From: Hyphochytrium catenoides
Taxonomy: Eukaryota; Protista; Hyphochytriomycota
Direction of reading: 5' to 3'
Length of the DNA stretch: 64,000 nt
Assembly: GCA_900088475.1 (NCBI GenBank)
Contig: FLMG01004571.1
Location: forward strand, 1 to 64,000
Numbering within the stretch: position 1 is the stretch's first letter; each line of letters starts with the position of its first letter. Below are positions 1 through 64,000 of this stretch, in pieces. The notes beneath the pieces were generated by a model that saw nothing but the letters and a program-made list of their open reading frames with translations, made no database searches and was not told the DNA's origin. A program made the translations under genes and the position numbers.

Positions 1-299
1 AGAGAGCGGTACATTTGAGAACGGTTACCAGTTTCACCCTGCTCCCCTAATTCCAATCGATCTCTAAGAAGAAGTTCCAACTCACGTTCTCTCCCCTTCA
101 ACTCCACTTCCCTGTTTTGAAGAAGTTCCTCTCTCTTCTCTATCTCCGCCAGTCTCTTCTTCAACTTTTCCTGCATCGCCTTGAACTCCTCCTCCCCTTT
201 CCCTTGCTTGGAGGTACCAACCTCCTGAAATTCCTTCCTTTTCGCCTTCAGCTTGGCCTTCATCTTCTTATGAGACTCCACTGTCCCTTTCGTAGCCAT
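1..299 (-). CDS. Partial coiled-coil protein that runs off the window edge; true 5' end may lie further upstream
   Basis: Open frame MATKGTVESHKKMKAKLKAKRKEFQE...EKLKKRLAEIEKREELLQNREVELKGRERELELLL... with no stop before position 1; E/K/R/L-rich helical pattern. Confidence 0.5.
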   Translation of the reverse strand, partial: MATKGTVESHKKMKAKLKAKRKEFQEVGTSKQGKGEEEFKAMQEKLKKRLAEIEKREELLQNREVELKGRERELELLLRDRLELGEQGETGNRSQMYRS

Positions 300-1906
300 A
301 ACTGTTCTTTCTGAGCCCGCCTTAGAGCGAAAAGTGTCTTCTCTTGCGCCTTTTTGAGGAAGCGACCGTTGGGACTCTCTGCGTCTTTCCGTCGGTGGAA
401 TGCGCTCTCTCTTCCACAGTTTCCACTACCTTACAGCTCAGCTACCATGTAAGCTTGCGCTTAGTTCCCTTCGTGCAAGCCTCGCTAGATTCGGAGTTCA
501 AGGTCTTTATTCGTCAGGAATCTCAATCTATTTAAGCTCTAAATATCAATCCAGAGTCTCTGTCAATCTGGAAATCTCTGACTGAGAGTTGTAACGATCG
601 GCGGCTTCTCGGCAAATAAGACCTCTAACGGTCAGCAACTTTGCCTGGCCGTACAGAACTAAGACGAAAGTATTGAAGAGACATAGTGACATTGTGGTGC
701 CTCGGAGAAGTTAGAGCGCCTGATGAGTAAGAAGAGGGTCGAGGACCGTGGAGAGACAGGGCAGCGGTCCGGCCCTACTTTAGAGGTCTAACTAATCACA
801 AGGAGAGCAAGAGCCAATGAGAGCATACATCTGCTTTCTCAGACACAGCTCTTGAGGACGGTACTTCAGTGCAAGGTTGACCTCAAGCATGAAGAGATAC
901 GTCGGAATAAGATCTAGGTATCGGAACCATAGTCGCAGCTGTTTTGGATGGAGAGAGGAAAGGTATCGGCTGAAGCATTGTCCGTCCGCTCTAGTTAGAC
1001 TAAAGACAAATATCTAAGATCATTTTTCTTAGTCTGAGCTGTAGCCCTAAAAAGTCTTTTATAATTAGCAAGCAAGAGCAGCGAAGCCTTGCCTAGTTCT
1101 TATATCATCTTTTCTCAGCTGCACATCAGGCATCAGGTGTGCCAGCCAGCCTACGACTGCAACTGACGTCAAAGAACAGACTAGAAAAGAGTGCTGTTCT
1201 ACGGCTGATGAGGCAGCGACAGTTCTCATCCATGACACTGAGAAGAGATTAGTATGATCCTCCTCCATGCTTCGCCTGTACCACTCTATTACCACTGCCG
1301 TTGCTTCAGGTGTCCCTTGGTCGGTTCACACCTCGGACCTGATACATTTGCCGCGGTATCTCCTCCTCCCACCGGTTTGATGACTGACACGCCCAGAGAG
1401 CAGCACACAGATAGACATAAGCAAGTAGCAGCCATGGTCAAGGAGTACAGAATGAGCGAAGGGCAGACAAGTCATCAGAAAGGAGGAGCATGAGACACTA
1501 CTAGTAGGGAGCAGTGCACGCCACCGGCGGAAGGTCCTCAGCGTCTCTGAGCCTAGCCCTTCGCAAAGCCTACAATCTCTCGTAGAAAGTACATCAGCGA
1601 CAGTTCTGAGGTAGCAGCACGTTCCGCTCATTCACTTTTTAACCCATTTCTTCAACGGGAAGTGAGTAGTCCGCCGCCGCTCAGTCATCCTCGGCAAAGG
1701 AATCTATTAACAGCAACCACGCTGCCCCAACGACTGCTCCTCGTTTGTCCATGTTCTTTAGTCCTCGATAGCCAAAATCTGTGACGGCAAGCAGCGCAGT
1801 CCAGAGTCTAGCGCTTACGAAAAGCAATTCCCAAGAACCGTCAAAGCTATAAAGCCTGTGTCTCATTAGAAGCTAGAGCACTGCAAAGTCAAGAGCGCAG
1901 ATAGAA

Positions 1907-3004
1907 ATGGCTCGTAGATGCGGAGAGGTGATGGGTCGGCCGACAGACTATGACCTCATTCTGCATTGGGTGGCAGCAGGGGTTATTTGCCTTACCTCCA
2001 TCGTAGGAGTCCTTATCCCTCTCTTGGGAGAGAGAAGAAGCACGCGGAAACCTTTATCCCTACGCGTTCTCTCCTGTCTGTTCGCCTGCGGTACTGGTGT
2101 CATTCTAGCAACAACGTTCATCCATATGCTCTTTCCATCTCAAGCTATCTTTAACCATCCTTGCTTAGCGGATACCCACAACTTCGAGGCTCTTGGGCTT
2201 TCTATCATAGTAGCAACTATTCTCCTGCACCAAATGACTGAGTACTGCCTGGTCAACGTCATCTCTAAGCTGGAGGGTCCCTCTCGAGTGGTGGATATGA
2301 ATGACATTATCGCTTCTCCGGCTACGACGACAGGAGAGAGAGCAACAAGCAGCCTTTACATAGGGGGAGAGCTTGACTTCTCCCTGATCAAGGATACCGA
2401 GTTTGGACGGAAGAGCGTGGAAGGCAGTCTGACTGGAGCTAACAACTTTGGCTACGGCAATGCAATGGACCCAGAGGCCTACCTGGCCCCTGAAGGTCTG
2501 CATAATAATAAGAAGCTACGAGTGAAGGTCGCAGCTCTTCTGATTGAGATCGGCGTTTATGTTCAGAGTTTTATCCTTGGACTAGCACTAGGAACAGCCT
2601 CAGGAAAGCAGTTCACTGCGATGTTCACCGCCTTAGCGTTCAACCAATTCTTTGAGGGCATCTCACTAGGAACAACCGCGAAGAAGACCTTGAAAGACAG
2701 CTCCAAGCTTGCCATAGCAGTGATGACGCTAGGGTTCGGTATCTCTGCACCGTTGGGCGTCGTTTCAGGCATCGTGATGTCAGGCTCTCTCTCGTCTACT
2801 TCCTCTCTCTATTTATGGACTTCAGGCGTGCTGACTGCTGTCTCCGCTGGGATCTTAGTCTACACTGGCATCGTGAAGCTACTGACATACAAGTTCACTA
2901 TGAATCCAGACTTTGCCAGGATGTCTGCCTTAACCCAGGCATTGAGCTTCTTCTGTATGTTTCTGGGAGCAGCTCTAATCGCTATGGTCGGTGAGTGGTT
3001 CTAA
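1907..3004 (+). CDS. ZIP (ZRT/IRT-like) metal transporter, intronless
   Basis: 365-aa ORF with 3+5 hydrophobic segments and the motifs GTGVILATTFIHML, IEIGVYVQSFILGLALG, FNQFFEGISLG, SAPLGVVSG, SAGILVY and a C-terminal W. Confidence 0.92.
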   Translation: MARRCGEVMGRPTDYDLILHWVAAGVICLTSIVGVLIPLLGERRSTRKPLSLRVLSCLFACGTGVILATTFIHMLFPSQAIFNHPCLADTHNFEALGLSIIVATILLHQMTEYCLVNVISKLEGPSRVVDMNDIIASPATTTGERATSSLYIGGELDFSLIKDTEFGRKSVEGSLTGANNFGYGNAMDPEAYLAPEGLHNNKKLRVKVAALLIEIGVYVQSFILGLALGTASGKQFTAMFTALAFNQFFEGISLGTTAKKTLKDSSKLAIAVMTLGFGISAPLGVVSGIVMSGSLSSTSSLYLWTSGVLTAVSAGILVYTGIVKLLTYKFTMNPDFARMSALTQALSFFCMFLGAALIAMVGEWF

Positions 3005-3471
3005 GTGACTCCAGTCTGTCTCTCCAAGTCGAGGAACGAAGCGAGAAGGACACCTCAGATCCTGAGATGTGTTGGGAAAGACGATGCTGCGCGTTCTCAG
3101 GAGTGGTGCGTGACCTGTGGAGGACATAGAGCCTCTAGGGCGTACGTTCTTATCTCAAGAAGCAATAGTAAAGAGCTCTCCGAACGATCTGTTTGACCTC
3201 GCGCCTGTCGTCACCTCTTAGAAGTAGATAAAGATGTCAGCCCAACCGGCAGTTGTCCCAATAGAACTTTGTTTGAGACGAAGGTCCACTACTCTTCAGT
3301 CTTAGCGCTGAGTCCAACATCGTCCCTGCTTTTCCTCTTCATGACAAACGAATAGAAAGGAAAGCAAAGACGTCTCTTGGAGCTAGAGGTTGTCAATGAG
3401 TTAAAGGAGAGCTGTTATCTTAGTTCTTCTGTTCCTTTAATCTACTCTCCTGTGCTCTCGTTCCTGTTCTT

Positions 3472-3475
<4 letters not shown>

Positions 3476-3528
<53 letters not shown>

Positions 3529-3550
3529 TTGTCTCTCTCTCCTCTTCTCT
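3476..3550. repeat. (CT)n microsatellite
   Basis: Long run of ct dinucleotides. Confidence 0.95.
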
Positions 3551-3848
3551 CGTCTATCCTCACTCCGCACAATTCATATGGGAACGATCTACGGCGGTAA
3601 TAGGAAAGCAGGTAAAGAGAAGAATCAAGGGTAATTGACCGCATGGAACCGAGGCATAAAGAGAGAGAGAACTGCACAGGGATGGCAATGGACTAACTCC
3701 AAGCAGAGAGAAAAGAAGAGAGCTGGATGCGGAGTGAGCGAGCCGGCGGTACAACGGAGGAGAGAAGGGATAGAGTATCATACTCGTGCTGACGATCTCT
3801 AAAGGTGATGTCCTAGATGAGGAGAGATGAGAAGAACAAGAGGAGTTA

Positions 3849-3911
3849 GAGAGCGAGAGAGAAAGAGAGAGAGAGAGAAAGAGAGAAAGAGAGAGAGTGA
3901 AAGAGAGAGAA

Positions 3912-3942
<31 letters not shown>

Positions 3943-4128
3943 AAGAGAGAGGGAAGAGAGAGAGAGAAGAGAGAAAGAGCTAGAGAGAGAAAGAGAGAGA
4001 GAACAGAGAGAGAGAGAAGTGAGAGAGAGGAGAGAGAGAGAGAGGGAAAGAGAGAGCAAGAAAGAGAGACAGAGAAAGAGAGAGAGAGATAAAGAGAGAG
4101 AGAGAGAGAGAGAGAAAAGAGAGAGAAA
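3849..4128. repeat. Long degenerate (AG)n polypurine tract
   Basis: About 280 bp of almost pure A/G; more AG tracts at ~4570-4640 and ~4825-4850. Confidence 0.95.
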
Positions 4129-4570
4129 GATGTTATGGCCATCACCGTCACATCCCCTCAAACATCACACATGAACTCTATCCCAAATCAATAGGCACCA
4201 ATTTGCGTATCAGAATATAAAGATCCAGAATCGACGGGGCGGATGGCCAATAACGGCCAGAAAGTCCATAGATATAACCCTCTTCCAACCGCCACATATC
4301 CGCCCCTCTCAAGAAGTAATATCCCAGAGATAAAATATACGCCTAGCTGGGTGGGATAAGGATATCCTTGCTCCACCCACCCTTATCTGCAATCTCCTGC
4401 CATCTTCCTGAAGCGACATCGCCACTCGCTCTCCTCACCCACCCAGCCAAAGGTAACCCACCCGCCCCGCTAAGCCTAAGATAATATTAGAGAGAGGTGT
4501 TACCGGCGCGAAAGGTAGCGGCGAGGCGATGAGAAAAAAAGCTGTACAAAGGAGACAGAGAAAATTGTTA

Positions 4571-4608
<38 letters not shown>

Positions 4609-5383
4609 CAGAGAGAGAAGCAGAGAGAGAGAAGAGAGCGTGAAAGAAGAGATGAGGTGGAAGAAGAAGGAGGGCAACGCCTTGACCAGATAGACAGAAC
4701 GGAGAGACAGAGGGAGTGGTGGGAGACAGAGAGAAAGAGAGAGAACGGCCAGCAGCCTCGACTTACGGCGCTGGCACGGCTGAGAGGAAAGAACACACAT
4801 AGGGAGCAAGCTGTCGCTAAGCACGAGAGAGAGAGAGAGAGAGAAAGAGAGCCTCAGCATCTGGCTCTTGACCTGTACTTTCTGTCTCTCTTCTCTTCGG
4901 TCAGCGCTTTAAGATAGTGCCGACCAAGGGGGCAGTGCAGCTGAAGCTTACCTTTCTTAGTACACTAAGGGAGATAACCGTGCGCTGTCCTTTTCCATTT
5001 CTATCTCTTATCAGACTGTTTGCCAGACACCGAGACCGAGCAAGAGTTCCCTACCTGGAGAGAGGAGGGATATTGATTGCTCAGATTGGCTGTGCAGCTC
5101 ATTCTGCTCCTTTGGTCTGCTCCCTCTCTCTGCCCTTCTTTCTCTCTCTCTCTCTTTCACCTCTCTCTTGATTTCTTTCCTCTGCGTACGGGGCATTCCT
5201 TCTGTCCAAGAGGACCCCACGAACTAGGTGATAAAGGTGCACCTGGCCACAGAGACCCTGCCGTCCGCCAAGAACAAAGACCCTTTCGTTGGCCGTATCA
5301 ATTCCTCTCAAGGCGACGACATCGCTTCCTCTCAGTTCTCTTCCTCTATCGTTCTCTGTATCTTCGCTATTTGTCTTGAAGAT

Positions 5384-8512
<3,129 letters not shown>

Positions 8513-8632
8513 GCCTCGCAGCGATGACTCTAAAGTGGAGTTGTTAAGGAATCTAATGCTCTTTCCCCACAATTGCAACCGCATCGCCCCGTCTTGTCCT
8601 ATCATGGACGCCCCACTCCCCGTTTCGCTCTG

Positions 8633-8665
<33 letters not shown>

Positions 8666-9442
8666 CTTCCTACTGCCTTCCCGCCCCATATCCTCTTCTT
8701 GATATCCTGGCGCCGCCCTTCAACAGTGCCGTCCTGGTACAACCTGCGTCCCCGCCTAGTCAACGCCAAGCATAGCTGCGGTCTGTGTCCAATTCTCCAT
8801 GCTATGATGTACAATAAAGTCGCACTTAAGCTCATCTCATTGCCAGTTTTGCATACCTTATTCCTCTCTCTCTTTTTCTGTGGCTCTTTTTTCCTGTCTT
8901 CACATTGTGTTCGGGTCCATCTTGTCTCTGTTACGTAGACATCCTGTCATATTCGTCTTCTTTGACCTTGCTCATCGCTCTGCAATGAGCCTGTCTGGGT
9001 GACCAAGCGTTATAGCGAACCACTAGGAACAGTCTCTCCGTTCTCTGCTTTATCCACTCCCTATACCTTCGTTGGTCAATCCCTTGCCCCTCTCCAGTCA
9101 GTCTTTCACATACTTGAGCGAGGTTTGAGCGAGGCTCTTACAGCTTTGGGGCTTTCCCTGATGGTACACCGAGCCGCGCATTCATTGTTCTCAGCGTTTA
9201 TTGTTTCCAGTGCCCCATCAAGGAACGTATTTCTTAGGATCTAGACTTCTTACTGATCTTCTTTAAAAGCTGTCGAAAGCCACTGGTCCAATTGAGGGTG
9301 GTCACATTACGCACTGACAACAGAGGGTTATGCTCGGTAGCAGCCTCCTTTCCTCTTTATACTCTTACACTCTTTGTCGTGGCACTTAACAGCTTGCGGG
9401 GATACGCCTTCGGCTGGTACGCTCTATTTTCTCTTTCAGCGC

Positions 9443-10480
9443 TCATCGACAGTAGAAATCTCTGCTAAGAAAGGCTATGATACAGTCCCAGAGGTCTCGC
9501 GGCAAAGCTGGCTGCACTAGCCTCTTCTCTACCATTCGAAGAGTCAAAACGACAGTGTTGAACGACTTTCCAAACAGTCGAGAGCTCTGTGGAGTCCAGC
9601 AACTACTTGCCTTTCGCAGGAGGTCAGCAACCTCTGCTCTGGTTGTGAAGCTGATGATGTCTATAGCTGTTTGTCCCAGCTTATTCCTTGAGCCAATCAG
9701 CGCCTCCGTCTCTAACAGATATCGCACTAACGCTCCCGCCTGGCTCTCGCCCTGGCCACAAGGGCTGTTTCTTATGCAAACACAGCTATGCATTAGCACA
9801 GTCCAGCCTCCATGGTCTGAGGTGTTCGCGTTGGCTCCCGCTTGTATTAGGGCCTTTACGATGTGGATATGTCCCTCTTTACCTGCCGCCATGAGAGCTG
9901 TAGTCCCATAGTTATCACTCTTGTCGACCTCAGCGTTGGCAGTCTTTATTAGGTAGTCGACTAGTTCTAAGTTGCCGGACTTGGCGGCGTGGATGAGAGG
10001 AGTAACTCCGTACATATCTGCAGCAGAAACCTTGCCACCTGCTTCCACCAGTGTGTGTGCTATTTGCAGATGACCACGTAGGCAAGCCATCATAAGTGCC
10101 GTGGTCCCGCAATCTTTGACCTGGTTGACGTTGGCCCCGGCCTGCAACAGCAGCATCACGCAAGATGGCCGGCCAGCATCAACCGCAAGCATTAGCGGGC
10201 TTAAGCCGTAGTCATTGGAGCAATTGACCTCCGCTCCTGCCACCAGCAAATCAGTGATGATCTTGTCATAGCCTCTGACAGCTGCAATATGCAGTGGAGT
10301 CCAGCCACTGAGTGTCCGATAATTCACATTGAAAGGATAAGAGGCAATTTGGACCATGGCACCTCCAATCTCGCCTGCCTGGAGCAGCTTAAAAAGCGCA
10401 CTGTCGTGTCGAGCCCACCCAGCATTGGAGGCATTCTCATTAGCCCCAGTATGTTCTAGTGCAACCGCTACTCCGTCCAT
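9443..10480 (-). CDS. Ankyrin-repeat protein with C-terminal F-box-like motif, intronless
   Basis: About 7 ANK repeats (GWTPLHIAA, GLSPLMLAV, GTTALMMAC, GVTPLIHAA, GTTALMAAG...) followed by the tail LPRDLWDCIIAFL. Confidence 0.9.
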   Translation of the reverse strand: MDGVAVALEHTGANENASNAGWARHDSALFKLLQAGEIGGAMVQIASYPFNVNYRTLSGWTPLHIAAVRGYDKIITDLLVAGAEVNCSNDYGLSPLMLAVDAGRPSCVMLLLQAGANVNQVKDCGTTALMMACLRGHLQIAHTLVEAGGKVSAADMYGVTPLIHAAKSGNLELVDYLIKTANAEVDKSDNYGTTALMAAGKEGHIHIVKALIQAGANANTSDHGGWTVLMHSCVCIRNSPCGQGESQAGALVRYLLETEALIGSRNKLGQTAIDIISFTTRAEVADLLRKASSCWTPQSSRLFGKSFNTVVLTLRMVEKRLVQPALPRDLWDCIIAFLSRDFYCR

Positions 10481-11215
10481 CCTGATAGCTTCTTCTGTCC
10501 TCTATAAAGTCCCCAATGGAGCGCTGACCCGTGGCTACTCCTCGATAAGTCCCTCGAATCTTCCGGGATCGAAGCTGGAGAAGTGCAAAGCTTGCAATCT
10601 TCAGAAGCGTTGTCCGCAGCTGGGAGCTTCTGAAGCGATCAAAATAACGGCCCAAGTGCTTCTTCTCCTCCTGCGATCAGAACACCTCCCAAAGGGGTTA
10701 CAGTACCTTCATGGCAGTGTAGCAGTTATTCCGAATCAGTAGGTCAGAGCTCTCTTCATTCCAGATACCCCACCTAAAGGTTCCGAAAACAACAGAGTGG
10801 AGTTTTATTAGTTATCAAGATATCTGCTGAGTGATCATCGTCGCGCTATTCAGATGAGATTTAGTTTTCTTGGGAAGAAAGAAGGAGAAGAAAGAGAGAT
10901 CAGAGTAGTTTGTGCTGGAGTGTTTTATTATTACTATTAGAAGGTGAAGCTCCGGGCAGCTCGATGAGCCTCCGCATCACGAGTGAATGAAGGCATAAGC
11001 CATCTGGTCAGCGCGGCTGCAGGAGGATAAGAGGTTTCTTAGTGCACGTGGGCCTACAGGGACTTAGAGCTGCTACGAGTACTGCAGCCGTATTCAGTGT
11101 ACATCCATCCTCTTCCGCTGTGACCGTTTATGTGCTTGGTTCAAGAGGACGATTGAAGCGGCAAGAGCATTGTCAGGAAAGTTGTTAAGGGGATTGTTTG
11201 GCGCGTGGAGGCACC

Positions 11216-13392
11216 ATGTCTCTCGCTTTCTTAGCAAAGAAGAGCTGGCATACGGCCAACTTGAAGGTAACAGGAGTTGTTAAAACGGTACCAGGGGCGA
11301 CTTCCTTACCTAGACACATGTAACTCTACTGCTAGAACCAAGAGAAGGTGTGGATAGCCGAGCAGCGCCATGAAGCTGAAGAAAAGAAACTCCAAGAGCT
11401 GCGAAAGCAGATCGCGGAGGAGCGCCAAATGGATGAAATGCGTGAGATGCAGCAGGCTGCTGGTATCTCAAAAGGGAAGACACAACGGCTAGACTGGATG
11501 TATGATGGACCGGCAGCAAGAGCTGCCGCTTCCACGGACGAATACCTGTTGGGAAAAGAATACAAAGGAGAAGGGCCAAGCTCAGATGTTGCTGCGGTCA
11601 GTTTGCTTTTTGGCCGCTCTTCAAGCGCGCGTACTCTTTCTCTGTCTGGCCCTGTCCGCGAAGAAAGGCGCAAATGTTTCTTTGGCAGACTGCAATTCGG
11701 TTGTTATCTCTATCTGTTCTGTTACCCTCGTAAGCGGCCAAGCGTTTCAAGCCAGATGCGCTCTCACGCACACTTCTCCTTATCTCCTTACGTTATCTCA
11801 CAGGTCAGCGAACAACCGGGCGCGTTATGGCTCAACAAGGTCTCAGCTGCCAATGATACTTTTACCAGACTTCATGAAGATCCTCTATTGATGATCAGGT
11901 ACACTATGGGCGAACTTAGAGAAGGCGCAAGAGAAAGAGGTCTAGAAGAGCTAGAATGGAATTACCTGACAGAGCCCTGTGGCGGCATAGAAATGAGGGC
12001 TAAGCTCTAATGGTGCCAGATAGAGAGACAGAAGGGTGACATCAGAACTCCATGGGCAACATCTGACCTCGCCCAATACCTTCAGAAAGCAGCAAAAAGA
12101 CGTAAGAGAGAAGATCTTGAAAAATCCAGTCAAGATGGCAAAAATTCGGAGCCAAGTAAGTTTAGTGTTGCCTTTGGCTTTAAACATCTCTTCTCATCTA
12201 AGTGATGCACAATTGACAAGCTTCTTATGTTCCATTACAGCTGGAAATGAGCTTAAAGGGTGAAAAGAAAGACAAGAAGAAGAAAGACAAAAAAGAGAAG
12301 AAAGAGAAGAAGGAAAAACGGAAACACAAAAGAGACGGGGATAGAGAGGATGAGCGGCGGACCAAACGATCCCGTGAAGCAGAGTCCTCAGACGAGCGGC
12401 GTCCTAGACGTCGACGAAGCAAAAGCATGAGTCCAGCGCGCGAGCGAAGAGACCCTTCTCCTACCTCAAGATTAAGAGACAGGAGTAGAGGGAGAGATAA
12501 GCGATCCAAAAGGAGAAGTCCAAGTCCAGCACAGCATAGACGAGTAGAGAGAAGTAGGAGCCGCGACAGGAGAACACGGAGATCAAAGAGCCGTTCAATG
12601 GACCGTAGAAGAGCCTCTCGACGCTCCGAAAGGTCCAGGAGTCAGGAGTCACGGTTACCCGCTGCACGAACGGATGGGAGAGGCGATCGTGCCAATGACA
12701 ATCATAGGGTTCATCAGAGTGGTACGCAAACGGGAGGAAGAGAAGTTAGGAGAAAAGAAGAGCAGCCAGAAGGAGATTCTAAGCCTCCAAGCAGCAACTC
12801 AGACGCTTCAGGTGGGAACGGCACTATCAAAAAGTATGGGCTTATTTCTGGAAAGAAGGTAAGAAAAACTACATCTAGATTTTCTTGAAGGTCACCCATC
12901 ATGCCACCTGATACTCTTCTATGACTATAGGGCTCAGGGGAGAACAAGCCTAAGAGTCTGGGACCATCCCAGGAACTGCTTGAGAAAGCCCGCCAAAAAG
13001 AAGCTGAGGAGGAGCAGAAGAGAGCCGCTCTCCTACAGAGACAAAGCAAGCCGTTAACAGAGGAGGAGAAGAAACAACGCTTACTAGAGATGCAGAGAGA
13101 CGCTGAGATTAGTGAGGTAAGGCCCCTGTGTTATGTTTCTTCCGCTTTAAATGCTTAGAGAGACATTAACTCTTTGTGTCGCCAGGCCCGTAACTCCCGG
13201 CTAGCTGCCAGCAGTTGGAAACACGATGATGAAGAGCGAAGCAAGGGTGATGGTGGTGCCACCAACCCTAACTTTCTGAAGGCGATAAACAAAGAGGTGT
13301 ACATGACGGGAGGCATCAACTCCATGGGCGATAGGATATCAAGGAATAAGTACTATCTACAGAAAGACACCTCAGAGTCACACTTGGCCTAA
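11216..13392 (+). CDS. CWC25: Pre-mRNA splicing factor CWC25, spliced
   Basis: MSLAFLAKKSWHTANLK|NQEKVWIAEQ (Cir_N), RLDWMY, DEYLLGK, RLHEDPLLMI, K-rich and RS-rich regions, and C-terminal DRISRNK. Confidence 0.92.
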
Positions 13393-14174
13393 CATTAAGG
13401 AGAGACCTAAAGAAAAACTTGGCACCACTTGCAGTTCCTTTTCTCCTCTCGTCCTCCTCATCGGCAGTCCATGGGTATGGCCATGCTTCTCTCCGTTATC
13501 TTTCCTTCGGTCGTCCTTGCCGCTCTAGGAGTATACTCGTCTCTTGAACTCGTTGAGACAGTTTCTTTCTTTCTCTGGCAAAGCTTTTATGCCGTGAGGC
13601 CAGGTCTCTCGAGCTTCAACAAAGAGGATCGGAGACTCTCTCTCACAAACTCTGTAGATCTGTTAGTTCTACCCCATAGAACTACTACGAGTACCTCTCT
13701 CGTTGTCTTGGTCAGTTTGTTGATGGGAGATGAGAAGATCAAGACATTCATTCAACAAGAAGCCGAGAATACCAGTAGAAATACCGATTATTATTTGAGG
13801 ATCAAAGTTGACATCTTTTAGGGAAAGTAACATTCATAGTTCTCGCTACCAACCACCCAGTATTAGAAGGAGTCAATCTTAAAGTAAGTATAAAGCCGCC
13901 GAAATTCGATTTCGAACTAGCCGTTAGCGCGCTGTATTGGTTGATCTGCTTGTGTCAGAGGTCAGGAAGTCAGCAAGCAGGAAGCATCAGGTTTCATCCC
14001 AGCGCTAGCCTGGCTTCATGTGCCAGATCTGATGACAATGCGGACCGTCAAGCTCATCAGACTCAAGCTTCGATTGGCTATAGCAGTGAGGCTTTTGCAG
14101 TCACTGGTTTCTGAAGAATAGTGTCCTAGGATAGGTGTACGTTACGCTTCAAATCATAGCTTGACCCCGGATCA

Positions 14175-16554
14175 ATGCATCGCTTCATCAACGTCAGAAC
14201 GTTCCTCCCTATCCATCGGAGATGTTTCTCACAAGGCTCATTGAAAGAAGCAGTGTCAGTTCCTAAAGCCGCGTGCTGCATCATAGGGAATGAGGTCTTG
14301 AATGGAAAGGTAGCGTTACGTCGGAGGTGCCGGAGAGAGGAGCTATAATTAACCACTCATCTGTTGATCAGCGATCTCTACTCCCTTACTCGTCTTCTGT
14401 CAGACTTGCTCAAACCTCCTCGGTGGTGACACCCATGGTCTTCTCTCCATCTTGTTCATGTGCTCCTCGCTTTGCTTTAGTCTAACTTTAGCTCATCTTG
14501 CACATGTGACCAATCACACTCCCTCCTTTTATCTGGGGAACACTTGTTTTGCCTCTTTGTACAGGTCCACGATGTAAACACATACTTTCTCGCCAAGCTT
14601 CTCTTCAAAAATGGCGTAGACTTGGTCCGGGTAGAGACCATCACGGATGACCTTGATGTATGAGGTGTCGCTAAGCTCCTGTCGGCCTGAACTCTTCGCT
14701 CTTTATAGCGTCTGGGTAGTCCCTTCTAAGTAAACTCGACGACGGTGACACTGCTATCGTCGAAGCTCTGGTTAGAATTCACACCATTCTTTGGTTTCTG
14801 TTGGCTTATCCTCATTCAGAGCTTTTTCCGTCTCTTGCTTCGCTCTTTCTTTTCCGCTGCTTTACTTGCTGTAGCAGATGCTTTCAGTTATCATCTTCCC
14901 TTTTGACTTCCTCGCCATTCGCTATCGCGTTTTGGCATCGTCAACCTCGCAGGACATTGCGTCAAGCGTCAAAGCCCTATCTGAAAGGGTTGGACCTGAA
15001 GGCTTCGTTTTCACTTCGGGAGGAATCGGCCCTACGCACGATGATCTCACTTATGAAGGAATTGTAGGGCCAAGAAGTCGATGAACTTTCTACCACTTCT
15101 CGCTTGTCTGTCTTTAATGGGGTCGTCGCCATCTTGGTTTGTTGATCCTCCGTCATCTTTTCGTAGCATTTCCCTTTCGCTCTAAGTTTTCTCTTCTCTC
15201 TCTGTATTCACGGGTCGTCTGCCACTTCCGTTCTCGATTCTATCTTAGTTTCTCCGCTGCTATTGTCTACTGGTTGCTGCATTACCTAACTCAAACCTTT
15301 CTCTGGTTTTCCTCCTCAAAAGGCAAAGGCCTTTGGGCGCGGCGTCGAGCTCCACGAGCCTACGATAGAGCTGATGGAGAAGTACAGAACACAGCCTCTC
15401 AATGATGCTAGTTTGCGGATGGCGCGGCTGCCTCAAGGCTCCATCGTACGGCATATAAAGGATCATTGGGTGAGTTCAACGTCATTTGACGGTTGGTTGC
15501 ATCGCCCAGATATTACTATTTACTTGCCCTAGCCTTATCGAGTGTGTTTCGCTGCTATTTCTTTTTGGACGATTCGCCTTTCTCTACCCTTACTTTATTT
15601 GCAAAGTAGTATCGGAAAGTCAGGTCTCAAAAGCTTGCGTCTCTGCTAACGAATACCTTCCACTTCATATGTCTGATACACATATTATAGAGTTCAGACG
15701 CTCAATTTTTATAGATAGGAAGTGACAAAGTGGCTCTTCCCCATCTTCCTTTGTCCTCAGTGCTCCATCGACCAGGTCCTATGAGCTAACTCTACCTCTT
15801 ATATGTATTGTGGACGACCCTAGATCCCCTTTGTTAATATAGAAAACGTGTATATCCTACCGGGCGTGCCACGGTTCTTCCAGATAATCTTGGAGCAACA
15901 TCAGGAGCTGTTTAAAGGAATTCCTGTGACCAGGGCACTGGTAAGTAGGATGGTAGCAATCATAAATGTAGTTGGGAATGGTTGAAAGAACAGAATGAAG
16001 GGCGGCCGAGCAGGGTCATCAATCGAGGGTACACCTCTATTGATTGATTGATTAACAAAAAGAGTAGCGCCCGACAGTATGCAGACGGGGAAATGAACCT
16101 AAGGGAGCTAACACATGGAGCAGTGGTTTTCTGCTCCATGAGAAGTAGGGGGTGAACCAAAGGTTGCTGAAGTCGGTAGTTGATGGAAGCGTCAAAGACT
16201 GGCCCAGTAATCTTACTCATCCAGAAATTGGGATGAGGGAACTATCAGGCTCATACTGTAGCACTGCAAGAACCCTAACATTAGCTCCTACGCCCCGTCT
16301 GCTTTGCCTCTTCATCATATTGTGTCAAGGTCGGCACAATGCTTCCTGAATCGCAGATTGCAGCAGAGCTTGAGGCCGGTCAAAAGGAGTTCCCCCATAT
16401 TAGCATCGGAAGCTATCCAAGAGTAACTGAAGACGAGAAAAGATATAACGTGATGGTCTCTATAGAAGGAAGAGACGAAGCAGGTGTCCAGGCTTTGGCA
16501 AAGCGGTTCAAGAATGCGCTTAAAGGCAGCGAAATCCAGCCAGTGCCTAGCTAA
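14175..16554 (+). CDS. Molybdopterin-binding (CinA / FLAD1 N-terminal-like) domain protein, probable FAD diphosphatase; N-terminus resembles a mitochondrial presequence
   Basis: Spliced exons give AACCIIGNEVLNGK|VHDVNTYFLAK, TSGGIGPTHDDLTYEGI, RMARLP, NVYILPGVP and ISIGSYP. Confidence 0.88.
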
Positions 16555-16988
16555 TGTATAGATCTGACTATACTCACTAATACATAGCTCAGTTCACTTT
16601 TTGCCCGCCTCTTCTCCCTATGCGTTGTGGCCGGGAAGACTCCACCTTTCTCTTTAGACCCTGCCACTCTTCAGCAGAAGGCTTTTCTCACTTCTTTCCC
16701 AGCCAGCAACCTCGGATCCTCAAAATTTCTCCCTTCACAGTTGCACAAGCTCGGCTCTCTCCATCTCCCCATCGCAGGTGATTAGACCCTTCCGCTCCAA
16801 CACGCCTGACGCACCGAGAGTACGCGAATAGTACCTTTGGACTTTCACCTAGTAACAGTGGTACCAATAGTTTATTGTACCTCGATCTGCTGTCGGGAGG
16901 AACAGCTTAAGCCCGTACTGGGCCTCATCTGGGGAAAAGATGACGTACAAGGAGGGAAGAAAGAAAGACTTTCGAGGCTTGAGTTAGC

Positions 16989-17555
<567 letters not shown>

Positions 17556-18542
17556 CTAGGTGAGAGGTGCAATGTCGATTAATAGCCACACACTACGACC
17601 TTTTTGTCACAGCACTAGACAGTGTCTAAGCTTACAGGCACCTAAGAAAACGCGATAGACACGTCATCAACCCTCAATGTCCGGACCACCATTCACGTAC
17701 CCGAGATATCAGACCGCTGGTGTCTCCTAAAGTCTCCTTTCCCTTAATGTCCCAGCTCAGCGAGACTCCAAGAGAAGAGAAAGAGATGGCGGCCAGAGAT
17801 CAAGCAGACGAGCAGCGGCGGCGTTCTTCCCCGCCGCGCACCACCAGTTGGCCGCTCAGTCTGCTGGCAGTCAGTCTGCTACATTATAACCCATCACCAT
17901 ACATAAGTACTAAGAGCTGCCACAGCCAACCATGACCTCAGCAGATCATCATACCCGCTAACGATCAAGAATCATAAATGGAAATCAGTATTGGAATCGA
18001 TACTCATTGATTACCAAGACGTATACAGCTCAAATCAAAAGGTTGATAACTATACTCTGTTTTCAAGGAGGGAAGAGAGGAGAGAGAAGAGCGAAGGAAG
18101 GAGAGAGAAAGAGGGACTCAAAACGCAGCGAATGAGAAAGTTTGGACGACGCAAGCAGCGTGGCTGATGACTGATGAGCGCTTGGAGCTTGGACCGATGT
18201 TTCTGCACAGATGACAGCCTCTACACAGGAGCTGCTCGACACTCTGAACAAAGAGTTTCCTTCCGTCTGCCAACTGGGACGAAAGGATGAACTACCACTA
18301 CTTCCTAGCTGCCTTCTCCTTCTCGGGAAGCTTCGGAGCGGGCCCTGCCCTGCAGACACTAACGACAGGTTTCGCTGCGTGAGATAAAGAGTCTGAATGC
18401 AGAGAATGGTTGAGCCACGTCAGATGTCGTACATCGCCAGCCCAGTCCATACTGGTAGTCCTCAATGGTAATGTCACATGAGCGGGCACCATCAGGAAGA
18501 GCTATGTTTTGGCAGAAGGCCTGCTAGCTGCGTGGGGTACAC

Positions 18543-19950
18543 ATGTTGAGACTCATGACCGTCAACGCGGATCGACATCTTCCTGCGGCTTCAGCGCCAG
18601 ATAAGGTAACCACTAAAAGCAATTGGAGGGAGCTTCTTCCGTTTCCTACTCTGGAGAGCAGTGTCCTTCTCGGTACATCAAAGGGGACCGCCCACAATTA
18701 CTACCACCGAGCGTGGACTCGCATTTATACGGCTCCCTGGCAGATCATTGTTTGGAATGCACTATTCTTGCTCTGTGTTAACTCCTTGTGAGCCTCCATT
18801 GTACACCGCTCGATGATGGACAGAGGAGCGTCATAATGAGCAGCACAGAGTCCATACTTGGCGACTCGCCTTTCCCAGCGAATCACAATAGGGTTCTTGT
18901 TTCTTTGGGCACCACAAAAGCAGCATGTATCTTTCGTCACGTAACCCCTGCTGCAGCCAGCCTTGAAGACATCAACGAGGATTTCATTTCTCTGCATTGC
19001 TTGAATGTGAGGCTTGTCAAGGTAGTAGAGTGGACATTTGCTCTTTCCTTGTGGATTAGATGGAGCCGCAGAAGAATGAACGCTTTGAACTGTGACTTTC
19101 CTTAGTCGCCGTGCTTATTTGTCCTCGAAAGAACCCTGATTGAGACTATGATAGGCTGAGTGAAGTAATGCCACTGATAATTGTGACAGTGATAATGAAT
19201 AAAGGGCCCAGAGCTGTCAAGAATGGCCCCTACATCTTGTCGTCGGAAAGCATCATGGACTAGATCTTCCCTGCTATTCTCTTCAACAAGCTCTTGGTGA
19301 CCACTTTAAGCTCAAAGTGAAGAAGGGAATCAAGATGAGTTTGGACTGAGCATTCTCCTTCCTCGTGGGGCCTCTTATCTTTGCTGTTGTCGATCATTCG
19401 CTCGACACAACACCAGAGATTGCACCATTGGAGCACTTTTTCCTAGGGGCTGTCAGTAGTTCGAACCTCTATCATTATCAACAACAATCAGCACTGTCCT
19501 GCTGACTTCAATCACGACATGTAAACCGCTTCTTGAACAGCAGCTAGATAAAGCTGGTAGTGGGGCATCCCCTTGTTCTTCATTATGTTTGTCACTGCTG
19601 CGACTGTACTTCTACATCAACATAAGAGCTTCAAGTGGCGCAATCTGAATACATAGACCGTTAACTTGTCTCTCTTTTTATAAAAGGCGTAGCTGTGTCT
19701 TTATCTGTGCCATGGACGGCGCATGCCCATTAATCAGAACACCTCAGAGGGAGAGGAGCTGTTGTTAGAGCGCTCGGCTTCCATCAAGATGTTTAGTGAA
19801 TCACAGCTCGTAAAGAAGTCGCTACCTCTCGGGGGCCTATGCCTATTGCCTGAAAGCTCAATGGAGGAGAGATCTTCTGTCACCGTCCTAAGTGTTCTCT
19901 CATTCAGTTTTTCTTACAGTTCGTGTCCTACAGGGACCCCGAACTTCATT
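18543..19950 (+). mobile_element. Decayed non-LTR retrotransposon (LINE) remnant with APE and RT fragments
   Basis: Broken frames in the expected order: LRLMTVNA (APE start), FPANHNRVLVSL (SDH-like), RRKAS/GLDLP (KAPGPD-like), and FEPLSLSTTISTVLLTSITTCKPLLEQQLDKAGSG (RT 'YRPISL...Q.GF' block); many stops. Confidence 0.5.
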
Positions 19951-20308
19951 ATAGGACGAGGATAATGAAAGCAGAGCAACTCCCAGTCAGGACGCTTACA
20001 CAAAGCAGCTGCAATCTGGCTGTTTCAAGGCAATGAGACAAGCCAGATGCCATACGATGACCGCCGTACCGATGGAGGCAAATGTGACTGGGAAGGGCTC
20101 GAAGAAAGGGAGATGATGACTCAACAAAACTAGCACCGACGTTATTCTTCTGTTACGTTATGGGAGTCATCCTTTGCAAGCTAAAGACATCCCGGCTCTA
20201 TTAACCCTGTGGACGCACAGCGTTCCTGGAGCTGGTGGTCATCCTCTTTTTGCCTATGACAGACCTCCTACCAAATTACTGCTTCAACATATACACAGAC
20301 AGACTTCT

Positions 20309-21508
20309 CTATAACTTCTTATATTGTGAGGGGTCATTGTAGAGATATGGATTTCCTGGTGGCGGCTTAAAGTTGGGATTCTCTACATCACGAAGAGCGG
20401 GACAGACTTCGTCCGCACCCTCTGCTTCTTGCTCACAACGGCGTCCACCCAGCCAGCCAGAGTCAAAGATGCAACCAGCAGTGACGAATGAGATCCGCTT
20501 CCTTCGCGGTTCGTGCAACAGCAGACGCACCATGTCCACAAGTTGATCGTCGCTGATAGAGACTACGGTCGCAGCCCAGTTCCTGAAGAGAAGTGGATAG
20601 AGGTCCAGTCTTAGCCAGGTCTCTTCAGAGAGGAAGTTTAGGACAATCCAGTTCATAAAGTTGTCCGGCAGTCTGTTCCTCTTGATAACGTTGTCCTCAG
20701 GGTTCTTCTGGCTTCTAAAATAGCTAGTAAGGAAGGTATCTAGGCGGTTCTCGTACTCCACTCTCTCTGGCCTCGCGATTGAGCTGTACCGCCACGTCTT
20801 GACTAAGCCTTCAAATCGGTGCTGGGGGACCATGTAGGCATCCCGCGTTTTGTTAAGGTACTTTGATATCTGAAGCGCAGGTACGTTGGAGACGATCTTG
20901 GTCCGCAGCAGTCCATCAATGATGTCGATAGCCCGCACGTGCGAATACTTCCTTCTCAGGGTCGCCAATCTGTCCATGATGCCATCAGGCGAGAGAAGGG
21001 TTGGCTCTACTGTCGTCCTGACGAAGTCCCACGAGTCAGACGGGGCGAAGAAGCTAGAACTAGTAAGACGCTGCAATCGCCGGAGCTGCCTCACAAACGC
21101 TTTAGGAGTTCCCGTCCTCGTCTTGTCGAGGATAGTAAGCGTAGATCTAATGACATCCAGCTCGTTGATGCCAGCCTTGCCACACCAGGTGTTCTGAAGC
21201 ATCTCCATTGTCTCAGAGAAGGCGCATCTTGGTAGCTCTAACCTGGTTGCTGTCTTTAGGCTACTCCAGAGACTTAACACGCGAGGACTGCTTAACTGGT
21301 TGCTCTTCATCAAAGAGTTTAGCTCCATCAGCGTCTTAACCACCTGTCCGTTGGCTGGAATACCCCAATTCTCATAAGGATTCGCAGCATTCACAGGTAG
21401 AGAGAGGAATGTAGGGCCGGTAAGGGAAAGGAAAACAAGGAAGAAGAGCGACTTCCATGAGAAATGTGGCAAGCAAGAGCCCCTTGTGGCCTTGACAGGA
21501 GAATGCAT
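20309..21508 (-). CDS. Orphan protein (~399 aa), probably secreted, intronless
   Basis: Long ORF with hydrophobic N-terminus SLFFLVFLSLTGPTFLSLPVNA|AN; no recognised domain. Confidence 0.7.
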   Translation of the reverse strand: MHSPVKATRGSCLPHFSWKSLFFLVFLSLTGPTFLSLPVNAANPYENWGIPANGQVVKTLMELNSLMKSNQLSSPRVLSLWSSLKTATRLELPRCAFSETMEMLQNTWCGKAGINELDVIRSTLTILDKTRTGTPKAFVRQLRRLQRLTSSSFFAPSDSWDFVRTTVEPTLLSPDGIMDRLATLRRKYSHVRAIDIIDGLLRTKIVSNVPALQISKYLNKTRDAYMVPQHRFEGLVKTWRYSSIARPERVEYENRLDTFLTSYFRSQKNPEDNVIKRNRLPDNFMNWIVLNFLSEETWLRLDLYPLLFRNWAATVVSISDDQLVDMVRLLLHEPRRKRISFVTAGCIFDSGWLGGRRCEQEAEGADEVCPALRDVENPNFKPPPGNPYLYNDPSQYKKL

Positions 21509-21739
21509 GCTTTTCCTCAGTAGCTGCAACGTAACAAAGCACCTAGTAGGGTCCGCTTCTCTTCTTTAGGAACACCACCAACTGACAGATAATGTGATTA
21601 GCCGGTTGAGGTTCCGCTAGTAGCAAGGCAGACGCCTGGAGAAATCGGAAAGTGATGACACAGTGAAAGAGAGAAGAAAGAGAATGTTGTACGACGTGAA
21701 GGCCGCTGATGATATGTCGTTTCTAACTCTTCTCTTTCG

Positions 21740-22486
21740 TTTTTCTCTCTCTCTCGCCCTCTCTCTCATTCTCTCTCTCGCCCTCTCTCTCACTCTCTCT
21801 CTCCCTTCCGGTGAAGCTCGGAGCTCTCCTGGGAAGTACAGCTGGATGGAATGGAAGCAGGAGAAGAGGGAAGAGTCTAGACTTAGCAGGGAACGTTGCA
21901 GAAGCCGAGGTTGAAGAGGAGAGGCATAAAAGATAAGGCGAGATAGAGTTGGGTCTTGTTCAAACAGGTGGGGAGAGAGGAAAGAGTATCAACAGAGACA
22001 AGGCAACTACTGAATAGAAAGAGACTTCAATGCAATCGGTCTGCCATCCTCTTCGCCTCCGGCTCTCGGTCTTCCTTTTCTGTTCATTGTGTCTAAAACT
22101 GTCTTGTCTAGAAAGAGAAGAGCTACTCTAGAGCACTAAAGTTACTTCCTCCTTCCCGTTGCTCTACTTCTTATTCTCAGTCCTAATGACCTCAATATCT
22201 CTCTCTCGTTCTATTTAGCTAGGGGTTTCCTTTCCTTCACTCTGTTTCTTTCTCTTTCTCTCTCTTTTTCTCGTCTCTTCCTCCTCTGGCTTTCCTTGAC
22301 TCTTTCTATGTTTTCCCTCTCTCTATGCCTCTCTACCAATAGTGTCTCTCCCTCTTTCTGTCCGTCTCTTTTGCATTTTTCTCCCCCTCTCCTCGTGCTG
22401 GTCTTCCCTTACAGAAGCTCTTTCTTCTGAATATCTTGGTCTCTCTCTTCCCTAATATTCTCTCTCTCTCTCTCTCTCCTCTTTTT

Positions 22487-22522
<36 letters not shown>

Positions 22523-22695
22523 GTCTCTCTCTCTGTCTCTCTTCCTCTCTCTCTCTTTCTCTCCCTCTCTTCTCGCCTTCTGTCTCCTCCGCGCCTTGTC
22601 CTCTACAAACAATATCACCCCCAGTACTGAACGAGTCCGAGTGCGAGCAGTTTGCACTCTATCAAGAGAAGAGAGAGAGAGAGAGATGAGAGAGC
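21740..22695. repeat. Cluster of (CT)n/(AG)n low-complexity tracts
   Basis: CT tracts at ~21740-21805 and ~22190-22580, AG tract at ~22665-22693. Confidence 0.9.
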
Positions 22696-23359
22696 CGTCC
22701 ATTACTCTGTCTTGCCCAGTAGCTGCTGATGGGAGGTCGGCCCCAGATGGGGCAGATCAGTAAATAAGCCAATAAAGAAGCAGTACCGTTTTATCAAGAA
22801 CGAATATCTCTGGGTAGCGATTAAACGAACCTTAGGGTTACAGTTACTGTTACATGTAGAGGTAGTTGAAAGAAGCCTTGCCAATGACTAAATAGCTATT
22901 TATACGGCAATAATATGACAGCTGGGATTGGCCGTACGGTCCAGGAAGGCAGAGGGGAACCTTTATGCTGATGGTGCCCAAGGGGCTCTCTCAACTTACC
23001 AAACGCATGCACTCATCCCTCACTCAAGCTGTGTAAGTAGCCCGATGGTTGTCTTAATGCCTCAGGTGTTTCAAAACCCACTTTCGTTAGCCAGCGCTAA
23101 GAAGGAGTGATTGCATTCTGTCTCGCAGATCTCTCTTCACTATCTCTAGCACAGAGAGATACAGTTTTATTACAGGTTTTATCACCACTGTCTACCTACA
23201 GGCTCTATCACGACTATCACTTCTACCTTGACCACCGGCGCTCGTGTCTCTTTGGACTTCCGCTTCTCTCAATGCCTCTCTCCTCATGAAGGCCTCTCTT
23301 CATCGGTTCTCTGTTTGGCTCCTTCTTCGCTTGTTTATGAAGAACCCTCGCCCATCCCT

Positions 23360-23442
23360 ACTAGTGTCATCTTCATAGCGGAGGGGTCTCTCCGTCAACC
23401 CTAACTGGTGTCATCTTCATAGTGAAGGGTTTCTCCGTCAAC
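23360..23442. repeat. Imperfect ~44-bp tandem duplication
   Basis: actagtgtcatcttcatagcggaggggtctctccgtcaac / actggtgtcatcttcatagtgaagggtttctccgtcaac. Confidence 0.85.
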
Positions 23443-23814
23443 TCCAGCTGTAAAGAAGCACGCTAAACGACATTGAGTTGCCTTCGTGGTTCTTGTTCTT
23501 TCAGTTTCTTGGTATTGAGACTCATCCTTATTGGCTGTTGTTGGTGATCGTCGCTCTGGCATCACAGGACTGGTGACGAACCTCAGGATTCATTGATAAT
23601 GGGGAGTAAGAGCTCTCTAGCAGAGGGAGGCAGCGGAGATGCCACTGCCGGATAATTCTATCAACTCTAGTAATAAGATTTATTTAGGATTACGCTCTCC
23701 ATTATATCCCACTGGTGATTACCAACAATAACATTAGGGTTTCTATGAACAACCAGCCACAAGCTGGCAGGTGCGCGATTCTTCAAAGCCATGAAGAGAA
23801 GAGGTGCGCAAAGA

Positions 23815-26236
23815 TTAGGCGGTCGGAGACCGAGGAGTTCCTCCGCCACTGAGTCGACTGGAGCGACGAACAGGCCCAATATGAGCCTCAGACCCCTGCA
23901 TCCATATAAATATGTTAGCGAGTCAAGAGGGAAACTTGGTGTGAACGAGACTTCACGTGCACAGATGGGTATAGAGCTCACCGGAATAGGGACACTGGTT
24001 ACGAAGCTGCCAAGGGGTGTTGACGCGGCAGAGGAAAGAGTGCTTCTCACGCTCGCAGGGGAGAAATTCGCGGAGAAAGATGGTGGGGAGATCTGGGGAC
24101 AGTTATGAGACTTAGATGTCGGTCATGAGACGGCTGGGACAGAGACCAACATGTGTTTGTACAAAGGGTACCAAGCACGGAACGTGAAAGCGTAGAAGCC
24201 ATGGTTTAGGGCGAAAACAAAGAAGCGAATTTGACAGCCTAGAAATTCCCTCCTCCTCATAAAAGTACTGCGCTTTCCCAGCAAGAGCTTGTTGGGGAGT
24301 AGGTATGAAGTCGCACGGTAGAGGATAGTGATAGGAGGAGGGGGACTAATGCTTCTATGGCGGTACCATTCTCAGCGGTGAAAGCATTGAGACACTTCTG
24401 ATGCTGGAGGTCCTTGATATCGAGCTGGCAGCTGACCGTCCCGCAGTAGATGGGTTCGGGCTCCATGCATTAGAGCCTGAAGCGGGAGACTGGTAGCTCA
24501 TTGGTATCGACGCTTGAACGTTATACCGTCGGTCCTATTCACGACACGGTAAGGGAGGATAGACACTTCAGAACTACTGAGTTAGAGTCAGAACAGAATA
24601 AGCAAAGAGCCTTCTCCACGCAGCCAACATGAAAAGCGAAGTGGTAAACAATTCAACTGAAGACACTATCATCAACCACCTTTGCGAAGCGGAAGAAGGT
24701 CCATCCAACAACCGCCATTGCCAGAAGTGACAGCAGAATTGGCGCAGTGAAAAAGCTTCCACCAGTGGACAGTGAGGCTGTTGCGGCACTTCTAGGGGCT
24801 TGGTAGAGACTAGAACGCACTGAGCTTCGGTGGGATGATGCTAAGGAATCCTCGGAGAGATTGAGTGCCCCAGTATTTGAGGACAGAGGGGCCGAAGTCA
24901 GGGAAGCCTGCTCCAAATCAATACCAACAATTTGTGCCAGCTCCTCTGGATTCTGCAGCTCTTGCACCTGCTGCTCGAGGCGAACAATAATTGCTGTCTT
25001 CTCATTATTAAGAGCGAAGAGCTCCATCTCTAGACTTTCACTTTCCTTCTTCAGAGCTGCAGTCTTTGCCCGAGAGGCCTAAGAAAAATTGGAAAATGTA
25101 TAGCGCATTAGAAGCATCATCATAACTCTCGCTATGAATATCCTGAAGATATGTGAGACCAAGCTATGCATATCTCAGATGAGCGAAAGTCGTTAACAAG
25201 CGTTCCTGCTGACCGGATCACTTACATCGAGCTCTTTCAGAAGGCGCTGATTCTCCGCCTTAACCTCCCCAAGCTCGGCTCTTTGTCTCTCAACTTCCTT
25301 GCTCAGGTTCTCTTTATTGAGGGAAAGCCTTAGCTCTTCCATATCTCTCTCCTTCGCCTAAGCGATTCAGAAGGGAGGGAAACTGCTCAGAGATGCATAT
25401 GTAGACACATAGATCCGCTAAGATTGAAAGAGAGGTAGATTGGCGGACCGGAACCCCCAGGACTACCAGCGGACTGAAGTGCTGGGTCCACATACACGAT
25501 AGCGATCAAAGCATGTGGAGGAATGCCCGAGAGAAGAACTGACGGACATCAAACTTACCGCAAGGTTCTCTCGGGCAATGGTAAGTTCCTTGCGCAAGGT
25601 GGCAATCTCTCTCTGAGCTTGAAGAAGAAGATCCCCTGACTCTTTCTTCACAACTTCTAGTTTTGCTTCGTATTCGGCATTTGCAGCCTCTATCTTTTGG
25701 CTGCAAGAGCACGTGGAATGGGGTCGGTTCAGTCCACAAGCTCATCATTTCTATCATCACTATGCTTGCTTATTAGGGACTATCATTGTGCAGGCGCAAT
25801 CTTCAGCCCTACTAACTTTTGCACAACCCGCCTACCGCTTCCGTCGTCACGTCGACTCTTTTCCTAGTGCTCAGAGCCGTCCTCGTCCATCCCATACAGG
25901 AGCGTACGGTACCTGTAAGAAGCTTTGAAGTCGTCCAACTCTTTTTCCATTGCTTCTCTTGCCTCTTTGACTTGCTTTTCTTTACGAAGAACTTCGTCCA
26001 GCTTCCTGTTGACTTCTTCATCTCTCTCTGCACAGCGGAGAGCAATGCCGTCAACATAAAACCGAATCAGGAAGCTACATTTCTCCCTATTTGGAGCCCT
26101 TAACTTCTGCCCCAATCTAACAGAACTCCTGCTTTCTCTACGAAGGATCCCTCAAACCTAACCATCACGTACCTCTAATCTTGGCGTTCTGTTCATCGAA
26201 CAACGCTTGGGACCGGAGCATTATCTCGCTGTCCAT
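23815..26236 (-). CDS. Coiled-coil protein with one TM helix and a Ser/Pro-rich tail, about 8 exons
   Basis: In-frame GT-AG chain MDSEIMLRSQALFDEQNAKIR|...|ELFALNNEK...ILLSLLAMAVVGWTFFRFAK|DRRYNVQASIPMSYQSP...|ISPPSFS...|GSEAHIGPVRRSSRLSGGGTPRSPTA*; the last three exons are inferred. Confidence 0.7.
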
Positions 26237-26392
26237 ATTCTTCACTCTTCTATTCACCTCCTAAAATTTTTCTGTCAGAAAAAGCGCACACTTCTCGGTA
26301 GAGATGCAGAGAAGAGAGAGAGAACTCGAAAGACGAGGGCACATCATAGAGCACTAGTGGAAGAGGTCAGCGCCCTATGTGATCGAGAATAG

Positions 26393-29300
26393 TTAGTATA
26401 CAGGGATATCCTTCAAGTTGTTGTCGCTGGCAAAAGGACAGAAGGCCCCGAGACATTCATACTGATCCATCTGGAGAATGACGGTGAGGTTGTTACTCAC
26501 CGCTGATATTGTGGCCTCGTTATCAATTGGAAGGTCAGACTCTGGCGTGAAGAGTGAAGAGCCAGAAAGAGAAACAGGGCCCTCTCTACCCCACAGACTG
26601 AAAAGCATAGCTGCACAGGTCCCCAAGACGATGAAGCGGAGGACCCACGAAAGAACGCGATCGAAGAGAGAGTGAATCTCCCTCTCCTTCGTCTGTTCTT
26701 GCTCAATCATCTCTTTACGGTAGGCTTTCCTTACTTTACCCTTGATCTGATCGCTTACTTCGTCTCTTTGTTTGGACTGAGCAAAAAGCTCCGGAGGGTA
26801 GTCAGGATATCGTCTGACGGCTGCCGCAGCATCAACGCTTCCTCTTCTGCCCTGAAATGCGCTAAACGTCGCTGGAGAAGTCTCGGAATAGGTAGGAGGA
26901 GGAGGAAGGGCGGACGTGGACGCTGAAGGAGTTGCCATAGGAAGGTTTTCCTGCGATCTGTCCTCTCCCTCACGCTCAATATGAGCGGTGATAGAGTTAC
27001 CATTGAGCTGCGGTGTGGCGAACCTATGCGGTTCTTCCGCTCCTCTCTGTAAATCAGCGAGAGGAGTATCTAAGCGCAAGGATCCTAGGGAATTAGCGAG
27101 AGAAGTGACAGGAGTCTCTGGGACGACACCCGAAGAAAGATTGGACGGAGTAGTCTGATCATCCCTCCTGCCATCAAAATGCTCCATTCGTACAGGAGTG
27201 GACTGTTGCGCCATGATAGCGGAATCCGCAAAGTGAGCGGAGTGGGAACGTGGACTTCCAGTCGGTTTTGCTGCGTCAGCTTCCCTCTCCCCAAGGAATG
27301 GGCCTCCAAGAGCAGGAGAGGGTAGGGATGTAACTGCAGGGGAGCTCACAGCGACATCCTTTGCTGACAGCTCGTTATATTTCGCTCGAAAGCAGTAGAC
27401 AATGAGATCCTCCTTCCCTTCATAGTTCTTCAAAAACGTATCAACCTGAGATAGGAGGCTTCTGTCATGCTTCTCGAAAAGCTCCACCAATTGCTGTCGG
27501 TACCCTTCTACTCGGGGAGAAGGGGAAGGAGGAAGAGATGTAGGAAACACGCCATTAGACGCAGTAGTTAACGTGTTATCTGCACCACCAGCAGGTTGAG
27601 GCGAAGGGTTGCGAGTCTGCTTGTCCGGAGGCCCTCCGACTGATCGTGTAGAATTTGAAGGTTGAGAAAAGGTGCGAGGGAGAGAGGACAGAGCTTGTCT
27701 TCCTTCATCCTTTAGCCCAGGACCATCTTCCCCAGAGTCCGAAGGTTGCTGCTTAGGTGTGGTCATGACAGGGAGATACGTCTTCAATGTTGGGGAGAGC
27801 ATATTGGAATGCCTCTGCGGATATGCATAATGTAGGAGAAGGAAGAGCAAGTTAGAGAGAATACATGGACGAGCCCGGTAAAGACGTAGCAGGCCAGTGA
27901 GACCTCAACAGGAGATCAGGAAGAGATGTCGACAAACAGTATTGATCTTGGAGAAGAACGACTAAGCCTTGTATGATTTTATCAAAGGAAGCCCCGAGAG
28001 AAGGCTGGGAAGAAATGAGAGAGCGGAAGAGGAGTAAGTAACGGCCTACCTGCTGAAGAAGACTCGTCTTCCTATCAGTGGCAGCGCGATTCGCTTTCAA
28101 GGAGACAATTTCCTTTTCTGAAGGTGTAGAGGGAAGCTTAGTGGCAGGAAGAGACAATCTCCTTCCGGCTTTCGGTGCTGGCACGCGAGAGTTGCTTTGA
28201 GCTCCAAGGTCCTCCTTCTTAGCTTTCCACTCCAGAAGTTTTGACAGACGAGGTTGTAGCTGAAGTGGTGCGGGTTCTTCTGCTATATCATCAATTGCTT
28301 CCTCACCTACTGCCACTACCTCTTCAGCTTCAAGATCCAGCTTCTCCTCCTTAGAAACTGGTTTATCAGTCTCTTGCGCACTCTTCATCGCCGAGCTTTC
28401 TTCCTTTAAAAGGCTTAGAGTACTTCGCCGCGCGGCTGAGAGCGGAACTGATATCTCGATCTATTGTAAAACAGAATTAAGCAAGCCAAGACAAAGCGTG
28501 CATTTGAGCAAGGTTACCTCTTCCAGAGGGGACATCATCCCTCCTTGCTTACTCCTGAACTCTGCCTTTCTTTCGCCTAGTGATGCTCGCTTCGCCTTAA
28601 TCTTCGTTGGGTCCACGTACTTCGACTGATAGAGTGACACCAAAAGAGAGTCTGGGTGTTCTCTTTGAAGGTTGGGCCAGACGGCCTTGTCCACTACCTT
28701 GGCCACCTCCTCCATTTGTTCCGGCCTGCCGATAGGTAAGGACAGCGTAAGGTTATGGAGAACAAGGGGATAAGAGAGAGCCATGGAGAAAAGGAGATAA
28801 GAGAGAGCCAACACACAGTCCTTGCAGTGGAAAGCCTACTGAACAACCAGGGCGAGTTATCTAAGGTACAATCGAAGAGAGCCCTACCATTTCTCGGTGT
28901 AAAGGACCAAAGCGGCCCTTGCGAATTTTCTTGCCTCTTCCGCTGCGTCATTGGTTGCTTTCTGCAGAGTGCGGAATAGACTCTCCACTTTGTGGGTGGG
29001 AAAGGAATCCTTGGACCAGCATCGTAGGATGATTGTCAAATACTCGACGCATCGAGTCCGATAAACGGCTGATGAAAACGGCAGTTAGTGTCACCACAGC
29101 TACGTTAGCGAACGCAAAAGGACAGAACCAAGGGACGAGGACAGCAAGACTCAACAGCTGGGACAGTATAGCACTTGGTAAGTGATCACTCTCCCTTTAC
29201 CTGACTTATTGTTCTGAGCTCCTTCGAAGAGGACAAAGAGGTTGCTGATCTTGGAATGCTCTAAGATGCACTTAATGCACTCATCGCAGGACTGAGACAT

Positions 29301-30537
29301 AACCTAGGAAGAGACGGTTAAGAGCTCACAGAGGCCACATCTCTATTAGCAAATACCCGTCCTCATTCAAGTCTAACGATACCTTGATTGTCACTACGGT
29401 ATGGGTAAGTAGATGGGGAAAGATGACATCCGCCATTAGCGCGAAGTCCGGCCCCATATAACGAGCTAGAGCCATTATTGTGCTGCAAGTCTCCTTCACC
29501 ACCTGAGAGCGAAGCTCGGAGAGCTGTACGACCAAGTTGCTCTGTACAATCAGCAGAGGGAGAGGTCATAATGATTGAATGGTTAGCCGCAAGTCAGGAT
29601 GGAGGAGCGGATGACACCAAGTAAACAGCGTTTGTTTCAGCACTGATTGCTGACACCTTACCGCAAGCTCCCCAAGCACATCGGAGAGATACTTTGACTT
29701 AAGCATGTCCTTCGGTATGGCCTTAGAGGGATCTGTATCGTCCAACATTGAGCGCAAGGCTTCCATTGCATCAGTGCGCTGCTTCCAGAGATTATCCTTT
29801 GTACTCAGTTCCTTCGTGCAATCCTGGACCTGTGAAGAAGCTCAGTCAGGCTGAAGGACCTCAGTAGATCCGAAGTGCCAGAGGTAACGTATATTGAGGG
29901 TTGGGATCCTCCAGATGCACCAAGATTAAGGGAATATTGGACAAAGAGCAATCGGTACGGTGGCTCGACGCACGATAGAGAAGAACGCGGGGTTTCTAAC
30001 AGCCGCTGAAGCGCGAGAACACGGCTACGCTTACGCACCCTCTTGCGCCACATTCTCCTGGTTTCCTCTGGCTTTAACGTAGCGATCTTAGGGCTTGGAG
30101 TTGCAATAGGAATCTGACTACGGCTAGCCCGAGTTCGAAGCTTCACTTCCGTGTCGGTGAGCTCAGGAGTCTCAGGTTGTACAATTTTCTGGGAGAAAGA
30201 GCGCGCGAGCGGAGGAGATGCCCCATCTTTGCCAGAGAGAGGGCTGCTTTGTGGCTCTGGTGCCTCCAAGTTCGCCTGAGGACAACGATAAGGCAGAAGA
30301 ATTATTAGGTGCTGCTTGCAAGAGAGAAGAAAGTAGAAACCGGAAGGTAGATCAGATAACTGATACGCAGTCATACAAAGGTAAACCAACCCGCGAGACT
30401 AGCGGGAGTTCTTAGAAGATCTACACTCAAGAGAGATCGACACGATGCCTCCCTCGTACCGGCTCTAGGCCAAGCTTCGGCCTCGCAGATGGCCCATGAG
30501 CATCCGAGAGATGTTCATTTTGATTATCGTCGAGCTG
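26393..30537 (-). CDS. CLASP_N (TOG/HEAT)-domain protein with long disordered region and C-terminal TM; 5' end uncertain
   Basis: NLWKQRTDAMEALRSML, QLSELRSQVVKETCSTIMALARYMG and VMSQSCDECIKCIL; a phase-0 join links it to the large 26393-27782 exon containing WVLRFIVLGTCAAMLFSLWG. Confidence 0.72.
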
Positions 30538-30797
30538 CAAAGAGCTCATAGTTGAGGGCTTGTGGCTGCAGGAGCGCAGCACCTAATGTTGCTAGGAAGA
30601 CAATACCTCTTCCCGTTGGAGGTTCCTAGCCAACACCAGCCGCTTTAACAGCAGCGAAGGTATTGTGCGCCGACTCCTCGATCAATCTCTGTCAAGATTG
30701 TCGGATCAGATGGAGCTCCACAAATGCGTTTGGCGGTCTGCCGGCCAATCCCTATGCACGACTTTGAACACAAGCGGATAGAGAGGGGAAGAGAGGG

Positions 30798-30799
<2 letters not shown>

Positions 30800-30851
<52 letters not shown>
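30800..30851. repeat. (AG)n microsatellite in a divergent promoter interval
   Basis: Perfect ga run. Confidence 0.95.
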
Positions 30852-30854
<3 letters not shown>

Positions 30855-31346
30855 AAAAGAGGAAAAGAGGAAAGAGAGAGAGACGGCCTAGCACAACTCT
30901 AGGGAAAATGAGGAAAGAGCGTTTGAAAAATCAAATGCTCGCCATCTCCTGGCGCAAGCGACCAAAACAAGGGCTTTCCCTAACAAAAAAACAGTAGTTT
31001 GGCGGCGAATCTTTGGTGCCTCAAACCTCTACTATTATCTATGGAAAAGGAAGGGACGCCGAATCCAACGGCATACTGAATAGCAATAATCAGTTCAATG
31101 ATAATCATTGGAATTACTATTTTCGGAACTTCAAATTCGGTGTTGAAGAGGAATAGGGAGACAATTCTGGAGATCCAATAAAATTCAAGAAGGATCTGTA
31201 GTTCAGAAAGCAGTCGGCTGTCGAAGCCGAAGCCGAAGCGGAGATAAGTGACCATTAACCTTCTCGCCTATAGAAGCCGATAGTGGCACGGAGTAGCTGC
31301 CCCTGTTTCCTTAGACTTGTGAATCAAGCTTTTTGTCCTGCTTTCA

Positions 31347-32144
31347 ATGGTGGATGACGATCAGGGTGGAAGTCTTGGAATTGGCGGGTTGGAACTTCTA
31401 CAGAATGAGTACCAGGAGCTCGTAAACCAGACGCTACATCTGGTAAGCTTCAGCAAACGGCCACGTAGCCCTATGTAAAGCATTTATTGAAAACTCGCAT
31501 GCACTACGCTGCCGGGTTGCTACTACGAATTAAGTGTTTGCTTGACCTTATGCAAATGCTGCTCCTATCGAAGGAACGATCGAATGTCGAGCTCATGCAA
31601 GCGCTGAAAGAGAATCCTAACGACGAAGACTTCTTGCTCGCTATATATGAGAATCGCGAAGTGATAATAAAGAAAAACGATAAGATAAAGGTACAAGCCT
31701 TCTGTCGCCTGCCGAGCCATCACCAGGAACATCCCTGGCCCGCTTGCCCAGCCGCTTTATTCCTCAGCATCGATCATTCCTCGGTATTAAACGTGTGCTT
31801 TGTACACTGCAGGAACTTCAGAAGCAGCTGGAGGAGCTGACAGGATCCAGCCATGGCATCTCATACACCTTGAGAGAGGAGCCTTCTTCGCATACTAGAC
31901 CCGATACCGATTTACGGAACAATGTTGACTTCGCCTGTACAATGACAAACACCTTCCGCGGTAGGTTAACACCGCCCAGGGCCTCATCATCCTGACTTGC
32001 ACTTCACATCGCTGTTTGCCTTTCTCTATCTCACCACACACTCTCGCTCCATATGTAGAGTTTTCAACGCGATATGCACCCGTCGAGATTAGCGCTAGTG
32101 ACCGAGAGGAGGGGAAGGAAGGTGACGAAGGCCTGCATCTTTGA
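31347..32144 (+). CDS. Adc17/Tma17-like small coiled-coil protein, 4 exons
   Basis: NQTLHL|ERSNVEL...DEDFLLAIYENREVIIKKNDKIK|ELQKQL...EGDEGLHL* matches the HLxRSNxxL / A(I/V)xENxxV(I/L) / C-terminal hydrophobic pattern of yeast Tma17/Adc17. Confidence 0.68.
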
Positions 32145-32428
32145 GCACTTGTTTTCTTGCAAATGCTTGTACCATAGCCATCTGCGTCTTCACTTGATTA
32201 GGACAGTCGTCAGGTTACGATTCGATATATGTACTACATTTTTCCTCTGGACGGTCCCGCGGTGGTTCTCCTTTCCAATGCACGCTTAAAGAAAGTGACA
32301 GTCGGTCTGTCGGGTAGATATCTTCATATTGGAGGGCACGTTAAGGTTTAATCTTGGGCGGTCCGGGTCATAGAAACTATCCCAACGGGATCCCTGTTTA
32401 CAGGGCACACATCGTCGTGTCCTCTGGG

Positions 32429-35359
32429 TTATTGTCCTTCAGCTTCTTCTTGTTCGTCGTGGCCTTCTTCGTCTTTCATGAATTCGTCTAGAGGGGGAAA
32501 GCTCAATCCTAAACTCTGCGCAAGGCCGGCAAGCCTCTCGGCTATCACTTCTGCCTCTCCCTCCCCAGTCTCAATCTTGCTATGCTTCTCCCTGGNNNNN
32601 NNNNNNNNNNNNNNNNNNNNNNNNNNNNNNNNNNNNNNNNNNNNNNNNNNNNNNNTAGGATTGTTGCAAATGGCACATTGAGGGTAGTTGTCTAACAGCT
32701 CGAGCAGATGTTCGTTGAAAGCTGTCAGAGCTTCCAACAGCCTGACTTGCTCATGCTCCTAAGATAGACTGGTTAGCTACCGCTATGAAGAGGGTTGGCG
32801 GAGTGAAGGAGACAGCAGGAGAATGGGCATAGCGCGCAAAATGAAAATGAATTTAGCAAAAAACCACCCCTGACCTTGCGGTGATCCTTCGCCCTCTCCA
32901 GAGCAATGCGCTCTCTCTCAACCGCTGCATTGAGGCGCTCAATCTCTTGCCTCGAGGGCCCGTCGTATGGCTTGGTAGCCACCACAGTGAACTCCCTCCC
33001 GCAGGCAACTGCCAATTTTAGAATAGAGAGCTAAACAGGAAAGTAGGGCCTGTTGATGATAAATGAAGCTGAAGGTACCTGACGCTGCCTTTCCCACTCC
33101 AAACGTGTCTATAAGACCCTCGACAGGTCCAGGAACCGCACAGAAAGGCTCCTCCTGGTCGCCTAGTTCCGAAGGGCGACCCAAACAGCCATTCACGTTA
33201 CTTCCCCACGTATAAACCTGCACCAGAACACGATAAGAGTGACGCAAGGCTAACCTTATTAACTCTGTTCCTCTCTTCTTTGCTTTTCATTGCTAGTCTT
33301 CCAGGGACAGACGACAACGCGAAGTTCCAACTACAGATCACTCACCTCATCTTTTAGCGTCAGGGCTGCGTTGTGGTACATGCCAACTGCCACATACTTG
33401 ACGAGCACATGAGTATCTACTAGATCTTGGACGAGACCAGGGGTGAGGGACACTTGTACCCCACCTTGGCCCAACTAGAATAAAAGTGTGCCGCGGAGTC
33501 CCGAAGCATTGGCATCAAAAGAGAAGAAGGGCGTTACGTATGTGCGAAATATTAGAGGAGGCCGATATCAGAATCATCATGAAGCAAGAGATACTCCCTG
33601 CTGAGAGGGAGTGATGGTACGATTGCTGTGACTCTTGAAGTAAGTTGGGTCTCGTTACCTGGCCAGATCTTCCTGAGATGTCATCAGTTTCACGGTCGCC
33701 ATAAGTTCAAGAGATAGGAAGCGAACAGCAAAGAGTCCAGCTGGTCAATTGAATGACCGGAAGAAACTGCAGCATGACGATCCAAGGAGGTACCTGTGCC
33801 CCAGGTGTACACCCATCCTGCCTTCGTCATGGGAGGTACTAAGACTATGGCAGTCGAATGCCAAACAGAACAAGCCACTTGAATAACTACTTCTCCTACG
33901 TTGAACAGGGCGGTCAGAAAAGAAGTATCTTCCGAGAGAATAGAAAGAATAACAACTAGATAGCGCAGGGAAAAGGCAAAGCTAATGAGAAGAAAGAAAG
34001 AGAGAAATTGACAGACAGAAAGAGAGAGCGGGGGCCCACTTCAAGTGAGTAGGACTATAAGCAAGAAGGAAGCCCTAACTTCGAGAACTATTCCCTTGCC
34101 TTTGAGCTTTTCTACTTGGCGAGGTGCGTTAACTGACTTGGAGTCTCCGTGGCCAAGTCTCCTAAGTTTGGTTTCATAGTGAGTCCTTTACGGTTCTCCC
34201 GGTAGCTGCTTCTTTAGCATGCTTCCTCTTAACTTTGCTAAGCCCTTCTTTGTCTCTCTCTTTCTGGTCACTACTCTTGCAGATGCTCCTTACCCTCCAT
34301 CTCCAGAACCCCAGGTCCATATCTCACTCTGGTCGGTCAACAGAGCGCAGTGGGTAGCACCACAGGACACCTACAAACACGGAGGAAATACAGACGGTCC
34401 ACAGAATTGCGATGCCGAGAGTCAGAAAGGCAGCGTAACTCCAGGCAAATGACCAAGCGGGCTTTGTACTTCATTGCGCTACTCGCGTCACAAGACCCAG
34501 ACAAGGAAGGCAGGAAGCAATAAGAGACCTCTAAACAAAGAAGGGGAACAGGAAAAAGCGGTATGGGACGTACCTGCTTAACAATCTTGCTCTTGAAGTA
34601 GCTCGTCAGGTCCAGCTGAGAAGCGCTGCCACCCGTGTTACCCCACACGAACAGCTGATCTACAGGGTAGAGATAGTAAGCTTGCCAAAGACCGATCCCC
34701 ATTTAGTAACATAAATTGGGCATCTTGCGGAAGTAACGATCTACGTCGGGATGAGGCCGTAGTAGGCTATCGTGTTTCGTCACTTAGGGATAACAAGGCC
34801 AAAATGGTTACTACTAGCCAGGAAGATAAGCCTGGTTTACCTACCGTCGTCAGTGAGAACGAATGATTGAGAAGTACCAACAGCACACGCGACAGCGGCA
34901 GAAGCTCTGGGAAGCGATTTTTCTAAAAGGCGTGGTTCCGGGCAGTCTCGTCCTCCTAACGCTTTCCTGTCTCCCGCCTCCTGTGAGTACGACGCATAAA
35001 TCCATAAACAGAGAAGGTCAAGGTTTTGCAGATAGATTGCGCCCTAAGAGAGCTAAGAGAGCATGAAAAGAATCATTGAGTACTTACTCCTCCTTCAGGA
35101 AGTGGTGGGACAGACTCTCTAATAAGAAGGTGAAATAGCTCATTGCCGAGCTGCTGGTGTGAGTTCTGTTGAAAGAAATGTAGGAGGAAGAGAATCCACG
35201 GTCAATTTGGATAATCAACGGGGCCTTCAAGGTTGTCCAACGGGGAAGACACGTCTCTCTTAACGAGACAAGACAAGAAAGTTGGAAATCAGAGTGCTAC
35301 GGACTTTGGACGTTTCAGGCGGTCGTCAATCGGCTTTAAGATCTCCTTATCCTTCTCAT

Positions 35360-35405
<46 letters not shown>

Positions 35406-37985
35406 ACTCTCTCTCTCTCACTCTCACTCGCTCTATTCTCTTTTTTTTCTCGTCCTTTTGAGACACAAGAATAGAGATCATAGTAGACACATCCTTTGGT
35501 AAAGGCTTACATGGCCCCACGAATAGACATCTCCTGCCCTCGTTATGGCCACACAATGATTCCGACCAACAGCAATGTCGCCTATCTCCTATCAAGGGTG
35601 AAGAAGAAGGGTGAAGAGCCAGCAGACCGTGACAGAGGTTAAGAGTTGCCCGGTGAGACAGATCGTGCGCCGAAACTTCCTAACAAACTCATCTCTCAGG
35701 GTAACGGTGCTGTCACTTCCACATTTTCTCTACCTATCTCTTACACTTCTACCTCCCCCTTCTATCCACTGCTGTACCTCGCAAACTCCCTTCTTTAGCT
35801 CCCTAATGGTCGTATGTCTCTTCAGTAAGCGTAACCCCTTCACTGAGGACCTCGTACCTCATCACATAGCCCGGGTACTTTGATGGGGTCCAAGATGTCA
35901 TCCCTGTCAGTAAGTGGAGGCGCTTTCTTCTCTTTGGCGCTCTTCGGTCTTCCAAAAACAGACAGGCGTGTACTCCTTGACGTACTGGTGGTGGGTCTAC
36001 CGCCCTCTGCACCATCGCCACCATTCTCCGCCTCGTCGAGCTCTTCCCCATCGTCTCCTCCTTCATCGCTCAGGTCTTGTTCATCTTGGTCCTCGTCTTC
36101 CTCGTCTTCTTCCTCCTCCTCACCTCCAGCACCTCCTTCCTCGCCATCGGGCACAGCTAGAAGAGCATTTTGCGGTTAAACTCGACAAGAGAAATTCAGG
36201 TCTATAAACGAAAGGGCCACCATAACCATGGACAGGAAAGGAACCCGAACAACCAGGGGTACGACGGCGTAAACTACCCAGGATCGTAGGGGCAACTTAA
36301 TAAGAAGTGCACAACAAAGAAGACATCTTTGATGGGAGAAGAAAAATAGAGGAGGGTAAAAGCTACTCCAAGCGAGAGAGGAGCCCGGGGAGGGCGAAAG
36401 GTTATTTTGGTAGGGAGGAGAAGACCATGGCCATCTCATAAAGAGAAGAAAACAACAAACAGAGGACAAGGATAGCCAGTTACCCAGTGCCGAGGGTGGA
36501 AGACCATGTGGCCCTGCCCCAAAGCCCCAGACATACACGTCTCCATACTTGGATATCGCAAAGGCAATGTCTGAGTCAAAGCCCTGCGAATAGGTCCACG
36601 GACTGAGATGTTGAGGAAGTGAAGAAGGACAAGGCGCAGGTCTCAAATGGTGGCTAAAGAAAAAAGGAGGCCCTTAGTTATCAAGAACTTACGAGCACCC
36701 GATATTCTGAGAACTGAGACAGGGGAGAGACACTTGAACGTTCTAATGGGAGATAGAGCCAACAGAGGGTGCACTGTCACAAAGGATAGCGCTGAACAAA
36801 CTTACTGCGCAGACTTTTTCAATCCCTTTGCCTCTAAGACCTTTGATTTGAGTTGCCTTGGCTACCGGATCCCTCGTCCCATGCCCTAGAGAGCCAAAGG
36901 AAAGAGAGGGAGATAACGATAGGAGAGTGTTACTTGGCTTCAATCTCTGGCAGCGATTCAGTTGGAAGCGGCGTATGCCCCTTATTGAAGACGCGTCTAG
37001 CACAATAGGTGATAACAAAGGGAAAAGCCAAATGTGGCGACTGTTTAGCGATCCCGATCCCCACCAAGCTGTCCTGACTGGCCAGTGCCAAAGGTCCAGA
37101 CCCCACCAAGAGAGTTGAGCTTTTCTTCATTCTCCGCTTCCAGTTCCTCATGCGCTTTCATTTCTGTGGAACAGTTCAGTGAGGCTTCACCAAGGCACCA
37201 CGAAAAGCTTCAAGATAGGAACCACAGACGCACGTGTGCCAGCTAACTCTAGGACAGATGCCAGAAAGTGAAAACCGGCCATACCTTTCTCATATTGCCA
37301 CGTCAAATCTGAGACAATGCGGTCAATCTGTCAATAAAAGTTAGAAGGTCAAGCTTTCGGACTCAAATCTGGCCGCCATCGTCCTTTTGGACGAAGGGAA
37401 CTAACCAGCAGATCTTTGCCAAATCCAATATCATCGAGACCTCGTCCCCTAAGAATCTCCTTAAGAGTGACCCTCGACAAAGGCTTGTAGAAAGCAGGAT
37501 TTAGGATCTGTGGAAGGAAAGTTGGTCGTTAGCGCTTCTCAAGCAATGCTTTGACTCACCATCAAGAGCAACATAAATGTGGAGGCGGGTGTTCTTTCTT
37601 CCACTGCTGGACTTAGAATCGAATCGATGCATGCTACGACCTTGTTACCCCTGACGAGCGCATAGCTGTCCGCGCCACCACCTCCTCCGTTTTCGAAGTA
37701 TGTTTATAGATTTACTCCCTCTCTCTCTCTTCTTTGCTCTACGTCTCTTGCCCACACTTTCTCCCGTAGCTCTTAGTTCCTGGCCTCTTTTGGATTCATC
37801 TTCGAGTCCCTTACTCTTTCCTTGACGACACCTACCGTGGGCCATAGATATTTGGGCAGGACAAGGTAGCACTTCTTAGGGGTGAGGAAGAGCACTTTGT
37901 TAACAAGTACTTGCTCCCTCGGTTGCAAGTTCTTAGTGAACGGAGTGGGTTTCAGACGGTGCTTTGGCCGCTGGAGAATACCCAT
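32429..37985 (-). CDS. SAP-domain + RCC1-repeat protein with acidic insert; many exons; C-terminus interrupted by an N gap
   Basis: LSRVTLKEILRGRGLDDIGFGKDLL|IDRI (SAP-like); RCC1 blades VWTFGTGQSGQL|GHG, VYVWGFG, VYTWGTG, VYTWGSNVNGCLGR and VACGREFTVV. Confidence 0.85.
32596..32655. other. Assembly gap (60 N)
   Basis: N run. Confidence 1.
35365..35428. repeat. Intronic (CT)n microsatellite
   Basis: ct run. Confidence 0.95.
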
Positions 37986-39498
37986 CTTGACAAGAAAGAT
38001 AAGGAGGTAGTAGAAGAAGCAGGAGCTAAGAAGGGTAGTGCTTGGAAGAACCTCAGAGGAGCATGACCGACACCTGCTGCAGAAGGTGATTGGAAGGCAG
38101 ATGACCGTCGATGACATTCATTGGTCTGCCGCAAGTACTTTCTGCAAGATCAACAACTGAGTGACCGTAGACAAGGGCTCCTAGCTCCGTCGTCACATCA
38201 GCAATATTTGTTCTATCAAGGTAGTGCTCCTACTGTCACCATCCTGGTGTCATTATCGCTGCCGCTGTTCTCAAGCAAGAAGCGTTGCTCTAGCAGCCAT
38301 CTTATGCCTCCTCCGTCCGCCTGTTGAAGCTTGGCAGCAGCGGCTAGCAGCTCAAGGGGAGACAGTGGCTGAACTTATAAGACTCGTCTTCTCCTTCCAG
38401 GCAGTAGTTCTCCAGAAATACTACGGACAACCTTGATTGGGTCTAGTACTCTGAGGAGCCCTAGCAGCAGCAGATGTTGAGAGCATTGAGTCAAGCGAGA
38501 AGAGAAGGGGCAAAGAGCGGAGGGCATGGTAGCAGCAAGGCCTAACGCAGGCTGACTGACGAGCAGTGGTGAAGGTCGGGAGAGAACAAGCAGATGGGCG
38601 AAGGCTGAAACGACACCGACGAAGTATTATACAGAATAACACATCCTTTGTGCCTTTTATACTCGATAGATGCCAAGTCAAAACGTTGTATTGTGATAGG
38701 TCATACCTTGGCCGTTATTTCCCCTTTATGGACATCCGAAGCAGCGGACCACCAGCAGCCAGATGATGTCCTTCTATGTGCCCTTGCCTGCTAGAGGAGG
38801 AGCTGTAAGAGGTCATCTCTCCTCTTCTCATCCCGTGGTTGACCAGTTGGCGCTGCTGCAGGTGATAGCACGAGTTACTTGGAGGCAGGGACAAACACGT
38901 GCACTACAAAGCCAAGTTCCTGTTAAAGTTTAATCAGGGTATTGGAAATTATCAGGGTGGAGGACACGTGACTAGGGGAAGCAAACTATCCATCGTCACC
39001 CAGCTCGCCTTCCTGCCTCTTTATGACAACAAGGCTTTGATGATGGAGAGGTTCGACTGCCAGCTAGTGTCAGAGGTTATCGTAGCCGCTCCTACAGCAG
39101 ATGGAGGGATTGAGTGTGAAGAGGTTACTATGATATAACGCTAGCGCAGGAAGGAGGTGGAAGTTTGGGCGGTAGAATATCACTTGAGATTCATCATTGG
39201 GAACGCTTATCAGCGAGTATCTATAGCTAACCTATAAAGGGCTGAAGGACATCCACCTACGACTCCGTCTTCTCTGACCCCGCAGGGACATGGTGCGGAG
39301 AAAACTTAATGGGCCGAGAGATGGGTGGAGCGTTTGGACTGTCTGAATAGATTGATAAGTTACTATACACATGCCGCCTGTTGACAAGGCACTGAAGAAC
39401 GGACAAGAGGAAAGGAAGACGTAGGCTCTAGCTTTGTAGAGGTCCCCCAAGGACCATCATGCTAATTAACCGTCGAGGGTTAGTGGACTCTGTTGGCT

Positions 39499-40323
39499 CT
39501 AAAAAGAGTCAGCGTTGGTGAAGGTACTGCCGACGGAGGTCTGGGAGTTAGATCCGGTGGCAATAGGCTTGGCAACGTAGAGTCTGCCCTTGACGAAGTA
39601 GTACAGAAGAGGGACATCGACGTATCCTGACGGAACGCCCTGCGCAGTGCTTCTAGAAGCAGCCTTTTGGCCGTTGACGATGTTAAAGCTAGAACCCTTG
39701 GGGCCGCCTTGGATGCCGACGATGCCGCCTAGGAGGGGGAGATACTGCACGCCAGTTGACTGACCTTGGACTCTTTCCAGGGTACCAGAGGAGGTTTGTG
39801 TGGCTCCTGAACCCTCAGTGGCACGAATATCAGCGATAGCATTGTTCTGATAACCAGACTGGTAAACGATGTCCGGAGTAGAGTCAGTCCGGGTAGGGCC
39901 CTGGACAGCGATGGTTGAACCTGCGTTTTGGTTAACCCCAACGGCGACATTGACCTCAGAGGGCGGTCCAAGATGAAGGAAGCCGCCCTGTTGAGCTAGG
40001 GGTCCGTTCGATTCAGCTCTAGCTTCGCCAACCAAACTCTGCGAGATTGTGTTACCCTGGGGCCCTGACTCGACGTGAGCTGCCGTATCCATGAAGCCCT
40101 GTGCTTGACCATTAGCACCGCTGCTGTGAACAGCTTCAGATTCAGCCTCTGAGTGACTTTGTTGATCCATCGATGCCTGACCCGGTTGCGCTCCTCCAAA
40201 GTCAACGCTGTTCATTAAACCATCCAAGTTGAGAAGACCGCGGAAGTTGCCGGACTCTGCAGCGGAGGACCCAGCAGCCATCCCAAGTAGAAGAAGGCAT
40301 GAGGCGGTAGAGCAGATCTTCAT
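39499..40323 (-). CDS. Secreted G/S/Q/A-rich protein 'A' (274 aa), intronless; paralogue of 48654-49475
   Basis: Signal peptide MKICSTASCLLLLGMAAGSSA, then NFRGL; aligns end to end with A'. Confidence 0.88.
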   Translation of the reverse strand: MKICSTASCLLLLGMAAGSSAAESGNFRGLLNLDGLMNSVDFGGAQPGQASMDQQSHSEAESEAVHSSGANGQAQGFMDTAAHVESGPQGNTISQSLVGEARAESNGPLAQQGGFLHLGPPSEVNVAVGVNQNAGSTIAVQGPTRTDSTPDIVYQSGYQNNAIADIRATEGSGATQTSSGTLERVQGQSTGVQYLPLLGGIVGIQGGPKGSSFNIVNGQKAASRSTAQGVPSGYVDVPLLYYFVKGRLYVAKPIATGSNSQTSVGSTFTNADSF

Positions 40324-42743
40324 GCTGAAAGAGTAGTTATCGTCGAGAAGATGGCTGCTTAAGAAGGAAAGAGGGTTTGAGACTTAAGCTAGGAGCTAGA
40401 ATGAGAAGCAGCGTGCTCCTTTTGTCTTGAATAGAAGTTTGAGAGTGAAAGGCTGGGGCGTCTGCCAGCATCAGTCGCCCAATAACCAACGCCGAATAGA
40501 CGACAAGCAGACAAGCCTTATGCAGTCAACATTACCAAGGGTGAAGAGAGAGCAAGCGAAGAGGGGATGTAGAGAAAGGCCGGAGGTGGGAAAGTGCAGT
40601 TCAAGGTACGGCTCGAGGAAGAAGAAGCCAGGCCAAGAATAGCTTTCGCCTGTGGTCTTAAAAATGGCAGAGTAGGAACAGATACAGAGACAGCTCTCAA
40701 GCAAAGTTTTCTTCTCAGCATCTTCCTGACCTCTTCTTTCAGGAGAAGGTTTCTATAGTACGTCTCCACCTGTGCCTGCATCAGTAGCAGGCTTAGGTGT
40801 AAAGAGAGACACGGAAAGAACTAGAGAACGGAAGATCTTCAGAGGTTGATGCCGCTCTGTCCTTTCGTGCTTTCCGGACACTCCTTTCTTAGGCTTTCCA
40901 TTCCCCCGCGTGAAGAACATGGGTATTTTCAGGTCGCCTTTCCATGTCCACTTCCATACGTCGCCTTCTGCCCTCCGACGTCCAAAAGCACATCACTCAA
41001 TGATTACCATGCACTTGTCGTCCATTCATTTGTAAGGAGCTACGCTGCTGCCCCTACCTCTGTCTTCGCTCAACTAAAACTTTTAGGAGTATCAAGGTTA
41101 TTTGTCGGGATTAATAGGGCATTCGCCTGTCTCGCGATGAGCTCCCTGTACCCTTGGCCTTATACTCAAAGAAAGGTTCTTCCTTGTCCCATGAAAAATA
41201 AACAATCGCGAGGCGCTTTTACATTTGCAACCCCCTGAAGCCTAGTCGGAGCATTCCAGTCCTTGTGGGACTGTGTGGGAAGCAGACCTTATCAAGATGG
41301 GTCCAAAGGACTAGAAGGCCAAGCAAGAGTCGGAGTGCTCAGATTCTCTGAAGGTGAAATCACTGTGCGGTATCGTCAAGGTGTTCAGTAAGCCGCACCG
41401 GATGGGAAGGAAACTGAATATTACCAGTTCTAGCTGTAGAGCAACCCCAACGAAGCAGGAGGAACAGTCTGAATCCTTTCATTGTGCCAGTGGTCTCTTA
41501 TACGGGTGAGTACGGTTCGGGTCAGGTACTCTTGCTGCGATTCCTAAAATGTCGGACTTAGTAGTAGCCTGATAGCAATGAAGAGGAACTCCCACTCTGC
41601 CATCATGCATTCCTTGCGCCGCTGTGTACAGCAAGCCGACTACACGTGTGCGGTCCCACCTAGTCCGTATGTCTTTCTTCCATTAACCCCGCAAAAGTGG
41701 AATGGCCCCTTCCCTACATTTGTGATGAGCAGCAGTATAAAGTGAAGCCAGAAGAAGAGCCTCCCTCATGAAAGGACCAACTGCCCACTGCTGCCATGTC
41801 GATACGATTTGCCTCGTTCTCTCTGCAACTCGTCTTCTGGGCCCTGTGTTCCCTTCTCTCTCTTTTACTCTGTCTCACTCCCTGTCTTAGTCTCACGCAC
41901 TGCTGCTCTCCAGCTCTCTCTAGACGTCCGCCTGTCTCTTCCGTTCTATTCTTTTTGATTTTTTTTCGTTATTCCATTATGTCCGGATCTGCACCCGATG
42001 CTTAGGTCAGAGGTAGCAGCTTGCTCGGACGAATTGTCATAATTTCAGTGCAAAGGCTGACTACTTTCGGCAACTTACCATATTCTAGGAACAGCCAGGG
42101 CCCCATTACTGTTTTGCCATCACTCTCTCCGTGCTACCTTCGGCGAGTCAAGTGAATCTGCTTCTCTGTGAGGATTGTCTAGAGGTCCCGAGGCTGGGAC
42201 TTCTGTCTCAATCCAGCGTACGGACGCGCACGTGAGCGGAAGAAAGAAGGGAGAGCAGGCTAAGATATCAAGGAAAAGGATAGAGAACGTCCGATTCTCT
42301 GCCCAGACAGGGCAGGAAAGCTACGGACAAGTCCTCTTCATCTAACCTGACACTGTCAACGTGAGTTTCAAGTCAAAGCTGTTTCCCTTTGCTCAACGTC
42401 TCTAGAACTACAGTCCAGGTTTTCGAGCCCAAACCCTCGTGGAGGGTGAATATTCTGGCTTCACCTATGTAAAGAGATAGGCAAGCTTCTCGCCTGGTAG
42501 AACCAGCACTAGGTAGAGGCGAAGTGGGGGCATGCCACTGCCTGCTATCTCTCTCCTAGCTGGGGCATCACTTGGACCTCGCACAGGAGGCTCAGCATCA
42601 TCCCAGGTCAAGGGAGCATTGGAACACATCTCATTAGACTGTTTTCCCGATACTCTGCACTACTGCTCAGACTGCACCGCCATCTCTCAGCCACTTAGTG
42701 CTTGTATTATCCATCAAGTCAACCAAGGAAAGCCGTCTGAAGC

Positions 42744-43235
42744 ATGAAGCTGATCAACTTTGGTCTCTTTGCTGTTCTTGCCATCACCGCATCAACTCAT
42801 CTGGGCTCGGCTGCAGAAGTCGCAGATGCTGATGTGTGGTACACCCGTGCTGCCTATGAAGGCTGCAAGAACAAGAACGCCACTCTCCCAATCGCTTTAC
42901 CTGTCATAAACGTAAATGTCACCGGAATGGTGTGTGTAGACAAGTTGGAAGACGTATGTGGCAGTTCAAAGTCAGGGAGAGCTTGCCCTGAACTGGTCGA
43001 CAGTACTGGTCAACCTCGGAAAGAATTCAAGATCGAGTGCAAGGCTCTACAAAATGAGATCAAGTGTGTATTGGGATCCAACGCGGCAAAGAGTCTGGCC
43101 GAGTTGCCGGAGCATGTGGAGAAGGATTTAATTTCTGCTTCCCTCGACGGCAAAGACTATGATTGGGAAGTAACCGACGCCATGACCAACGAAGTTGTTA
43201 TGGTTGTTCCTGCTCCCGAGCACACTTCAGTGTAG
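42744..43235 (+). CDS. Small secreted Cys-rich protein 'B' (163 aa), intronless; paralogue of 44966-45400
   Basis: Signal peptide MKLINFGLFAVLAITASTHLGSA; Cys spacing C-x22-C-x7-C-x8-C-x17-C-x8-C. Confidence 0.88.
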   Translation: MKLINFGLFAVLAITASTHLGSAAEVADADVWYTRAAYEGCKNKNATLPIALPVINVNVTGMVCVDKLEDVCGSSKSGRACPELVDSTGQPRKEFKIECKALQNEIKCVLGSNAAKSLAELPEHVEKDLISASLDGKDYDWEVTDAMTNEVVMVVPAPEHTSV

Positions 43236-43539
43236 TTTTACTGACGACTAGCAGGCAGGAGAAGAAGACCTTCTTCGCAAAAGTCTGACGAGAATAGTGG
43301 ATGCGTGGCTGCCGTCAACACAGAGTCGTTTCGGCCTTGTCAACATCAGATTCTCCCTCTGTATCGCTTGCACCATTTATTCCGCGTGAAGAAGAGAACA
43401 TTATGATATCCCAACAAGGTACAAACCTTGCACATCAAGCTTGTCGGTGCATGCCGAGTTATGGAAGTGAGAATTGTCTGTTCATCTTGGGCTGCATATC
43501 TCTCTGGAGCGATGAAGAAGCCTTTCGATGGCTGATAAC

Positions 43540-43624
43540 TGTTGACGATGTCCTGCTTACATCGGGTTAGTCCTGTAGAGTTTGCAGTGGGTATGTAACT
43601 ATGTGAAAAGTAATGAACTAGCAT
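43540..43624 (+). repeat. Left arm of a diverged inverted repeat (3' region of B)
   Basis: tgttgac...tgtagagtttgca...atgtaactat...aaaagtaatgaactagcat matches the reverse complement of 44716-44797. Confidence 0.65.
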
Positions 43625-43943
43625 GTTTCCCGTAGTTGCATGCGCTATTCAGGTCAGTAAAAAGCCACTCCTTGAAGTCATCGCAGGGCGATTAAAGCCA
43701 GGAACGTTCGTGATGCTTTATATTATATGGGCCTTTACAGGTCTACAATCGCTCGTCGCACCACGCTTTCGCCTACCGACGACAAACAGACACTCTCGAT
43801 AACAATTCTCCTCGAAGTAGCTGCCGCTGCTGCTTGTCGATTGCTGCTGCTGCTTTTTAATATTATGAAGGCTGCTGGTAGGGTGGTCGCGTCGTCGTCG
43901 TGTACCTCTCTCACTCTCCTCTCTCCTCTACATTACGTGCGAT

Positions 43944-43944
<1 letters not shown>

Positions 43945-43975
<31 letters not shown>
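43945..43975. repeat. (CT)n microsatellite near the centre of the mirrored cassette
   Basis: ct run. Confidence 0.95.
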
Positions 43976-43977
<2 letters not shown>

Positions 43978-44626
43978 TATCGGCGTGTGTCTACTCTCTC
44001 TTCTCCTCTTGTTCTTATCTCTCTCTCTATCTGCAGTCTCTTCTTCTGCCCCTATTATGCTGAAGGGTAGGATGTAACAGTCGTCTCTCCTTTCTTCTTT
44101 TCTCTCTCCTCCTCTGCTGTCTGTCTGCTGTGTCGTGGGTCGCCTCCGCAACTTCGCTCCTTCGCTTGTGGCTCTGCCTCCCTCTCCGCATCTATGGATT
44201 GATATAAGCTTATTATCAGCCCCAATCCACGGCCCTTCTTCTCTCTCATCATCGCTCTCTCCCCTTAATCTTCAGCCTTGGAGCTACTACTCTTTATAAA
44301 CGAGTAAAGGTCTTGTCTTCTGAGCAGGGCTTGTTGGTCCTTTGAAGAAGAACACGCTCAAACCTAGTGCTCTTAGAGCTTATTGATCCAATTCGTAAAC
44401 AGTGTGAGAGCTCCTATGTCTCCTTTTGAGTGGTGGAGACGCAGAGTTCCCTGCAGACCATCTATGTCCTTCCTATGTTAGCTCAATATATAAACGTTCT
44501 CTGTCCTTCCCAAGCCTGTCTTTTCTTCTTTCGTGTTGCTGGGTGCAGACGTAGTAGTCTTGGCAATATCCGACAACGCCCTGCCACCAACTTTCTAGTC
44601 TATCTTTCTCTATAACAGCAACCCAG

Positions 44627-44707
44627 NNNNNNNNNNNNNNNNNNNNNNNNNNNNNNNNNNNNNNNNNNNNNNNNNNNNNNNNNNNNNNNNNNNNNNNNNN
44701 NNNNNNN
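44627..44707. other. Assembly gap (81 N)
   Basis: N run. Confidence 1.
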
Positions 44708-44715
44708 GCTGAAGG

Positions 44716-44797
44716 ATGTCACTTCATTTAGTTTTATAGGTACATGGCAGGTGCAAATACTACATGGCTACCGACTGGATTATAAGTACTGTCAACA
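44716..44797 (-). repeat. Right arm of a diverged inverted repeat (3' region of B')
   Basis: Minus strand reads tgttgac...tgtagtatttgca...atgtacctataaaactaaatgaagtgacat. Confidence 0.65.
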
Positions 44798-44965
44798 ACT
44801 AAAACACTTGTAAGGCGTCACACATCTTCCTCCTCAACAGCAGTCATCAGCTACCTCTTGGAGCGTCGCAGAGAGATGAAGAGCAGAACCTGCAGAGTGC
44901 TCTCTATTCCAGCACCTCGCATGGGATGATCTCACTGCTTCAGTCCAATATCAGCTACTGGATCT

Positions 44966-45400
44966 TTACTGCTGATCGCACTTCAATGGCTCACCATCTT
45001 CCGAGGTAAGAGAAAACTCTGGATTCTGGTCTAGGAAGTCGCATCCATCTTTTGGACTGACAGGCAGAACACACTTGGGATCATCTTTGTCTGGCTGAGT
45101 CTGGCAAACTGTGGCGATGTACGAGCCCTCCTTAGCTTCGCCGTCCGGCTTTGCCCAAATTTTGGGGCAAACGCCCTTCACGTTCTTTGGGCCGCATGCA
45201 TCACTAGCCTTCTTCACACATACCACGCCAGTGCCTTCTTCCTCGGCATATAGAGAGATTGGGACAGTGACTATTTCGTACTGGCAGCCCTCGCGGTCGG
45301 TCTTGGTTATCAGCTCAACCCCCTTGCCTTCAGCGGAGCCGAGAAAGGGTGATGCGGCGAGCGCAAGAAGAGCGAAGAGTCCGAAGTTGATCAGCTTCAT
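44966..45400 (-). CDS. Small secreted Cys-rich protein 'B-prime' (144 aa), intronless
   Basis: Signal peptide MKLINFGLFALLALAASPFLGSA; Cys spacing C-x21-C-x7-C-x8-C-x20-C-x10-C plus 2 extra Cys. Confidence 0.88.
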   Translation of the reverse strand: MKLINFGLFALLALAASPFLGSAEGKGVELITKTDREGCQYEIVTVPISLYAEEEGTGVVCVKKASDACGPKNVKGVCPKIWAKPDGEAKEGSYIATVCQTQPDKDDPKCVLPVSPKDGCDFLDQNPEFSLTSEDGEPLKCDQQ

Positions 45401-45471
45401 GGTACTGGATTGAGAATGTAGAATGGGCCACAAGTTGGTCGGATGCTTGTTAGTTGTGAAGATGAGGCTGG

Positions 45472-45487
45472 AAATTTGAGAATGAGA
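45472..45487 (-). promoter_or_regulatory. Oomycete-type Inr/FPR core promoter-like element upstream of B'
   Basis: TCTCATTCTCAAATTT is a 14/16 match to GCTCATTYYNCAWTTT, ~70-90 nt upstream of the ATG. Confidence 0.55.
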
Positions 45488-46708
45488 TATAGTGGAGGAG
45501 CACTTGCACTGCTGCGGCTGGTGGTTCCAGCGATGACTTGTCCCTTACCGCCTGTGGCCAGGTGTACCAGCAGAGGGCAAGGCAGCTATATGCGAGGGTC
45601 TCGATTGAGCCCAACATCCTTGAGTCCGCAAAGAAAGAAAGATGACAGGAATGGCGCTTGGCAGTTGACCCTCTTACACCCTCTAAAGAGAAGAGAAAAC
45701 ATTAGGAGTCAGGAAGAGAATATGAGGAGTCGGTGCGATGAGAAAAACGCGCAAAAATAACTTGCCTTTCATCGAGTCTGGAGTTAACGTTCCACTTAAG
45801 GGGAGAGAGATTCGGACCATCGGAGAGAGGGTTAGTCCTTCCCTAGTAAGCGTCACAATGGGAAACGAAAGGTGAGAGAGTTCAGCCCTTGTCTTTCCTT
45901 TTATCAGAACTATCCTCCTTTATCACTGGCTCTTAACCACATAGGCGGGAGAAGGGTGGCCCTTCTCACGTTATTTCTCAATGGGGCCAGTGTAGAGAGA
46001 CAGGAAAGTCCAGGTTGTTGGAAGTGACAAGGGCATAGGCAGAACATATATCCGGATTATGAGGGCTCCAATTGAGTCTTTCGTACGGTCCTCCCTAGAG
46101 TCGGATAAAGTGCACGCTTGATTAAAATAAACAGAAGTTCTAGAAAGGCCCACTTATGACTGTCGTCGTGTTTACCCTTGCCAACCGTATAGGTCTGATC
46201 AAATAATGCTAGTAGAACTACTGAGGAGCTTGGAGTTGGTCCGCCGGATGTGGCAGGAGAGACGCACCTCCTTGAAATAGCAGTAAAAGGCGTGGAGTCG
46301 CAAGAGCAGTAGTTCTATATCTGTAAGCATGTCGAGGACCGTAATCAGTGGACTGGCTCTGCTCCGACCACTTCTACTCAAGGCCCATCAAAGCTTGCAA
46401 CCCTGGGCCCCACAGGTGCGGAGTAATGTGCGGTCTCCATACAACTGTAGAACTGTAGAACTCTCCTGATACACGGATTACCATTCCTACCGCGAAGCCT
46501 CTATATTTTTTTGCCTCTTCTGTGGATCCTTAGACTCACTTTGGGTCCAGATCCAGAGCTCCGCACCTACTTCTCAATGACCATCAGGCAGTAATAAGGC
46601 AGGAAAGTACAGATAGTGGTCTAGTTCTATGCTCATCCTCTCCCTTGTCTATTTTTCCTAGTGGAAAGCAGTAGAGAAGTAGCGCTAAAAGTGTTAAGAA
46701 CCGCAGCG

Positions 46709-46905
46709 CTCCTCACCCTCCCACCAGAGATCGTAAGGCAGACTTGCACCTGCCTGATGACGAAGAAGCCGGACCAAAGTCTGGCCCACCATTTATTTGA
46801 ACAGGACACTCCTTTCTCTCGTCGACTTCTTCTTGCCACCACTCTTAGTTAGTGTCCTTCTCGGAAGCATGGCTCAAGGATGTAGCACTGTCATATCTAG
46901 TGAGG
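46709..46905 (+). pseudogene. Possible F-box gene remnant
   Basis: LLTLPPEIVRQTCTCL, then after a frameshift LVSFSEAWLKDVALSYL; no intact ORF. Confidence 0.3.
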
Positions 46906-46982
46906 CAGTCAACTTTCCAGAATTACACGGAGATAAAGCAGTTCAGAGTAAAGAAGCAGAGCGGTAACGAAAGTAGAACTAC

Positions 46983-47020
46983 CTCTTGCCATCCAAAGCA
47001 CTCTTGCCATCCAAAGCACC
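46983..47020. repeat. 18-bp tandem duplication
   Basis: ctcttgccatccaaagca x2. Confidence 0.9.
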
Positions 47021-48087
47021 ACCTACTACTATTGAGTAACTGTTTATAAAGTCGGCAGCCTCCCTACATCTGTGCTCAAAATGGCTAAAGGTTGACTTCA
47101 CTCTTGCATTCCTCGACAACATCGCTCATGATAGAGTTAGTGAGGGCAGACAAAGAAGTCAGACAGACCTATTGGCGATGGTGCTCCTGTAGTTCTACGA
47201 CTTGAAAATATCTCGACCAAGCTTCCGCTCTACATAATGAGCTCATAACAAGGCTTGCTTGTTGTGATGAACCAGTTCCTCTTTAGTAGTGCCCCGTACC
47301 CATAGGACAAAACGGTAGTGTGGCAGAAGAGTCGGTAGTTCTACTCAGCCATAAGTCGACGACCAAGTGTCCAAAGCAAAGTCCAGTCTGACAGGTAGAT
47401 GTTCTTGCCACTAGATAAGATTTTATTAAAAAAATAGCTGGCGCTTTAGACTCTGTCTACTAGCGGCAGAATCTTTCTGGACAACAACAGAGGCCAAACA
47501 GAGGAACAGTGAAAGAAGAAAGAAGGGAACCGAACGTGAAACCTAGAAACCTCTCCGAAACTTTTGTGGCCTTTCTCTTGCTTGAGACGGCGGGAGTCAG
47601 AACCCGTGCCCTTTTTTTGGAGGTAGAGTACCGGACCGTCGCCTTTCTCTTCATCATGGTTCTTCTGACGCAGCAACAGGTGATGGGAGAGAATGCTTTC
47701 TAAGAGCTTCAGAAGAGTGTGGGGAAGAATAGAATATAGAAAATGGTACCTGTACTAGATGGGAAGAGAGGCTGTGGGCGGAACAAGCTGGATAGTACCA
47801 GACCATGACAAAGTCTTGAAGTCAGACACTAACTCATAGAGGAGGTAAGGAATGAAAGGGTGTCCGGTACCTGTACTTAAGAGCCAGTGGTGGCTCTGTG
47901 CTCCGATTGTTGATGTGCAGTTGTCAATTGTCGCTAGAACAACAGGCAGGGAGAGAACGCTAGTGGGGCAAGAACATGTATGCTAATAACGGTCCTCGTC
48001 AGAGAGGAAAGAGTTAAGGTCTTTCTGAGAGGGTGACTCCCTTGAGGAAGAAATACGGATCAGATTGTAAGGACAGGGAAGGCGCGG

Positions 48088-48188
48088 GTGTTCGGCAGAA
48101 GGGGCATTCGGACCCTCAATCATGTTCTCTGGTAGAAAGGCGGAGGTGTTCGGTCGAAGGAGCATTCGGACCCTCAATCATGTTCTCT
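48088..48188. repeat. ~57-bp-period tandem duplication upstream of A'
   Basis: ggtgttcggcagaaggggcattcggaccctcaatcatgttctct / ggtgttcggtcgaaggagcattcggaccctcaatcatgttctct. Confidence 0.9.
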
Positions 48189-48531
48189 ATTGCGCAACAC
48201 GGCCCTTCTGATTGTCCGAATACTACTCCACAGAAGAACTTTGTGCACCGCTTGACTTGAAAGACATAGGAGAAGCCCTCACAGGCCTGCGGAGGCAAGC
48301 AGCGGTGCTCCAACAGGAGTTAAGTCAGCTTCCTCTGCGTCCCTCTCTTTCATGCAGCAGCTGCTCTATTCCTCTCCCTACACCCTCTTCTGTTGCCGCT
48401 CGCCATGCTAGCGACAGTCTTTCGAGGACCTCGGCTCTTTCTTGTCTCTCCTATTCCTTCCTGCCTTCCTTCCTTTGCAAATACCCTTCGTGTTCAGCCA
48501 GGCCCGTCCCCTGAACACCGCAACCACATCT

Positions 48532-48547
48532 ACTCATTCAACAACTT
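48532..48547 (+). promoter_or_regulatory. Inr/FPR-like element upstream of A'
   Basis: ACTCATTCAACAACTT is a 13/16 match to GCTCATTYYNCAWTTT, ~110-120 nt upstream of the ATG. Confidence 0.45.
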
Positions 48548-48653
48548 CCCATCTCCTGAGCACTTCCAAGCCAACTCGCAACAACACCTTCCTATTGTCC
48601 AGCTAACAAGCTAGCAGAAGCCGACAGACTTCTCTTTACAATCAACTCTTAAC

Positions 48654-49475
48654 ATGAAGATCGCATCCACCACCTCAACCCTTCTCGTCCTGGCCCTTGC
48701 TGGCGCCTCCTCAGCTGCCGCTACCAGCAGCAACCTTCGTGGCTTGGAGTTCAACTTCGGTGGCCTTACCATTACCACCCCTCACGGGCTCGATGCTTCC
48801 GCCACCGGTCAATTCCAGGGTGGCTCTAACTCTGAGACTGGCGGTTGCTCAAACGGTAACTGCGTACAGTCATCTACCCAGAGCATTCAGCAAGGAAGTG
48901 TTACCAGCTTCAACGGAGAGCAGGCCTCCATCGGTGGCCACGCGTTTGGTGCCGCAGATGCCACCACCCAGACCACTGGCACTGACCGCACAGGTGAACT
49001 TTTCCTCGGCCAGCCTCATGTACCTTCTACGGTTATGACCGCCTCTGCACGCAACGCAGACACCTTCGCTGGTGTAGCATCCACCCAGTTCGGCAATGGG
49101 GACGTTTCCATCATTACTGACCGCAATGCTGTGGCGGCCACGACTGGTGTCACCAACTCCGGCCTGATGGCTACCTATTCTAACACCAAGACCATTGACA
49201 CTGCCTCGGGATCAACCACTGGGGAGAGATTCCTTAACCTCCCCTTCTTTGGATTTGGCCTAGCCATCAAGCTTCCTGGATTGAAGGGCGCCAATGCCAA
49301 TGTCATTAACGGCCAGCAGTCCTCCAGTTCTGCCACTGGTGGTGCTCCTCAGCTGCCTGGCATCCCTATGTCCTGGCCTCTTAACCTCTTCATCAAGGGC
49401 CAGTGGTACCAGCTCACTCCTACCGCCCAGACTTCCACCTCCACTGCAAACAGCGGAGTTCGGCTTAATGCTTAG
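48654..49475 (+). CDS. Secreted G/S/T/A-rich protein 'A-prime' (273 aa), intronless
   Basis: Signal peptide MKIASTTSTLLVLALAGASSA, then NLRGL; strong bias to C/T-ending codons. Confidence 0.9.
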   Translation: MKIASTTSTLLVLALAGASSAAATSSNLRGLEFNFGGLTITTPHGLDASATGQFQGGSNSETGGCSNGNCVQSSTQSIQQGSVTSFNGEQASIGGHAFGAADATTQTTGTDRTGELFLGQPHVPSTVMTASARNADTFAGVASTQFGNGDVSIITDRNAVAATTGVTNSGLMATYSNTKTIDTASGSTTGERFLNLPFFGFGLAIKLPGLKGANANVINGQQSSSSATGGAPQLPGIPMSWPLNLFIKGQWYQLTPTAQTSTSTANSGVRLNA

Positions 49476-50174
49476 AACTTTTGGTTCAGGTAAACCATAG
49501 ATATAGACCTGTCAAGCCTAAATGGGCTCAAAGACTTGAACAGCTTGGGGTTAGCAAGACTCTGCTTGGGACTAGCTCTCTGCTAGTAGACTTGCACCAG
49601 GAGCTAGGTGGCCAGTGTGGGTGACGCCTCTACCTTAAAAGGGGCCTTATCGGTGTATAGTATACAGAGTAGTTCCAATCTAATACGTAAGCATGAGGAT
49701 AATTGTCTATCGTAATATAAACATCATCTACCGAACTGTTCTACTTCTTGACCATAAGACGATAGACTGCCGTCTCAAACTGAGGAAGAACTCATAGACA
49801 ATACATTGTAGGGGTAGACCTAGGCATAAGGAGGTTTGACGTCCAAGAATAGCTGGCACGGAGGATGATCTAGTCTACTAGAAAGCAGCAAAAAGCGAGG
49901 AAGTTTACCATCAAACATTGAAGGAGGAGATCAGCCAGAGACATTGATAGGACGACACTTGTTATTGGATGATTGACATGTTAACAGCACAAGGGGAAGA
50001 CTTGGATGTAGCGGCGAGAAGAAAAAATAATCATAGCGTGATGTTGATTACGAAGCCTTGAAGCATTAGTGAAGACATCTTGACATCAGGTATGTACTCG
50101 AAAAGAAGGATGTGGAATCCTGGCAAGGCGTTCAAACTTGCGCAACCAGGAGGAGGAAAGCGTTCAACACGTGG

Positions 50175-53100
50175 TTAATCTGACCCAGATCTGCTCCACA
50201 CTTTGTGGATGAGGACGGCAGCAGCAGTGCAGATCCCTAGGAGACGAACCTTAAACCCTCGGTCCCCTTCAGGTGAGGGTATTGGGCTTTTGGCGAGTGA
50301 GAGGAATCGAAAGAGTCTGATAGAGAAGAGAAGAATAAAGAGCGTTGCTGCACTTTTTAAGCCAAGGATAGCCCATGTGCCGGACTGTCTTGGTATTAAC
50401 CGACGCCGCTCCCTCGCAAGGAGTTTCCTACAGGTGATTTTGGCGTTGGTATGCAGAAACATGTGATGAGCTTAAGGATATGGAAGCGGACAAGACGAAA
50501 AGGCAAGCTTTGAGAAAGGACAGAAAAAGATTTGAAAGAGTAACTCAAAGAAGGTAGGTGTTAAGTAGGGTACGCACTCTTCATATTCTTCCTTCAAAAG
50601 GGAGATGCCGTAAAGTAGGTCCTCAAAGTCTAGCCTGCCGTCACCGTTCTGGTCAAGACTTATTACGTATCGTTCTGCGTCGGAGCTGTCAACGGTGTCA
50701 CCTGGAGGGAAAAAAGAAAGTATAAGGAAGGACGGTGAAGGATAAGGAAGGACGGTGAAGTGCTTGTATACTCCCAAAAGGGCGGGCGCTAAGATCTCAT
50801 TGTTCGCACCAAATCGAGATAAGGCTCTGAGCAAAAACCCAACAGAGGCAAACGCAGTGAGTGGAGACGCCTAACACACCAGAGGCAGACATACAGCCGA
50901 TATAGGGAATCAATTTCAACAATCCGACAGGAGAACTAATAAGCGCCAGCTCTCAGAGGGCCTTTGACTGAAGGTGAAATATGTTCTTACCAAGAACGAA
51001 GCCGATGAAATGGACAAGTTCGTCTGGCCCAATCTCCATATCTCCATTGATGTCCATCAGCTCGAACAACAGCTTCAGAAGGTCTATCTCGTCTCGCGAG
51101 AAGACATGCTGTCATAAATAGTGACGACTTAGCAGGGGGAGTCCCTGCTTCTCATGGTCTCTGAGAAGCAACATCATCTACTAAAGGCCTCTCCCTGTCT
51201 CGCTCGATCCTCAACAGTGCACTACTTTCCCAATACTCCTCTCTTTCAGTTATAGCGTATCTCCCTCTCGAAAGGTCTTTGTGTTCTCTCTCTTCAGTCA
51301 ATGTCTAGCACTAGGCCACTTTTTTCAGGGCTACCTTGCTCTGTTGATGTCTCGTGACAGCCTTCGCATATTCATGAGACCTAGAGAAAGGCGTGAGGGG
51401 GCACGTCGCCAGCATGTATTGGAGCTTCCCTACCTGGACCGGGCCCGAGAGTAGATGCTACTTGCGTCATCATCTGCACGAGAGGGATGGTAGCACCTTA
51501 GTTCCTATCCTGGAGGTCAATCTATCTTGATAAACTTTTCTAATAGGTGACCCCTGATTCAACCCTATCTCCATGCTCCCTTTATCGTCTATAGTGTGAA
51601 GTTGGCGCCGGCTAGCTGATGCTTCCTTAGCTTACTAGAGTCCGAACTCCTTTGCCTCTTTTCGGTCAATTTCTTAGGTCATGGGTTTACCCTACCTGAA
51701 TCTCTCATCACCCAGGTCTCTCCAGTCTCTGCAAGCTTCTGTCGAATCGCGTCAGGATGCATTTCGATAGACTTCCTTCGCTTCACAACACGAGGTGAAG
51801 GATAAGCATCGCTGTCGCTTCTGGAGCGAAAGAACCCGATAACCGAGAAAGATGAAGAGGGAGAATTCTTGAGCAGCTTTTTCTTGTCACACAGTCGAGC
51901 CATTCTTTCGAAGGCCATTTTGCTGGTCTGAATGTACGGCATCACAGCGTGTATCTGGAAGTATATCTCCATGGACATACTTAAAAGGATGACAAGGGCC
52001 TGTAAGTTGTCGTGTTGAAGCGAATCATAACAAAGGAAATATCAGGGAATCCAAAACATTAAAGACTAAGGTCACCATTAGGAGGTCTCGACCCTAGATA
52101 GCCTAAGGGCTTGAAGATGCTTTAGAGAACTCTTTGATAGGACAGTGAATATAGATCGAGCCGCCGAGTCAGGGCTGCTTACTTCCTCTCCCAGCTTGGC
52201 TTCGGATGTGGAACGGCATCAAAGGTGCAGATTTCAAAGTCAGTGGCCTCGAGTCCGATTACCACGTAACTTCCCTGCCAAAGTTTTCGAGAGTAGTAGC
52301 GAGAGCAATTGTCACATACTATGATAGCTTCTTGTCAAACCTTCGCTCTCCGTCTCGCCTTTCCACAATACTTTCTACTCTCTCTCTGTTTCTCTAGATT
52401 GGTATTGGATTGCATCATTACCTTGTTATCTATCCTGTCGCAGTAGTGCGGGGCAGAAAAAATGGTAACACAGGGAGGAATGCTCTTGACCTCCCTCTTG
52501 TCGAATGGTGCAAAGGTTGGAGAGTCAAAGTGGCATTCATAGCCTTGGAGCTTCATCTAATGGCATTCAGGAGGAAGATCGTTGAGCCGCCGTCTTACTA
52601 AACCGATATCAGCGACATAGGGATAATGAACAAGGAAGGAAAGAGCAATAACGTAGAGGCACTTTGCCAGATATCACCTCGTGGGCACGGAAGAGAGACA
52701 CGAGCTCGTTTTTCTGCAAAAAATCCATGAGTGCCTTAAACCCGAAGCGGTAGGAGCATCCCCTCTCCTGAGAGAATGAGCGGATGTCGAAAGACGAGCT
52801 TAGTAATTGTCCGCGCTCATTGAAGTTGGGAAGATACAAGCGAGATCGAGAGACAGGTAGGGCCGGGCGTTGCCACATGCTGTAAGGGAATAGAATGGCG
52901 TACCGGATTCTCCTTGAAAGTCATTCCCACTACCTCCTCTTGGGAGTCTATGAAGTCCGTAAGTACATCTCCAGTGCGTTCTCTCGGCCTGCCAGTCATC
53001 TCTTCCTCGTCCTCTTCGCCTTCCGCAATTACGGTCGTCTCTTCTGTTCCTTGCGCCGCTAGCGGAACCGCTGCTTATATGTAAGCCCAAAATAGGATTA

Positions 53101-54586
53101 CGTTCTATAGATATGACAAAATCAACCTGTTCCTGGCATCCTCTCCGTGGAGAGAGGATCGGACCACAGAAGATCGCATAAAGAGCCTTCCGATAGGGGT
53201 TCTCTCAACCTATTTAGTGCCATCACTTCAGCAATACTAGATAGCTGTTGCACAGAAAGAAGGTACGTGGTTGTGAGCACCACCAGGGAGATAACACCAA
53301 TATTGGTGCAGCGCGTACGGAAAGGGGGCTGAAAACGTCTAATGAAGTTGCGCCACAACTATGGCGTGATGGCACAAGTATGACGGGAAGGCCTTAGAGC
53401 GCACTAAAGAGCCGAGTTCAATAAGAACAAGCCAATTTGAGGACAGCAGCTTCGTACACAGCACGGTGGAACTCAAGCAGAAGACGCTTGGAGCTAAGAC
53501 ATATCGTCGAACGAATGTGAAGGCAGAAAACAGAGAAGTCTAGGTGACACTTTTCAACCTCAGGCGAGATGCCGCCATGTACAGCAAAGATTTGACCATA
53601 GTTTGTCTGGAGTAAGGCAGCTATCGGGAGCGCTTGGAAGCAACTGATAAAATGATAATAAACTGACAACCCATACTTGTGCATGCCTAAAAGTAAGAGA
53701 AGTAAGTCACAGGTAGCACAGCTGCAGGCAAAGTAGTTTGCAATGTGGTCTGCACACAGCAGAGATGTAGCCAAGTAATAAAAGTGGAGAACTGCACAAT
53801 GAAATCTAGTGAGGTACTGGATTACAGAGAGCCAACATACAGAAAAAAAGGAATGGCCAATAGGTGGCTAAACTAGGTACGCTTGGGGAAGAGGCAAGCC
53901 ACAAGGTGCTGACATTCTAGTCTGAACCCGTAATGACTTGATATTGCTTCAGATTCGTGGTTTCCCCTCAGAAGGAATACGTGTTGGGGATGATGCACTT
54001 TCAGGGATAGCAGATAGAGCATTACTTCACATGAGAAAGCACCCCTATCTGGAGATGAGATAACATAGAGTCAGTTACTGGATGGAGGGCAGGATTGAAG
54101 AGGTACAGGCAGGATCAGAGGGTCATGTTCCAGACCAGGTCGTAGCATAGATAGAGAGCGAAGTGGCAAGAGAAGACCCGCAGGAAGAGGAACTTTAGAC
54201 GAAACCGGGGTTAGATGCGGTCAGCAACTATGTCCCTGATATTGTACTTAACACAAGCGGTGGTAGGGTGAATATGAGCCTCCCAACTTACCTACAAAGT
54301 CCCCGAGAAAGAGGAAGCGATTTTTTTCTGCGGATAGAGAGAGTGGGGGAGGCAGCCGAGAAGGTCGGAGGATCGTGAGGCGATAACATTGAGAATTTCT
54401 TTTTGCTTTGCTCTCAAGCAAAATGGTGAAACAGGAACCCACCAGAGGGCGCCTCTAAGTCCACCTGCTTCGCAAGATGTAGAAGATCATAAAACTGGCC
54501 GTGAATGTCTCCGATAACTGCAAAAAATCCCCAAGTCATAAGGCCGACACAGCAGCCACGGACAGAGAGAGAGACAGACAGAGAGA

Positions 54587-54626
<40 letters not shown>

Positions 54627-55449
54627 GAAATATATGAGAGAGAGAAGGAGAGAGAGAAAGGAGATTATAAGGACACACGCGTTGCAGGCTGCAATTAGCA
54701 TATTTCAGAGAGAGCTCGAGGCTGGGGGAAATGTCACACTAACGAACGAGCAAAGTATGCACACCAGAGCAAGACTCAAAGGCGGGAGGAAGGTGGTGTC
54801 AGGCTTAGAGATAGAGAGGATGCAAGAAGCCGAGAATTACGAGACAAAGAAGAAGAGAGAGCCAAGAGAGAATACAAGGCAGTTAGGCCATGTCCCAAAT
54901 GAAAGAGGGCAACAATTGTCTCTGATTGGCACAAGTGGAAGGTCATAAGCGAGTTCTATGCTCTATACCTGTAACAGGTGCAGGAATATCAATCACATTC
55001 CTCTCAAGGAGGAGAAGGTCCTTAGCTCTGTGAATGATTGCTAGCGCTGCGTCTATTGGAAGTGGTTGTTGCTCTATGAATAGCTCTCTGAGCTTATCTG
55101 GCGGCACTAAAGCAGCGGTGCCTATCTTGTACTTCTGCCGCAATAGCTCGCCATGTTGCCTCAGAGGCGCAGAGCCCACATCTGTGATCGGTGATTTACT
55201 ATCCCCCTCTCTTTCCCTGTCGGTTGCATTGGTTCGAAGTCTGTCTTGCCGTTCTGCTACCACAGGTATCTCACTGACTGGAGCAGCTCTCCGTGCGATA
55301 TGGCTGTCCTGCTCTTCCCCCTCTCGCCCATTCGAAAAAGGCTCTAAAGCACCTTCCCCCAGCTCCGTCAGGGCATTTGGGACCGACGCTGAGCGTCTTG
55401 CTGGGGGGTTTTGGCTGTCTTTTGTAGTCTTTTCCTTCTTTCTACCCAT
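50175..55449 (-). CDS. Calcineurin A (PP2B)-like Ser/Thr phosphatase with C-terminal EF-hand pair and probable two TM helices; many exons
   Basis: GDIHGQFYDL, LFLGDFV|DRG, LLRGNHE, VHGGISPE, CDLLWSDP, RGCSYRFG, RAHE and TIFSAPHYCD; EF loops DINGDMEIGPDE and DQNGDGRLDFED; hydrophobic last exon. Confidence 0.88.
50722..50760. repeat. 20-bp intronic tandem duplication
   Basis: ataaggaaggacggtgaag x2. Confidence 0.9.
54563..54662. repeat. Intronic (AG)n tract
   Basis: ga run. Confidence 0.95.
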
Positions 55450-56411
55450 CCTCGTCCTCCTGTCCTTAGTTACAAGCTTCGTGGCGCCGTTTAGCCTACT
55501 TGTCTACAGGCAGCCCTTATCAACCACGGGCCATCTGCAGGCATTCTTTTCTAAGCGCATGGGCCGACCCAGACCCTGCTTATAGCGTGTGCTCAACTTA
55601 CAGAGCGCCCACAATTATTGCTCTCACCGCCACGGACTCCGCCCAGGTCCAGATGGTCCAATCCGGAAAGCTTCTTACATGCTTCCTTGTGCACTTGACC
55701 CGACACAGCAAAAAGGCTTCACTCATCAGAACATCCCTTAGGCCAAAGAGTTCCCCATAATTGTTGAGAAGCTTGGAGACAGACTATGATCGAGACAAGA
55801 AGAAGGATGAGAAAGATCAAACACTGCTTATAGTTTTTACTACTAGTTATGAGCAGGAGGAGATATATGAAGAGGGGAGACAGAGAAAATAGAGACGACG
55901 GGTTTATTATGAAGAAGACTCACCATTTATTCACAAGGTAAATTATAAAACGAGGGATGGCAAACTTTACTCAATGTTAATCTATAAGGTGTAAAATAAG
56001 GCATCGGCAGTGTGATATGTATGGTGAGTCTTCGGGCAATATGTCTGAAGCTTGTCGGCTCGTCAAAGACCGGTCAATTTCTCGCATATTATGTCAAATT
56101 AGCATAACGGCCAGTGCCGCGCTTTTCCGTGGCAAATACAAAAGTTTGCGCTCACAGAGATCAGAGATTGCGGTCACGGAGTTCCACATCGGCTCTCCCG
56201 GGTCTCACGAAGGAAGCCTGGCACCCAGACAGTCGCCATTCATCTGCTGCATAGCAAAAGGGAGAACTCAAGCAGAAGCCAGAGCTTGATAAGTTTGAGG
56301 CACACTTGACTGGAGTGTGTATGCCCTCACACGGACGCTGATACATCACAATCCCTAAGCATTTGACCATACTGGGTGCCAAACATTCCAAGAGCTAACA
56401 CCTGCTGGACA

Positions 56412-57405
56412 ATGGCCAAGGACCACAATGAATACGAGGAGCCACAGAGCTCTAACACCCTTTCCTGGGAAGAAGTGAAAGATATATGTGCGGAAGTAGC
56501 GCTTCTTTATACGTCTACAGAGCGAGATGATCTACAAAAGATTGAGGAGATTAAGCAAATTCAAAAGGAAATGTTTGCCATGATGGACTCCTATCACGCC
56601 GATGCCAAGACTATCATTCGAGGTAAACCCCAAGCCCTTTGCATCTCTTTCTTCCCCTTAATTTAGCGCGTTTTCTTCTTTTGGGCCTTTTGTAGATCTG
56701 ACGAAGACCGTGGAGGAGACGGAGGAGGCCAATGCCCAGATCTGCCCTGATGGCGAGTATGCGAAGAAGAGTGAAGATGTGGAGCAGGCTAGGTCACAAC
56801 TGGAAGCTGCCATTAATGACCTGAAGTCTTCTGAACAATATCCTTAACCACACCGAGTCTTCTCAATTTCCTTTCAAACCTGTAACACTCTAGGCGTAGC
56901 CAACTCTTGGCTATATGTGTGAAGATCCCAATGTATGTCTCCGTTCACTCCTTAACAGCTGCAGCACAAGCATCATTTCAGGTATTGCAGAGATCAAATT
57001 GAAGGCAGAGGAGCTTATCAGCGCTTCCAAAGCTGTAGAGTCGAAGAAGATCGTAGACGGGCCCAGACTTCGGTAGGGATGATGTTATCTGTGTATCAGG
57101 TTCCGCGTTCTGAAAATCTCTCCAGCCACGCTCTCAGCCTCTATGGAAACATTAGTGGCATAAAATGGAAGTACGACGCCGAACCCGGAAGAGTTAAAGG
57201 ATGTAAGAGCTTCCTGTTTTTATCAGAGGACGACCACTTACCATAGCCCATTTCGACTGGTTTCGTCTTATTGATAGTTGTCTCCCATGGAGATGCCGGA
57301 GGTGTGAGATCATTTGATCTGAAGAAGGACGACTATACCGAGTGCACTCTCGCCGATGCACTTTGGGCTGCAATTGACAGCAATCCTCTGGCGGCTGGCG
57401 CATAA
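56412..57405 (+). CDS. SPC24: Kinetochore Ndc80-complex subunit Spc24, 5 exons
   Basis: N-terminal coiled coil, then PRLRHALSLYGNISGIKWKYD...VKGF...RSFDL...TLADALWAAI, the Spc24 C-terminal domain pattern. Confidence 0.85.
56838..56967 (+). other. U12-type AT-AC minor intron (130 nt) in SPC24
   Basis: 5' site ATATCCTT, branch site TCCTTAAC at 56949-56956, 3' end AC; removing it restores the frame (CA|A = Gln). Confidence 0.9.
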
Positions 57406-58248
57406 GAGCGCCTGTCGGACAGTTGTTTCTGGTCCCTATCTCCGTTCGTTTCCTGGTGATTTCTACAAATCAAACTCAGAACTGTAACTTTAATGCATCA
57501 CTTTGCTCACCTCAACGCCCCAATGTCTAGAGAATACGGGGTTTCAGGCTCTGGCGTACCATACCCGCAGTTAGGAGGGTTATAGCGAGAGATCGGAATC
57601 GCATCCTGAGCTACAATACACGGCTTGCGATGCACATATGGTCGAGAGCGGAGAGCATATAGGGATATTTTACGTTACTCTGGGAGGATATTCTGCAGTC
57701 CTCTCTCCTGCCTCCTACAAACATCCCTAGTGACGTTCTCTCTAGCTCAGCTCAGATAAAAACATATCAAGGTTATCTCGGTGAAACCCTTCCACATTAG
57801 AGATGTCATTTCTAATTCTGCTATCAAGATTCTCCCCGATTACTTCGCGGTCCATAGCCTCTTTGCAGTATCGCACCGTCCACCAAAGACTGACTTGTAC
57901 CATGGTGTTGGTCACGTCCAAAAATGTCGGTCTCAACTCTACATCATCCTCCAAGTCCTAGAATTCAATAGGGACCCAAGCTGAAGATACCCTAGTAGAA
58001 AACCCAATCGAGGCAGGGACAATGATGAGAGATGACTGGGAAAACTCCCTCCCTACGACAAAAGTTCATTTAGAACGTCGGCTTTATTAGATGAGATCAG
58101 TCTTCCCTTAGTTGATCAGGAGGCTACTTGACTGAGGAGATGTGGTCTCCTTGTGCGATAACTTAATAGAGCTCTAATGCAGCTCCAATAATAAATAGAT
58201 CTATAGGCCCTGTGGGCCGCCTCTAACGCTTGCCGTGGTTGTGCAGGC

Positions 58249-59953
58249 TCAAGGATGCACCGCGCTAATGGGTGACATAGCTGAAAATGCTCTCGCTGTC
58301 TTCTTCAGCCTGAGAGCTTCTTCTGCTCGTCTTAGGGCCTCTCTTTGACAATTGCTAACCTGCCTCTTGACAGAGTCCTGACTAGCGATAGAGTACGCAG
58401 CTGCTTCTCTCTGCCTCAGGCAGAGATCGCCCACCTTGAGAACTATATGTCTCAGAAAGCATATTGCAAAGAAAAAGAAAAACACAATCCCCACACAGAT
58501 CACCACCACCTGAATTATGGGCACGTGGTCACTCGTTGAAGGAAGCGGCATCCTCTCCCCCGACGGGGTCATAAGTCCAGCGCTGACTAAATCCTTTCCT
58601 CGGACATTTAACGAGACAGACAGCATTGGAGAGGAGGAGAAGAGAATCGGGGATACCACTCTAAGAAAGCTTTCGCCGAAGGCCCATAGATTGTCAACGC
58701 CTCCTTCTGCGAAAGTGGTGCCCACCATAAAGGTGTACGTGCCCCGACAACCTGTAGCGGAACTCCTCCAAAAAAGCTCATCCTGAGAGACAGAGATGCT
58801 TGTCTCCGCTCCGCTGCCATCCACAAGTTCCACATAGAGATGGCCATGGAGCTTGTCAGGACAAACGAACATACCCCGATCCAGACAGGTGGGTTCAAAC
58901 TCACATTGCTTCTCAAGAAGTTTTGGGAGAATATTTTTGGAGAAGGTCTCGTTATCCAAGAAAATCCCCAACAAACCGCTGTCAAGGACGGCCACCTTCT
59001 TGTGCAGTCTAGTTGTTCCTGTTTTGGCCCAAGCCCTATGCTTTCCAAGCGACAGGACAAAATCGAGATGGCTAACTTGAACGGACCAGTGGTTAGGGTC
59101 GGCAACCTCTAATGTCTGCCAGGAGCAACCCTTCCTATCAAAACAGTCCGCAGGATCGTAACCCCCGATTACGATGGTCGAGCTCACTTGGCCGCTGCTG
59201 TTACTATAGTGCCAGCTGAACGTGTCCATGAAGCCAGACGACGCCCGCTGTGACTTTGCAAGAGGTTGAGGAGGGGCAAGACCCAAGATGCCATCGTAGG
59301 GCCAGGTTCCAGTTTGAATGTGATCTTTGATGGCTATCCGCTGGACCAGGGCCATGGAGAGCGGAAGGCTCCTCCCTGCCACCAAAACCTCCTCTTCGAG
59401 CGGCTGGCCCTGAAGAGTTTTTCCCCGGTAAAATGCTTCTAAGGGACAGTTCGTACAAGGAGCGCTAGTACAGTTGTGTCCATGACAGTCCGACAAATTG
59501 CCTGGCCGATAAGAACCTGCGCTTTCCTTGGTACACAGAGATTTGAAGAACGTCAGCATTGACCCCGACACAGAGTTGTAGATTAGGGTTACCTGCTTGC
59601 AGGGAAGGCACCAATACTCTAACTTGTCTCCCTCCAATCGATGCTGCCGGCATGCTTGACAGTCGTTAGAGAGGACCCATACTCCAACGATACCTGTTAT
59701 CACATAGATAGAGTGGATGAGTGCCCAAAAGACTAAGTGCACAGAAGAAGAAGGACCTACTAGTGTCAAAAAGCATTTCATATGATTCCTGTCCAACCGT
59801 CACCGTTCCTAGATATCCACCAAACACCGTACCGCTCCTGTTGCCCTCTAGTCGGAAGAAGCGTGACTTCACTTGTGTGAATGGCTTCAGGCTAATCTGG
59901 TGGGCGCCCGTAGGTTGGGGCTCATCCCATGCTGATCTCTTCCGCAGGCTCAT
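58249..59953 (-). CDS. Pepsin-family (A1) aspartic protease-like protein with C-terminal TM; 5' end uncertain
   Basis: YLGTVTVGQESYEMLFDT|SIVGVWV, DGILGLA, IVIGGYD, HWSV, AVLDSGL, WAFGESFLR and TM IIQVVVICVGIVFFFFFAICFL. Confidence 0.8.
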
Positions 59954-61479
59954 TTTCCATCGACATGGATGAACTTCAAACCGTCATATTGGTGCATTCA
60001 CACAGCCTTCCTTCTGCTCCCAGATAAATCCTCACTTGCGCCGGACGAAGCTGTAATGTGCCAACGATGTTGCAAGCTCTACTAAGGCCTCTAGATTTTT
60101 GCAGCCCCGCTGTGCCAGCAGCATAGCAAGAGGCTGCAAGCACCACCTACAGGCCCCAGCCTGGTTTTGTTACCATCTCTCTCATACTTCCCTACACAGC
60201 AATGAGCAAAATCCTTGCTGACACGACTCTATCATTGCCCTAGACCAGCCATGATCCCTTGCCCACTTTGCAGCAGGATGCACCACACCAGCCCCAAGAG
60301 CCCATCATCATCTTTATCATTCTATCATTGGCAGCGGTCGCCTAGGGAGGACCCACAAGGGCCAAGACCAGAAGAGGAGAATCATCCATTGACCTCCTCC
60401 CTGCACTGCAGACACTCTCCTGCCTGGCCTCATGCTGACCGGTGCACAGATGCCGTTGCGGGCGGCTGCTTGTGAGCTCCGATGACAAGCAGTCCAAAGC
60501 AAAGCATTATTTTCACCTGCACAAGCCAGAGCCTTCTCTCATCTTTTCCCCTTCACTTGTCGGGAGGGAAGTCTGCAGTTGCCCTTTGACACACATGACA
60601 ATACGCATTTGGGATCCAAAGAGGTTTATCCTGATTTCTAGCAGCTTTTTGTGGTGAGTATTCGGGATGTAAGGTTAAAAAATTGTAGTTGTGCAAAACA
60701 TTGTAAAATGTTTGTCGTGCAAGAGACAGAATCTGCCAACCAAAGTAATGCCGCCCCTCAACACACGATGATACATGAGCTTTGGCCCATCATCTGATCG
60801 TGTGCCGCCCTAGCAAGAAAGTCCATTGGTCGTACTTGTACAGCTGGGACCAAAAGTACACAACGGCTTCTGCTAGGATACGATCATACATACTACTACC
60901 AACTACGCGTACACGCGGGATAGGAGTGCATGGCCCTATTATTAGCCGAGAACGTAATCCGACATTTTGAAGCCTATAACTCTTTCTATCCTATATCTTA
61001 TGCCCTAGAAATCTGTACCTATGGCGAAATGAGTGCCTACATTATCTTTAGTCATTAGGTGGTAGTATTTGTGGGCGACAAAAGAAGGAAGAAGGTTCTT
61101 CGCTTTGGCTTTGGCTTTGGGCTTCCTTTCGCTTGAAAGATCTTCAGATTGAGATCTGCAGACGATATCCAGGATCACGCTGGCGAGGCCGCAGCTTCGC
61201 TCTGTGCTTCACTATGCGATTGAGCATGGCCTGGTGAGCAAGGCCTGCGGGCATAAAGGGGAAGTACGGCTGGGATGGCCATAATGTGGATGTTTATGGC
61301 TTAGTAGATTATCTCTTCGCAAAATAGAGGACCTCGGGGCCGTCAAGTTCAGGAGAGTCAGCTACACTTGGTTGAAGGGGAGGAATGTATAAGGGGCGTA
61401 CGCTATCCCCTCGCTGTCCCGGTCAGTGGCAAGCTACCCAGTCTCTTATTCACCTTCTACCATAGATCTGAACAGCCGC

Positions 61480-63985
61480 ATGGCTCACGAGTTTGTCGAG
61501 ATTGATGTTAGAGAATGCGCTGTGCATTCCACATCGGTTGATGGAGGTGGCTTTTGGGCTGTTATTGTGCATAGTGGTGCAGGTCAGCACCCGCCTGACA
61601 GCAGCACAGAGGCGTCTCAGTTCCATAAAGCAATGAAAGAAGCGTGCGCAGCGGCTTCCGAGATATTAAAAGTAAGCAGGGCCACTGAACTGCGTGCCGA
61701 CTTTTGTCCATGAGCATCTCGCTCAAGTCGTGCTCAGTGGCCATCCTCATAAGAACCGCCGTAATACACTTCTTCGAACTCTAATAACAAGTTCTTCTCC
61801 CTCAAAGCTCTTACCTCCTGGCTTATCTAGCTATCCTTCTTTGAATTCCCGCACAGTCTGCCCATGGAGATGCCATCTCAGCAGTGACAAGAGCAATCCG
61901 CACTTTGGAAGATGATGAGGTGACTAATGCTGGATATGGTTCAAACCTTACCTCGAAGGGCAAGGTGGAGTGTGATGCCGGTATCATGTGCGGCAACTCG
62001 AGACTATCTGCCCATGTGGGAGCAGTGTCGAGGGTCAAAAACCCTATAGACTTAGCCTGCGCACTCTTGAGGCGCTACAAGAAGGTATCAATGCTGAGCA
62101 ATGAATTGGGCCCTCTTCGTCCACACTTGGCTAGGTTTAGACATGTCCATCCGAACCACACTATAGTTGAGGGGCTCATCTCTTTGTCCGTTTGCCTGTC
62201 TCTTTCCAGCGTTGGTTTTTCGTAGAGCTTGATAGTTCTCATTTGTCTCTCAGTTTACTCTCGCTCGCATGACACACGTTTGTCCTCTTCACTTCGAATT
62301 TGGAATATTACCTTCGTCTCACGTTTCTTACTAAGGCCTCTGGACCTACTCGTACCCTATAGAGATATGATCTCATTCCTGCATTCGTTTATGTCTTTCG
62401 GTGCTCTCAGTTGACACTCTGCCCCTTGTATGGTCCGACTTCCACTCTATGCCAATACCGGGATGTATAGGGAAGACGCTCACTTGATAGAGTATCTCCC
62501 TTGTTTCTTGGCGGTGCTGGTGCCACCTCCTGGGCCAAGAGGCATGACGTGAAGATTTTAAAAGACAAGAATGCGCTGGTATGTAAGCAAGATATCTTAG
62601 AGGTAAGCCCGACCTAACCTTCGAATCTCGCCTTTCACCAAGGTCTCTCCTCCAGCGATGAGAGCTTGGCAACACTACCAGGGCCTCCTCGCAGAAGAGG
62701 AGAACGGAAGTGGACAGAGTAGGAGAAAAAGAAGGAGACAGGAAGGCACTGCCAAGAGGAAAGAGGTGCAAGGGAAGATGATGGATACGGTGGGGGCAAT
62801 CTGCATCGACAGCCGTGGAAGGGTGGCTGCCGGTATGCAGCGCTCATCTACTGCCTACATATCCTATACATGTTGCCTAACCGATGGGCCCCTCCTCCTC
62901 TCGGCCCTTCATGACTACCCATCACTACTCCTAGCGCCTTAGTTCCTTAGGCCCTATAGCAATGTCTTGGACCTACTCTTGCCGCCTAACGCACATTCGT
63001 TTCATCCTTGCGCCCTCTCGTCGTAACCTATCTCATAGGAGTATCCAGCGGCGGCATTGCGATGAAGTCTTCGGGGCGTATCGGCCATGCCGCCTGTCGA
63101 GGAGCAGGATGCTGGGCTCAAGATGGCTCTCTCTCCTCTCCAGGAATCAGCGTCTCCACGTCAGGTAATAGAAAACTTCTTTATGGCTGCAGCGTGTTGG
63201 GGATCAAGCTGCAACGAAGCAACCCGGCTGTTCCATACAAACTCTCTAGCCATGGTCTCGGAGATGAAAAGCGTTGGTGGAAAGAGAGCAGATATGGATA
63301 GGGGATAATGAACCGAAGAAGTTCCATGAAAGTTCCTAACTGTTGGGAATGACTAAGCGGAAAGCGAGAGGATGAAGGAGCTAGAACAGGTGAGAGCTAA
63401 GCTGCTCGTCAAACCGTCCAGGCTGCGGAGAGGAAATCATGCACTCAATGCTCGCGATGAGATGTGCAGAAATAATCCAGCAGGCACAAGGGGATGAGCT
63501 GCGGTACGTTGATCAAATTGCGTTCAAGGATCATCTATCTGATAGGCTTTGTGTCAAACTGTGTCGTCCTACTCCTGTCAGGCGAAAAGAAATAGAGGCT
63601 TTTTTCCAAGATGGGAACGCAGAGGCTGGGATAATTGGATTAATCGCCGATAAAGGTACAATTCATAACAGAAAAGAAGCGAAGGGAAGGGAGTTGGATG
63701 GTCAAAGTGCATCCTGTTAGACGTAACTTATTCTTCCTGTCCGCTCACTCAATTTTTCTGAAGGGACGATTAAGGGCTTTGCAGCTCATGTCACACCCAG
63801 CTTCGGTGTGGGATACTGCTCAAGCGTGAGCCCTCAACCTTCAGTGAGTGCCGCGGTTCTAACCTCAAGTGGCTCTCCATCTCATAACTGACGGCCTTTG
63901 TCTTCAGACCAGCATTCTTAGAAGCGTAAAGGGCGAAAATCCGGTGGTCTTCAGAATGCTAGAGCTGTCGCCACCACCAGCCTAG
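61480..63985 (+). CDS. TASP1: Threonine aspartase 1 (taspase-1, asparaginase-2 family), spliced
   Basis: VIVHSGAG, LEDDEVTNAGYGSNLT..G.VECDAGIM, VGAVSRVKNPI, autocleavage site MD|TVGAIC, SSGGIAMK..GRIG and STSG|CGEEI. Confidence 0.88.
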
Positions 63986-64000
63986 GCGTCGCGGCAGAAT

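Follow-up and report, generated by a model that had tools for sequence, protein, structure and literature searches.

Four intact genes lie in mirror-image order in a 64,000-nucleotide window of the Hyphochytrium catenoides genome, the whole stretch of DNA that we analysed, and we believe that they probably arose through a single ancient inverted duplication, that all four have been under selection, and that genes A and B are paired as neighbours that were duplicated together. The order is A(-) B(+) B'(-) A'(+), mirrored in both order and orientation. Gene A (39499-40323, minus strand) encodes a protein of 274 aa, gene B (42744-43235, plus strand) an acidic protein of 163 aa, gene B' (44966-45400, minus strand) a protein of 144 aa when counted from the ATG homologous to that of B, and gene A' (48654-49475, plus strand) a protein of 273 aa. 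These coordinates and lengths all match those given in an earlier sequence-only reading of the window. All four open reading frames start with ATGAAG, and each protein has a hydrophobic N-terminus followed by a small-x-small cleavage motif (SAA, AAA or GSA), so that A, B, A' and B' are predicted to be secreted. The genes around the locus are ordinary eukaryotic genes (ZIP transporter, ankyrin, CWC25, kinase).

The sequence-only reading had proposed that a segment with A and B was duplicated long ago in inverted orientation, and this part of it holds, given that both pairs are paralogous, order and orientation are mirrored, and all four genes are intact. Paralogy, which had also been claimed, is clear in BLASTP for A and A' (29% identity, E 2e-9) and for B and B' (44% over 84 aa, E 1e-12), while no sequence similarity was found between A and B. 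The two pairs have diverged to a similar degree, with 33% (A/A') and 36% (B/B') identity over full alignments. Every DNA match between the arms is in inverted orientation, and none is closer than 81% identity over 74 nt. In the mature parts of both pairs, synonymous sites have reached saturation, with 31 identical codons versus 26.6 expected for A/A' and 13 versus 14 expected for B/B'. All that can still be recognised between the arms is the coding sequence for the signal peptides, the last (C-terminal) third of A, the core of B with its six cysteines, and a block of ~190 nt downstream of B and B'. The saturated synonymous sites, the upstream regions that cannot be aligned and the few recognisable remnants show that the duplication is old. 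Since all four genes have nevertheless retained open frames of 144-274 codons, selection is indicated; the chance probability that 274 codons are free of stops is 2e-6.

We propose that a segmental duplication in inverted orientation, a single and ancient event, copied ~4-5 kb of DNA that would already have carried two divergently transcribed, unrelated, lineage-restricted genes for secreted proteins, producing the arrangement A(-) B(+) | B'(-) A'(+). Afterwards, selection would have kept all four genes, and most of each mature protein would have drifted or diversified. Eukaryotic microbes also have local inverted duplications (head-to-head or tail-to-tail) of genes for secreted proteins in which mirrored paralogous pairs flank a unique centre, but here each arm has two unrelated genes, the duplication is very old, and all four copies are intact.

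Outside of the coding regions, the arms have little in common. The A-B spacer (40324-42743) and the B'-A' spacer (45401-48653) measure 2420 and 3253 nt, in agreement with the 2.4 and 3.25 kb first reported for them. Neither contains a convincing ORF, they are not homologous to each other, no mirrored match was found between them, and no conservation between the arms was found upstream of either ATG. The B'-A' spacer has a 52-nt direct repeat, present twice at 48079-48188. Downstream of the B genes, the homology that had been noted between 43540-43624 and the reverse complement of 44716-44797 was borne out, with a global score of 24 compared to -10 +/- 4 for shuffled sequences, and it extends further, to about 43440-43625 (plus strand, downstream of B) and 44716-44900 (minus strand, downstream of B'). 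The block downstream of B contains TGTAG, TTTGCA, ATGTA and AATGAA and is probably a 3'-UTR or 3'-end-processing region. No RNA structure or Rfam family was found in the conserved 3' block or across 38-51 kb. The 10-mer GTGTATAGTA had been offered as further non-coding homology, and it does occur downstream of both A genes, but a match of this length is at the level of chance (~0.2 estimated for two 450-nt stretches). A 23-mer at 39153-39175 (minus strand), 324 nt beyond the stop codon of A, matches the coding sequence of A' at 49420-49442 in 22 of 23 positions, and these two copies are the only ones in the genome. The 23-mer is probably not a 3' exon of A, because there is an in-frame TGA two codons upstream of it and no AG was seen between them that could act as acceptor.

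The centre of symmetry coincides with an assembly gap at 44627-44707 (81 N, estimated length), 9 nt from the end of the block downstream of B'. No ORF depends on the gap, since B and B' converge towards it with their 3' ends and the DNA between them is non-coding. The H. catenoides assembly is diploid and was made with Platanus from short reads; it has 4758 scaffolds plus the mitochondrial genome, and its authors report that they could not obtain long DNA (PMC5795050). The two arms are adjacent only by virtue of the scaffold join across this gap, which counts against the duplication account. It is conceivable that the arms are real paralogous loci that are not adjacent in the genome, and that a wrong join at the gap has produced the mirror symmetry. 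The position of the gap, the use of short reads only and the ~1 kb of C/T-rich low-complexity DNA that precedes the gap on the B side would all fit such a scaffolding artefact. However, the divergence between the arms is far too great for read pairs to be misled, each flank of the gap occurs only once in the genome (no other contig bridges the gap), and a random mis-join is most unlikely to unite, in exactly mirrored order, two families that have just two copies each in 61 Mb. The unique, mirrored 22/23-nt patch common to both arms also suggests sequence exchange between them. We consider a scaffolding artefact only remotely probable.

The A proteins have a signal peptide of ~22 aa (in A) and a mature part dominated by a few residue types. 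Gly, Ser, Thr, Ala, Gln and Asn make up 57% of mature A (57-62% over A and A'), and charged residues are few. Mature A has no Cys and no N-x-S/T sequons; A' is similar in composition, with two close Cys (65 and 70) and again no sequons. The expected number of sequons is 6.9, and their complete absence (joint shuffle P 0.00045) agrees with transit through the ER under selection against N-glycans. The likeness between A and A' reported from the sequence is confined to certain regions: it is significant in the signal peptide and also in the C-terminal third (z 12.8 versus shuffles), and not in the N-terminal and middle thirds of the mature protein (z -0.5 and 1.2). The part of A that is kept in A' is a strand-prone C-terminal module of ~85 aa, and a short motif, N-[FL]-R-G-L, is common to both just after the signal peptide.

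A-type proteins may be extracellular wall- or matrix-type proteins in which the C-terminal module would serve assembly or attachment. The AlphaFold2 model of A is unusable and uninformative (pLDDT 27), so it is composition alone that suggests this role. Fungal and oomycete Ser/Thr/Gly-rich wall proteins or mucin-like proteins resemble A and A' in having a signal peptide, a low-complexity composition and few charges. In contrast to these, A and A' have no sequons and have a unique conserved C-terminal module. No internal repeats, tandem repeats included, were found in A or A', and a hydrophobic GPI-type C-terminus is absent; both features are common in wall proteins, and that they are missing in A counts against a wall role.

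The B proteins are of a different kind. B has six Cys (41, 64, 72, 81, 99 and 108), and these columns are invariant between B and B', which has two extra Cys. The core of B (approximately residues 31-112) is kept in B', and its acidic C-terminal tail of ~50 aa is not. Both proteins have a pI of 4.5-4.8. B-type proteins are small and acidic, and they are probably globular secreted proteins that disulfides stabilise and whose tail varies. In the AlphaFold2 model of B (pLDDT 50), the core reaches 55-73 and has two beta-hairpins. Searches with this model against the PDB using Foldseek, an Atlas shape search and a VIA wide search gave no match (best E 0.37, TM <= 0.35, Z 2.1), but the model is too weak for a missing structural match to imply a new fold. 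Oomycete small cysteine-rich secreted proteins such as the elicitins and the PcF/SCR-type proteins are similar to B in signal peptide, size, six Cys and stramenopile kinship, but B has no Pfam match at E <= 1, no protein-library match and no structural match.

In both pairs the signal peptide is better kept than the rest of the protein, with 15/24 identical residues versus 70/233 for A/A' (Fisher 0.002) and 18/24 versus 32/115 for B/B' (Fisher 3e-5). The signal-peptide codons of B and B' have 81% DNA identity, and 11/17 codons are identical where 6.1 are expected (P 0.015). Conotoxins and frog skin peptides are cysteine-rich families with a conserved signal and a hypervariable mature part. B and B', with their six invariant Cys, have this architecture, and it is also reported for the MgCRP-I peptides of the mussel Mytilus (PMC4558851). 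It could be, then, that at least B is an independent, fast-evolving effector- or defence-like secreted protein and that A is a mere neighbour. That the signal is kept while the mature domain diverges strongly around a fixed set of cysteines would in that case reflect diversifying selection in microbial competition. We think this improbable. The B family has only two members and has not expanded, its acidity is unlike that of most cationic antimicrobial peptides, and saturation of dS precludes an estimate of dN/dS for B/B'. Compared to families of the MgCRP-I type, B and B' are only two, longer (120-140 aa mature), acidic and without sequence relationship, no pro-peptide cleavage site was found in them, and their host is a saprotrophic protist.

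Both families appear to be restricted to this locus. Protein, profile, DNA and motif-pattern searches of the 61-Mb genome recovered two members each of A and B and no other copies, and no reuse of the signal-peptide cassettes was found elsewhere in the genome. None of the four proteins has a Pfam family at E <= 1. A word-indexed search of 5.8 billion proteins with A, B and a B profile gave no match, and an exhaustive HMMER search of 1.84 billion representative proteins, with the A/A' profile only, gave 0 matches. There was no usable match for A, B or the A C-terminal module in an ESM Atlas feature search, only chance-level rows in a PDB sequence search with the A and B profiles, no match in JGI metagenome scans with these profiles, and no record in an exact-sequence look-up of A. 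We know of no second sequenced genome from the hyphochytrid group, and orphan genes are therefore to be expected.

The sequence-only reading had gone further than duplication, to a co-regulated module or cognate pairs. This part is not refuted, but nothing beyond the co-duplication itself supports it. Further linked A-B pairs, which would bear on the question, are not present in this genome, and the libraries searched hold no relatives, so that the sole linkage is the duplicated one. In a cognate two-component extracellular system, A would act with B and A' with B', and the duplication would have made a second, co-diverged pair; B could, for example, act as the partner of a self-assembling or toxic A, cap or inhibit it, or confer immunity to it. 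In each arm the A-type and B-type genes are divergent neighbours, all four genes are intact despite the saturation of synonymous sites, the two pairs show a like degree of divergence, and both families are confined to this locus. However, all of these points follow from one duplication event (n = 1), the arms have no conserved promoter or spacer element in common, and there are no homologues elsewhere on which linkage could show. Spacers of 2.4-3.25 kb also exceed a typical shared promoter, in our judgement, which counts against such a system. A complex prediction with A(185-274) and B(25-163) scored 0.14, which makes no call for or against binding. The locus can be compared with binary toxins and toxin-immunity pairs in that two adjacent genes for secreted proteins were here duplicated and kept together, but A and B have no homology to any such system.

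Co-duplicated neighbours give the mirror layout with or without a functional link, so the layout does not show a partnership, and we infer that the A-B pairing reflects the co-duplication of neighbours. Both duplicates of both genes have been retained for a very long time, which is more than is usual for random neighbours and leaves room for a functional link. All the same, a cognate two-component system seems unlikely to us. Taken in its full form, with A and B as cognate partners in an undescribed hyphochytrid-specific extracellular two-protein system of two co-diverged, mutually specific pairs, the idea is decidedly unlikely; under it, for example, the small, disulfide-rich B might act through the A C-terminal module on a low-complexity, glycan-free A that assembles itself, and control it, cap it or neutralise it.

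On present evidence, the locus is an ordinary lineage-specific gene cluster and not a demonstrated new system. Hyphochytrids are the sister group of the oomycetes and have been little studied, and A and B add to their secretome two families that have no detectable relatives. With no gene lost from either arm since a very old inverted duplication, the locus is also a clean example of its kind, and a compact one in which to ask whether genes retained together are functionally coupled and why signal peptides can outlast mature domains.

The outer genes of the four-gene locus, A and A', are open reading frames of 274 aa at 39499-40323 on the minus strand and 273 aa at 48654-49475 on the plus strand, and the inner genes, B and B', are open reading frames of 163 aa at 42744-43235 (plus) and 144 aa at 44966-45400 (minus), the last counted from an ATG homologous to that of B. 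The coordinates, strands and lengths match exactly those in the sequence-only reading of this DNA. All four (4/4) start with ATGAAG, and each encodes a hydrophobic N-terminus that closes with a small-x-small motif (SAA, AAA or GSA) and leads into a polar mature start, with no later hydrophobic stretch of membrane-span length and no hydrophobic C-terminal tail. Their G+C content (0.50-0.57) is the same as that of the surroundings, where the window carries ordinary eukaryotic genes, including a ZIP zinc transporter (1907-3004, plus; Pfam E 1e-39), an ankyrin-repeat protein (9443-10480, minus; E 3e-44), the splicing factor CWC25 (11348-12010, plus; E 2e-13) and a kinase fragment. The long open reading frames at 58249-59796, 26393-27850 and 20309-21529 had no Pfam match, and a second assembly gap, of 60 N at 32596-32655, lies outside the locus.

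The outer and the inner genes had each been called paralogues, and BLASTP bears this out for A and A' (29% identity, E 2e-9; 33% over the full alignment) and for B and B' (44% identity across the first 84 residues, E 1e-12; 36% over the full alignment), while no relationship was detected between A and B, nor any internal repeats in A. Significant likeness between A and A' is limited to the signal peptide, a short motif just after it, and the C-terminal third (z 12.8 against shuffles, compared with -0.5 for the first mature third and 1.2 for the middle one). B and B' have kept the signal peptide and a core of six invariant cysteines, and their C-terminal tails are dissimilar. In both pairs the signal peptides are the best-conserved parts, with 18/24 identical residues vs 32/115 elsewhere in B/B' (Fisher 3e-5) and 15/24 vs 70/233 in A/A' (Fisher 0.002). 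The short motif, N-[FL]-R-G-L-x-[LF]-N-[LF]-x-G-L, follows the predicted cleavage site directly in A (40240-40260, minus) and A' (48720-48745, plus), and could be a pro-peptide or sorting motif.

If one A(-) B(+) segment had been duplicated a single time in inverted orientation, the whole A(-) B(+) B'(-) A'(+) layout would follow. The sequence-only reading had proposed such an event, and we agree with it, given that the paralogues are in mirrored order, synonymous sites are saturated, and the DNA matches between the two arms (A-B and B'-A'), few as they are, are every one inverted. The matches include 74 nt (81%) in the signal-peptide codons of B/B' and 76 nt (70%) at the start of A/A'; in both pairs homology ends at the ATG. 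At conserved residues, 31 codons are identical between A and A' vs 26.6 expected under synonymous saturation, and 13 vs 14 between B and B', with a slight excess in the B/B' signal peptide (11/17 vs 6.1 expected, P 0.015). The duplication must be very old. A stop-free run of 274 codons has a chance probability of 2e-6, and the survival of open frames of 144-274 codons since so old an event points to selection on all four genes.

Downstream of B and B', the non-coding homology reported earlier is substantiated, with an alignment score of 24 vs -10 +/- 4 for shuffles. The conserved block after B (~43440-43625) and the matching block after B' (~44716-44900) agree in the order of four short elements, TGTAG, TTTGCA, ATGTA and AATGAA, and show no conserved RNA structure and no Rfam family match. 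We infer that they are probably the 3'-UTR or 3'-end-processing regions of two convergent genes. A 10-mer said to be shared downstream of A and A' is present at both places (39361-39370, minus; 49653-49662, plus), but by our estimate a match of this length is at chance level. A 23-mer matches at 22/23 positions between 39153-39175 (minus) and 49420-49442 (plus), mirrored like the genes, and has just these two copies in the whole 61-Mb genome. The second copy is within the A' C-terminal coding sequence, where it reads TAQTSTS; the first lies beyond the A stop, at a distance of 324 nt. Translated in the same frame, the DNA there gives TAQTSTSFLR-stop, and a further stop stands two codons upstream. 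Sequence flanking the two copies does not align, and the patch may reflect micro gene conversion or a shared RNA element.

B and B' converge, and between their 3' ends lies an 81-N gap (44627-44707), where a scaffold mis-join would make the mirror arrangement an artefact. On the B side the gap follows about 1 kb of low-complexity sequence rich in C and T, and on the other side the conserved block of B' stops 9 nt short of the gap; each flank occurs only once in the genome, and none of the other contigs spans the break. We consider a mis-join very improbable, since the arms have diverged too far to mislead read pairs, carry in exactly mirrored order the sole two copies of two families, and have the unique 22/23-nt patch in common. 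No open reading frame crosses the gap, so no reading frame depends on it. Ahead of the gap, the centre of the mirror structure holds a low-complexity, C/T-rich tract that includes a (CT)n microsatellite (43900-44300), and this tract may be the reason for the assembly break. Two adjacent orphan secreted-protein genes have been duplicated at this locus in mirror image, and the duplication is both real and ancient.

Protein, profile, DNA and degenerate motif-pattern searches of the genome (4759 contigs) found just two A-type and two B-type genes. No relative was found in Pfam, a 5.8-bn-protein index, the ESM Atlas, PDB sequences or JGI metagenomes, and the A/A' profile, run exhaustively with HMMER against 1.84 bn representatives, gave none either. 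For the H. catenoides genome, which is diploid, its authors report a SNP frequency of about 0.0275 per scaffold. To our knowledge no other genome has been sequenced in the hyphochytrid group; secreted proteins of orphan type are therefore to be expected, and orphan status in itself is no sign of a new system.

The two-component system envisaged by the sequence-only reading is possible but unsupported: no promoter element is conserved between the arms in their upstream regions and spacers, and the genome has no further linked A-B pairs beyond the duplicated locus. The sole basis for coupling A to B is their adjacency and their joint duplication and retention, which amount to one event. Retention of all four genes for so long is somewhat above expectation for unrelated neighbours, and for that reason we keep A:B and A':B' as cognate pairs in view, as an improbable reading. 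The spacers measure 2420 nt (A-B), 3253 nt (B'-A') and 1730 nt (B-B', gap counted in); the first two contain only short, noise-like open reading frames and have nothing in common in mirrored orientation. The B'-A' spacer carries an 18-nt unit in perfect tandem duplication (46983-47018) and a two-copy direct repeat with a 52-nt unit (48079-48188; 90% identical, 58-nt period), which lies ~470-570 nt ahead of the A' start and has no counterpart upstream of A.

B and B' are acidic (pI 4.5-4.8), with the cysteine frame C-x(21-22)-C-x7-C-x8-C-x(17-20)-C-x(8-10)-C. The structure model of B is weak (pLDDT 50, core 55-73), showing two beta-hairpins; a search with it found no structural match, and it is too weak to speak on fold novelty. 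In this the B family resembles cysteine-rich peptide families such as MgCRP-I (PMC4558851), which likewise join a conserved signal peptide to a mature part that has diverged around cysteines in fixed positions; unlike them, the B family has two members only, and saturation of dS prevents a measurement of selection on it. A and A' consist of 57-62% Gly/Ser/Thr/Ala/Gln/Asn, with few charged residues and an acidic to neutral pI; mature A has no cysteine, and A' has two, close together. The AlphaFold2 model of A is uninformative (pLDDT 27), its sole elements being three strands, all of which fall within the conserved C-terminal module. Neither protein has an N-x-S/T sequon, although a composition this rich in Asn, Ser and Thr would predict about 6.9 (joint shuffle P 0.00045, post hoc), a pattern consistent with proteins that pass through the ER under selection against N-glycans. 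Judging from composition, our best guess is that B-type proteins are small disulfide-stabilised secreted proteins, and that those of the A type belong to the wall or matrix, as low-complexity proteins free of glycans that assemble via the C-terminal module.
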